From Anthoceros angustus (taxonomy: Eukaryota; Plantae; Anthocerotophyta), in assembly GCA_010909165.1 (NCBI GenBank), contig MU008151.1:620001-684000 (forward strand): a stretch of 64,000 nucleotides of DNA, written 5' to 3'. The notes under the pieces are model-generated. The model was not told the DNA's origin and searched no databases. It saw nothing but the letters and a program-made list of their open reading frames with translations. Within the stretch, counting starts at the first letter, position 1. Every line of letters starts with the position of its first letter. The position numbers were made by a program, and so were the translations under genes. Of this stretch, positions 1 to 64,000 are shown in pieces.

Positions 1-299
1 TCACCCTCTTAACTTCACCTCTCTCATTGCATTGTTTATAGATTCCCTCATGCAATTGCAACATGGTACTTAAGGACCCTCTCTCTCTTCTCCGAGTCCC
101 ATCTTTATTACACCCCATTGGGAGTACAATTAGTTAATGTTTTTCCTAAACTCTTCTTTTGCGCTCTCTCTTAACAACTATTTGTTAATGGTTGCCAGAC
201 ACGAATATCACACTTAAGGCATGCACCTTTAAAGGTGACCTAAACATAATATTATTTACCTATGTCTAAGTTAAGTGGGTCCGAGGCTCACTCTGTGTT

Positions 300-450
300 C
301 GGAGGCAAGGAGAAGGAGGGGGAGAGGAGCAGAAGGGGGAGAGGAGGGGGAAGAAGAGGAGGAGAGGAGGAAGGGGAGAGGCAAGGAGGAAAGGGGGGAG
401 ATGGATCTGAGGTAGAGGAGGAGGAGGAGTAGGAGGAGGAGGAGGAGAGA
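300..450. repeat. Polypurine (GGA/GA)n tract
   Basis: Almost pure G/A stretch with repeated ggagga units directly before the 484-bp array. Confidence 0.8.
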
Positions 451-1870
451 ATTTTTCAGCCCGCTGTGACATGATGTTGGTGAAGGGATGGTGGTGGGGC
501 GCGGGATCACGTGTCTGACCGCAGCATCTTGAGCATTGCAAGGTCGGCCAGACTGTTCCAATACGTGATTTCCTCTCAAATTTTTCAGCATTGCTATGTA
601 ACTAGCTAGTGCTTGATTTGATGTTAGAGAAGGCGATAGTAGCATGGCGAGGTGTCTCGTGTGCATGTACAAGCGCAAGTAGTTGCAAGGTCGCCAAGAC
701 CCATTCCATCGTTATTTCTTATCTCAAATTTTGTGATGCGTAACTGACTATGATGTGAAGTTAGGGAAGGCGATGGAAGAATGGAGGGTTTCATGTACAT
801 GTATAGTGCAAGGTGAGGCCAAGACCCATTCAATGCTTTGTGATTTTCTACCTCAAAATTTTATTTGATACGTGATCACCTTTGTGATGTGACATTAGAA
901 GCGATGCTAGTAGGAGGAGGAGGAGGAGAATTTTTCAGCCCTGTGACATGATGTTGGTGAAGGGATGGTGGTGGGGCGGGATCACGTGTCTGACCCATAG
1001 CGAGATCTTGCGAGCATTGCAAGGTCGAGGCCAAGACACTGTTCCAATCTTGTGATTTCCTCTCAAATTTTTCATTTGTTGCGTAACTAGCTAGCGATTT
1101 GATGTTAGAAGGCGATAGTAGCATGGCGGTGTCTCGTGTGCATGTACAAGCGCAAGTAGTTGCAAGGTCGAGCCAAGACCCATTCCATCTTTGTTATTTC
1201 TTATCTCAAATTTTTGTGATGCGTAACGGACTATGATGTGAAGTTAGGAAGGCGATGGAAGAATGGAGGGTTTCATGTACATGTATAGGCTGCAAGGTGA
1301 GGCCAAGACCCATTCAATGCTTTGTGATTTTCTACCTCAAAATTTTATTTGATACGTGATCACCTTTGTGATGTGACATTAGAAGCGATGCTAGTAGGAG
1401 GAGGAGGAGGAGAATTTTTCAGCCCTGTGACATGATGTTGGTGAAGGGATGGTGGTGGGGCGGGATCACGTGTCTGACCCATAGCGAGATCTTGCGAGCA
1501 TTGCAAGGTCGAGGCCAAGACACTGTTCCAATCTTGTGATTTCCTCTCAAATTTTTCATTTGTTGCGTAACTAGCTAGCGATTTGATGTTAGAAGGCGAT
1601 AGTAGCATGGCGGTGTCTCGTGTGCATGTACAAGCGCAAGTAGTTGCAAGGTCGAGCCAAGACCCATTCCATCTTTGTTATTTCTTATCTCAAATTTTGT
1701 GATGCGTAACGGACTATGATGTGAAGTTAGGAAGGCGATGGAAGAATGGAGGGTTTCATGTACATGTATAGGCTGCAAGGTGAGGCCAAGACCCATTCAA
1801 TGCTTTGTGATTTTCTACCTCAAAATTTTATTTGATACGTGATCACCTTTGTGATGTGACATTAGAAGCG
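430..1870. repeat. Tandem array, about 3 copies of a 480-484-bp unit with three internal subrepeats
   Basis: The marker tttttcagcc recurs at about 452, 931 and 1415, and the ORF track gives identical ORFs at 876 and 1360. Each unit holds three TGCAAGGT..CCAAGAC..CTCAAATTTT cores (about 1017, 1161 and 1291 in unit 2). Confidence 0.95.
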
Positions 1871-3899
1871 TAGGCGGTCTTGGGTGAATAGGGGTGACAA
1901 GGCCGTGAAGCGGTAGGAGGGATGTGTTTAGAGGGCCAAATCTAGGTCTTTAGCACAAAGAAGGCGAGTGTCTTGTCACCGGCCAAATGTGAGACATGTG
2001 TTGAGTGTGGGCGGTGAAAACAACACAAGGGAGTGGAAGAGGCGGGTGGCGGAGGAGGATAGGAGTGGAGCAACCAAGCAAGCTGACCATGGTGAGCGAG
2101 GGGCAAAAGCGCGTGGCGGACATGAGGCGTTGTCTAGGGAGAGAGAAGGAAGGAGGACTTGGAGCCAAACAACCCCTGGCGCATAACAAACATGGGTCAC
2201 GCGTAGCACAAACTCAAAAGGCACAAAGGCCGAGAACAAGGTCTCCTTAGGATGGTGACGGCTCTGGTCACTAGTTGGAAGGGTGGACACGGGTCTAAAG
2301 GTTCACAAAAGCCACCCAAAACCATGTTTTCTGATTTCATTAAAAAATCAACCCCGACATCTAGGAGCAAATCATAGAGGATCTGTTTTCCGTGTTTGTA
2401 TGTCGCATCTCATATTAGTTTGGCTAACCAGTGGTACATTGCCTATAAATGCGATTTGAAAATCGGGCAATTTTGTATGGACAACCAAAAGGCAACGCGC
2501 AATGGAAAGTCCACGTGTGTTGCATGTGTCCACCGTCATGGTCGCCTCTGCATTAGTGGGAGGGTCGTGGTGGCACGGGCGTTACGTGCATAAACCTTGC
2601 ATCTCACCGCCCAATGTCGGTAGCGGGAGGAGGAAGATTTCGGACGCCTACGCTCATGTCATACACTGCGAGCGCGACCCCGTCTGCGAATCGTTTGGAA
2701 GTGGCTTGCCGCGCCTCGGGCATGCGATGGAGACCTCACCTCGACGGTACCTCGAGCGAGAATTCCACATGGGCGATGGAAATTGGAAGTTGCCCGGTGG
2801 TGGCAATCACAACATGGGCGGGTTCCTTTCAAGCACGCTGGAGTGATCCCGGCCCTTCATTGCTTGGTCCTTAAGGAATTTGGTTGAGGCGGGTGGCGGT
2901 GCAAACTCGCGACACTTGTTAGCGTGTTGATCAACACACTGGATTCCACTCGGGGTTGGGCGGTGTGAATGGTGTGGAGGGCAAGGAGCACGACATGTCC
3001 AGTGTACTTGCGGTGGTCAAGGATAAAATTGGAGAAAGTCATATTGCTACATGTGTGTACCTGAGGCGGTGTTAGTGCGGCTATATGTGAAAGCAGTTGA
3101 ACATCGTTGTGTTTAGTTGGATTGTCACATGACATCCATTGTCATCTTAAATACCGGTTTTATCTCGTGGGTTTACAACATACATAGTCTTCCTAGCGAG
3201 ATTAGGAAACGATTTGGCGATTGTATTGATCGCTGCATGCATGCGAATGGACGCCGCGCTTCTTTGAAATCGGTCCGTTGTTTAAAATCCATACCTTGCA
3301 CGATTGTGCGACCAGGCGCCCATGAGCTCGCTCATCAAACACCGGCGGCAATCATCGAACACATTCTCGAATCGTCACCACTCCCATGCTTCCTAGCTTG
3401 CGTGCTCCACCAGCCGTGTTCGTTGTCTAGAGTGCCTCCGGGGACCTTGCCGCTGATGTGTTTGTTGTGTTCATAGCGCTTGCATGCACGTTCTACCAGT
3501 GCGAGATACCACCGGTCTCCGTGCTTAAGACCACCGGTCCTCCTACGAATCCTCGAAACAAACACGTAGCCTATCCACGCACGACACACCTCGATCAGAA
3601 GCAAAGTTTTCCAATCCTACATCCCCACCATCGCATCAAGCACAGGAGGGTGCTCTTCGCCTCCTTCACTTGCTCCGCATCCCCAAGGACCATTGAGTTG
3701 TCGCTGCGTGCTTCACCACTTGCCATATGACCCTTGGTCTCGGGCTTCCTCGTTGGTCTCTGCTTCAACGACACATATGAACCCCGAGCACCATGTTGTT
3801 CACCATGGGCTCCTTATTGAACGTCTTTCCGCCTCCATAGAGCTCCTCGCCCACCTCCTCCTCTTCCGTCGGTGTCCATGGAATTGATTCAAGGTCCAT

Positions 3900-4470
3900 G
3901 AATTGAGCGCACTGGGATCCACATCAGCGAAATGACATTACGGCATAAGCGAGCAGTGCTATCATACCCGACCCCGATCCCGTCGCACCCAATCTCCCTC
4001 TCATGTCTGGTGAATCAACCTCTTCAAGAGTCTTAGGGGCTTCGATAGGGGAAACAACCCGATCATCCGCGTGTTGTAACACAATTTTAGTTCCGCCGTT
4101 AAACAAACGTTGTCACTCCACCGCCAAGTTGCGTCGGTTCTCGAGCACAAGCGGTTGAGGCACACAATCCTTATCCAAGCTCCTGCGGCGCAAGTGAAAA
4201 GTCCCGCATCGTCGGCTCCGACAATCTTTGTCACATTGGTTTTATGCCGATCATGTCAAATCACCGCACGCTTCCATCGACTTCTCTAACCATAGATGTG
4301 TCATCCGAGAATGGAAGACCACAATACGAAATACAGGATGTGGTGATGCCTTTGAACCCATGATGACCCCTTCAAACTCGCCTTGGTAAATCTTGTGTCA
4401 TACTCTCGTGATTGGGGATCTAGATCCAAGCCTCGGGAGGTCTAACAACAACAAAGCATACGGTCGGGGC
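3900..4470 (-). pseudogene. Beta-class N6-adenine/N4-cytosine DNA methyltransferase domain (frameshifted)
   Basis: Frame-stitched translation gives RPYALLLLDLP(Y)GL (motif IV-like; DLP at 4434-4442), then HKTNV, then KPLRLLKRLIHQT-EGDWV..GSGSGMIA..R.NVISL.D (motif X/I-like, about 3910-4040). Motif IV before motif I is the beta-class order. Confidence 0.6.
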
Positions 4471-5399
4471 TCTACAAACCGGGCCATGTTCACTATGTTC
4501 CCACAGATCCCGACCTTGGGTTTTTCGGCTTGGAGTCGTTCACGATTGTCATCACTTATCCTCGGTGTGGTCGATTTCAAGGCACGTTGCGACTCCTCCA
4601 TCGCTTCCAAGCTCGGCCTTGAATATGTGCTCCTTGAAGTTCTCGGTAGGGCACCCCACTCAAGGCAAGTGTTGGCACGCGCACATGAAAGACACATCCC
4701 CACCGGTCAAATGCAAGCGGGCGTTCTCGTTCGAATGTACGGTGTGAATGCCTCCACTTTCCATGACTTATAAGGACAAGAAGCAGAGAAACTCGATTTG
4801 GGTATAGCTAAGTGTTCATCGAGGACCCGGTTTTTGAAGGCGGTGGAAGTTACTAATTTGATTCACCATGCGATGTCGGGATATCGTTCTGAACCTCTTC
4901 AAATGTCTCACAGTGCAAATGCTTGGCGATGTCACATGGATGAGGTTGAGTTTTTGGCCTTGTCCACCCACACGAACATTTGTTTCAATGTCAATTCTCC
5001 AGGACTTTCATGCATCTCTTCAAGTTGTTGTTCCCAGTACGGTATTCGATGCCACGAAACACTTCCATACCCTCACCGTATACTAAGCTCCTTTGTGTCA
5101 ATGACCAAGTTTGCTCTAACTTGTTGTCTTCCTTGAATTCCTGCGGCCTTTTGTGAGAGCCCGAGCTTCCACTCAGCTTTCGTCTCCCACTTCTCAAAGA
5201 TTTCATCCACGTACTTCCACACCTCATCATCAACCTTCGCAACACAATAATCCAGTGTCCGGTTATCCACGAGGCGGTGATAGCTGACCTTAGGTCCATG
5301 CTTGGCTGCATCCCACTTAGGAACCCTGCCCAGCCGGGCATATATCTCCAACTTCCAGTCTAAGTCACACTTCAGCCCATCAGCTAGCCTGGCCTTCAT

Positions 5400-5790
5400 C
5401 TCAGTTCTGATGTACCTCACACGGTCGATGAAAGTAAAAGTCTTCACGGCATCCGCAATGGTGTTGTGATCGTGGCAACTAACCTCATCTCCTCATTTGT
5501 GAGGCCCGGCAGAACATATGCATCCATCCACATACTCTTGAACCAATGGATACAAGTCGGCTAGTCTAGATCGCTGGAAGGAATGATTCCTCCCAATACA
5601 TAAAATTTGTACACCCCGATCCACCTTATCCATGTCAAAGAAGTTCTTGTTGGGACCGGGGGTCTACAATGACAATCATGGGCAGCACACCACCACGTGG
5701 AATGCTTCATCTTTTGCATCAAAGCCTCCACCCAAGCGGTCTAGCTTACGTACCTTGCCAAACCGACATAGTTCTTCCGGAGGTCTACAA
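5400..5790 (-). pseudogene. ParB/Sulfiredoxin-like domain (frameshifted), upstream of the MTase domain on the same strand
   Basis: Stitched translation gives VRKLD..WVEALMQKM..GGVLPMIVIVDP..YKFYV(L/I)GGNHS..GLTNEEMRLVA.HDHN..AVKTFTFIDRVRYIR, resembling the ParB/Srx core and its following helices. It continues into ORF 5073..5447. Confidence 0.5.
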
Positions 5791-6079
5791 GCTGATGGAC
5801 AGCTTTAACGTGGACTCCCATACTCTCTTTTCCAATTGCCTCCCTCGCAACATCTCTCGCCTCACCCTCGTGCTTTGTCGTCATCCGTGGCCTGACCGCC
5901 CTTGGCCTTCTCTATGAACTTTGGGAGCTCTTCGCCCCTCTCGGACATCATGTGCCATTCGTTGCTTCGCCGCGCTTGTTGACCTTCCCACCCGCCGTCC
6001 TCCGCGATTGCGGCCTCTCAATCCCTTCCCTCTTTTCCTCGATTGTCTACCCACTTATCGGGTACGGCTTGAACCCTTC

Positions 6080-6480
6080 GGTGCCATGGAGACCCAAATC
6101 CCGGTCCGTTGCATCCACCTCCATCGTCATCTTCCACGTCTTCGTCGGGGCTGGATATGATCCACCGGCCTCGGGCCATCGGCCCGAATGCCATCGCCAA
6201 ACCCCTCATTGTCCTGGTCCCCACCCGCATCCTCATCTTCGTCTTCGTCGGCTAGAGAGGTTAGGGTGACATCATCGCGGCCATGGGCGGACCCAAATCC
6301 CGGTCCGTTGCATCCACCTCGCCCCATCGTCATCTTCCACGTCTTCGTCGGCCGGCTGGATATGATCCACCGGCCTCGGGCCATCGGCCATGCCATCGCC
6401 AAACCCCTCATTGTCCTGGTCCCCACCCGCATCCTCATCTTCGTCGGCTAGAGAGGTTAGGGTGACATCATCGCGTGACC
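6080..6480. repeat. Direct duplication of about 200 bp encoding an acidic linker on the minus strand
   Basis: ccaaatcccggtccgttgcatccacct occurs at about 6094 and 6293. The minus strand reads DEDEDEDAGGDQDNEG. Confidence 0.9.
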
Positions 6481-8199
6481 ATGGGCTAGGAAAAACCAGC
6501 GGCTCGGAGTGTGGGCGGACTGTTGCTTGGACTCAAGCACCGGACGTCCGTGGCACGCAACCCTCTTACCAAGAAGCTTTCATTTCGCAAACTAGTTCTT
6601 TGAAGCGTGTCCGGAATTATATTTTGTGCCACCACCTTTTGTTGCGTTTTGCGGCGCGGATCATGCATATCGATGGCGGTTGCCAACGACACACTGCAGC
6701 GGATGGATTTACTGATCCCATTCCGCACTAGGAGTTGCCATTTGATTTCCACTCGCGGATGCCATGCTAGGGGCCTTCTGCGCAGATATGCCCTTTCGAT
6801 GTAAGCAATGCATCATCGCACACCTTCTAAACATTGCTGGTGCAAAGCCTTGTGGAAGACACGATGTCCATCACCGTGTCGCAATGCCTCCAAAAGTTCT
6901 TGCCTTTTCCGCTCTGGTTGGCACGCCACAATGTCAAAGTTCTTCACCGCAGACCGTATACTCTAATCCATTGCGGGTCCAGAAGAGGCTCCTTGTGCTT
7001 GAGCCGGATCAATATAGCGTACACACTCATCCTTCATGATGCGTGAAAACAAGCGCTCCCGCACATTTCTTTTGGCTGGTGTGGTTCGCATCATCCTCCA
7101 TCGACACATACAAGAAGAGCAAGTCTTGATTGGGTCATTGTTGCCTTGTCCAACTTCTCTTTGTAATGTCAAATGGCGAGATCATCTTGTACATCCGGTG
7201 GATCAAGTCAATATCGGACCGCTTGTAAGGACTCGGAAAGATGCCTTGGTCGTGAGGATGCTCTTGTGGAAAGACCCGCATCGGTGGCGCGATTTGAGTT
7301 GTCCTTGGAGTCCGGCTGGGTCAGGCTCTCGCCTCGTTCAAGGCACATGAGTCTGCCCTTCCGTCGCCTTTTTTCTCCACCGGTCTGCGATTTGTTGGAG
7401 TCATTCTTCCGCTTGAGCCCTTGGAGGAGCCATTCATATGCAACTATGAAAGAAGTGAGATCACGAAGTGTTTAGATTGTTAAAAGTCGATACACGCATG
7501 AGCTGCAACTTCTCGAACACGGGGCGATCGTGTGCAAGCGGAGTTGAGTTGATGCTCACAGACTAGCCCGGCTGCACCCTCGAGAACAGAATTGCAGCTG
7601 ATGAGGAGGTCGGCAGTGTCACTCTCATGCCGCGCCCCGATGGACAAAGTGCGGTGTGTGAGCGACCGTTTTCTCCGGTCGGCAATCTCTTGCTTTTCCG
7701 CCCACATAAGCTAGATGGAAATACACATCTTCCCGCGAGAATGAATCTATACCATCCGAGAAAGGGAAGGTCATGTCATGAAGGAAGACACAGGCAAGCG
7801 AGCTCAGTAATCAAGCAACTCCTTAAATGCTTTGTCGCCGTCGTGTTTTGCCATTGTCGGCTAATGTGGCAAATGCAAATTTGAGCATATTCTAAGGTAT
7901 ATGCTAGTTATGCCAGCTAAAATAGTGTTCGTGGCATAACGATGGGCACCTAGAGTGATTCGGCATCCACCGACTAGCGTACACGGCCGTTTCCTACCAC
8001 CGCAAAGTGGGCACCTCGACTTCATTGCGGCATTTAGTGCGAAGGCTTATTTCGCAAGCCCGGTGTCGAGTCTTGCGCATCCACTTCTCATCCACCTTGC
8101 GCATCCCTCCTCCTCCCTGGGCGTCACGCCTCCGTGTGAGAGCAATGGCCAACGGCGGCGAAGGCGTGTTCGATTTTACAAATTTCGGCCGGCGGGTCG

Positions 8200-11100
8200 A
8201 TGCATGTCATTCCGAACGGGTGGCCATGAGTCGGCGACTCAATTGTTGATCTCGGCGATGATGCACAACCCCGTCGTAGTTTTAGAGGATGATTCACGAG
8301 CTATGGCGGCCGCGTCGGAGCATAGTCCTTGAAGAGACACCGGTGGCAGACTTCACAACGGTGGAAGCGATGGCGATGTGCGTGTTCCGATATGGAGGAG
8401 CGGAGGATATGGTTGCCGGTGATGGGGACCTTTTTCTGCGATCCGGGTGCGATGCAGGCGGAGAGGATCGCAAGAGGAGCTCGTGCGGGCGTTTAACCGG
8501 ATGTCCGGTGCTCGACGCCGCGGCGAGGCGGCCGTGTGCCACCGAGGCGGCACGGCACCATCCATCCGGACTTCTTGATCACCCGGTGGCGGCGAAGATG
8601 TACCTGGCGCATTTGGGCGGAAACCGGATAACACCGGACGCCCTGCCGGACAAGGTCGGCCTCCGGCGGATCTTTGTGGCGGGTCAGAATACTATCGAGA
8701 ATGTGCTACACCAGGCAGGAGCACTGGGCAAGACTCTGATGTGGAGAGTGTTGCAGAGTCTCCGGACTTTGGTGAGAAGATCCACATTGTTGATTTTGGG
8801 CTTGGCTTGGAAACAATATCGCACGCGGGTGATGGCGGAGTTGCAAGTACTGGGAGTCGTCCAAGAGCTAATGTGGTCCGTGGTCCCGGATCTTTGTTTG
8901 GTGATTGTGATGCCATCCGGTTGGAGTTGCCTGAGATGATGCCTCGCGCACCAAAGCCAAAGGTGAGGATCTGCGTGCAACAGCTGCAGCGTTGCCAAGC
9001 GTAAAGTACCTCCGGCCGAGCTAGAATGGATTTGGTCTTAGAGAAGCATTGTTCGGGGCCAAGTTGTGCGATTTAAAGCGGCATTGTTGTGACAAAAATG
9101 TTTAGAGCGTGTTGGCCATTCAAATTGAAGGTGATTCGTGTAGCATTCTTCCGCATGACAAAAGGAGAGCGAGGCAGCATTTGCAAGACCATGGATCGAT
9201 CGAAGGCGAAGAGGAGTTGTTGCCCATAGTATGGATAAACCGGATTCCACATGGGAAGAAAGCAGTGTGTGTGAGGGCTTTTCGGGTTTTACGCATTGGG
9301 TCACTAAGATACAAGAATGCAAACCGGGTAGTGAAAAATGTTAGATGGACCGTAGGCTACGGTCTATAGCAACGCCATATGGATTACACGTCATGTGGAT
9401 GGACGTTTTCTTCAAAGGCTGTGTGGAAAGATTGCCGAATCGGGAAGTCTTCAACTTGCCGACTCGTACGAAGAGGAGATCTTCATTGAGTATGCGGTGA
9501 GCATCGATGTGCTCCCACGTTTATTCTGACTACTTTTGCAAGCTTTGGATGAAGTATTTCCGGTTAAAATACCACGGTTGCGGTTTTCGATCTGTCATGC
9601 GATGACCTAAAGAGGAAAATAAAAAGGTCGGATCACGTACAAGGTGAGATGGCGGTCCTTATTCCAGTGTCACGGATGTCCCGCCGAACTTTGGCGCAAC
9701 CCCATGGCCTCATACCCTTTTCTTGCGAATGAAGCGGCAGGGCTTGAAACAAACCGTGTGCACATTGCCGACGCCCTTATTGTTGCGTGTGCAGACAAGA
9801 ATGTGGAGCTCAGACTCCACAGAGAACAACAACAGAAGGAGCGCGCGAAAATGGCGCGGCACCGGCACAAGTGCTTGGGCGGCTAAGTTCATTGGTATTG
9901 CCATAGATGGTATGGACCAAAAAAGCGAGTTGCCCCATTCAGATTGCCAAAAGGCGGTTGATTCCGGAGCCCTTGTCGGGCTTCACGTTCTAGGTGTCTG
10001 GTGTTCAACTACTTGGTGCGCACGAGTGTATTTGAGTTTCCGAATGTGAGAAATGATCCGAGCAGCTGTGTGATTGACATGTTATCAATACGGAGGCCGC
10101 TCCCCTATTCTATACTTGCGGATGGACAACACTGCTCAAAACAAGAATCGAGGTATTGGCATATCTCCATGCTTGTGGCGAAGGTATCTTCAAAAATCAA
10201 GGTGGGGTTTCTTCTTGTTGGCCATACCACGATCATTGACCAAATGTTTTCGAGGTTCTCGGTTGTGCTAGGGTTGAAGGATGCTTTCACTTGAAATGAT
10301 AGGGTTCTTTGGAGCGGGCGTACACCCCATCACCGCAGATTCACATCTTGAAGGAGGTGCGGACTTCAAGACCTATCTATGGCCGAAGGGGATCGTCGCA
10401 GCGTATGACTTGCATAATCACGATTTTCAACACCAGTTCAAAATAACAAGGAGAAGCTGCTATCAGGAGAGGACGTGACTGTGCTAAGATGTAAGGAGTT
10501 TTCAAGTTCGATCACCGTCACCGGAGGGTGGTGTGCGGCTATTACGTTCAGGTGCCACCACGGGTGATTGTGGCGCTCCATTGTTGCCGTTGGTCCCATC
10601 ACATGCCCAAGGTAAAGGAAAGGGACATGCAAAGCGGAAGGATGCCCCGATGGCGGTAGTGGTAGTGTAGTGGCGAGTCCATGAAGTAAAAGCGGGCCTA
10701 GAACGCAGCGACATATGAATGTGGAGCAACTAGCATGGTGGGATACGTTCGGGATGAGCAGTAGCAATAGCCGAGAGACTAGCGGTGGCATTCCATTCCG
10801 TTGGAGCAGAATGGTCTTGGTACACTCGCGATGAAGAAAACGAGGCACCACCAGACCCTCCAGACTCAACTTTGGTTGATCCGCAATGGCAGATTTTTGG
10901 ACATGGTGGAGGTGTACACAGCACAGCGTGCGGAGGGAGGGCAAGGCGAGGCTCGGTCGAGGTTGTGTGAAGGAGATTGAGGAGGGAATGATGGTTCTGT
11001 CAAGCGGGATGATCCAGGGCGACCATTCGGCTCGCAAAAGTGGTGGAGGTGGACCATGATGTTGGGGTCCCTTTCATGATAGTTCATTGGTGGCGGACAG

Positions 11101-12650
11101 AGAACAATGATGCATTCGAGGGAAGGTACATGGAGGAGTTTGTGATACAGCGCCCACGGTCGAGGGAAAAAGTGCGGCGATCAAAGAATGGAGGCGAGGG
11201 CGTCGGGAGAAGCATTTGCAAAGCCTCAACTTCCCGAGACAAATGTGCTGGCCTATGATTTGTGACAAGGAACAAGGCGTTGCGAGGGCGACAATGAAGC
11301 GATAAAGACCAAAGTCTTTGAGTTGCGGAGCCGGTGATGAACCGGCGAGACTTCCGCCGGTGACACGAATGTCATGCCCAAGACATGATTGACTCGGAAG
11401 ACCTCGACAATGTGGAATCAACGGATGAGTCCACGACGTGGTGGTGGACCCGGATGGTCCGGACTCAACTTTGGTTGATCCGCAATGGCGGATTTTTGGA
11501 CATGGTCGGAGGTGTACAGGGCACATCAGTGCGGAGGGAGGGCAAGGCGAGGCTCGGTCGAGGTTGTGTGAAGGAGATTGAGGAGGGAATGATGGTTCTG
11601 TCAAGCGGGATGATCCAGGGCGACCATTCGGCTCGCAAAAGTGGTGGAGGTGGACCATGATGTTGGGGTCCCTTTCATGATAGTTCATTGGTGGCGGACA
11701 GAGAACAATGATGCATTCGAGGGAAGGTACATGGAGGAGTTTGTGATACAGCGCCCACCGGTCGAGGGAAAAAGTGCGGCGATCAAAGAATGGAGGCGAG
11801 GGCGTCGGGAGAAGCATTTGCAAAGCCTCAACTTCCCGAGACAAATGTGCTGGCCTATGATTTTGTGACAAGGAACAAGGCGTTGCGAGGGCGACAATGA
11901 AGCGATAAAGACCAAAGTCTTTGAGTTGCGGAGCCGGTGATGAACCGGCGAGACTTCCGCCGGTGACACGAATGTCATGCCCAAGACATGATTGACTCGG
12001 AAGACCTCGACAATGTGGAATCAACGGATGAGTCCACGACGTGGTGGTGGACCCGGATGGTCCGGACTCAACTTTGGTTGATCCGCAATGGCAGATTTTT
12101 GGACATGGTCGGAGGTGTACAGGGCACATCAGTGCGGAGGGAGGGCAAGGCGAGGCTCGGTCGAGGTTGTGTGAAGGAGATTGAGGAGGGAATGATGGTT
12201 CTGTCAAGCGGGATGATCCGGAGACCATTCGGCTCGCAAAAGTGGTGGAGGTGGACCATGATCGGGGTCCCTTTCATGATAGTTCATTGGTGGCGGACAG
12301 AGAACAATGATGCATTCGAGGGAAGGTACATGGAGGAGTTTGTGATGGGGCGCCCACCGGTCGAGGGAAAAAGTGCGGCGATCAAAGAATGGAGGCGGAG
12401 GCGTCGGGAGAAGCATTTGCAAAGCCTCAACTTCCCGAGACAAATGTGCTGGCCTATGATTTGACAAGGAACAAGGCGTTGCGAGGGCGACAATGAAGGC
12501 GATAAAGACCAAAGTCTTTGAGTTGCGTCGAGCCGGTGATGAACCGGCGAGACTTCCGCCGGTGACACGAATGTCATGCCATGATTGACTCGGAAGACCT
12601 CGACAATGTGGAATCAACGGATGAGTCCACGACGTGGTGGTGGACCGGTG
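8200..12650 (+). mobile_element. Degenerate Sola-like DDD DNA transposase
   Basis: Motifs: VCVRAF (about 9265), VKIPRLRFSICH (about 9565), IAIDGMDQK (9903), LYLRMDNTAQNKNR (10110), KIKVGFLLVGHT..IDQMFSRFS (10200-10265) and DFKTYL..HQFKI. The D..D..D spacing and the DN..NKN and GHT..ID..F motifs match Sola-type transposases. Several frameshifts; termini not identified. Confidence 0.7.
10863..12650. repeat. Three tandem copies of about 600 bp at the transposase 3' end
   Basis: gactcaactttggttgatccgcaatgg starts at 10863, 11462 and 12065. Repeated ORFs MIDSEDLDNVESTDES start at 11385, 11988 and 12581. Confidence 0.95.
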
Positions 12651-15126
12651 GATGGTCGGACTGCGAGGAGCCGGATGGGCAACCTAATATTGTCAACTTT
12701 CCGTTCCTTGTACCAGGGCGTTATGTCCCCTCGGGCTTGAATGCGATGGATTGTTTTCGTCTTTTCGTGAAAGGTTTAACACTTGCCATCGGCATCATCT
12801 GTTGTAGGAAGTTGGCGGTGTGATAATGTCCGGAGCATGTAAGCGGCGACTATGTCGAAACCAGATCCAATGTGGTGCTCTAATTTTCTAACAATGTTAC
12901 GGTGGTTTTGTCCGGTTGAGAGCGGCAGGTTTCAATGGTGATCATGCGGTCATCTATGTTCGACCTTGCGGTGTGGCGAAGTGTTCCCAGAGGATGGTCA
13001 CAGCCACAAGATGTCCGTGGCAAAGGTATGTATGCCGCAGCAAGTGCGGCAATGTTTGTTTTCGGTTCTAGTTAGGGACCGCCTAATGACTATGGGGGGG
13101 GGGGTCGATCTCGGTGGCAGTTGGTGACGGGGCCACAGCGTAAAGCGTGACACGAAGACGGGCTCAAAAGCAGCGTCTTCCTCCACTTCCGCCACAGAGG
13201 TTGTCTTCCACCTCCTTTGTGGTTTGTGCACGCCGCGCTCATCCCTCCTCGAGCCGTCCTCACGCCATGCTCCTCCACCTCCTTCCGACCTCGTTGTGGG
13301 TTTTGCCTTTGTTTGCCTCTCCTTACGTCCCATCCATCCAACCTTCCCTTGAACTAACTCGCTGTTTGTTTCCGGATGAGGACTCGCAGAGGTGGCTACG
13401 AGTCACCACCTCGTATCACAAGGGAGGATGTGGAGGCAAAGCGGCCAAGAGAAGGATGGAAGTTGCCCATCCAGACTTGTGTGGAGGCCATTTGGGTCTC
13501 CAGTCTGCGTGGGCGGGGAAAGACGGTATGTGTGGCCATCTCCTTCCATGCAGAGGGTGGCGGTGGCATCGTAGATTTTCCAGATCTTTGCGGTAGGAAA
13601 AAGCCAAGGGTGGAAGAGGACTATAGGATAGCGAAGGAGGGGTTCACGGAGGCGAAGGGTGCAGCAACTCCAGACAGTGGCGGAGGAAGGAGGGTGAAGG
13701 AAGAGCACGAGGACTGTCCGGTCCCAATTGTTTAAAGCTTCCGTGACCTTGCGTGCCCGTGAGTCCATGCACACGACTTACGAATGAAGGTTCTGCAGAG
13801 GAGGCGCCGCGGGAGCGGGAGCTGGGTGGAAGTGAAGGAGGAGGCGGTAAGCACTTACCTCTGTTACCTTTTCGCTTGAGTTGAGCATGGTTGTCGTTGC
13901 ATGCACTAACGGGCTGTTCATTGTGGCGAGGCAGTGATGGGGACACCCTTGGCAAACCGGAGGAGCACAATTGGAGATAGGAGCGTGAAGTGGGTTACCT
14001 AGGTTTTTGCAAGCGATCACAGACTAGAAGCGGGGCGGGGGAAGAAAGGGAGGAGAGGGGGTTGGATGCTTCGTAGCTCGGCTTCACCGGGGTCGAGTTG
14101 GGGCAGCAATCACATGATTTTGTGTATGTCAAGTTTTAGCGTCGATGTGCAAGCCATGGTGCCGAAGTGAAGCGGAACGGGGTTTGAGTTTGGGGAATGC
14201 ACATTCGGGAATGTTTTCTCCAGGCCGGTTAACTATGAGCCAACGGTCAATGTCACATGGCATGGACTAGAGGCGGTTACATATGAACTACACCATAGCG
14301 GTTTTCCAATACTTTATTAGCGAAATGTATTCATCAGCATATACTTTGTACCTTGGGGATGTATATTTGAATAATATTATTCCATGTATTTTACATGAAT
14401 AACCCTAAGGCCCTAAGTGAGCCGCTAGTGATGCATTCTGTCAATTGTGTAACATGACGGTCTACACTTTTCCATATGCCGGTTTGTAAAGGTAGCTTTG
14501 GTCGTAATGTATCCCAAAAGTGACAGATTGAAATAAAGCCTAAATAAATGTTCTAGTCTGCACGCCATAAATTTATAAGGATCTCTACTTTTCTCCCGAA
14601 TGCCTCTTTTGTTTAACCATGAGACATCGAGGTGTGGAAATATTGCCAATAAATTTCAAGTTTTGATGAAGTGGAATGGGTTTGGAGTTATGATGAGTTG
14701 TATTTTTAATGTTCCTATGAACCCTCAAAATCAACGTTAGGGTTTCTTGATTGCAAATTTTGATGACATATTTGGCCCGTCCCCGGAAAGTGGAGTGTGT
14801 CACTAGCCCTAAGGAGACCCTGTTTGAGTGCTCAAGGACAAACTAGTAAACGTATCGTGGACGTGTACAAAGTATGTACGTTATTCCGTATGACGTATAT
14901 GCTTATTTTATATAAAATAGAATATGACCATATATCACAGAAATTACCATATAGTATATGTTACCATGAACAATACGTGTATTTTACAAATAATATATTC
15001 ATACATGTATTTATATATATGTATATTCATACAAGTATCGGTGGGAACTACTAAGTAAAACTAGGTATTCTATAGGGTAATAGTGATAAAGAAGAAGGTA
15101 GATGGGGAGGAGGTTCGGTGCAAGCG

Positions 15127-15403
15127 CACTGCAAAATTGTAACAAAATTTTGATGTAACACTTTGGTTGTTGCAATTAATTTGAAATTTTAAGAGGGGAC
15201 ACAAACCACCTCTCACTACATTGCAACATGGTGCAACAAAGCTGTAACATGACTATAACAAGGTGGAGGTTGGTTTCCAAAACCCTAAGCTATGTGAGGG
15301 GTCCCAAAAGTGTAACAAGACCCCAAGATTTTAACATAATTGCAACAAAGGGGTCCAAATCTTAACATAAAATTGTAACAACATGGCGCCTTTTCTAGTA
15401 GGG
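15127..15403. mobile_element. Small CACTA-like non-autonomous element or terminus
   Basis: Starts cactgcaaaa and ends cgccttttctagtaggg, one mismatch from ..TTTTCTAGTAGTG. Dense TGTAACA/TGCAACA subterminal-type motifs. No 3-bp TSD found. Confidence 0.35.
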
Positions 15404-18400
15404 ACTAAATGACTCGCGCAGCGCCAAAATCCTACGAACTACCAGTCGAGCCTTATATCTATCAAAAGTCCAATCGGACTTAAACTTTCAACTTAAAGAC
15501 CCATTTACATGAGACTAGCTTCCTGCCTGGAGGTAAGGGTGCGAGTTCCCATGTGTCATTTTAACATGATCATACTCGGGGCCACGAGCGCCTTTTCCCA
15601 TTCCTTGTGATCGGGTGCACATGCCTCGGCCAAGAGTTTGCGAATCTAAAGGATGTGACGAATCTTGTCTTGTCATCTGTGAATGTCACGAAATACTTGC
15701 CACCTGTTGAGAAAGAGGGCCATAGAGGTTTGTGTGTACAAGTTTAAGCACTTCAAAGGCTTGATGGGAAGCCTGATTCTTGAAGGCAGCTTGGTGTTTC
15801 TTAGAGAGAACACAAGCTTCACATAAAGGCAAGGATGTAAAAGTCCCTATAGGTCCGTCCTTTTATAGATCACTAGTGGCGAGCTCCTGTAATTTTGCAT
15901 TATGTGGTTGACCTAACCGAGCATGCCACAACTGAGTCTTTGCAACCCGTTGTGCAGAGGTTTGGGGAGCGGTGACTATGAACAAGAGGGGCACCTTTCA
16001 AGCTATCACACGAGGTGCAAGCCCGAGAAAAGTTCATGATCCAAAGAGCCATAAGCAAGAATCTTCCTATGCTCAAAAGAATCTATGACTTGACATTCTA
16101 TTGTGGTAAATAAGACATGTGTATTCCCTAAGGCTTAGCAAGCTTGCTTGCTTGTGAAGCCCTTTGGGCTTCTTGATATACATATATTTTTATTAAGGAA
16201 AGAATTGTCTGCATTCAACTTCCTCACAAAAATGAGATTCCATGTCATTTTAGGGACGTAGTAAACATCCGTGTTGCAAAGACAAGACTAGAAGGACCCA
16301 TTGACTATCTCTGGGACTTGTGAAAATCGCCGCCTAGGTAAATATACTGATTAGCAACTGACCTGTATGTGTGAAATGCGTTTCTGTCAAAACATATGTG
16401 TGCTGTAGTGCCAGTGTCTAGATACCAATCTCTTAGTAGTCTAATGTCTGGCTTTGTTGACAGGCATGTGGGAAGCAAGAACGGACGTGCAAACTCCCTT
16501 GTGCCAACTGTGAGGGCAGAAGGAGTTGGCTTCTTCTTCACCACAACGTGAGTCTCAAGGTTGGTGGAGCCTTCCTTGCAAGGGATCCCACCCTGTTTCT
16601 TCCTTGCAAGCCTCCTCGATTATTACTGGCAGAACCTCGGAATTTCGGTCTTGTACCTTTTCCTCGGTTTGACGTGTACAGTGCTTGTTGTTTCCTTGCA
16701 CGCCTATGTTGGCCCCTGCTTGCCTCTTCTTGCATTAGGGCTCCCACTACTTCAGCAAAGCTCATCTTGGGTAAGTCCAACTTGGCGATCTGTGCTAACT
16801 TAGCGACTTGGGTTTATGCGGCTGTGTGAGACGTCACGAAGTGTGACCAAGACTCTGGGAGTGAAAGCATGAGGGCCATGCAGAGGTCCTCATCATCCAT
16901 CGTCTTTCTTGAAGAGCTCTCACATTTAGCAGCTAAGGATCTAAATACACCAACACGTTTTTCTATTGAGTCACTTTCTTTCATCTTGTAATTCTGAAAG
17001 TTTCTCATAGCTGCTATAATAAAACTTATGACATTTCGTGTTGAATACAGGTTCTCCAACCTTGTCCAAATCTCCGCTGCTGACTAAGCCCCACTAGTCT
17101 ACCTCAACATTTCAGATGTTAGGCCATTGCGTATAAGGTACATGGCTGCGTTGTTCCTGACTAACCATGCTTCAGCAGCTTTCGATTTTTCATCATCAGG
17201 TTTTCTTTCCTCACCCTTTGTGAGTTTCCATAACCTGCGATTTGGGAGTGCTCCTTGCATCCGAATCACCCAAATATCATAATCGGTTCCGTTAGCCGAT
17301 CTTTCTTATGAAAACCATCATCGGCTATACTTGACGTATCAGCCATCCTGGGTATTACAGGTATTACTGTGTTACCAAAACTAAGTGATGATCCTGCTGA
17401 TTGAGTGCCTTGATTACTTACTGTATCAGGTTGATCCTCTTGTCCGAAGTTAAAAGAGGATCCTCTGCTGCCATGCAACAAGTTTACAGCACTTGATGGT
17501 GATTGTCACCAAATTTAAAGGTATGTTCGGCAACTGTCTGCCTTTGCCTGATTTTTGCCTACCGTATTTCCCATCTGTTATTTGCGTATGTAGAACATGA
17601 GGGATAGGCATGAGGTGTATCAAACTTCTTACTGCGGTTGAATTGGTGCGCGGTTTTGCCAGCAATCCCTCTGAAGATCGGATTCTTCAACAACTCAGGC
17701 TTAATAAGGGTTAGTAACTTGAAATCAATATGCTCAATTTGGTCCTTCAAGTCTTGTACATCAACACTTACTGCTGTGATATTCTGACTGATATTTTCTT
17801 AGCGAGAATTTACATGCTGATCATGTGCTTCGATTCTCTGAACTAGTGTGCTCACAAGAGTTTGTGGAGCGACGTGTGTAGTCAGGAAGCCTCGTGGGTT
17901 GCCACGGCCATCAAACGCACACGTTACACGAACTTCAAGTAAATTCTGTTGATTGCGAGGGGGGAGAGCAAATGCCAAATTGCGTTCACTAGGAAATAGC
18001 CTATCAATTATTGTGTTGAATGCCTCCTTCAATTCAGCAATTTGCATAAGTAGGTTTTGGTTCTTGTGACTCCATTCATACACTCTGCGATGTAATTGAT
18101 GAGCAGGTGACAACCTATCAAGATTCCTACACCAATTTCTTCTATTTGGGATCAATTCAGCAAGCAGCAATTGCCTCTGCTGATCCTCCAAGTCGGCCAT
18201 TGCATTTGGCCTGGATTTGTATTTTCTAAAATGCAGAAACAATGCTTTTTTTTTTGTAATTTCTATAAACAATTTCTGCCAATAAGGCAGTTGTCCATCA
18301 GAATTGTTTTGTGAAAGCAATGTGATGGAGGTGCACTAGGATAAATGCCGTAAATACAGATTCTTCATAGAATTTATACAAGAAATTAATACAAATGTAT

Positions 18401-18530
18401 TTTCTTATTCTATTTTGTTTTCTTGAAATTATACTTAATTTCTAAACAAGAAATTAATAAATATACATTTTTCTACATATTTTTCAATGCACAAGATTGT
18501 GTACATCTTCTCAAATGTAATCTACATAGT

Positions 18531-18542
18531 GCTCTGATACCA
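18531..18542 (-). promoter_or_regulatory. Primer-binding site (tRNA-iMet) of the Copia
   Basis: gctctgatacca is the reverse complement of TGGTATCAGAGC. Confidence 0.85.
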
Positions 18543-18544
18543 CG

Positions 18545-18811
18545 TCAATTTTATAGGACCTGGTCTATGCACACCAATTACTTCATATAATTTAAGCAAT
18601 TACACATTAAATCATCAAGAAAAGAATATGTATATAAAGCTAAGTAAAAGCAACTTAAAACTAGAATGAATGGACAAATCTATCTTAACATGACTCTCCA
18701 TTTACGGGTGTGACCCTAATGAAAAGATGTGACCCTTGATTAATATCTAGAAATAATAATCAATATATAAATACCTTATTTAAAACCCTAAACCCTAGAT
18801 ATGCGTCAACA
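18545..18811 (-). repeat. Putative 5' LTR of the Copia (about 270 bp)
   Basis: Begins TGTTGACG on the minus strand at 18811 and abuts the PBS. Contains aaaccctaaaccctag. No partner LTR in the window. Confidence 0.6.
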
Positions 18812-18814
18812 CAT

Positions 18815-19760
18815 CTATGGTATTCTTAATTTAGCATAGGCCTTGATGAACCTAGAGAAATCCTTGCCCATGGCCCAGTGAGTCTCGACGGCAAGGGGGA
18901 TGAAGGCATAGCCCTTCTTGCATGGGTGAGTACTTGTGAACCTTCGTTGTCGCGCATCCCTCCGCCACCCAACCTGGAGGGTCGATGATGACATGAGAGA
19001 CGGTGTCCCGGATAGGGTCTGTTATGACCACATCTGCAACGAAAACCTAGTCCCCCCAAGTAAAAAATAAATCAAGCCTGAGACAAATGCCGTTGAGCAG
19101 GATATATAGGCATTCCCTTTAGGAAAAGAAACCGCTCTCCTTGGCCATCGAGAACATGACGTCGCGGACAGTGTGATGCGTAGCAATGCACTGCCCGCCA
19201 GGTGGTCAGCGAGCCAGATGGATCCCAGAGTCGTCAAGAGGGGCGCCATGGCGACAGGTCTAAAGAAAGCAGGATAGAGGTTGGACCAAACCCAAGTGGA
19301 ACCTCATCGTAGTAGAAAAAGAAGCCAATACGATTTGGAATACCTTGAAGAAAGGTCGGGCTAAAAGCCATGAGCTTGCTCCCTTCCCTGAGCAAGAGCG
19401 GAGGCGAGCTCGAGGTGGGCAAAGAATGGAGGAATCCAGGAGCAGAGCTAGCTACGCCTGCCCATACTGCTTCTAATCCTAGCCTGGAGGGAGGCCAGAA
19501 GTCCATGCAGCCCGTCCGCAGAGAACTAGGACGAATGCGGTATGACTGCCCTAGCCTCAGAGAATAGAACACCCCTAGCCAATCTTAAGGACAAGCCTGC
19601 AAGGGGAAGGCACCCTCCCCAACGCTCGAGGCGAAGGCCTCCAAGGTGCGGGAATCCCTAGCGAATTAGGAAACAAGAGGCCTAGATGCGAGTTGAGAGG
19701 GCCTAGCTTCCTGTGGAATGGGGTTTTTGCATCTAAAGACGCAAGGAGGCCACATTTACC
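18815..19760 (-). mobile_element. CRE-type non-LTR retrotransposon, 3' part with restriction-like endonuclease (degenerate)
   Basis: Stitched translation gives RL..V..GVASSA..LHSLP, DSGIHLA..HHTVRDVMFSMAKESGF and KYSPMQEGYAFIPLAVETHWAMGKDFSRFIK. Nucleotide similarity to 49150-49230 is evident. Confidence 0.7.
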
Positions 19761-19765
19761 CCCTA

Positions 19766-22005
19766 TGTCGTTATAGTCCTAGGATTCGATCCCAAGGGAA
19801 TGGTTTTGTATCAAGATGTTCCAAAACTATGGATTCTAGTCCTCCTACAATCAGTTCCTACCCAGCCACAATCAACTACCGTGTCCGAACCCACGACCGT
19901 GGTAAGTTCGACCACCGCCGTGGTGGGTTCGGCCACCGTGGTGGGACCCACCCGACCGGCGCGCGCGTGCGTCGCGATCGACTATTTGGCGCCCGGTTCC
20001 CTGCTACGCTCGTTAAGGGCTATGGTCCTATGCACACAGGTTCACATGTACACCAAGTCGCACTCATGTGGATTCACACCCAGAGCTCACTGGTGGATGC
20101 ACACCATGGCCACGCACACCGCGGCACCTCACTCCATCGCTGATTTCCTCTGATCCCACAATTTATTCCAAACCTTCCTCAGCGTTCCACGTTTTCCAGA
20201 CTCTCGCACTCACCACTTCCTAGACTCCCCTTCACACAACGACTCCCTCACCCCCTTTCTTCTAGGACCTCATACACCACCGCGCACAAGATGTTCCCAC
20301 GGATCCTCCTCTCTCAGGCCACACAGACCTCTCTTGGGCCACACAGACCCCTCCTTGGGACCTCATACACCACCGCGCACAAGATGTTCCCACAGATCCT
20401 CCTCTCTCAGGCCACACAGACCTCTCTTGGGCCACACAGACACCTCCTTGGGACCTCATACACCACCGCGCACAAGATGTCTCGGCAGCCTCCTCCTCTC
20501 TGTGCCACATTGCACTCCTCTCTCAGCCACAGACCTCTTTGGGACCTCATACACCACCGTGCACAAGATGTTCCCGCATCCTCCTCTCTCAGCCACAGAC
20601 CTCTCTTGGGCCACACAGACCCCTCCTTGGGCCACAGACCCCCCTTGGGCCACAGACCCCTTGGGCCACAGACCCCTCCTTGGGCCACAGACCCCTCCTT
20701 AGAATCGGACACAGGTTAGGCAGTGGGTTGGGGAAAGGAAAAAAAGCAAGTCGGCTCCCAGGCGGTTCGCACCAGCGATCTCACCCGGTCCCTGGGAATT
20801 TCCCTCTCTGGCATGCATTGAGCACCCTTCACCACTAGTCACCCCGGATGAGCTTGGTCACTCGGCTCTCGACCATCCGAGGATCTCCCGGCCCTCTTGT
20901 GACGAGAGGACGGCCACAATCAGCCATCATCGATCGGATGCCTCCAACCAACCACGCGCACAAATTCGACACAGAGCTCACACAGAAATTGTCTAACGAG
21001 AGAGACGCCAAGGGTCTCTTGTACATCGGCGGGCCTCAGCTCACTTTCCCGGTGTCTAAAGATGGCTAACCTACCTCCGGTGTCTAAAGATGGCTAACCT
21101 ACCACGAGCGCCTACCAATTGGATCTCTGGGTTCACAAGCTTCCTAGCACCTTATCCTCTAATCCAAGTGAAAGCCCGACCTATGATGCCACTCCTCTAA
21201 AATCAGCTGCCCGCCTGCTGTGCCAACCTCGCGCCCATGGGTGTTCCCCTGCCTCCTACCACGCCTATGATCCGGAAGATCCTCCTTAATATCTCCACCA
21301 CTCCCGCTTATCCGAGGTCCCTTCACTCCTCCTAGGAGGCGCCCCGCTATCCACCGCGCACGCTTCTCGCTCCTCATCACTGGACAGCCGTGCTTCCTCC
21401 ACCCACGCTCTAGCCTCCGCCTTTCTCATTTCCTCGAGCACAACTTTGTGAAGGTATGCCCGGCCCGTGGACAATCCTGGCTAACCGCTCGAACTGAGGG
21501 AGTTGCATCCTCCGCCGGGCTTTGACGGTGGCTTCCCCACCTTGGGATCCTTCTTCCGCGATGGTGGCCGGCTCCACCACCGTGGTGGCCGCCTCAACGG
21601 TGTTTCAGCCATCGGTGGTTGCTCCCTTCTGCCTCGCCTCTCTTGACCCCGGCCCTAGCCTCACCTCTCTCCGCTTATACCTCTCCGCTAGCTTCTTGAA
21701 CTTCTCCAGAGGTGCCGTCTCCACTTGTTCAGGCCCCTGTTCTTTGAATGAAGGATCCCCACCTTATATAGACAATTTTATTCCTAAAATCCCAAGGTCT
21801 AAGGACTCTCCCGGCTACATGTGTTCGTCCAAGGACTAATTATTTGTAAAAGTAATATTGTCATGGGCCAAGGACCACTTTTAGTACAAAAGGCCTTGCC
21901 TCGGACATTTTCTAAGCACCCCATCACACAAAACATAAGAAAAACAAAAAAAAAACATTCAAACCAACAGTCCAGGGGAGGGTTAGTGTACATGTGGTCT
22001 TCCAC
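19766..22005. mobile_element. LTR-element-derived insertion(s) splitting the CRE element
   Basis: TG..CA-like boundaries (tgtcg at 19766, ggctaca at about 21819, ttccaca at about 22004), a TATA-like tatata near 21765 and an internal minisatellite. The CRE reading frame stops and resumes across it. No TSD found. Confidence 0.4.
20265..20700. repeat. Compound minisatellite: 4 x about 93 bp, then about 5 x 17-19 bp
   Basis: ggacctcatacaccacc at 20265, 20358, 20451 and 20542, followed by ttgggccacagacccc units from about 20606 to 20700. Confidence 0.9.
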
Positions 22006-22530
22006 ACTTCCTATAAAGGCGGTGGCCTCTGTGGCCAACAGACCTGTGCCACCAAATGCAACATGTAGGAACGCTTGCCGCCGCGCCAAATCCCTTGCGG
22101 TGCACTCAAAGGTGCGTGGGCCGATGATGTCACCCAATGCCTGCATAACCTATTTGTCAAAGTCCCTTCAGCTAGACATAAAAGCCAGAGAGGGAGGTGC
22201 CGTTCGGATAAGGTATAATGCCGGCCAACGCGCGAAGTAGGAAGAAATGATTGCAAAAGGTAATCATGGTTGTGGGTCCCCCAACTAACCTAAAGAGAGG
22301 GATCGCCAATGTGACCCAAGTTTTCCTTCAAAGCCGCGTCCACGTTGTTAACATAGGAAGGCTAGGGGCCCCACCGCGACACTTAGAACACGAAGTCCCT
22401 TCGAAGAAACAGTATCCCCCTCTGGATATTGAAGAGAGGGCATAACACTTGAAGGGGACCAAACCCTGCACTTCAAGATCTTAACTTTCAGACCAAGGTG
22501 AAAGACCTCCGAGGAGAAGAAATAGTGTCT
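22006..22530 (-). mobile_element. CRE-type non-LTR retrotransposon, RT C-terminal part
   Basis: LGLKVKILKCRVWSP..GLRVLSVAVG (RT motifs 6/7), LKENLGHIGD and ARRQAFLHVAFGGTGL..ATAFIGS, typical of RLE-type elements. Confidence 0.7.
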
Positions 22531-23089
22531 CCCCGGCAAGGGGTTATTCTCCACTAAAGGGGTTTGGGTCCCTAAAGGCCAAAAATGACCCCCCAAAATG
22601 AACCAAAACACATCATCTCCAGAAAACCAACTATTTGGACATGTCCACAAAGACATTAATCAAATCATTAATCATCAAATCAATTATTTTTTTCACAAAC
22701 ACTTATGCTGATAGGTCTTAGCCGAAGAAGGTTCGCGGATTTTAGCTTCACAAGGAAGGGATTTTAAGGATATTGGACAGGTGTTGGGAATCCTAGACAC
22801 CTCTTTCGCAGGCGACAATACTTCCTAGCAGGGTGAATACTAGGCAAGCCAAGCCAAGCCAAACTACGTCGGACATCTGGCGCAACCGACAACGCAAAAA
22901 AAGAAACTCTCAAGTCGAAAAGAAGCAATTCCGTTGGACGTCCTGAGCAATTGTGAGAGGACATCAACCGACAGGTTGATAAGGGCCATCTTGAGAGGGA
23001 TAAACTACGACTTTGCCAAACAAACCCACCCACCAATAGTAGCTCGGTTGCCTTCAACTAAAAGTATGACATTTAATTCCTTCTTGTCG

Positions 23090-23672
23090 GGAACATTCTT
23101 GCATCCAATCATATTTTTGTGATTCATAATAATAAAGAATTTAAAAATTAAAAAACATATTTTAAGAAAATATTTTACAACGTAATCTGTATACAACAAG
23201 AAAGCCATGTCATCAATTGCTATTGTAAATGGCCTTCAATCATATTTTTGTGATTAATAATAATGAAGAGTTTTGAAGAAATAAAGAATAAATTTTGAGA
23301 AAAAGGCTTTACAACGTAATCTATAACAAAGGAGCCACGTCATCGCATGCTGTTGTAAATGGCTTCCAATCATATTTTTGTGATTAGTGATATTACTAAA
23401 TATTTTTGAAAAAAATAAAAATCAAATTTTGAAAAAAAAAGGCTTTTACAACATATTCTACAACGAGGGAGCCACATCATCAATCCGTTGGTGTAAATGA
23501 ACACCCAAAAGAGTGCTACATCATCCAACTAGAAACCCCCGTTGTAAAACGAGTCTTAAAACTTGCCACATCAGCAAAACTTAAACCAATTTACAATAGA
23601 GGTTTTTAGACATTGTAAAGATTGGGACATTTACAAAAGGGGTTTTGTAAAACACCCCTCTCCCTAGTACTG
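23090..23672. repeat. Three copies of about 130 bp plus a CACTA-like 3' terminus
   Basis: caatcatatttttgtgatt at 23106, 23237 and 23367; many TTGTAA/TTACAA motifs; ends ccctagtactg, one mismatch from TAGTAGTG. Confidence 0.55.
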
Positions 23673-23889
23673 GATGTGTGCCACGTGGCACCCTTTTCAT
23701 CGTTGGTGATAGTTTCCTAATTCCTTCTTATGCTAAAATACTATTTTCCCTATTTTCCTAATTTCTATTTGCCCAAAATTGGCCTCTAATTGCCTAATTT
23801 CCTATTCTCGCCTATTTATCTAGTCCACTAAAAGACTACATATATAGCTGTCATATCCTTCCTTAATCCTATGCTTCCTACTTTGGTAG

Positions 23890-24120
23890 TTTATCACCTA
23901 CGGTAGTAGGTCATTGACCTACCACGGTAAGTTATACACCTACGACGGTAGGTTACATACCTACGTCGGTAGGTATCCCATATCCTAGGTAAAGCTCTTA
24001 TCTGTGATGGTAGGTGTCTCGCCTACGATGGTAGGTGTCCTCCACTCTTCACCTACCATAGGAGGTGTCTCACCTACGGTGGTAGATTACTTACCTACTA
24101 CAATAGGTGACCCCCTACTG
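23890..24120. repeat. Array of short inverted repeats CCTAC-N4-GTAGG
   Basis: cctacgacggtagg, cctacgtcggtagg, cctacgatggtagg and variants occur in series. Confidence 0.8.
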
Positions 24121-24199
24121 CTCACATATGTTACCTACTCGCATCACCACAAAGTCGTTTCGACCCGATTCTTTTTCCCTGGATACCCTCCTTGCCTTC

Positions 24200-25440
24200 C
24201 TAACAGTATCCTACAACTATAGCTTTAGAAGAACCAAAAAAGTTCTGGAATGTTTCTTCCCAATCCTTCCTATCCAGAAGAAGTTGGACCTGTTTCAAAA
24301 CAAACTCATTTAATCCAGTGGCCCAAACTTTTGCATTCCACACAAGCAAAGGCCTCTCCACTCCAGGCCTTAGATGTACAATATTGAAAGGATGCAGAGA
24401 ATCCTCCAATTCTTCGCTTGTTAGCAATCTTTTTGTCTCCCACAGGTGTATTAGATATGTGCTAAGATAGCAAGGACGTGTTGTGTTAGGCTTGAGCAAT
24501 TTCTCCCCATGGTGGATGTAGGCTTCATACATAATTAACTCCCAATCTAGCCTTTGTCCTTGGGACACCTTCCACAGTTAATGTAAGAATGTATTGCTGA
24601 AGTAGGCGATGTTTTGGCAGTTCACTAAACCCAAGACAATCTTTGCAAATAACCTCCACTTAAGCTCTATCACCTGATCCGTCCTCCAACCGTTCTTGAT
24701 CTTAGCCTTTATCCCTCCTTGCATGAGCGACAAGGCCTCCTTAGGTAGATTCGTGGCGGATGACCGTTCTCCACCATTAGTCCTTTCCATGAGGGTGATT
24801 CCATCATTCTCACTATCCGGCCTCCCGTATACCTGCCTTATGCTCCTTATCGTCCAACACCTTGGATCTGTCATAGCATTCCTTTTAGGCAAGGCAGCCA
24901 ACTCCTCCTCTAACTGGTGCAAGTTCACGGAACATTCTTCAATTAATTCCAAGTTGCAGTATGCCCAAGTTGGAGTTTGCCCAATGCCTGCCATACAGCC
25001 ATTCCAGCTAAATGTTCTCCTATGCTGCCCAAGGCTTAAAATCCGCGAGGTCCCTAGAGGATAATTGCCCCGCAAAACATGTGAACTACGGCATTTCCAA
25101 CTTCCATCCCTCAGGATCTGGTTCCCCTTTCTGAGGCACTTTGCCTTTGCCTGCCCCACTCCCCTTTGTGGGCGTCTTGGCCTTGGCGGCTACCTCCTTG
25201 CCTTTGGTGGTGGTGGGCTTAATCATGGCCTCTTTGCTGAGAGTCTGCACAAAATTGAGGAAGAGAAGCACTTCTCCTGCAATTCTTATGTTAGTTGCCA
25301 GATCCCTACCATGGTAGGCGTCTTTCTTCCCTTACAATTTCCATGCACATACCACGTCCTGGACGTCGCTGTGGGTCACAAATCCCCTAGCCCTTACACT
25401 CTTGCCCTCCAAGCACAAATTCCTCCTCCGGCTGTGACTT
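24200..25440 (-). mobile_element. Remnant of a Gypsy-associated extra ORF (same family as 56450-57250)
   Basis: WAYCNLELIEEC, KNGW..FAKIV, DWELIM and YLSTYLIHLWE align by eye with the ORF downstream of the integrase at 56-57 kb. Confidence 0.6.
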
Positions 25441-26117
25441 AAAAGGAGAATTTCTCTAATGGCATTTTACTGACTCTTACACTTGTTCCAGCAAATTGAG
25501 GGCCCTTCCTCCACAATTTCTCTTCAATCCTATCACGCTCCACTCTTCCTAACACTCCTACCAGAATGCACCCCTTGTATGTGAATGCATTTTTAGTACT
25601 TTCTGATTAAATGGCCAAGAGAAGACAAACAAGCAAGAACTTGGCTCGATAGGAAGAGAACTAAAAAATAAAAAAAGAAACATTAATGATAAATTATGAA
25701 AAATACCTCGGGGCTTGGATGGTCAATCTCTCTCCTATCAAACAAAGGATTTCAAGAGACCTTATTGATTGAGTCAGTCCACCACTCTGGTGCGTGGTTA
25801 TCGCATAGGGATTCTGCAGCGGCGCTGAAGTTTGTGTCTCCCACCTGTTTTTGATCAGAAGCACAAGACTTGTATTGAAAAATTATCTGGTATTTCCCCG
25901 TGGCTTGTGCAAGTCCTTCTTTCCTTGCTGCCGTTAGGTCGGTTGGCTGGGAGCAGCTGTTTCGCTGGATGCGGCAGCCGGGATGGAAAGAAGGAGCAGT
26001 AGGTGAGCCGATACCGCAGCCAACAGCAGTTCTCGTTCGCAGTGCGCGCTATCTCAAGCTCAGGCGCAGGCTGCGAGCAGTTCAACAAGTACAAGATCTC
26101 AAGAACTCGGGGAGAAG

Positions 26118-27386
26118 ATGGAGGCGCTTCCGGTGGAAGTTATCGGCAACATTCTATCCCGTCTCGCAGCTGCCAGGGATGTCACTATCGCGTCTGCAAC
26201 GTGCCGCAAATGGAGGGATGCTGCACGGTACCATCTTCACAGGTTATGCTTCCACCACACGGACTGGTCGGGTACGAAGATATGTCTTCGGAAGAGCTGG
26301 AGGTTGTGATCACACAGACTATCTTGCAAGTGACCTGTCTCCATGAGCTCTCCATCTGCTTTGACAGCGAGCACTGTTTCTCAGCAGCACCGGTGGTAGC
26401 CTGGTTGATGCACACCCGTGGCACCTTGCGCTTCCTCACCTACATGGTTTCCACGCACGAGGTGGCAATTCTGGAAAGATGTGGAAGGCAGAAACTGGAG
26501 AGTCTGGTTATCGGCAGCACTTCTGTGGTTGCTGCTTTGCACCTCGGCTTTCCAAGGTTTCCTTCCCTGGTGTCCCTCACTCTGGAGCAGGTTTACATAG
26601 AGGCTTCAGATATCCCATTGCTTCTCGTGGCTTGTCCAGTACTAGAGTCATTTTCTCTCCTCAGTCTCAAGACAGCCTCCGATTCCGAGCCGTGTGAGCT
26701 CCGAAGTGCCAGTCTCAAAGTTCTCATCATCGAAGACCTGAGAGAGTGTGTGGAGATTGTGCTGGATGCTGGGAATCTGGAAGTCCTCTCCCTGAAAGAA
26801 TTAGAGCTGGAAAGCTTGCAACTCGTCAGCAAGTGCAACCTGCGGGTCCTCCGGCTTTGCAATGTGCATCTCTTGGAGTTGCAGATCGGCGGCAGGGACA
26901 TGCTTGAAGTATTGGAAATCACCGACTCCACGGTCGGCTGGTCAAGGCTGTATGGCATCATATCGGAGGCTGTCAAGCTACGGAAGCTCAAAGTGTGGGG
27001 CCTCCCGGAAGTTGGTGAAGAAGAGAGTATCAACCTGGAAGCCATTGCCATGGCGTGCTCCCAGCTCTACCTTCTATCTCTGGGCTTCTGACCTGTCCCA
27101 TGCCGTGCTTCCGCAGATCTCTTCTCAAAGCCCTATCGTGTTTCCCAAGGTTGGTATGCTGGAAGTCTCGTCTCCTTTTATCAACTCCAACTTTGCAAAC
27201 TGGCTGGAGGGAATGGTGGACAGATGCCCAAGCTTGACCAGACTGACAGTGCATGGCTTGCTCTCCAGCCAGCTGTCTGACGCCAAAGGCCCGGAAGATT
27301 ATCAGGTGGTTGGTGCTTTCACCACTCAAATTGTATCGCTAGCGAGGAAATGTCCTAACCTAGCTGTAGAAATTTGCTACACTTGA
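26118..27386 (+). pseudogene. F-box/LRR protein (At1g67190-like), copy A, two 1-bp indels
   Basis: Nearly identical to 30129..31391, but with a G missing at about 26270 (ggtcgggtac vs ggtcggggtac) and an extra T at about 27089. Could be an assembly error. Confidence 0.85.
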
Positions 27387-27414
27387 CACTTCTTTCAGTA
27401 CTAAAAGGCTGAGA

Positions 27415-27750
27415 ACTTCTGTGGAAGGCAGAGACTGGAGAGTCTGGTTATCGGCAGCACTTCTGTGGTTGCTGCTGTGCACCTCTGCTTTCCAAGGTTT
27501 CCTTCCCTGGTGTCCCTCACTCCGGACAGGTACATAACGGCTTCAGATATCCCATTGCTTCTCATGGCTTGTTCAGTACTCGAGCCATTTTCTCTTCTCA
27601 GTCTCAGTACAACATCCGATTCCGAGCCGTGTGAGCTCCGAAGTGCCAGTCTCAAAGTTCTCATCGAAGACCTGAGAGAGCGTGTGGAGATTGTGCTGGA
27701 TGCTGAGAATCTGGAAGTCCTATCCCTGAAAAAATTAGAGCTAGAAAAGG
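27415..27750 (+). pseudogene. Partial internal duplicate of the F-box gene (CGRQ..LELE)
   Basis: Re-starts at tgtggaaggcaga about 30 bp after the stop of copy A, has no F-box or start, and is truncated at about 27750. Confidence 0.85.
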
Positions 27751-27769
27751 GGACATCAGCTCCCGCCTT

Positions 27770-27884
27770 CCTATTTCCAGATCTGTCCGCCAAGAAGAAG
27801 AAGAAGAAGAATTTTATTTAAGTCCACCTATTTCCAGATCTGTCCGCCAAGAAGAAGAAAAAGAAGAATTTTATTTAAGTCCAC
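27770..27884. repeat. Direct duplication of about 57 bp with (AAG)n
   Basis: cctatttccagatctgtccgccaagaagaag..aagtccac occurs twice. Confidence 0.9.
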
Positions 27885-28293
27885 TAAGGACGGACTAGTT
27901 TTCCAGGCTGCCCTCTGTCTCTACCTCTGTTTGTCATATGCGCTTAGTTTCTGCTTTGGGCCTTGAAAACTATACACGGTCCACGGACCTGGATATGGCC
28001 ACCACATACAACGTGATCCCCCTGATAACTCGGCGACCGACAAGAGGCATATTGCAACTGCATACTGCATCGGGGAGGTCTCGTAGTGACCATGGTAGTG
28101 CAGATCTACAGCTGAACCACTCTGGCTCTGGTTGAGTGAAATCTAAAAACATCTTTCATTTCGTGCCGAGCTTGTTTTGTCTAGCAGTATAATTCACCAT
28201 GTATGATATGGCCACGGTAGGGTAAGGTTTGCTCAACAGTCCGGGCTCACTAACGACTTAAATTGAGTAAAGGTTCATTATTTCAAGCCTTCC

Positions 28294-28838
28294 ATGACAA
28301 TGACAATGAGAGGAACATGGTTTATTTTTTTATCAATCTTAGTTGTTTGTACAAAATATCATATTAGCAATACTTTATACGTTCTTGCAAGAGAAGAAAA
28401 ATACATTTTGAGGCAAGGTGATTATATAGAGTATGATCCATTTAGTGAAGATATAACCGAGCGGCAAAATCACTCTTTAGTTAGAGGCAGGTCATTATAA
28501 GTTTCTCTTAGCTCCTACTTGTAAAGTGATAATAGAAAAAGAAGGTACCTTATATTGGGACAAAAATGAAGTTATTTGGCATTATGGTGTCGTAGTAGAC
28601 GGTTATGCATGTACTAGACTATATCTTATGGACAAAGGTTCTATTGTAGTTTATCGGGGGACGGATCAACAGAATGGTTTATTGAACCTTCAAATCTCAT
28701 TATAAAGGAATCAAATACTTTTTCTCAAATACTTTTTGTTCGTAATTTTCTTCTAGAGGAACTTAACATATTTGTCAAGAAAGTTACCGCGATGATGCAG
28801 GTACTATTCAAGCCGTTTGGAGTAGTGTTGATAATTAA
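28294..28838 (+). pseudogene. Secreted bulb-type (B) lectin-like protein, frameshifted
   Basis: Signal-peptide-like MRGTWFIFLSILVVC..; ILRQGDYI; after a frameshift EAGHYKFLLAPTCKVIIEKEGTLYW..CTRLYLMDKGSIVVYRG; then GDGSTEW and ..IQAVWSSVDN*. The repeated beta-strand/W pattern resembles B-lectin repeats. Confidence 0.45.
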
Positions 28839-30128
28839 ACTAATTAATGGATTCATGTAAGGAGGAATTAATTTATAATCGGACTTACTTGTTGAAGTAA
28901 GAATCAACATGACTTATTGTAAAACCTTCATGGATTTTACTTCGTTATAAAGATATAAATATAAAATATAAATCCAATCCATTTCATAGTACATACTCAC
29001 ATTCGAAAAATCACAAACTAATCGCACAAATTCACTCAAAATTTCTAGCTACATTCTAGACATTTATGACTTAAGTTCCTTCAATAAACTTAAGCCTTTA
29101 GAAATGGTTCACTTTCATGGTTGTATTGTTATTGTCCATTACCTATTTGTAAAAAACGATGACCGAAGACGAGACCACGCTGGCAAATGAAGAAAAAGAA
29201 GGAGAACTCTCTTAAATATCCTTGGCTTCTCGGAGCACGGCCTTCCCATCACTTTCCCTAGAATGTCCTTGGCTTTTTTAAGTACACCCTTCGCACCACC
29301 TTCTATGGAATGACCCTGGCTTTTTGAGCACACCAAAGAAAGTTTTAATGGTGACAGTGTTTCCAAAATAAATAAAGATAATTATCACTATTTTTATATG
29401 TATTTACTACAAGAATCTAAAGTGTCTTGAATATATTGAACAAATATTTGTTCATGGAATTATGCAGTTCATTGCTTATTTTTTGTCATCCCAGGGCCGG
29501 GCATGCCATACTCCCTCGAGTGAGTTCTTCAGTGCGAGTCGTTAGTTGCATAAATAAACTTGAATTAACTTGACTTAATCCATAGAACCTACATACATGA
29601 ATGTATTTTTAGTAATTTCTCATTAAATGACCAAGAAGACAAACACGCAAGAACTTGGCTCGATAGGAATGTGAACTAAATTTTTTAAATTAAAATCAAT
29701 GATAAATTATGAAAAAAACCTGGGGGCTTGAGTATCTATCTCTATCAAACAAAGGATTTCAAGAAACCTTGTTGATTGAGTCAGCCACCACTCTGGTGCG
29801 TGGTTATCGAATAGGGATTCTGCAGCGGCGCTGAAGTTTGTGTATCCAACCTGCTTTTGATCAGGAGCACAAGACTTGCAGAGAAAAATTATCTGGTATT
29901 TCCCCGTGGCTTGTGCAAGTCCTTCTTTCCTTGCTGCCGTTAGGTCGGTTGGCGGGGAGCAGCTGTTTCGCTTCGCTGGATGCGGCAGCCGGGATGGAAA
30001 GGAGGAGCAGTAGGTGAGCCGATACCGCAGGCAATAGCAGTGCTCGTTCGCAGTGCGCGCTATCTCAAGCTCAGGCGCAGGCTGCGAGCAGTTCAACAAG
30101 TACAAGATCTCAAGAACTCGGGGAGAAG

Positions 30129-31391
30129 ATGGAGGCGCTTCCGGTGGAAGTTATCGGCAACATTCTATCCCGTCTCGCAGCTGCCAGGGATGTCACTATC
30201 GCGTCTGCAACGTGCCGCAAATGGAGGGATGCTGCACGGTACCATCTTCACAGGTTATGCTTCCACCACACGGACTGGTCGGGGTACGAAGATATGTCTT
30301 CGGAAGAGCTGGAGGTTGTGATCACACAGACTATCTTGCAAGTGACCTGTCTCCATGAGCTCTCCATCTGCTTTGACAGCGAGCACTGTTTCTCAGCAGC
30401 ACCGGTGGTAGCCTGGTTGATGCACACCCGTGGCACCTTGCGCTTCCTCACCCACATGGTTTCCACGCACGAGGTGGCAATTCTGGAAAGATGTGGAAGG
30501 CAGAAACTGGAGAGTCTGGTTATCGGCAGCACTTCTGTGGTTGCTGCTTTGCACCTCGGCTTTCCAAGGTTTCCTTCCCTGGTGTCCCTCACTCTGGAGC
30601 AGGTTTACATAGCGGCTTCAGATATCCCATTGCTTCTCGTGGCTTGTCCAGTATTAGAGTCATTTTCTCTCCTCAGTCTTAGGACAAACTCCGAGCCGTG
30701 TGAGCTCAGAAGTGCCAGTCTCAAAATTCTCAACATCGAAGACCTGAGAGAGCGTGTGGAGATTGTGTTGGATGCTGGGAATCTAGAAGTCCTCTCCCTG
30801 AAAGAATTAGAGCTGGAAAGCTTGCAACTCGTTAGCAAGTGCAACCTGCGGGTCCTCCGGCTTTGCAATGTGCATCTCTTGGAGTTGCAGATCGGCGGCA
30901 GGGACATGCTCGAAGTATTGGAAATCACCGACTCCACGGTCGGCTGGTCAAGGCTGTATGGCATCATATCGGAGGCTGTCAAGCTACGGAAGCTCAAAGT
31001 GTGGGGCCTCCCGGAAGTTGGTGAAGAAGAGAGTATCAACCTGGAAGCCATTGCCATGGCGTGCTCCCAGCTCTACCTTCTATCTCTGGGCTTCGACCTG
31101 TCCCATGCCGTGCTTCCGCAGATCTCTTCTCAAAGCCCTATCGTGTTTCCCAAGGTTGGTATGCTGGAAGTCTCGTCTCCTTTTATCAACTCCAACTTTG
31201 CAAAATGGCTGGAGGGAATGGTGGACAGATGCCCAAGCTTGACCAGACTGACAGTGCATGGCATGCTCTCCAGCCAGCTGTCTGATGCCAAAGGCCCGGA
31301 AGATTATCAGGTGGTTGGTGATTTCACCACTCAAATTGTATCCCTAGCGAGGAAATGTCCTAACCTAGCTGTAGAAATTTGCTACACTTGA
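30129..31391 (+). CDS. F-box/LRR-repeat protein, At1g67190-like (420 aa, intronless)
   Basis: MEALPVEVIGNILSRLAAARDV.IASATCRKWR F-box, ITQTI, AWLM.TR, ILE.CGRQKLE and W.EGMVDRCP.L match the At1g67190 family as I recall it. Confidence 0.92.
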   Translation: MEALPVEVIGNILSRLAAARDVTIASATCRKWRDAARYHLHRLCFHHTDWSGYEDMSSEELEVVITQTILQVTCLHELSICFDSEHCFSAAPVVAWLMHTRGTLRFLTHMVSTHEVAILERCGRQKLESLVIGSTSVVAALHLGFPRFPSLVSLTLEQVYIAASDIPLLLVACPVLESFSLLSLRTNSEPCELRSASLKILNIEDLRERVEIVLDAGNLEVLSLKELELESLQLVSKCNLRVLRLCNVHLLELQIGGRDMLEVLEITDSTVGWSRLYGIISEAVKLRKLKVWGLPEVGEEESINLEAIAMACSQLYLLSLGFDLSHAVLPQISSQSPIVFPKVGMLEVSSPFINSNFAKWLEGMVDRCPSLTRLTVHGMLSSQLSDAKGPEDYQVVGDFTTQIVSLARKCPNLAVEICYT

Positions 31392-31424
31392 CACTTCTTC
31401 CAGTACTAAAAGGCTGAGAACTTC

Positions 31425-32290
31425 TGTGGAAGGCAGAAACTGGAGAGTCTGGTTATCGGCAGCACTTCTGTGGTTGCTGCTTTGCTCCTGTGCTTTCCGA
31501 GGTTTCCTTCCTTGGTGTCCCTCATTCTGGAGCAGGTTTACATAGCGGCTTCAGATATCCCATTGCTTCTCATGGCTTGTTCAGTACTCGAGCCATTTTC
31601 TCTCCTTAGTCTCAGGACAACCTCCGATTCCTAGTCGTGTGAGCTCTAAAGTGCCAGTCTCAAAGTTCTCATCCATCGAAGACCTGAGAGAGCGTGTGGA
31701 GATTGTGCTGGATGCTGAGAATCTGGAAGTCTTATCCATGAAAGAATTAAAGCTGGAAAGCTTGCAACTTGTCAGCAAGTGCAACCTGCGGGTCCTCTGG
31801 CTTTTTAACGTACATCTCTTGGAGTTGCATATTGGCGGCAGGGACATGCTAGAAGTATTTGAAATCACCGACTCCACGGTCGGCTGGTCAAGGCTGTACG
31901 GCATCACATCGGAGGCTGTCAAGCTACGGAAGCTCAAAGGGTGGGGCCTCCCGGAAGTTGGTGAAGAAGACAGCGTCAACCTGGAGGCCATTGCCATGGC
32001 GTGCTCCCAGCTCTACCTTCTCTCTCTGGGCTTGGACCTGTCCGATGTCGTGGTTCCGCGGATGTTTACTCAAACCCCTATCGTGATTCCCAAGGTTGGT
32101 ACGCTGGAAGTGTCGTCTACTTTAATCAACTCCAACTCTGCAAAATGGGTGGAGGGAATGGTGGATAATCGCCCGAGCTTGACCAAACCGACCGTGCATG
32201 GCATGCTCTCTAGCCGCTGGCCAGGAAAATTACCAGGTGGTTGGTGATTGCACCTCTCAGATTGTATCCCTAGCGAGGAACTCTCCTAAC
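31425..32290 (+). pseudogene. 5'-truncated, frameshifted third F-box/LRR copy
   Basis: Begins at CGRQKLESL after the copy B stop, has an in-frame stop at about 31632 and frameshifts, and decays into short local repeats at 32260-32440. Confidence 0.85.
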
Positions 32291-32578
32291 CTACGTGTTC
32301 CTCGAAAATTGCCTAACCTCCCAACAGGCATACAACTCGAAATTTGCGTAACCGCGTAACAGGTAGGTTAGGCAAATTGTATCCCTAGCGAGGAATTCTG
32401 CTAAGCTTGAAATTCTGCTAAGCTTGACACTTAAAGGCTGAGGCCTCTTGCCACCACGAACGTGCACTTGGGAACCCAACGCTGCCTGGCTGCATAAATT
32501 TACCTACCTACTTTAAGAGAGTGATCTCCCCACCCCTATATACTACTACTAGGTACAAAGATTTGATTGCCTAGAGCA

Positions 32579-33905
32579 CTACAACAAGGGTGCGAGTGTG
32601 CTTATTCCTACCTCCTGAAACACATATATCTGGCCTCGCCGGCCTCTATTTACGCGCATGCTGTCATCGACATACACCAGTTCCCACCGTGCACTCTGCT
32701 GCAGCTCCCTCGGCAAAGCTAACCTAACCGGCGGCCACCCGGCTAGAGCGTTCCCCAATATCTGCGTGGGAACAATTTCGCAGTGCTGGAAAGAAACCAC
32801 GGCGGCTTGGCCATCCTCCGGAGTCTCCCACCTCCCCTGGACGGCCACGCTTATTACACCTAGCGGGCCGAGGCTCACTTCCGCGGAATTGCGCACCGAA
32901 GAGGAGGAGGAAGAGGGGGAGGAGGATACCATCTGCCGAATGTTACGCACCTCCACCCCGGCGATGCGCGGCACATCCTGCTGATCCCTACCCACCTCGG
33001 CCTCGGAAACGTATATGAGACGCCAGTCCCCGGCCACATCCACCTCGGCCTGGGCGCCATCCCCGAGCTCCGCCAGCTGCTGCACCAGGCCCCGGATCTG
33101 CTTCCTGGCCCCGCCCCGGCTGCTCCGCGGGCCTTAGGGCCAGCTCCCCGAGCGACTGCACCAGATCAACCACATCCGCCTTGATTGCGATCCGCTGCAG
33201 CTCCCGCCTCACCAGCTCCGCCTTTGCCGCCGCCTCCAGACTCAGCGCCTCCGCAGCGGCCTCCCTCCCGCGCTCCCCGACCTGCCGCCTTCTCCGCATC
33301 TCGATGGCCATGGGGATGGCCACCAGGGGCGTGAGCACGAACCATCTCTCCCCGAGCGCCACCAGCGTCGAGAGCTCGTAGGCCGCGAACTGCTCGGCCG
33401 CGGCGGATCCCGCTTCCAGCAGGCCCTCGGCCGTCTGGAAGAAATGGAACGGGTTGAAGTCCAGCACCGCCTTGGCCACGTTCCGGAGGCGTATCACCAC
33501 CTCCCGCCTCCACTCCTCCTGCAGCTCCTGGTCCCCGCTGATGAACGCCTTCAGGTCCTTCTCCAGCAGCTCGGGGCTCACCACCGTCTGCCCGCTCACC
33601 ACCGTGGTGAACACCTTGTCCACCACCTTGAGCACAGAGTTCCCGCTCCCCGCCAGCACCACCTCCGCCTGCCGGAACGGGACCGGGATCGGCCCTGCCT
33701 TCGCCGTTCCGCTTCCGCACGGGCAGGCTACCAGGTAGGCCGCCAGCGCCGCGCTCGCCATCGCCTTGCGCGAAATGGCAGGCAGAAACGAGACCCCGGC
33801 CGGTGCCGTCCGGGCAGGCGCCGGGGAAGCTGCCGCGTTACCTTCCTCGCCCCGGAGAGTGCACTGCGGCGGCGCCAAGCACCGGTACCGGGCCGCCATC
33901 GCCAT
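32579..33905 (-). CDS. Plastid PAP/fibrillin-domain protein (intronless, one apparent 1-bp frameshift at about 33110-33130)
   Basis: Ala/Arg/Ser-rich transit-peptide-like N-terminus. The alternative frame reads ARKQIRGLVQQLAELG..VAGDWRLIYVS..VQGRW..RWELVYVDDSMRVNRGRRGQIYVF, which are fibrillin/lipocalin-fold motifs. Confidence 0.7.
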
Positions 33906-34550
33906 TCACAATTCGCTGCTGCTCCTGCCCCTGCTCCTGCCCCTGCCCCTGCCCCTGCTCGTCCTACCGGTGGTGTTGTTGCTGTTGCTTCTCCTTGTTC
34001 CTTGTTGGGGAGACAGCGGCCCCAGGTCCGCAAAGGACGCTCGTCGCAGGACCAACCAACTCCGCCATCACGATACCGAGCAAGCCGGGCCACGAAAACG
34101 CGTCCCAGCAACGTGGTGATCAACGGACCGCCAGCTCTTTACCGGCAATCAGCCGGTCGGCACACACACTACCGGTCGTGGAATGTTGTACAGAGAGAAT
34201 TGCCCATGAGAACTTGTCCCAGCAGCTGCGGAGTGTGAACACAATTTTCGAAACCCGGTCCGGGAGTTGAAGTACATTACTACATAATAAGACTACGTGG
34301 TTTAGAAGGATTTGGTTGCCGCAAGGTGAGTGTCATGACGTAAGAAAGGTTTTTATTGAGGTGAAAAACAATGGGAAAAGTCCATCTATGAGGGGACAAC
34401 CAAAGAAGACGTAAAGAACATGAAAGGATAGATAGATTTTCTATACTAAATCACATAACCGTAAGCTGCCCGACATAGCCAAGTCATTTCAAGCTAAGTT
34501 GTTGTTCAGAAAAAATAATAAGTACAGAATCCCATGTGAGGGTTTTCATA

Positions 34551-34628
34551 CGCTCAAAACATAGGTCTCCTATCCCCCTCAAAACATAGGTCTCCTATCC
34601 CCCCCCAAAACATAGGTCTCCTATCCCT
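34551..34628. repeat. Three copies of about 25 bp (caaaacataggtctcctatccc)
   Basis: Direct tandem copies are visible in the sequence. Confidence 0.9.
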
Positions 34629-35214
34629 TAGACTGTCCCCGTGCGAGAGATCCATCATATGCCCCATCCCTGCTATCATTGACATGGGTTCAACCAGCCA
34701 GCAGCAGTTCAATTAGGTATGGTAGGCGGAGTCGAAAACAAGCCGTAGTAATCAGTCAAAGCATCAGATGAGAACAAAAGCAAAGGGAGAAAAGCACATC
34801 TTATCCATGCACAAAGAGTAAAGCAGTAGTCTATCAACGGTGCATATCATGCAAGTCATTCCCACAATTCGTTGCATGATAGGCTCAGACAAAATATGAC
34901 TCAATGCACTGGTAGGCCACAGCCAAACCCACTAACCAGATGGTCATTGTTTCTAGCGGTCAATTCGTGATGAGCGATAGCAGCATGCAGCGGCACAACC
35001 AGGAGTCGCCCAACCCGTCCAACCCATTCGTCCAAGAAGCGCATCCAAAACACCATTGCCCTCAGCGAACTCTCAACATTCTAGAACGATCCTGCACAAG
35101 ACCACAGAGCTAGAGACAAGCCCCCAGGTCCATAGCATAAACTCATATCGCAAGAGCGGCAAACCATGTAAAACGAGGGCGCCATCAGGAGTCATCGCGG
35201 ATTCCAAAGTAGGG

Positions 35215-35500
35215 GGGAGGGGGAGGGGGAGGGTGAACCAGTTCGTGGCCCATGGCCGATAGGTCACCCTGGCAAGTTCCCAAAGAGCTTAGATGCATCT
35301 TTGGGGGATGGAGTGGGGAGAGAGGAGGAACCACCATCCGCGGGCCCATGGTCATAGGTCATTCGGCAAGTTCCCAAAGAGCTTAACAAGATGCATCTTT
35401 GGGGATGGAGTGGGGAGAGGAGGAACCAGTTCACCATCCGTGGCCCATGGCTGATAGGTCATTCTGGCAAGTTCCCAAAGAGCTTAACAGCATGCATCCT
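35215..35500. repeat. Three copies of about 95-100 bp
   Basis: ggcaagttcccaaagagctta at about 35271, 35365 and 35466. Confidence 0.85.
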
Positions 35501-37847
35501 TGCAGCAAGCAAACAGCGTGCATTGTTTTCTTTCCAAGTAGCTCACCAGTCTCAACCACCACAAACACCCACATGCGGAGTCAGCAACTCTAATGCTGCA
35601 TGTCTAGCACGCTACACGCTGCATGTCTAGCACCAAGGGTTGTAGGAAAATAGAACAATTAAGCTTCATGTTTAGAGTTATCTATAGCCCATGCAATGTC
35701 ATGACCAAGGAGATTGAATGGCCTATTTGCTATCGAGGATGCATCTTCAGTAATCATCACCGTTGGTAAGATAGCCCCTGCAAGTGCCCTTCGTCACGTC
35801 ACCGTTGGTAAGATAGCCCTTGCAAGTGCTCTTTGAAGCGCAATACATATTCAGTCCCAAAAAAATGTTGTGAAATAGAAGAGAGGTATACGTAGCCCTA
35901 GTTTGTAAGTGTTAAATCTATCAAATCAAATAAACTCTCACTTAAATGAAGTAAGATATTTAGTCTGAAAATGGATAGGAGATTGCTATGAGATACAATA
36001 GAATGACGGAGTAGTGCCACTAGAGTGAATCATTTGATTTATGTTTAATTTAATGTCAATAACTTATGATCTAAGTGATGCTTCCTAGAATTCAACTATT
36101 TCCTGTCATTCAACTTTGAGCAATTTTCTTCGTATTCATGCATTCTCCTCCTAGTCATCTTACGTTTCTCTGCATAGTCATTTCCATTGTTATGACAACA
36201 TTCTTCCTTTGGTCTGTGTCTCGTTGGTTTAGCTTCTTCACTTTCCTATATGTACTCTTGCTTTTTAAGATACTATCACGAAGTTACTATTTGCAAAGCC
36301 TCCATACCAACTATACCCTGCTAACATTTAGGAAAAAGAGATAACTTTCTAGCTCTTTGGATCGCAATTTAAATTCTAATTAATTTGAGTAATCTTGCGC
36401 AAAAGAACTCGCTCAAAAGAGTATAAAGCCTATTGCAGGGTCTACATCAAGTGGCCCATCTCCGAGATAGTGAGAATGAAAGATTTCAATTAGTTTGAGG
36501 GAGAGAATATATCACCATCTTGACAAAAAGCATGGGCCCATCTTAAGAATCTTCGCTCCAATGAAATTCAATGAGTTTGTGATATCCATGTTCACACTTG
36601 CTACGCAGTTTAACCGTAGTTTACAATCCCACAAACTTCCGCCTAGTATGATGATTCAAATATAAAGATTCACCCCAATTGAGCAAAGAGCTGAAATGGA
36701 GACTTTTGCGGTAGCTTTAGAGAAATTATTTTTAGGAAGCTTTAAAAAGTAACTTTTATATTTTTGTTTTGTACTGATAGTTCTCTGTATGATGGTGTTT
36801 ATTGAATAGTCAAATTTCTAAAAAGATCAATAGAACCTTGTCAATCTATAGGAAGTTACAAGGAAACCTGGAGACTTTATTATAAAAAAACAGACGAACG
36901 CCTCCAACAAGTTACATGGAAGTTTCTATACGTTTTTCTAAACATTTCTAATTATAATTTTTCAGTTTTCAAAAGAAATTTTAGGCTAGTTTGATCAATA
37001 CACCCTTAACTAAGAACCATTATCCATGAAAGTCTTCTCACAAAAATCATAAAATTTTCAAATTCATATTTTTTAATTTTTAATAAGTTCCTAACCTAAT
37101 ATAGGCCTTATTTCAACTTTTTGTGCCAAATTCAGCCACGAATGCAATTATTTACTTGGACATAAAAAATAGGGGTAAATTTTTCCAAAATTAATAAGAA
37201 AAGGTAAAAAATATGGAAAAATTAGTAAAACCGGATGGATTGCATTTGCTTAAGGAATTACAATATTTTAAATCGAGAAAAATAATCATTTATTGATCTG
37301 AAGATCATCACTCTTTTCCAGTAATTCAAAGTTTAACGAACAATGTCATACTAGGGTAATGCATAATAAGGTCCCAACAACACATGGAATCAAGCGTAGA
37401 CAATCATCATAAAGCTCTACTCAAAGGACTGGAAGTAGGGAATCAACAACATGAGGACAATCAATACAGCTAGCTAGATGATCCCATCGCAAGAAGCAGG
37501 ATGTGTATCCAATTAACAACTTCCATGATATCAAATACACAGCAACACTACTTGTCTACACAACTCCCTAATTAATTATCAATCCCTCTTCATCATCGCT
37601 GAAATCCACAATTGCAGTTGCAACCTCTGCCAGAACCACAAACACAAACACAAACCTGGAGGTAAGACACTGCAACAAGCGATGATATAAATATCAAAGC
37701 TATCCACAATGACATGCACATGTAGACATAACAAAAAATTAACAATCACAAGGAAATAAGGAAGGAGTAAAATACTACCTACAAGTGTCTGTGTGTTAGG
37801 CTAGCGGGGATTAGATCTAGAACCCAAAGAACAAGTGGAATGCGGAA

Positions 37848-37960
37848 TCGACCAAAGTAAACATACACCAAAACCATACTCCGCCATGTGAACCTCAAAC
37901 AGGTCGACCAAAGTAAACATACACCAAAACCATACTCCGCCATGTGAACCTCAAACAGGT
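37848..37960. repeat. Exact 56-bp tandem duplication
   Basis: tcgaccaaagtaaacatacacc..caaacagg at 37848 and 37904. Confidence 0.9.
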
Positions 37961-39584
37961 CTGTGAAATGCCATATGGCATTCAGCTCCAGCTCACTCCA
38001 AGGATTGTCTTCCAACAAGTTTAGTCGAACTTGCAATATCTCATAGGCCCTCTCAGCGAGACGCTCTATGCATTTCACATACTTCATTGATAGCTTCAAG
38101 ATACTACGCAATGTACAATGGTTAAACGGCAGCGAATCCCATGCGGTCATACGTCTCCATTTCTTACAATGTCTCTCCACAGTCTCGAGGGAAGGCTGAT
38201 AGGGCCGACCCATCCCTCACAACACGGCCATGCAATAGGCACGAAATCCTCAAGAAAAGAATGAAACTAGGCACAAATGGGAAAACCTCCTATGCTCGGA
38301 CGCCAACTCCAAGGACCAGAGTAAGATACAATGGCGTAGGATGTGGATAATAGGTTATAAAAATTGACTTTCATCTTGACATTTTGAACCAATTTGAAAT
38401 GAACTCATAGATAATCTGCTTCTACAATGATATATGAGAAACTTAGATAATGTAGCTCGTGACATTTGATTTCTGTCTCGGGGTATTGAACCTATTTGAA
38501 ATGAAGTCCTAGACCAAAGGGTAGGAGGAACGCACTGTTTTCGATAACCGGAGAAAGGTAGTGAGGCGTTTGGTTTGTTAGTTTGGAACTTCTCTAGCTT
38601 ATAGATTTTATTTAATATCTCTCACAATTCTTTGACTCTAGGTTTGTCTTTTCAAACTTCTAATTATACTTTTTTTGCATCTTGCATCGCAAAATGAGAT
38701 AAAGGAATGACAATGGAAATGAATTACACTCATGAGGTTAAGTTTGGGTTAATATCATTTATAATAAGTGTGGATATAAAGTCTGATTAGATTAGTAAGT
38801 TAAATCTTTTACTCAATCGTTATTTTAATAACTTATTCTGATTTTTATAAAAATATTTTATTTATAAAATTATATACTCATTCACTAAAAAAATGCAAGA
38901 CAACAATAGATTGTATTAAAATAAAACAACGAAACACTAGATTTCAACACCAATTTGAATCATAACAAGATAACACTAGATTGCAACACTTGATGTTTAT
39001 TGAGACTACCTGTAATCTAAAGCTGTAATTAATTATATCCATCACAATATGGAGCCCCATGTCAAACTTTATGTGATCTAGATGTTAGAAGCCTGCTCGG
39101 ATACCTAAAAGATTTTGTTAACGAAAATAATAACCACTAGTGCTAGGTCGACTTGTACTGACTAACGATTGATCCAACGATTCAACTTGTCGAATCTTAT
39201 CAGGTTTTATATCCATCCGAAATTAGCCCATGAGGCAGAACGAATATGGATGTGGATATTCGGGAACGCCAAACCGCAGGGATTTGCCTACAAGATCAAT
39301 GGATCCACCGGGTCATTCGTCAACGCACCGCTGGAAATACCGCAGGCAAGTATTCGCAACAGAAGTGGCGAGTTCATCTTATGACAGAACTCGAAAGAGC
39401 AAAACCCACAATACTTCACATAAGCCATCACGCTTCAAATACTCAGGTGCCAGTGTTTCAACCTCGACGGAGCTGCTGCTAAGTTCGCAATAACTAAGTT
39501 CTCAACAGAGACACTATATAAGACCTACTGCAGCTAAGAAGCGCGAGCCTCAGCAAGCTGAAAAATTTGCTAACGTACAGCCGT

Positions 39585-41118
39585 TTACAGGAGATCGGCC
39601 ACATTGGAAGGCAACTCCTCAATTACAGTGTTGTAGAACCTTTGGATGTCCTGCAACATCCGCTCGTCCTCCTTGGTGACAAAATTGATGGCCACTCCTT
39701 TCCTTCCAAACCGACCACTGCGGCCAATGCGGTGGAGGTAGTTCTCCGGCTGTGTCGGCAGATCATAATTGATCACCAGAGACACCTGCTGCACATCAAT
39801 GCCCCGGGCCAGCAAATCTGTGGTGATGAGCACACGGGATGAGCCTGAGCGAAATTCCCTCATAATGATGTCCCGCGTGTTTTGGTCCATGTCTCCGTGG
39901 GTGGCAGACACAGTGTGGTCACGCGCCCTCATCTTGTCCGTCAACCAATCCACCTTTCTCCTCGTGTTGATAAATATGACACTCTGAGTGATGGCCAGAG
40001 TCTCGTACAGGTCACACAAGGTGTCCAACTTCCACTCCTCCCTATCGACATTCACATAAAACTGCTTGATACCCTCGAGAGTAAGCTCATCCCTTTTCAC
40101 AAGGATCTTCACAGGCTTGTTCATAAACTTTCTAGTAATCTCCAGGGCCTCCGGTGGCATGGTTGCAGAGAAAACTCCAACCTGGAGTTTCTGAGGGAGA
40201 AGCTGGAAGATATCATAAATCTGTCACACAGAACATTCAGCAACATCAGAAGATATCCCCAGACCGCATTTCTCAGAACATTCAGGCAGAAACCATGAAG
40301 CACAGATGCACTTACCTGATCCTTAAATCCACGAGACAGCATCTCGTCGGCCTCGTCCAGCACAAAGCACTTGATAGAGTCAGGGCGCAGGGCATGACGC
40401 CTGAGCATGTCATAAACACGCCCTGGCGTTCCCACGACCACATGAACTCCGCTTTGGAGGATACGCTGATCCTCACGAACGCTAGTCCCTCCCACACAGG
40501 CGTGCACTTTCACCGAGAGGTAGTCCCCCAGGGCTCGCATCACCTTCTCAATCTGCTGCGCAAGCTCGCGGGTAGGCGCAAGCACCAAAGCCTGACACTC
40601 AAGCAAACCATACTCCAGCTGCTGCAAAATACCGGAGCAGAAAGTGGCAGTCTTTCCCGTTCCAGACTGCGCCTGCTGAATGACATCAAGACCCTTGCAG
40701 AAGGGCACAATTCCTCGTTGTTGGATAGCTGAAGGCTTCTCAAAACCTGAAACAGTTAACCTTGAGTTAATCATTACAGGTACAAGGGAGCCTACTGACA
40801 ACTCCGAGCCCACGCACTGTGAAACCCTATCCGTACCGTAAGCATAGATTCCCCTCAGCAAATTCTCATGGAGACCCATGGCATCAAAGGTCTCGTGAAC
40901 CTCATCCCAGGTAGATATGAAGTCATCTCCTTCCTGGTTCAAACTGCAGAAAAGCAAGGGGACGACGAAAGGCCAGACCCTCAGCTTTATCAACGGAAAG
41001 CACAACCAAAGTACGGCAAAACACTATCCAGGTCCAATTCGAAGGTTTACATCGAGTCCATGCGAGCGTCATACTGGCGCGCATCAAAAGCGGAACCCTC
41101 GGGTGCCAAACCAGCCAT
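39585..41118 (-). CDS. EIF4A: Eukaryotic translation initiation factor 4A (DEAD-box helicase), 413 aa, 4 exons
   Basis: Exons 41051-41118, 40837-40943, 40316-40746 and 39585-40220 have GT-AG borders and total 1242 nt. Motifs: [40 protein letters not shown] and [13 protein letters not shown]. Confidence 0.98.
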
Positions 41119-42120
41119 TCTCTGCACAACATCCCACAGATCAGCAGCCTAGATCAACAAGGGAAGCAAAATCATTAAGAGCCGACTCCTGAAAGCAAGA
41201 ATACAATAAGGCAGAGGCAAGCAAAGCACGGCACCGGCGGATCTAGCAACCCTTCCACCCTCGAAGAGGAACAAATGAAGCAAGAAAGGACAAGCCCCAG
41301 GCATCGGGGCAGCGAAGAGAACAAGAGGCCTCAGCGGCCGGCAGGCAAGAACAAGGGCGGTGTGAGAGATCAGATCCGGCAGCACAGCAAGCGCGGCGTA
41401 CGCACACCGCCAGCTGAGCCGCGGAAGCACACACAGTGACAAGCCGAAAGCAGCGGCAAAGGGACCAACACAAACAGCAACACACCTGTAGGCGGAAGGG
41501 TGCACGAGGACGGGGTTGCAGAGGCGAGCGAGGTCGACGTCGGCGGCGCTCAAAGGAAGCCCAGCAGCTGCTCCGGAGAGCAGTCTGTGTGAAAGTTGAG
41601 TGACAGGAAAGAAGTCATATTTGTATGTAGATATAAGCTAGGGCTCTCGGTGTTCGGCTCCTCATGACCTAAAATGCTTTCCCCCAGGCCTCCCGCCCAA
41701 TTTTTTCTATCTTGGGGGCCCAGCCTCGGCACCAGCCAGCCCGAGCCTTCCCAAGCCTCGTCCTGAGGCTTCCGCACCAAAGGTTCGGGATTAGGGCTGT
41801 CCACCCATAGCAAGATATTTCTCTACGAGGGTTTCACCTCGAACACGGAATTATCAATACGTACTCTCCATATATGTCCCATGTCTCCCTGACGGTCTAA
41901 GACGTTCTAGGCGCTGTAGCACCTCCCACCGCTGGACCCAGGTAGGGTATGTTCGCAGACAAGATAGGCGAGTAGTACCTACCTAAACTGAACATGGACT
42001 AAGTACCCACCTCGAAAAGCAGCAGAATTTCGTTACTTTCGTATCAATTTCTGCTGCCGTTTTTCTGGCGAAACAATTTCTGCTGCCGTTTTTCTGGCGA
42101 AACAATTTCTGCTGCCTGTC

Positions 42121-44976
42121 TTAAGGCCTCCATTTCTGCTTCTGGCCCGTCAACAGCTTGTCCCTGCCGTAAGGTCCGCTCTCTGTATCCCACAGGCGAG
42201 TCTTCCACTTCATTGACTGCGCCATCACTTCCACTTGTTCTGCCACAAGCTTGGGTTCGCGGATGAGGACCCAGCCGCCGGGTCGCAGAAAGCGGTCCAT
42301 TTCCACCAGAATATGTGCGATGTTACACCTGTTCCAGAGTCCCATCATCAGTGCTAGATGACTGGAGCAATGCTGAGCATGCTATGGCAAGACAGCCTAC
42401 CTCTTCTGCTCGCTGGAAAAAAGCCCCACAGCGTGCATCAAGTCATAAGTTCGAGGGTAGGTGTCAAATGGTTCGCACCTGCAACTTCGGGTGTCAGACT
42501 AGGCTTCCAAGGTACATAACATGTAAAGACTATAAGGGGTAGCATCTGGGTAACCACTGACCAGTCGTGTGCGACACCGATGAGGCCACGGTCATAGATG
42601 ATCGGCAAGGTGTTGGGCCCACTGATAGGTACCACGTTCATTACCCACCAATTCACCTTTTGATTGATGAGCGCTGCGGCAAATCTGGTGGCATCATGCG
42701 AAACCAGTCCAAACCACCAACATTATTAGAAAGGCACGGCTTCAAGCTGAAAAACATTTCATGGCTGAACAGTAAACTTTTACACATACCCTCCATATCC
42801 TGCATTCATGTCCATTACGTTTCGCACTCTGTCCTTCTTTATCCCGAGGCCACGCAAGTAGCCTTCAACAATAGCGTGCCAGTAACGCTGGTCAGCGGAG
42901 AACACCTCCTGCCTTGCTGCGCTAGCATCCATAGGCACCATTTGTAATCTGTCAGGAGGATGTGACAACCGCGCTGGCCAGTCAGTCAGATTTTGTCCCC
43001 AGGTATTACTGGGGATTGGAGTAACACATGCCTTCAATGGGGAATACCTGAAGTTAAAATTGGAGAGTCAGAAATTCGAAGGACAGGCAAATATTGACCA
43101 TGGTCATGACGGGACGACTTATCAGCCAAAAAAATCGCAAGAAGCAAATTTACCATACGAGGTTTGGATCTTCTTCTGAACTGCAAATAGGAGGAGTTGC
43201 ATTGACCCTCTGCTCAAGACAAACATTATCTTGAGGCTTGCGCCAGATTGCTAAGTAGTGTTGCTTTGCTACAAGCTTCCAGCAAATGGATTGAGCTAGA
43301 CTGGACATATCTGCAGTTATCGATATCAGTAAAGATAATTAAGCGAGTACTTGTGTACAAATCCAGCAGAGACAGAGACAAGAACCACTAATGCACGAAG
43401 AAGGACCCTTGCCAGAGTCAAACTAGACAGAGAAAGATGCATGCATGACATGTCTGGTTCCGCTAAAGCCTCATACCCTCCCAAGCTTGTTGAAGTTCTT
43501 CTCCTTGTTTATATACAGGTCGAGAAGCCCATGCAAAGTAGCCTCCGGGCCTGAGCAGCCGATCTACTTCAAGCAGCAAAATCCCTCCTGAACACACGAT
43601 CCACAGCACGACCAGATGAGTTAACCACAAAACGTAAAAGCCGGGACCAAATAAATCTGGGAAATTCTCACGAAGCACCTACAGTTCAAAGAACCTTTTG
43701 GTCAGTCACCAGAGGAAGCACGAGTGTTATAAGGGGACTGACCACAACATTCCAATACCAAAATCACTTCAATCGACTGTCATGATGCTTCAGACAATAC
43801 CATCACGGGTCCAATCAATTCGGCACCGTGAACAGTGGATGAGCTCAAATGCATGGCTTGGGTATGGCAAGCGGTGAGTTGCCAAGACTGCAAGCATAGC
43901 TGGAATGCCACGCTCCAGCGCAAACTGTATCTGATTTTCATGGACGTCCTTGGGAGCAACAGACATGGTCAGTACATTGCGGGAGAGAAGGTATCCACCC
44001 CAACTTGCAACTCCACAACCTACGTCCAAGGCCACTCGAGTCCGGACACCAAAGGCAAGATCAGGAACCATCTACAGGAATCACAAAAAAACAAACTGAT
44101 CAGTTGAAACAGTATCCCATGCAATGGCCAAACTCAAATACGGATCGCGGCTACAACGTACATTAGCCATTTCATCCAAATACTCATCAGCACCATGTGC
44201 AAACTGAGTTCCACCACCAGGAAACACAAATTTATCTTTGTCCATTGCGATCCAGTTCTGTCCTCCTTTGTCAGCTACCAAGCGCGCATGGGGCACGTTA
44301 CTGAACAATACCTGCGCACCACTCGCCGTGAGCAGCATGCAAGGTGCAATACAAACCATGACACCAGACCCCCCCAAAAAAAGGCAGGAAAAATACTACA
44401 GCACACCTGATCTCTGCTCCGAGGCCAAGGGATCGGAGTCTTCCAGGCCTCAGGAGCTGCAATAAGACAGCACATGCGCGAAAGTTTGGACAAGGGACAG
44501 TGCCGTTCATACTGCTCCCCTCGTGCTGTAGAAGGAAGACTTGCGATGGCTTGGGCATTGTCAAGACAAGGAACATACTCCTTCCACTTGGGAGGACATG
44601 TATCAAACTTGTGGTGCCTCGTCTTCGGCCTAGAATTCTTTGGTGGAGCATCGGAAACCAGGCTGGACGATTCCTCCTCCACAAAATCCTCCAACGCCTC
44701 AGCGCTGTCAGCCAAAAACTGATCATCGATGCCACCGTCCTCCTTGAGGAGGCCGACGAAAACAAGCGAGCCAGGAGATGAAGTGTGCGGCCCCAGCCCC
44801 GTGAGTTCCACCGCGCGCAGCAAGATGTGGTGGTGTCTGGGAGCTGCATGTGTCCGAATTGAGCTGCTGGCTATGGCAGACCGCCTGCTAACATACACAC
44901 ACAGACAAGCAAGAAAGAAGAAGAAAACAAGGACATGGCGCAGAATCTCTCCGCTGGCCTTCATTTTGAATCGCAT
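42121..44976 (-). CDS. Probable pectin methyltransferase (Methyltransf_29, PMT10/11/12-like), multi-exon
   Basis: N-terminal TM anchor, [77 protein letters not shown] and [10 protein letters not shown]. The start is ATG 44976 or 44964. Confidence 0.93.
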
Positions 44977-45285
44977 CTCATATCTGAGCGATGGAATTGC
45001 ACATCTGCCTTCTCTGGCGCTCGCGCTCGCGCTCGAACATCCAGCCCGATGAGCCGATGAGCCGGGGCCGGCAAAAAGAAAATCCAGAAGCCCGGAATGG
45101 TAATAGGTGGACTATGTAAACGCGTTCGGGAGTTTTTCAGACCCGAAGCCAGGGGGAAAGAAGAAGGGAGAAACCCTTTAGTTTCGTCTCCTCTGTTAGG
45201 CTTTTTGGTCGCGTCGCGGCGTCTGCTTCCTGTGCTTCTTTGGCTTTTGCCTGGAGCGCTTGCAAGCTACAAGCACGCCGCAGCG

Positions 45286-45672
45286 ATGGCTATGGAGGCA
45301 GTGAACCCGAAGGCTTACCCGCTGGCGGACGGGCAGCTCACCATCACCATCTACGACATCGTGCAACAGGCGGCTAATTACAAGCAGCTGAAGAAAGGAG
45401 CGAACGAGGCGACCAAGACTTTGAACCGAGGCATCGCAGAGTTCGTGGTGATGGCAGCCGACACGGAGCCACTGGAGATTCTGTTGCACCTGCCGCTGCT
45501 GGCCGAGGACAAGAACGTGCCTTACGTGTTCGTGCCGTCGAAACAGGCGCTCGGCCGGGCTTGCGGCGTCTCCAGGCCCGTCATTGCCTGCTCCGTCACC
45601 ACCAACGAAGGGAGCCAGTTGAAGTCCCAAGTGCAGGGGCTCAAGGACGCCATCGAGAAGCTGCTCATCTGA
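45286..45672 (+). CDS. SNU13: SNU13/NHP2-like protein 1 (15.5K, L7Ae family), 128 aa, intronless
   Basis: [73 protein letters not shown]. Confidence 0.97.
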
Positions 45673-46506
45673 TTGTTGTTGTGAGTGAGCCAGCCAGCCT
45701 CAGGCTAGTCTGCCAGGCCAAGTTTTGTTGCTGTCTTGTTTGCTCGCTCTTGGCAGACGGACAGGCGGAGTTGAGTTCGCAGGCATCACTGATGAGATGG
45801 TCATGTGGTTGGACGAGGAGGATAGGATGGATGGTTTTGGTTTCCTCTTGTGACTCGTTCATTCAGCCCGATATCATGACTGTTGAGGTAGGCAGCGGCA
45901 GGGGCACTTGGATCCTCTATTACCTTGGTTTCAGCTTCCTTGGTTGCTGCTACTGCCAGCTTGCCCTCTGAGGGAGGGACGGAGGGATGGTCACGACACT
46001 CTGGTTTCGTATTCTAGCTCAAAGTTGTAGTTCTTCTAGTTCTAGTTCGGATTGCTTTTCTTGTCAACCAGGTTGCTGAGGCCTCTGCTTGCCCTGCCAA
46101 TCCTGCCTCTTTGTCTTCATAAGTTAAATCGGCCATCCGCTCCTCTTGTTCGTCCTTTGTTTGTCCTTTGTTTTTGAATGTGTAGCACGTTCTGTGACGG
46201 TCGCGAAAGGCATTAGGATATGATTTTGTGTTGCAACGGCGGCGGTGTCTTTTAGCTAGGAAGGGAATCAAACGCGCGTCACAAGGATCTCACACGAGCG
46301 GAAGGAGGTACTCTGGGATGCACTCTTCCCGACAACGCCACGCGTGTACTTGATATTACATACAAATGATGCGAACGAACTGTCATCTTAGAAAAATTGG
46401 GCAGGCAGTTGCAAGACCTAACCAGCCTTGAATGCCATAGGTAATCAATGGCAAGGGTCATTCATTTCTAACCCCTGCGGTATACATACATATGTCAAAG
46501 GGTGTC

Positions 46507-48086
46507 CTAAAGGATCAAGAGCAGAATTACCACGAAGACTACCAGTACGCCTAAGATCTTTAAGATCAACCACCGATTCGAACTTATGGAATTGAAATAC
46601 TTGAGCAAGGCTCCCTGAGCCCCTTCCACGTTTGCCAGTGTCTCATCCATGTTCTCATCAATTCTGCAGAAATACGGAAAAGAGACCGTATCAGTCACCG
46701 GGAAGTGGTACCACACATGTTTACACTTCAGGACAAGGATCCATAACACATCCAAGTGACCCACACGAATGTGGCAGCATGGAAGCAACAAAGGATGAAG
46801 CAATTGCACAAATGGCAGAGACCTGATTGCCATTTCCCCTTGTTCCGCAACCATGGTTGCTAGTTGTGTGAAGATGTTGCTGAGTTCATGGATGGTCGAC
46901 TCCACATTCTGAAGAGCCTCAGCCCTGTTTTGCATGTAGCTATCCTGAGCCACTGCCAACTGCTGTTGCTGCAATTGCCCTTGCGATGCCCTTGGGGATG
47001 AAGAGGCCTCGACTGCTGGCCGCCGTCTGATTAAGCTACAGAAATCAGATCCACAAACTAAGCACCCCTACCTACTACCATTCAACAGCTCAGTAAACAG
47101 AACAGGTATCTCGAAAAGAGAAGGAACTGCCAAAACGTTACCTTGAAGCAGTAATCTCTTTGGCATTAAAAAGTCGAGGACCCGATGCTGTACCATTTTC
47201 CCAAGGAGCAGGAGAGGCACTACTTGAGCTGGCCATGCCATTTGCAAGACCAAGAGGCTTCTGGCGGGCGAAGGGGTTCCCACCAGCTTGTGAAGATGTT
47301 GCCGAAAACAACTGCCGCCTGTTTTCATGCACTTTTAGATTCTGCAGTTCCCAACAGATCATTCAGACGTTACTAATCGGTACAACGATATATATCCTTG
47401 CACCTCTGCTTCCAAGGTTTTAAAAATTAAAGGCTAACCTCTGTCCTCATGGTAAGAACATCCTTGAACTCCTTAGTTGTACTCATCAGTTTGCTTTTCA
47501 AAGAATCAACTACTGTAGTCGAATGCTCCGAACCTTGTCTAGATTGACTCCCAGAATCATTTCTGCTATCACACAGCTCTTGCAAATCGGAAATTGCAGC
47601 ATTTAGGGCAGTGATGTCCTGCTTGATCACAGCTGTGAGCTCTTGAATTTCCATAGCAGGATCGTCGAACATAGAAGTCCTTTTTGCCACTGCAAGTTAC
47701 TGCAAGGACAGTCAGCAACAAGCTATACATCCCGTAGACCACCTAACCAACAAGGCACACGAGTTGCTAGACCCAAGCTGCAGCAAGAGGCATCCGGAAC
47801 TCCACTTACGCTTGGCTAGCTTGGACAGCTTCACCGAGGTCTGATGGATGCTCAAACCAATCCGTGACGCCTTAGCGCTAAATTCAGACTGCATTGATGC
47901 GGAAGCCTGCGGTCCCGCCAAAAGGGGGGCCGAAGCTTCTGTGGATCCATTTGATGAATAGTGGTAAGAATTCGTAGCAGATCCGGAGGGGCCTTGATTT
48001 TTCCGCAATATCTCAGCCACGGAATGCAGTTCAGCTGTTCGGTCCCTGTAAGAGGAGGGCGGCGCGGAGCTTAAGGAAACCGGCAT
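46507..48086 (-). CDS. SYP32: Golgi Qa-SNARE syntaxin of the SYP3 (Sed5/syntaxin-5) clade, 365 aa, 5 exons
   Basis: Exons 47810-48086, 47439-47689, 47142-47341, 46823-47035 and 46507-46663 total 1098 nt. Motifs: YRDRT.E, LAKRTSMFDDP..EIQELT..IKQDI, VESTIHELSNIFTQLA.MVAEQGE.AIRIDEN and a C-terminal TM. SYP31 vs SYP32 is not resolved. Confidence 0.93.
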
Positions 48087-48799
48087 CCTTCAGATCTAAA
48101 CTGGCTCCAACTCTTGTGGTATGCACTCCGCCGCCTCCGCCTCCTGCTCGCCCGAGTTGCCTATTCAAGAGAAGTTAGGAGCGGGTGTGCAAAGAAGAGC
48201 ACTTGATGAACCTTGAGGAGCACAGAAACAGGGGCTTGGCCACGCCTCTCCGCACATCCACCAAACCTAGCTAACAAGGCATCACGCCTGCCTCAAGCGC
48301 TCCTTCCTGCACCAACACCAGTGGGAAGCAGCAGATCGGAGGTAGCACAGCAGGCTGAAGGCGCATGCAGTGTCAGCCGAGAAGCGCTACATATGCAGAT
48401 AGCTGCCGCGCCACGGCACACCGAGAATTGTCACATTCACCGAACACGGCAGCTGCTGGCTGCTCTGAGGGCTGCTCAGAATCCACTTCCTCTGCCCCAA
48501 ATCGTTGCAGCTAATGAATCAAAGTCTTCTTTCACGATGCGAAGTCTACGTCGCGCCGTGCCTCATGCTCCAGGGAGAACAGCGGGAACACCTGACCAGT
48601 GTTGAGACATTCAATAACCAGAGACACCGGGTGCCCAGCGCATCACGCGTATAGGTAGATGCGACGCAAAATCCTTAACAAGACACCCTTTACAAGACAC
48701 CCTAAACCAAGCAATATGGGTTTGAAGGTTTTGGTTTGAGGGAATTAAATACGTATTTAAAATAATCCTTCGTACCTAATAAAATATAAGTATAGTAAA

Positions 48800-49553
48800 T
48801 AGTATATTCTTCTTATCATGCCAAAGAAGAGACATTAAAGACTTTGTAGAAGAGAAGAGATGGTAAAATCCATCTATCCCGAGCCGATTAGGAACAACGC
48901 ATAGGCCAAGGGCCATGGGGGCTAGCACCCTCAATGTCTAACCCGAAACTACCAACTGCCCCAAGTATGTCGTGGTCAGAAATAAGGAAAGACCGGTGCC
49001 GCTGATGCCACGTCTCCCACGCCCGTTGCCATCCTGTAAACAATGTTGGCCAACGCCCTCTACAGGGCGATGGAAACCGCTGTCAAAAGAAAGCCACCAC
49101 GGAGGAAAGGGGGAGACCCACCCCGTTCCGTTGACCCTGATACGCTTTAGCACAATCCTTTATGAGCCGTCCTAAATCCTTGCCCATGGCTCTGTTGGTC
49201 TTGATGGCGAGAGAGATGAAGGCATGGGCGTCCTACATAGGCGTGTACTTGTGTACTTTGAAAGCCGCGCAACTCTCCGTCGCCCAACCCAAAGGGTTGG
49301 TAATCACGTCCTCACAAACGATGTCCTGGATAAGGTCCATTACGACGACATCCGCAACATAGATTTGATCCCCCCTGGTTAGAAATAGATCCGCCCTGGG
49401 TGACACGCCATTGCACAGGGTGTATGGGCGCTTCCCGTGCAGAAGAAATCCGCTCTCCTTGGCCATGGAGAATATGACATCGCGAATGGCATCATGCATA
49501 GTGATACACTGCCCTCTAGTTGGATAGCGAGCCAAGTGGAATCCTAGAATCAA
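48800..49553 (-). mobile_element. CRE-type non-LTR retrotransposon 3' end (RLE domain), 5'-truncated
   Basis: GFHLARYPTRGQCITMHDAIRDV..KESG..RADL..YVADVVV..AAFKVHKY..HAFISLAI.T..AMGK..FF*QR, matching the zinc-knuckle remnant plus PD-(D/E)xK endonuclease layout. Confidence 0.75.
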
Positions 49554-49989
49554 AGTACCCTAGTACATAGTTATGTAGTCGATTAGGTTAATTAGTGTGC
49601 AAACGTCTTAAACACATATTTTTGGCGGTAGCGCAAACAAAACGAAGCATTGGGTAGTACTAATGGACACCGAACACCATTTTTTTGAATGTGGAAAATA
49701 AAAGTTCATGCACCCTTCCTTTTTTGGTAAGAATCGATAGCAACTTGATTGAAACTGAACCAAAATGAACCAAAGATGCCTGCAAGTATTTCTTTTTTAT
49801 TTTAGAAACTAACTTGGGATAAATAGGAATGCAAGATAGGATCATAGAATTTCATATGTAGAATGTAGGTTTTCCAAGTAAATGTAGGGACCATACTGTA
49901 GATAGCTGCTAGTAAGTGTCGGTAGGCGGATATACCACGTAGGTGTGAGACGTCGTGAACCTATGGGCGAGCGAGCGTCGGGAGCAGAG

Positions 49990-50170
49990 TAGATAGTTGG
50001 CTCATCGATCTCAGGATGATCAGCCATTCCTGTGAGTTTGCATATTACAATTGGTATGGCTTGATTGTCCCTTTCACTAACTTGCTCAAGAAGGATGTAC
50101 AATTCTAGAAATGGATGCCTCATTGTGACAACATGTTGGACGTAAGCTTTGCGAAGAGCTAAAAGGTGAT
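49990..50170 (+). mobile_element. Short Gypsy RT thumb/connection fragment
   Basis: VPFTNLLKKDVQF*KWMPHCD resembles PLTxLLKKDxxFxW. Confidence 0.5.
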
Positions 50171-50179
50171 TTTCGGAGG

Positions 50180-51550
50180 AGGAGAGTACTGTGGCGCGAC
50201 CGCCAGCCACTGGCGCCAGACGTCCCGGTCGCTGTAGTAAGGGGTCCGTTCCCAAGAGAATGATAGGTTCCGTTTGGCACGTCTCAACCGATTCTCACCT
50301 CACCGTCGTGGCTGCTTCGACTCAGATCGCGCTACAAGGCCTCCGTTTACTACTAATCGCCTTAACGCCCGCCAACAAGAAGTCAGCCGGTCCAACCGAG
50401 GAAGTCGGAGGAACGTCATGGCGGGCAAGCCGGGCAATGAACCAAGCGAGGGAGTTGGAGCAGTGGAGCAACAGCCGACCGGAGGTGACCGAGGCACTGG
50501 CAGCGAGAAGCACCGGCCCGCCTATCAAACCCGGGCGGGAGGTGGAGCAACAAGCCGGGCAAGGCCTCCCGAGCACCTATGGCGGCGGGGAGACGGGTGC
50601 CCGGCAAGACGTGGAAGAGGCAATCCAACAAGTGGATTCGGACTTTGCCTATTACCACACCGAGCTCCCGGCTGAGGCCTCCGCCTCCGCAAGACGGACC
50701 TCGGAAGGCCTTGAGGGGAAGAAGGGCACGGGAAAGACAGGACCCTAGGGGCCCTGCTTTGGAGACGACGGCAAGGAGAAGAGCCCCAAGAGGAGGACGC
50801 AACGGACCCTGGTAAGTTCACCACCACCCGAGAAGGGGGTGACGGGCCCGAAGGGGTGCAGAGGAGGAGCCAACCCAACCAAGACAAGGTGGGTAAGGAG
50901 GAGGACCTAGCAAGACGAGGTCCACGGTAAGGGGTCCGGAGCTTGGGGACCGGACTGAATAAGTTCGACCGAGGTCCGAACTGCAGACGAGGCCGACCCA
51001 CCGGCCTGACTCAGAAATAAGCCGACCGGAGTTCAGCCCGAGTCGAGACCGACCTCGAGGTCCGGACCGGCAAGAAGGAGGAGCCCCTTCGACTTACGCT
51101 GGGGAGCAGCGGTGGCCCCACCGGAGGGGACCCATGGGAGGCTGTGAGGATGACGCAGGCGGCCGCCGACCGCCGCCAGAGCCCAACCCGGCTGTGATTC
51201 CGGGAGAGGAGGGTCTCCGCCGGATCATCCGATTGGGTGCGCCCGCAATCGCTGGACGGGAGATTGACCACCAATCCCAAGGCGGAACTCGGGACCTTCC
51301 CACACCGCGAAGGAGATAGGGGAGGAATAGGATGGTAGGCGTCGATTAGGCATACCGAAATGGCCATCACCGTAATTGTAATAAAGACGCCAACCGGGCG
51401 TAGTATAAGAGGGCCGCCCTCAATAAATCATCTTTCTCTTGGTGTTGATGCCGCTCTGCGACCTTGTGTGTCTTCTGCTAACGTGAGTCCCGAGTCACCG
51501 AAAGGTGCACGACTCCCGAGGGATTGATGTGGTCCCGTGACGACCTAACG
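50180..51550 (+). mobile_element. GC-rich LTR-like or 5' region of a retroelement
   Basis: Starts tgtggcgcg. Has a TATA-like gtataag (about 51402) and aataaa (about 51422), and no recognisable protein motif. No partner LTR found. Confidence 0.35.
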
Positions 51551-52949
51551 TTGTGGTGTGCGGTGGAAGGGGTGATCGGGACCCGTGCTCGTAGCCGCGC
51601 CGCCCAAATCGGACCGAACGGTGAGCCGGAGGGACTTCGGAGGGCGGAGCCTGGACGAGAGGCCCGTGAGAACGCGAGGAGGTCCGGACGGTAACCCGCC
51701 TTTCCTTAAGACCGATAAGTGTAGTGGAGAGGAGGACGAGAGGTGTGAGAGACGAACGTGAACGGAACGGACGCGAACGGTCTTAAACGCTTGGCCATAC
51801 CGGCCTGCGTGTTTGTCGCGGTAGTTAGACGTGAACTAAGGAGTGTGTGCGTTGGGACCGAACGGACGCAGTAAGACGAGAATCAACGCCAAACGGAGCT
51901 CGCTATTCCTTGGGAACGAACTCCTTCCTACAACGACACGGATTGTGCGCCGCCGTGGCAAAGAAAAGTCGCGCCACAATTACATATGGAGTCCTTGGGA
52001 CTCAGAGACTTCAGATATCTACTCTGAAGGTATTAAGCTTCTCTGACCTATGGGGGGGGAAGGTGGGGACCTAAGTCTCGATCTTCAAGCCTAGTATAAT
52101 TTAGGTTTCAGGATCTCACTTTGTCGTACATCTCTCCCACTTTTCCCATCTGTGAGCCCTGTGGCACACATCACAAACAAGATACCGGTGGGCCATGTGA
52201 CTCCGTATGCTTTCGTGTCACCACTAGTAAGAGGGAGCATGGATGAAGCGACAGGTTTTCTCACCTAATCTTGCGCCTTCTTTCCTTTGTCCTTATGTGG
52301 GAGCTGCAGTTTCTTCGTTTCCCGTTTCTTCCTTTATCACGTCTTCACTGGTAGTGGAGTCCTGATAGCCTCATGCCACCTTACTCTCATGCCTCTGAGA
52401 GGGTCTGCAATAGGCTTGTCTAGCAGCTCAGCGACAATCTCCTCCTCCTTCACTTCTGCTGTGCCTGATTCGCTTCTTGCACACTCTGTACAGTCACACT
52501 GGCCGCTATCTCTACCTCCCAGCCGCAGCTTCTCATGAAGTGCTGCAGATTGAAGGGCTTCCATTCCCTTGCTTTTGTGCGGCTACGCGTCTCAGATGTG
52601 CCCTACGCTTCCTCCTAGAGACCGCAATCCTAGTGCCCATCATCGCCTCGTTATGGGCGGTAGCGTGCCCCACTTCGCGTCGTCATCGACCCTTGCCGCT
52701 GGATTATGGCGCAGTACACAGCGATCAGAATAAAGACTATGGCAAGTAGCTGAGACGCGTTTGCCGCCGCCGCGTGCCTGCCAGGAACTAAGACCGATGA
52801 ACCTGCTCACGTGGACTATACTTCCCGTTTTCGCAAATGAATACTGCCTAGGTTATGTGGGAGTATGAAAAATATACATTAAGTATATGTGTAACCTAGG
52901 CGATGGGGTTCATTAGGTTTACACTATTTAAACTACAATTTACGTTTAT

Positions 52950-55600
52950 GTGTATGCTCACTTATTTTATTTTATCTAAGCATTCTCGCTTGCTTGCACT
53001 TGTTCATGACACCACATCATGTCAAGCTTTCTTGACTTAAATCCAAATACCGGTTTTCATAATAGGGAAAAGGTGGCGCTTATAGTTGAGATGGACTCCC
53101 CAAACGTGAGACAAAAGTGCTTTTGTAGGACCGGTAGGATATTACAGGAGATTCATCAAGGATTTTTATAAAAGGCACTATTACAATGACCAAGAAGGAT
53201 GTACCCTTTGAATGGACGAGTGCAAGACAGGAGGCTTTTCGTGAAGGACAAATTATGAGCGCACAACGCCATACCCGCCGACCGGAGAAACCGTTTCATG
53301 TATATGTGGATGTGTCCGCTTATGCCATTGGGACCGTCCTAAGCCAAAAGGACGAGAAGAAACGGATCATCCTATTTTCTATGCTAGATGCTCACGGATG
53401 TGAGAAGAACTACTCAACCACGGATGGTCTTGGAATCATTTACTTGTAAGAAGTTCGTGACACTATCCGCTTGCTTGCAAAGTGACGCTTCATGTTGACC
53501 ATTTCGTTGAAGTACTGTAAAATGCCGATTTGTCGAAGGATTGCCATGGGTACTACTGCTGCAAGAGTTTGATTATGACGGAAACTAGTTGTGTGGAAGA
53601 TCGACGCCGATTTTATTTCTCGTCCGAAACCGGAGAGCCTTGAGGCCAGATGACCGATTTCGACGAGGAGTTGGCTACGGTCAAGGGGAGGACGTGAGCA
53701 TGTTGTAGACGCCCTAAGAATTGATCAGCAAGTCTTGTTGCCAGCAGAAAGGCCAAATGAGCAAGAAGGGAGCGTTGTGCAGGGAAAGTTGCAGCGGGAC
53801 GGTCTGGAAATCCGAGAGAGGATAAGAGGGCGCCAACATGGGCCGAGGAGGAGGCTGAAATGCTCCTCAAGGGTGAGCAGTCAGGAGGGCTGCAAGTGGA
53901 GGCCACACGTCGGCAAAAGAAAGAAGCAAAAACGGACATGAGAGCACTGTTTTTGAGCGACAGGAAGGCCCCCACTTGGCAAGGTCAGAAGCCAGGCGCC
54001 ATGAGGCCGTGAGGAGGAGAAGGCCCTAGGGAGGTGGACACGCCAGAGGGCGAAGAAGGAGATGCGCTTCATGAAAAGTTTGAGCAGAAACTGCAGAAGG
54101 GAGAATTGGCCGATCTGTGGGCAATCACTCAAAATTCAACCATGGAGGTGCAGCAAGGCAAGGAGGTCGCCATGGGAGCACGAGCTGGACCTAGACACGA
54201 GGCTAGACCAGCAGGAATGGAAGAAATCCAGACGTTGTCGAAAGAAGAGCATGCGAACGGGCTGCAAGCTGAGGTACTTGCAGCAGGGACAAAGCCTGGA
54301 GAAAATGGATTTGAGGATGGATCCACGCCACCGGGCTACTAACGGAAGAATTAGCAGGAAGCGACGTGGCATACCTGGACGGAGGAGATTAGAACGTGAG
54401 GGGCGTTCATGCCCAAGATATCTGTTGAACGGTGAAGTACGCAAATTCCTAGAGCAGGGTATCATGCCTGATGGTTTGTCTAGGGAAGGGCGGGCTGTTT
54501 TTCTCCATAAAGCCGCACCCTATTGCCTAAGGGAAGGCATCCTATACAAGCTTGGGCCGGACGAGAAGATCCGACGATGTCTCGAGGTGAGGAGGAGGCG
54601 ACTGGCCACGAGGCATACATGCGTAAGAGGCGGACACTATTCTACAGTGACCGCAAAGAAGATTTTGAATGCAAGGTTCTGGTGGGCTACAATGCACAAG
54701 GATGTGTGGGAGTTCACTCGGAGGTGTGATGCGTGTCAGAGGGTTGGGCGACCTACATTGTCGACACAATGGCCGCTCACCTATATACTCCCGCTAGCAC
54801 CATTCGAGAAGTGGGGAATCGATTTCAGAGAATCGCATCACGCAATGGACAACAAGCGTGACATTGCTACGGATTATTGTACAAAGATGGTGGAAGCGGA
54901 AGCGACGAGGAAGGACGACGCACCAGCAGTAGCAAAGTTTCTCTTCGAGAACATCATAACGAGGTACGGGTGTCCTTTAGAGTTGGTCAGCGACCGGGGG
55001 ACACATTTCCTTAACTCTGTCGTTGAGTCCCTAACCACCTACTTGAACATCCACCATCGAAAGACGACCCCCTACAACCCCAAGGCGAACGGATTGACGG
55101 AGAAGACGAACGGGTTGCTATGCACAATCCTCACGAAGGTAACTGTAATGCACATGTATGATTGGGACGCTAAATTGCATTCAAGATCGGGCTTACAGGA
55201 CCGGAGAAGGTAACCACCAAGAAGACCCTTATTATCTAACGATGGCATGTCACCGTGATGCCGTGGAATTTGAAGTACCTACCACAGTGATCATGGAGGA
55301 TGAACGATGACCGAGAGACAGATAGCTAGACTAGAATCTTCATAGCAGAGGAATAGGGGAAGATGCTTTAGAGGAAACTCAGAATTCGAACTCGTAAAAG
55401 ATGTACATGATGGGAGGTAAGGAAGGTGAGGCTATCCGGGATTTAGTTCTTCTCACGATAGTCAGACCGACTTCCAGGAAGTGAGATGGATGGGACCTAT
55501 GAGGTGGCGTACGAGAATGGTCGCTGCAACTACGAGTATTGATGGAGAACATCACCGAATGAGGAAGGTTAAGAAGTACCTTCAACCCGAGATAGCTGTT
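52950..55600 (+). mobile_element. Ty3/Gypsy pol remnant (RT end, RNase H, integrase), non-chromovirus type
   Basis: KKDVPFEWT..QEAF, FHVYVDVSAYAIGTVLSQ..EKNYSTT (RH); GGHY..TAKKIL..FWW.TMHKDV..RCDACQR (HHCC); PFEKWGIDF, SDRGTHF and YNPKANGLTEKTN (INT core); WMGP near 55495. Confidence 0.9.
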
Positions 55601-56449
55601 TGCGGGACGCAAACAGTGAGGAGGAGTATGTGGAACGCAAAGTTTGGGCAACCAACAAAAGAGCCAAGAGACAAGTTTGATTTTTTTTGCTAAGATTAAA
55701 GAGGAGCGTGTTGCCAGAATTTTCCGAGAAGCTTGAAGTAGAGTTGTAGGATATTGTTAGGCAGAGAGGATATTGTTAGAGGCAAGAGATATCCTAGAAA
55801 GAACGGGTCAAACGACCCCAAAGCAGGCGTAAGGAAGCAGGTAAGGCAGGGTAGGTCACACTCGGAAAAGGAAATTAGAATAGGGGGATATCCACTATAT
55901 ATGCTCATCCAATAGGGAATAAATGAATAGGATTAATTAGAAGGGGATTTTATATATATAGATAAGGATAAATGGGAAATAGGTAGTTTAGTAATAGGAG
56001 GAATGATGAAAATAGACGTCAATGGGTCAAGCATAAGGTGAGAAGAGTGCGCCATCGCATCGCCGCCGCCACTCCATTCAAGAGAAGAGCGGCGAGAGAA
56101 CGTGAACGCAAGAGGAGGAAGCCCGCCAAGGAGCTGCCGGGAAGAGCGCCAAGCGCCGGAGGCGAGGCGAGAGCCGGCAAGGCTGGAGAGAAGCGCGACC
56201 GAGGAGGAAGGAGCGGAAGGAAAACGCGAGGCGAAGGAGAAGTGGAAAATCGCGAGGGAGAGCCGAGTGTGGTGGGCGAGGCCAAGGAAGCAAGGTAGGG
56301 CACGAGGATTGAGGCACCAAATTGGAAGGAAGGACAAGGAAGGCGTCACTCGCGTTGAAGAAAAAAGAGAAGAAGGAGAAGCAAGCTGTGGCTAACTAAG
56401 TGTGGTGAGTTGTTCCACCAACAGGAGAGTTGAGAGAAGTTGAAGAGCT

Positions 56450-57250
56450 TTAGATTGGGAAGTAATTTACCCCTAGCAACATTTGGGAAGAAGAACGCAC
56501 CATGCCTCGAGGTGAAAAGGCAAGGGAAGGCCGCCAAGGGTTCCTCCTAAAAGGAAGAAGGAAAGAAGGAAGGAGGTTGCGCCGTGAGGGGTGAAGCAGA
56601 TGCCCCAATTCACTTGTTTTGGGCGCCTCAACCCCGCGATTTGGTTGATTTCTGCAAGGCAAGAGGACAACATCCAATTGGGATGGGTGTATGGCCGCCA
56701 ATGGGCCTACACCAATTTGGAATTGATTGAGGAGTGTTACATCAACCTCCATCAATGCCGTTACAGAAAGGAATGCTCGAACGGATCCTCACTGGACCGT
56801 AAGCATTCGTGTATGGAGGGAGGAGGAGAGCTCGAATTTTCCCTCGAGGACGAATGGAGGAAGAGGATCCCCTCCAAATTCCGCAAGAGATCCTATGACA
56901 TGATGGACGAGGAGTGAAGGCCCATGCCAAGAATGGCTGGAAGATGATAGCATCAAGGAGTCAAGTGGATTTTGCAAAGATTGTGCTGAATTACCAAAGG
57001 ACTTTATTTCAAAGACCAACTTCCTCCGCTTTTGTGGAAGATTTCATGGGAGCCGATTGGGGACAATCATGTATGAGCATACATCCACCACGGAGAAGCC
57101 CTCAAGCCAAATTCGGATGAAGAAGGGCCAAGGCCATACCTCAGCACCTATTTGGTGCATTTATGGGAGATGAGACTCACAAGCAAGGAGCTTGAAGATG
57201 CGCATCCTTCGAGATCATCCACCTCCACCCAAGCTTGAAAGGCCTGCCTT
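56450..57250 (+). mobile_element. Extra ORF 3' of the integrase in the Gypsy element (frameshifted)
   Basis: WVYGRQWAYTNLELIEECYINL, KNGW..FAKIV, DWG and YLSTYLVHLWE; homologous to 24200-25270. Confidence 0.6.
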
Positions 57251-59506
57251 TGCATTGAGGAAGACCATGGAGGACAGACTCCACAAGCACACCTGCTAGA
57301 GAGGAATTGGAGGCAACAAGGTTGCCGAGTGGGAGGCCTTTTCCACAAGAGCAAGGAGGAGGAGAAGAGCAAGATTTGCCAAGGAGGCCAATGGTAGTCT
57401 ATGAGAAGAACTACACTCCAAGGGTGGGGAGTCCCCACCATTCATGGGTGCCTAGGGAAGAGGCACTCACCCCTAGAGGGAGGCGCCACCCAAGTGGCAG
57501 TGCATCACCGTGGCACCACCACTGGTAGGTAGGCGCATCACCGCTGGAGCACCACCACCAGAGGTGCACCACCATGAGGGTAGGAAGGGCAAAGAGAAGC
57601 GCTGAGGCGCCATGAGGCGCCGCCACATCACCCATTAGGTGGAGAGCGGATGGGCGACTGTGAGGGGACCCGCCGCCGATGGCCCGGGAGTGCAAGGGAG
57701 CCGGAGATTTCCAAAGAAGAGGGGTGGGCGAACCTTGGGAGAGGTGCTTGTGAAGCACTCACCGCGTGGATTTGAAGGGGCTAGAACTAGCAGCCTTGTG
57801 GCATGTCGAGGAAAGTCAAGGCCCAGATGACCGAGAGGAGAGCAGGACCAAATGGCACTGGAGGCCATGGAGTCCGACGAAGGCCAAGTTGGAGAAGGTC
57901 AGAGAAGCTCCACGACCTTGTGGATCAACGGCGAGAAGGTCCTGGAGGAAGGTTGTCACAACAGAGAGAGAGCCATTCGACAACCCAAAGGACTTGGAGG
58001 CGTATATGGAGGAGCATTTTGCCCAATTAGAGCAAGAATGGAAGGGCAAAACAGAGGCTCTAGGAAGGAGAAGGTGGCGGTCCAAAGAATGGACGCAGAG
58101 CAAGTGATGGCTACCCAAGCCATCAAGATCCGGATATGGAGGAAGAATTGAGGACCCGATAACTTGGAAGAGAAGCGAAGCTGGAGTCAAGGACCAAGAA
58201 TCGCAGGAGCTGCGAAGAGCGCTGGCAAGGAGAAGGAGGGGCTTGCCAACAAGCGGACCGAGCAAGGAGGTTCCAAGAGGAGGAGCACCACAAGAAGGTG
58301 GTGCACAGGATGCCGTGGAGAAGGAAGATTTTGGGCATTATGCCCTTCAAGCAAAATTAGCCAATCACCGAGGAAGCAAGGGAGGAAAACAACCTCCATG
58401 TGAAGGTGGGAGAATTGACCACCGCAAGGGACGCCTACAAGGTAGGTGGAGGATGGAGAGGGCCCACGGAGATTGATGATCTCCAAATGCAGATCACATT
58501 AGGGCTCACCTCCATAATAGATTTGAAGGCCAACAACGAGGTGTGGTTGGCCAAGAGGAGGACAATAGGGTCCTCATGATGATGATGGAAAGAGTTGCAA
58601 TAAACCGGAGGCCCTGACTTTGATGAGGGCCGAGGTAGTCCGCTGACACGTGAGGACAAAATACACTACGCCGGTAGTCCGCCAGACCACCGTGGTAGTG
58701 GCGCGTCTGATCAGAGTCGAGCCGCGAGGCCCCGGGCTGAGGATGAAGGAGCCGGGGTCCGTAGTATACCCCCGGAGGAGCAAACGAGGTGGTGGAGAGA
58801 CAACCCCACCTGAGGAGACTAAGGACGGGTCACCCGAGGAAGGGGAGGGTGAAATTCTCACCCCTGGACAAGGAAGAGCTGGCTGGAAGAGTCCAATGCA
58901 AAAAGGGCAAGAAGTTAGACATCTACCCGATTGGGGAGAAGACTTTGAGAATGCTCCAAGCAAGTATGGACAAACCAAAGGAAAGGAGCAAGGAGGATCT
59001 CCACCAGAGACATCACCGATGGAAAAGAAGAAGAAGGAGGAGAGGATCGACTACCATGGTGAGTCACTACCCCAGAGTCCGCACTACCGCGTAGGGTGCC
59101 TTGGTGAGCGTGACCAAAGGAGTCTGAAGAAAAGGGCTCGAGTGCGGAGGGAGCGAATGCCGGATGATGAGAACAGTGCTCACGGCCTGGGAGAGGGGCA
59201 ATTGTACTTGCCCCACACATTAGGAAGATGACAAGGACCGGGAAGGCAAGAGCAAAAGGAGGGCGAGGGAGCCAATCAACGAACGGGCCACTATCCCAAA
59301 GCAGATGAGGACTAGATATGGTCAAAGACCATAAATGTTAGATGAAGAATAGAAAGGACAGGATGTAGTCGACATCCTCCAAGGATGGTCTTAGGTGAAC
59401 TAGAATAGAATTTACCAAGAATCGAGACTTAGATGTGTCTTAAATGTCAAGGTAGGAAATAATAGAATATTGGAAAAGGTGACTGCAGGGGTCACCCGAG
59501 GGAGGT

Positions 59507-60367
59507 TGTATGGAAGGCCTCATAAGAGGGGAGGATTTCACAAAAGTATCATGTCTTGCGCCCATACTCCCGAGTCCTTTGCCTTGGTAAAGGAATTTCG
59601 TGTCACCGTGAGCCAACGCACTGTAGAGAGGAAGTCATGGTTTTGAGTGGGTGAGGCTTGCTCACCGCAAGCGCCTAAACGAGTTGCTCCTTGTGAATGG
59701 TTGCTGGAAATTGCTTTGCTTTGGGTGTGTGGCAATGCCTGGAGCTCTGGCCAGAGGATGATCCATGTGAAAGACTCGGAGGTGCTCACGACTGTCAAAC
59801 TCATAGCAACCGCCCAAGGAAGAACTTGTCGGTGAAGGCCGACCCTGTGCAGCCAGAAGGGCGAGTGAATCCAAGAAGCAAGTGAGGTTAGAATAGGAGG
59901 AAGAGGAGAGGATGAGTAGAGGATTAGAAGTGTAGGTGCTAGTGGAAGGCCACAAGCAGAGCCTAAGGGACGAATCCCAAATCTGCAAGTAAAAGGGCGC
60001 TCCCTGAGTGGAGAAGATTGGTCTTAGAAGTAGGGACGAAATTATGTGGATTAGGGGTCCCCGGCCCGTGATAGGCTCCTCGTCATAAGGTGACCTACAA
60101 TTGTGTGTGTGTCGTTGTAGGTCGAGGATTGGTGATTTTTAGGAGCAGTGCAAGTGGTGCAGCTGCTGTAAGAGGGAGAGTAGAGGGCGCCTTGCTTGTT
60201 AAGAAGGCTGAGAAATTGTGTCATTGCAGGTGGCGACCGGTCATCACAAGTCCTCGAACTTTCACAGGAGTCTCATGGGACGAAACCCAACGTACGAAGC
60301 GACAGTGGGATAAGTGTGGCCGCTAGAGTGGGAGAATCTCGGAAGCTCCGGGGTTTTCCCTACCACA
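59507..60367 (+). repeat. Gypsy LTR (about 860 bp) preceded by a PPT and followed by a PBS-like motif
   Basis: A purine tract gagggagg (59498-59505) precedes TGTATG at 59507, the LTR ends ..TACCACA at 60367, and TGGCGCC follows at 60372. An alternative start is at 59552. Confidence 0.55.
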
Positions 60368-60371
60368 TTTT

Positions 60372-61555
60372 TGGCGCCATGGATTCCTGCCAAGATGCTA
60401 GGAACGCCCTGGTCCAAGATTTTCGTGATAACCTTAGCAGATCAGGAAATGTGTGATAGGCACGTCCTTCCCTTATTGTAGTGACCAAAATATGTATAAA
60501 TGTGACGGCTTCATCGCCATCAGCAGGTTGAAGGACGCCCACGTGTCCTGCTCATTTTACACCGCTATCACGGACCAGCCTTCATCTTGGGACTGAGAAG
60601 GATACGAAGAAATTCGTGTCCCGAGTGCAAAGACACTAACTAGAATGCTACACCGGTCTTTACCATTCCATGCTCCTCATGCCCGGCTAGCATAAGTAGG
60701 GTGCGCTGTGGTTCTACCATATAATCAATCCCCGTAATCCCTTCAATCAAGTGTCGCATCGACTCCGATGCATCAGGCATCAAACCGCTCGATAGGGTCT
60801 TCTCACTTCTCCTTGTTCTACGATTCGCTTTGACAAAGAGAGACGTCTGCACTGCTGGTTTCAAGAAGCAAGTCCATTGGCGGTCTTGTGGTTGAGTGAT
60901 TTTACATCGCTTGTACATCGTCAGATGTATTTTCATCTTCCCGACTGTGCAAAGCGGAACAGATGTCCTCACTCAAATCGCCTCAGCCTTCATGTCACAA
61001 GAGACAAAACGGAATAGCGCTAGGCAGCAGCTTAGTGCCAAAGTCCCATCTCCGATATCGAATCGAGAAGATGAAGATTCCCTGCTATGCGGAATGTGGA
61101 TTGATAACGTAGCACAAACATGTGCCCTGATAGGTGGTAAGTTTGCATTCCAATGAGGAAGGGACGCCAACTTAGGCGTATGCAACGAGAGGGAAATTCA
61201 AGAGTCCACTTGATTAAATCCTGCAAACCAACCACCGCCTACTTCTTCTTAGACTCGGGAGCAGAACTACACCAGCGTTTCACATTTGTCAGCCGTTTCG
61301 CATTGACGTTGTATCATTGAACAGTTCAACGAATGACATCGTGCCCTACACCTTGGCAATTTACGTAACACATACAATATGCACAGGCCTTCCGACGATC
61401 ATAGCTTGCTGTAGAAGCCATTGAGTAATGACTAACACAAACTTGATCCGTATCTCAGAGATTTTAGGGTACCAACGCCTTGGGAAGAATAGCCAACCCG
61501 AGCTGGGACAAGCCGCCAAGAGATTTATCACCAGACGTGGGTTCCGTGAGATTCT
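60372..61555 (+). mobile_element. Highly degenerate Gypsy gag-protease remnant
   Basis: AYFFLDSGA aspartic-protease motif (about 61240-61262) and a weak ILG..P.W signature near 61470. Confidence 0.4.
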
Positions 61556-62008
61556 TGTCTTGACCAAGGGATCCATGGCCCAAGGCGCACACTGGTTGTG
61601 CCACTGAGGCAAGGTCGCCAGAGTGAGGTGGGGACATCTTTAGCCCAAAACATCAAGTGCCCCTCAGCAAATGGAATAACATGGGAAGATAGGATCTGTG
61701 TGGAGGGATTAGCCCAATGATCTAAGCAAGCTTGATTTTGTGTGGAGGGATTGAAGGATCGTGGGGCAGCCATGCTGGTGGAAAGAGGAGAGGAGAGGAG
61801 GAGGCAAGAGTAGCTCTCTCATTGAGATGAGGCTTGGAGGGTATTTATACCTCCAATAGGCTCCCTAGGAAGCTCCACAAGAAGCCCCTAGGAAGGAGCA
61901 CAAGAAGCTTCCTAGTGATTAGCTTAAGCTAAACTAATGATACTTAATCGACACCTAACTTAGACTAAGTGTATTAGTCTAAGTACATTGGGCTTTAATA
62001 CCCTTACA
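61556..62008 (-). repeat. 3' LTR of the Copia element (about 450 bp)
   Basis: On the minus strand the PPT aagtgggagg is followed by TGTAAG (62008), the end is ..CAAGACA (61556) and a tataaata occurs at about 61845. Confidence 0.7.
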
Positions 62009-62039
62009 ACCTCCCACTTAAAGGCCAATTTACCTTCAG

Positions 62040-64000
62040 AGGAGAATGGACTATCTCATGCCCATCGTGTCCGAGCTTGTGCAAATTGTCTCAGAGAGTC
62101 CCTTGGTAAGAATATCTCAGGTTCGCCGGTGAACCTTGACAAGTTGTACCTCTCGTCATCCAACACCTCTCGAATGAAGTGATACTTCACATCCACATGT
62201 TTAGTCTTCGCATGAAACATCGGATTCTTTGCCAATTGATAGCACTGCTATCACAATGCAACACCGGCACCAACCTTGATCCCCAAGTCTCCCACTAAAC
62301 GAGCAAGCCATATGGCTTCCTTGCAAGCCCCGCCACGCAACATACTCGGCCTCCGTGGTAGATAGCGAATGCACGATCGCAAACGAGATCGCCATGAGAC
62401 GCCCTCCAAAGGCACGTGAAGACATAACTCGTGGACCTCCTTTGTCCATATCCTCGTGATAATCAGATCTGTACCCAACCACACATGCATCTTCACTACC
62501 AAAACATATGCACAAAGCTTTTGTACCATTCAGATACCTCATAACTCCTTTTATCGCCTCCCAATGCTTCTTGCCGTGGTTTGACATAAACTGCTAACCA
62601 CTCCCACCGCAAAGGCAATGTCGTGACGTAGCAATCATTGCATACATCAAACTCCCTACCGATGAGTATGGGACCTTCTCCATTTCATTTTGTCCTCCTC
62701 GTAGCTTGGGCAATCCGCTTGAAAGTTTCACATATGGAGGCAATGGAGTACCCAATGGCTTCCCTTCTCCATGTTGAAACGCTAGCACCGTTAATGTATT
62801 CCTCGAGACAAATAAAGCGCGCTTATGTCTGCTCCGACGAATACGCATGCCAAGTATATGGCTCGCCTCCCAAGTCTCTATTTCAAAGTGAGCATTCAAC
62901 TTTGACTTCAACAAATCTCATCAAGACTGCTCAAAGAATTAGCATATCATCCACATAGAGGATCAAAATGAGCAAGCTTTGATCCTTAGCTTGCTTCAGA
63001 TAGAGGCAATGATCCTCATCGCCACGCTTGTAGCCTTGAGAAAGCATAAATGAGTGGAACTTGTGATACCACCTCTGGTGCCTGCTTCAAACCATAAAGG
63101 CTCTTCCTCAACTGACACCGATGCTCTTTGCCTTCTCAACAAAACCTTCATTAATGAGACGCTCTCTTGAAGGTCAACCATGCAAGAATGCCGCCTTGAC
63201 ATCCATCCGTATAAGTTCCATATCATCCCCGGCAACCAAAGCAAGAACACATCGCAAAGTCATTTTGACCATCGGTGAGAAAATCTCATCAAAGTCATAA
63301 CCCCTCTTGCTTGAAACCTCATAACCCGGTTTTGTACTTTGCTCATCGCTATTTGCACTGTGCACTCTATAGGTGCTTGTTCGACTCTGGTTCATCTATC
63401 GTGGAGGAATGTGCCCCATACATTACCACTATCAACCCCGCCATGATGATCATGTCCATCTTCTTGAAGATCACCCTTCGCACCTCCACGTTGGAGTAGG
63501 CTTCCTGCATCTTGTTCTCATTGAAGAACACGTTAGTACGAACAACCTTTCTAGCCTCGATCCCACAAACGATCCCATCTCACCGTAATCACCATAGCCA
63601 AGAAAAATACATTTCTTGGACTTAGGTGCCAACTTGTCCCAAACTCTTTGAACATGGCATGCCTCACCCAAACACTCGCAGATGCTTGTAGGATGGTTTC
63701 TTTCCGCACTATAGCTCCTCGAACTCGCTCATCAAATTTTTATTAGAGATCTAATAAGATGAACCGCAGAGACATCGCTCGCCCAAAACCCATTAGGCAA
63801 TCCGTAGTTTGACAACAAAACCACGATCCTCTCCTCGAATGGTTCTGCTCATCCGCCACCACACCATTTTGTGGAGGAGATACGCAATAATTCTTTGATT
63901 CCTTGGAATCACTGTAATGACCGAAAGCTGAAACATACTGCCACCATTATCCGTCTTAGACACTTCAATCGGTGGCGATCGATTCTCTAAGGGTGACAAA
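62040..64000 (-). mobile_element. Ty1/Copia (Tork/Tnt1-like) pol: integrase end, RT, RNase H; frameshifted and running off the window
   Basis: DNGG (INT), KLAPKSKKCIFLGYG, DFDEIFSP..MDVKAAFLHG, YVDDMLI (about 62950), HWEAIKGVMRYL, STTEAEYVA and HAKTKHVDVKYHFIRE. Confidence 0.92.

Follow-up and report, generated by a model that had tools for sequence, protein, structure and literature searches.

The analysed window is a stretch of 64,000 nucleotides of Anthoceros angustus DNA. Its minus strand carries at ~6530-3900 what we regard, at a probability of about 0.8, as a dead, frameshift-riddled accessory-gene copy of a DUF7869 (Sola1-type) cut-and-paste DNA transposon. The copy comprises an acidic N-terminal part, a putative ParB/Srx-like domain, a conserved middle region, a probable intron and a methyltransferase-like 3' part (Table 1). 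All the motif strings on which the original prediction was based were located on the minus strand in the order given there, distributed across three frames. A transposase remnant lies ~4 kb away on the plus strand, in head-to-head orientation to the accessory gene. Pfam DUF7869 matches 9962-10291(+) of this remnant with an E value of 6.3e-08 (32.9 bits; cut-off, 26). The transposase label obtained is Pfam DUF7869 only, and the name Sola1 is carried over from a paper on Ectocarpus (Genome Biol 2025, PMC12477816); no mention of DUF7869 was found in the papers searched. Plant genes (F-box/LRR, Methyltransf_29) and LTR retrotransposons (copia) surround the locus, and the window holds no second copy of the gene.

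Table 1. Features of the accessory-gene copy and of the neighbouring transposase remnant
Feature	Position	Strand	Sequence or basis
Acidic low-complexity N-terminal part	6530-5880	-	DEDED.. runs; LPKFIEKAK at 5927-5901
Putative ParB/Srx-like domain remnant	5877-5400	-	Family-profile alignment, tblastn, alignments A1 and A5; order VRKLD, AWVEALMQKMKH, PMIVIVD, YKFYVLGG-NHS, LPGLTNEEMRLVAT-DHN, FIDRVRYIR
VRKLD	5753-5739	-	
PMIVIVD	5682-5662	-	
YKFYVLGG	5611-5588	-	
NHS..	5588-5562	-	
HDHN	5474-5460	-	
Conserved middle region ("helical region" of the original prediction)	5399-4843	-	DWKLEIYARLG, YVDEIFEKWE, ..LTLKQM.., ..KLNLIHV.., ..FEEVQ..
Probable intron (approximate borders)	4827-4644	-	Decayed donor GTCCTC; acceptor ..CCTACCGAG
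First methyltransferase-like exon	4643-4431	-	NFKEHIFKAE.., AMEESQRAL.., ..GNIVNMARFVEPRPYALLLLDLPR; alignment A4 with copy L001
Motif IV block	4499-4431	-	..RPYALLLLDLPR
Motif IV equivalent DLPR	4442-4431	-	Next codon broken at 4430
Central methyltransferase-like part, badly decayed	4429-4061	-	LDLDPQSREYD, ..FRIVVFHS, ..EACG, FDMIGI, HKTNVTK..; read by eye only
Motif I block	4060-3896	-	GLFPLSKPLRLLKRLI, stop codon, EGDWV, GSGSGMIALLAYA, RNVISL, DVDPS; three frames, one stop
FPLSKPLRLLKRLI	4054-4013	-	
EGDWV	4000-3986	-	
GSGSGMIALLAYA	3980-3942	-	
RNVISL	3942-3925	-	
DVDPSALNSW	3925-3896	-	
Transposase remnant	9648-10291	+	AIDGMDQ at 9900-9920; GHTTIIDQMFSRFS at 10220-10261

The gene family was defined by copies recovered from Logan (P0001-P0007 and L001-L008). 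A frameshift-aware alignment of 5877-4843(-) to a profile built from the other copies only gave 384 bits over profile columns 33-401, and the identity to the family consensus is 55%, collinear over the ParB-like and middle regions. In the control, the other 2-kb chunks of the window had a median of 16 bits, with 26.5 bits for the top unrelated chunk. A tblastn search of the window with the relative P0001 gave an E value of 5e-32. Judged by these alignments, 5877-4843(-) is unmistakably a pseudogene of a conserved eukaryotic gene family. The alignment path shows ~15 frame-breaking indel sites in the first 1 kb of the gene, and further indels lie in the methyltransferase part. Thus, this copy cannot be the 6mA/4mC writer that it had been taken for; a search for RNA contigs of one small RNA run (X2) on this copy, which found none, and the reading DLPRG of its motif IV also speak against such a role. 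A tandem duplication of 202 bp (6091-6486) lies inside the acidic N-terminal part, at the end of which ELPKFIEKAK of the window has its counterparts LPKFVEIAK and LPEFVAAAK at the same position in copies L001 and P0007. When 12 of the 90 family indel sites were applied to the window, only some frames were restored (for example, addition of a G after 5471 gives ..LVATDHNTIADA..).

The longest intact piece of the gene, at 5076-5492 (139 amino acids), is assigned to the middle region. A phmmer search with this piece among 1.84 billion representatives matched only six proteins, all short fragments (best E value 6.7e-25, another 4.6e-23), and all six come from Logan contigs of two sequencing runs. 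The middle region therefore appears lineage-specific, its matches being confined to these two runs. Just downstream of the aligned span 5877-4843 sits a conserved spliceosomal intron. In the other copies, the donors at the same point are canonical (GTAAGT in L001 and L006, GTGAGT in L005), and the acceptor ..TTTCCAG precedes the next exon of L001. The shared intron follows the exon end ..F-x-L-x-F-(N/K), and the next exon ends with LLLLDLPRG. The frame switches had been ascribed to indels of 1-2 bp; at least one of them is this conserved intron.

The ParB-like remnant is interrupted by ~8 frame changes. Language-model features of this part in Atlas gave a score of 0.92 to a ParB_N cluster, and the model of the top unnamed match (score 0.97) superposes on ParB_N proteins with TM values of 0.58-0.65. 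These language-model and indirect fold leads, the only basis for the assignment, suggest that the N-terminal domain probably has a ParB/Srx fold. Searches in Pfam, PHROGs, NCBIfam and PDB sequences at E <= 1-10 gave no ParB match, either with window pieces or with relatives intact in this part (P0007, the L002 reading frame, L007 and L005). The structure prediction proposed earlier gave no usable fold for this part: the AlphaFold2 model has a mean pLDDT of 52 and a pTM of 0.38, and its Foldseek matches were meaningless. The hhalign comparison with one plasmid ParB aligned the wrong region. The Atlas features score higher to DUF3723 clusters (0.96) than to ParB_N clusters. DUF3723 is a conserved cargo gene of the fungal Starship giant transposons, and the two proteins are alike in being accessory proteins of eukaryotic DNA transposons. 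However, the ParB-like part has no sequence-profile match to PF12520 at E <= 1, and the likeness is a lead only.

The first methyltransferase-like exon ends in the motif IV block. Motif IV of beta-class enzymes reads (D/N/S)-P-P-(Y/F/W), or D-L-P-Y-G in one phage subfamily. In the window, DLPR is followed by a codon with a loss of 2 nt and then by LDLD, and L001, the sole other copy covering this exon, has DLPRGLDL. The stretch LLLLDLPR is common to both, and the aromatic residue of the beta-class motif is absent from both. Thus, the tyrosine of the predicted DLP(Y)G does not exist in the DNA; the motif reads DLPR(G), rather than DPPY or DLPYG. Among the variants listed, none gives an alternative letter at >= 10% of the family depth at 4431-4433. 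None of the short Logan contigs retrieved for the relatives extends beyond DLPRGLDL. Homologue searches with the L002 reading frame, with piece 4004-4255 and with alignment A4 added only P0007 and found no methyltransferase-bearing relative. An hhalign test, in which the window exon was tested together with the L001 exon (intact over this stretch and not selected for motifs), placed the motif IV exon on columns 4-36 of the phage N6_N4 methyltransferase profile with P 0.0068. Every named Atlas match of the L001 exon is a SAM-methyltransferase family, at weak scores (0.66-0.72). Because the motif IV without an aromatic residue occurs also in another copy, even intact members of the family may not methylate.

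The motif I block is the frameshift-aware best path in the target region. It falls on columns 180-232 of the purpose-built, phage-derived N6_N4 profile, which read HPtqKPveLleyli..GdvvLD..GSgttgva..Rkfigi Eld. The methyltransferase profiles built for this analysis were mt17 (17 sequences), mt7 and mt13 (the DLPYG subfamily), and the methyltransferase block scored 21-29 bits on the frameshift-aware path, a modest excess over chance. With mt17 and mt7, the target was placed about 1st to 5th among the 128 real chunks of 1 kb in most settings; 0-2 of 400 shuffles reached it at shift penalties of 2-3, and up to 6 of 400 at a penalty of 4. With mt13, it ranked 5th to 21st of the 128 chunks and was reached by 2-40 of 400 shuffles. 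Under lenient gap settings every chunk scored 45-55 bits, and at shift penalties >= 8 bits the target chunk was inseparable from other chunks (17-sequence profile). The motif IV block (4499-4431) precedes the motif I block (4060-3917) on the same strand, with a spacing of ~125 codons and an HP..KP-like helix before motif I. The predicted combination of a ParB-like domain and a beta-class methyltransferase is thus retained in part: the 3' part shows the beta-class order of blocks, with modest support, whereas the ParB assignment finds none in Pfam, PHROGs, the PDB or a confident fold. Support for a relationship of the C-terminal domain to the beta-class (N6_N4) DNA amino-methyltransferases is likewise modest.

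Comparison with phage beta-class N6_N4 enzymes (PF01555; Xanthomonas phage KPhi1 gp5, Lactobacillus phage Sabazios and the Lactococcus 936-group), whose motif IV is CDLPYG, showed the same block order. The phage order is GD..l..m..ip..svDlil-DLP-x-G, then ..HPTQKP..L..LI....GD.VLD...GSGTT....R.FIGIE.D; the counterparts in the window are GN.v..M..v.P..yaLLLLDLPR.. and FPLSKPLRLLKRLI..EGDWV..GSGSG..RNVISL.D. The Anthoceros family differs from these enzymes by the change of Y to R in motif IV and by F-P-L-S-K-P in place of H-P-T-Q-K-P. The pairwise similarity between the phage N6_N4 enzymes and the window is not significant. ParB-fused methyltransferases were also sought among phage and plasmid records. 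Each of the four phage proteins scanned has PF01555 but no ParB domain, and at ~220 amino acids neither of the two candidate plasmid genes is long enough for a fusion. One fetched locus (L026), of which only the methylase gene was read, has Shiga toxin genes in its flank.

The foremost alternative is that the family is real and transposon-linked and the C-terminal part is not a methyltransferase, the motif series being a chance pattern from a three-frame reading of decayed DNA. No profile library recognised any piece: Pfam gave no methyltransferase match on stop-free window pieces at E <= 10, nor did PHROGs and NCBIfam with the L001 exon, and a piece-wise hmmsearch with our own methyltransferase profiles gave non-significant E values of 0.44 and 5.2. 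The match of YhdJ to the window by tblastn is at noise level, which also favours a chance pattern, as do the loss of the target among the other chunks at penalties >= 8 bits with the 17-sequence profile and the central part 4429-4061, which lacks independent statistical support. Within this central part, indels at 4278, 4306 and 4403 distinguish the family unitigs. A PDB sequence search with piece 4401-4706 and alignment A3 gave chance matches only. However, two separate blocks match the profile where expected, collinear, ordered as in beta-class enzymes and at a plausible spacing, the hhalign result was obtained with a second copy not chosen for its motifs, all the named Atlas matches of the L001 exon are SAM-methyltransferase families, and precisely this pair of domains is present in a published counterpart from algae (PMC12477816). 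A chance pattern is therefore improbable, although it is the alternative that survives best.

The neighbouring DUF7869 remnant and the copy number agree with the original prediction that the gene is transposon-borne. A search of 1-18000 for terminal inverted repeats and a target-site duplication gave nothing convincing; thus, the ends of the element are undefined. The two flanking tandem arrays (428-1870 and 10859-12700) show no relationship, and truncation or excessive decay of the copy may explain the missing element ends. The lack of inverted repeats bracketing both genes would fit a pseudogene derived from a domesticated (host-kept) ParB-methyltransferase-like gene lying near an unrelated transposase fragment. 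So would copy L007, which ends after the middle region and adjoins a ubiquilin-like gene on an 8.6-kb contig without a transposase. Domestication is nevertheless very unlikely. The family is multi-copy in the genome, its unitigs from run X1 reaching a word depth of ~500 and showing many indel differences, with dozens of indel variants. In addition, the DUF7869 remnant faces the gene head-to-head from the other strand, an arrangement shared with the published Sola1 element, and the copy is far too decayed for host selection. The data hint at amplification of copies that were already broken. Contaminating or very recently transferred DNA of a bacterium or phage would account for a domain pair typical of phages and bacteria, but this reading is refuted by the conserved GT-AG intron and the surrounding plant genes and LTR retrotransposons and has a negligible chance of being right. 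In addition, homologues turned up on Logan contigs of two sequencing runs and nowhere else, a metagenome-contig scan with two short motifs of the ParB-like domain found no relative, and the same organism carries the family in multiple copies. The evidence supports a eukaryotic, intron-bearing, multi-copy gene.

The closest published system is Sola1-1_Ec32 of Ectocarpus, which has on the opposite strand a gene of 1104 amino acids for a ParB plus N4C/N6A methyltransferase protein; green and red algae are cited for the same pairing, and the proposed role of the accessory gene is the binding and marking of the element's own DNA (PMC12477816). In both systems, a cut-and-paste element has its transposase on one strand and the accessory gene on the other. 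The Anthoceros copy differs in its land plant host, in being a pseudogene and in the motif IV DLPRG, and the kinship with the algal gene is one of architecture only. Chlorophytes and chytrids have fusions of ParB-HTH with Dam-type adenine methyltransferases, whose origin was traced to ParB-terminase loci of phages (Iyer, Zhang and Aravind 2016, PMC4738411). These eukaryotic fusions likewise pair a ParB-type domain with a DNA amino-methyltransferase derived from prokaryotes. However, they fall within the M.EcoKI/M.TaqI-like "chlorophyte-type Dam" clade (group 2), whereas the Anthoceros family resembles N6_N4 (beta, PF01555-like). Marchantia DN4MT1a/b and bdelloid N4CMT are comparable as horizontally acquired prokaryote-type amino-methyltransferases in eukaryotic nuclear genomes. 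In contrast to the dead Anthoceros copy with its non-canonical motif IV, they are host genes that are expressed and for which 4mC activity has been demonstrated. Neither a ParB domain nor a transposon linkage is mentioned in the paper on Marchantia DN4MT1.

As the accessory gene of a Sola1-type element, the intact gene would encode an acidic N-terminus, a domain of probable ParB/Srx fold, the middle region and a beta-class-related C-terminal domain with DLPRG. At the level of the family, the ParB-like part may bind the element's own DNA, and the methyltransferase-like part may then mark it with 4mC or 6mA. Alternatively, without the aromatic residue, the methyltransferase-like part may only bind DNA or AdoMet. 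The copy in the window itself does nothing. It is possible, if rather unlikely, that the methyltransferase-like domain of this land-plant lineage has permanently lost the motif IV aromatic residue, intact members being modules of a ParB-like domain and a pseudo-methyltransferase that bind DNA or AdoMet and are not writers. If so, such a module could, for example, recognise or shield the DNA of the element, and its N-terminal domain may be kin to the unexplained DUF3723 cargo of fungal Starships.

The original prediction had allowed that transposon-borne methyltransferases of this kind might already be catalogued, and such a gene is indeed on record. Novelty is low, since a ParB plus N4C/N6A methyltransferase gene opposite a Sola1 transposase has been published (PMC12477816). 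New here are the land-plant record of the family, recognised by its neighbouring genes and represented by a thoroughly dead copy, and the DLPRG in both readable copies, which makes it doubtful that the plant family has any DNA-methylating activity. Transposons with their own gene for DNA binding and DNA methylation could mark or protect their own DNA, and host-transposon conflict would thereby take an unusual turn.

The strings that the original prediction had quoted as an ordered motif series are all present on the minus strand of 3900-5900, in the order claimed and spread over all three reading frames. The longest stop-free piece comprises 139 aa (5076-5492, minus strand), and none of ten stop-free pieces has a Pfam match by itself. 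A search of the 139-aa piece against 1.84 billion representative proteins returned six matches only (best E values of 6.7e-25 and 4.6e-23), all on short Logan contigs from two public runs, SRR33208241 and SRR33208242; either the window's own species or a relative may be the source of these contigs. When the Logan-copy proteins were searched against the window by tblastn, a single site matched (4877-6041, minus strand, E down to 5e-32), and no second copy of the gene was found in the window by tblastn, tblastx or blastn. A frameshift-aware alignment used a family profile of 420 columns, built from the other copies alone and aligned with our own dynamic programme. It gave 384 bits for 5877->4843 on the minus strand (columns 33-401, 55% identity to the consensus), with 19 single-step frame shifts at ~15 sites. 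For control 2-kb chunks taken across the window, the median is 16 bits and the top unrelated chunk reaches 26.5 bits; two adjacent minus-strand chunks also score highly, but solely because the same alignment extends into them over long gaps. The 5' two thirds are a clear pseudogene belonging to a conserved family of eukaryotic genes. In the acidic N-terminus, LPKFIEKAK (5927-5901, minus strand) matches other copies. This acidic coding region also holds a tandem duplication of a 202-bp unit (6091-6486, 91% matches).

The frame switches had been attributed to indels, which holds for the ~15 sites in 5877-4843. However, canonical donors directly follow the exon ending in '..F-x-L-x-F-N/K' in three Logan contig copies (GTAAGT in L001 and L006, GTGAGT in L005), and a ..TTTCCAG acceptor precedes the next exon in L001. 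At the equivalent position of the window, roughly 4827-4644 (minus strand), the donor is decayed and a plausible acceptor is present. Thus, at least one of the frame changes is a shared intron, and its presence in the gene excludes contamination. The other genes and retrotransposons of the window are of kinds typical of land-plant nuclear DNA (see table).

The window and L001 share the exon that follows this intron, with ..EPR-x-Y-x-LLLLDLPR conserved. In L001, GLDL follows without a change of frame, whereas the window has one base left over from a 2-nt loss and then LDLDPQ.. in a different frame. The counterpart of motif IV is thus DLPRG, and the tyrosine bracketed in DLP(Y)G is absent from the DNA; the original observation is real but was embellished at the catalytic motif. 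The phage enzymes examined, of which KPhi1 was confirmed as PF01555, carry CDLPYG at the motif IV position; the gene family resembles this subfamily but has an arginine for the aromatic residue. Hhalign of the window and L001 exons against the 17-sequence alignment matched columns 4-36, the 'GD..svDlil.D.PYg' block (P 0.0068). In the language-model feature search (Atlas), the named clusters matched by the L001 exon are all SAM-dependent methyltransferase families, with weak scores (0.66-0.72); N6_N4_Mtase makes up part of one of these clusters. L001, too, is probably a pseudogene, since its methyltransferase exon (2209-2260) carries a TGA in place of the W that L006 shows in '..KAKAWK..'.

For motif I, single pieces of the window showed no significant match to our N6_N4 profiles, which comprise E. 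coli YhdJ and 16 phage enzymes. Very lenient gap costs in the frameshift-aware alignment gave 45-55 bits everywhere, and under strict costs the 17-sequence profile did not separate the target from other chunks. Cheap frame shifts with strict gaps gave a best target path of 4060->3917 (minus strand, profile columns 180-232), which aligns 'GLFPLSKPLRLLKRLI..QT*EGDWV..TGSGSGMIA..RNVISL DVD' with 'HPtqKPveLleyli..GdvvLD..GSgttgva..Rkfigi Eld'. Among 128 real 1-kb chunks, most settings place this path ~1st-5th for the profiles mt17 and mt7; for mt13, the DLPYG-subfamily profile, it ranks 5th-21st. For mt17 and mt7, 0-2 of 400 shuffles reach its score at shift penalties of 2-3 and up to 6 do so at 4; for mt13, 2-40 of 400 do. 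The stretch between the two blocks (4429-4061, minus strand) is readable by eye only. The two blocks are collinear and follow the beta-class order with plausible spacing, each being modestly significant. Because of these blocks and the published architecture, a methyltransferase is the likely but not proven reading of the window copy.

The ParB-likeness of the original prediction is probable, but at the level of a lead. The 'VLGGNHS..AR' motif recalls the ParB/Srx phosphate-binding loop. Relatives intact over the domain have no ParB match in Pfam, PHROGs, NCBIfam or PDB sequences, and the AlphaFold2 model (12-row alignment) is unusable, with a mean pLDDT of 52 and meaningless Foldseek matches. 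The Atlas search with residues 190-346 of P0007, the domain of another copy, scored an unnamed eukaryotic cluster at 0.97 and DUF3723 clusters at 0.96, above a ParB_N cluster at 0.92, and superposing the model of the top hit on ParB_N proteins gives TM 0.58-0.65. Fungal Starship giant transposons carry DUF3723 as a conserved but unexplained cargo gene; the likeness of P0007 190-346 to it has no sequence-profile support.

Features of the window around the gene
Feature	Position	Strand	Evidence or description
Tandem array	428-1870		484-bp unit, 3 copies, 95% matches; just past the gene's 3' side
Acidic low-complexity N-terminus	5880 to ~6530	-	Gene continuation
DUF7869 transposase remnant	9962-10291	+	Pfam E 6.3e-08, above cut-off; head-to-head with gene
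Tandem array	10859-12700		Period ~600 bp, 95-96% likeness between copies; immediately follows DUF7869 remnant
Copia-type gag fragment	16817-17083	-	PF14223, E 2.6e-14
Two F-box / FBD-associated LRR genes	26003-27088, 30129-31388	+	PF24758, E 1.7e-10, 8.5e-14; F-box-like, E 2.4e-08
DEAD-box helicase exon	40124-41005	-	PF00270, E 1.7e-35
Plant Methyltransf_29 gene, start	44278-44976	-	PF03141, E 6e-15
LTR-retrotransposon integrase	54062-55210	+	Integrase_H2C2 + rve

The DUF7869 remnant carries AIDGMDQ (9900-9920) and GHTTIIDQMFSRFS (10220-10261) on the plus strand, and no inverted repeats bracketing it and the gene were found. The two tandem arrays are unrelated to each other; long reading frames in the ~600-bp array (e.g. 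11074-12228, minus strand) are repeat artefacts. On the Logan contig L007 (1-8645, SRR33208241), which has no transposase, the copy ends after the middle region without the methyltransferase exon; its neighbour at ~1.3 kb, on the opposite strand, is a ubiquilin-like gene (PF23195, ubiquitin domain).

In a small DNA run from the same organism, unitigs cover the gene stretch at word depths up to ~500, with 90 indel sites relative to the window. Among the 12 of these sites listed, some bring the frame back, such as +G after 5471, which gives ..LVATDHNTIADA..; at 5736, the one covering contig has an extra C. The +G is present in only 77 of 306 depth units, so most family DNA shares the broken state of the window, suggesting that already-dead copies were amplified. 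Nothing from an RNA run of the same sample was placed on the stretch, which is weak evidence of silence.

The original interpretation as a transposon-borne 6mA/4mC writer is right as to the family architecture, but wrong as to the function of the window copy. Its caution that related genes might be catalogued was justified: Sola1-1_Ec32, a cut-and-paste DNA transposon in a 2025 Ectocarpus survey (PMC12477816), carries on the opposite strand a gene for a 1104-aa protein with a ParB-like and an N4C/N6A methyltransferase domain, for which self-binding and self-marking are proposed. ParB-HTH-Dam fusions are described in chlorophytes (Iyer et al. 2016, PMC4738411), and the preprint on Marchantia DN4MT1 makes no mention of ParB or of transposons. 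No papers on land-plant copies of the transposon ParB-methyltransferase gene were found in the literature covered, which is incomplete. The kind of gene is already known; mild novelty lies only in the DLPRG motif and in the host, which is probably a land plant.
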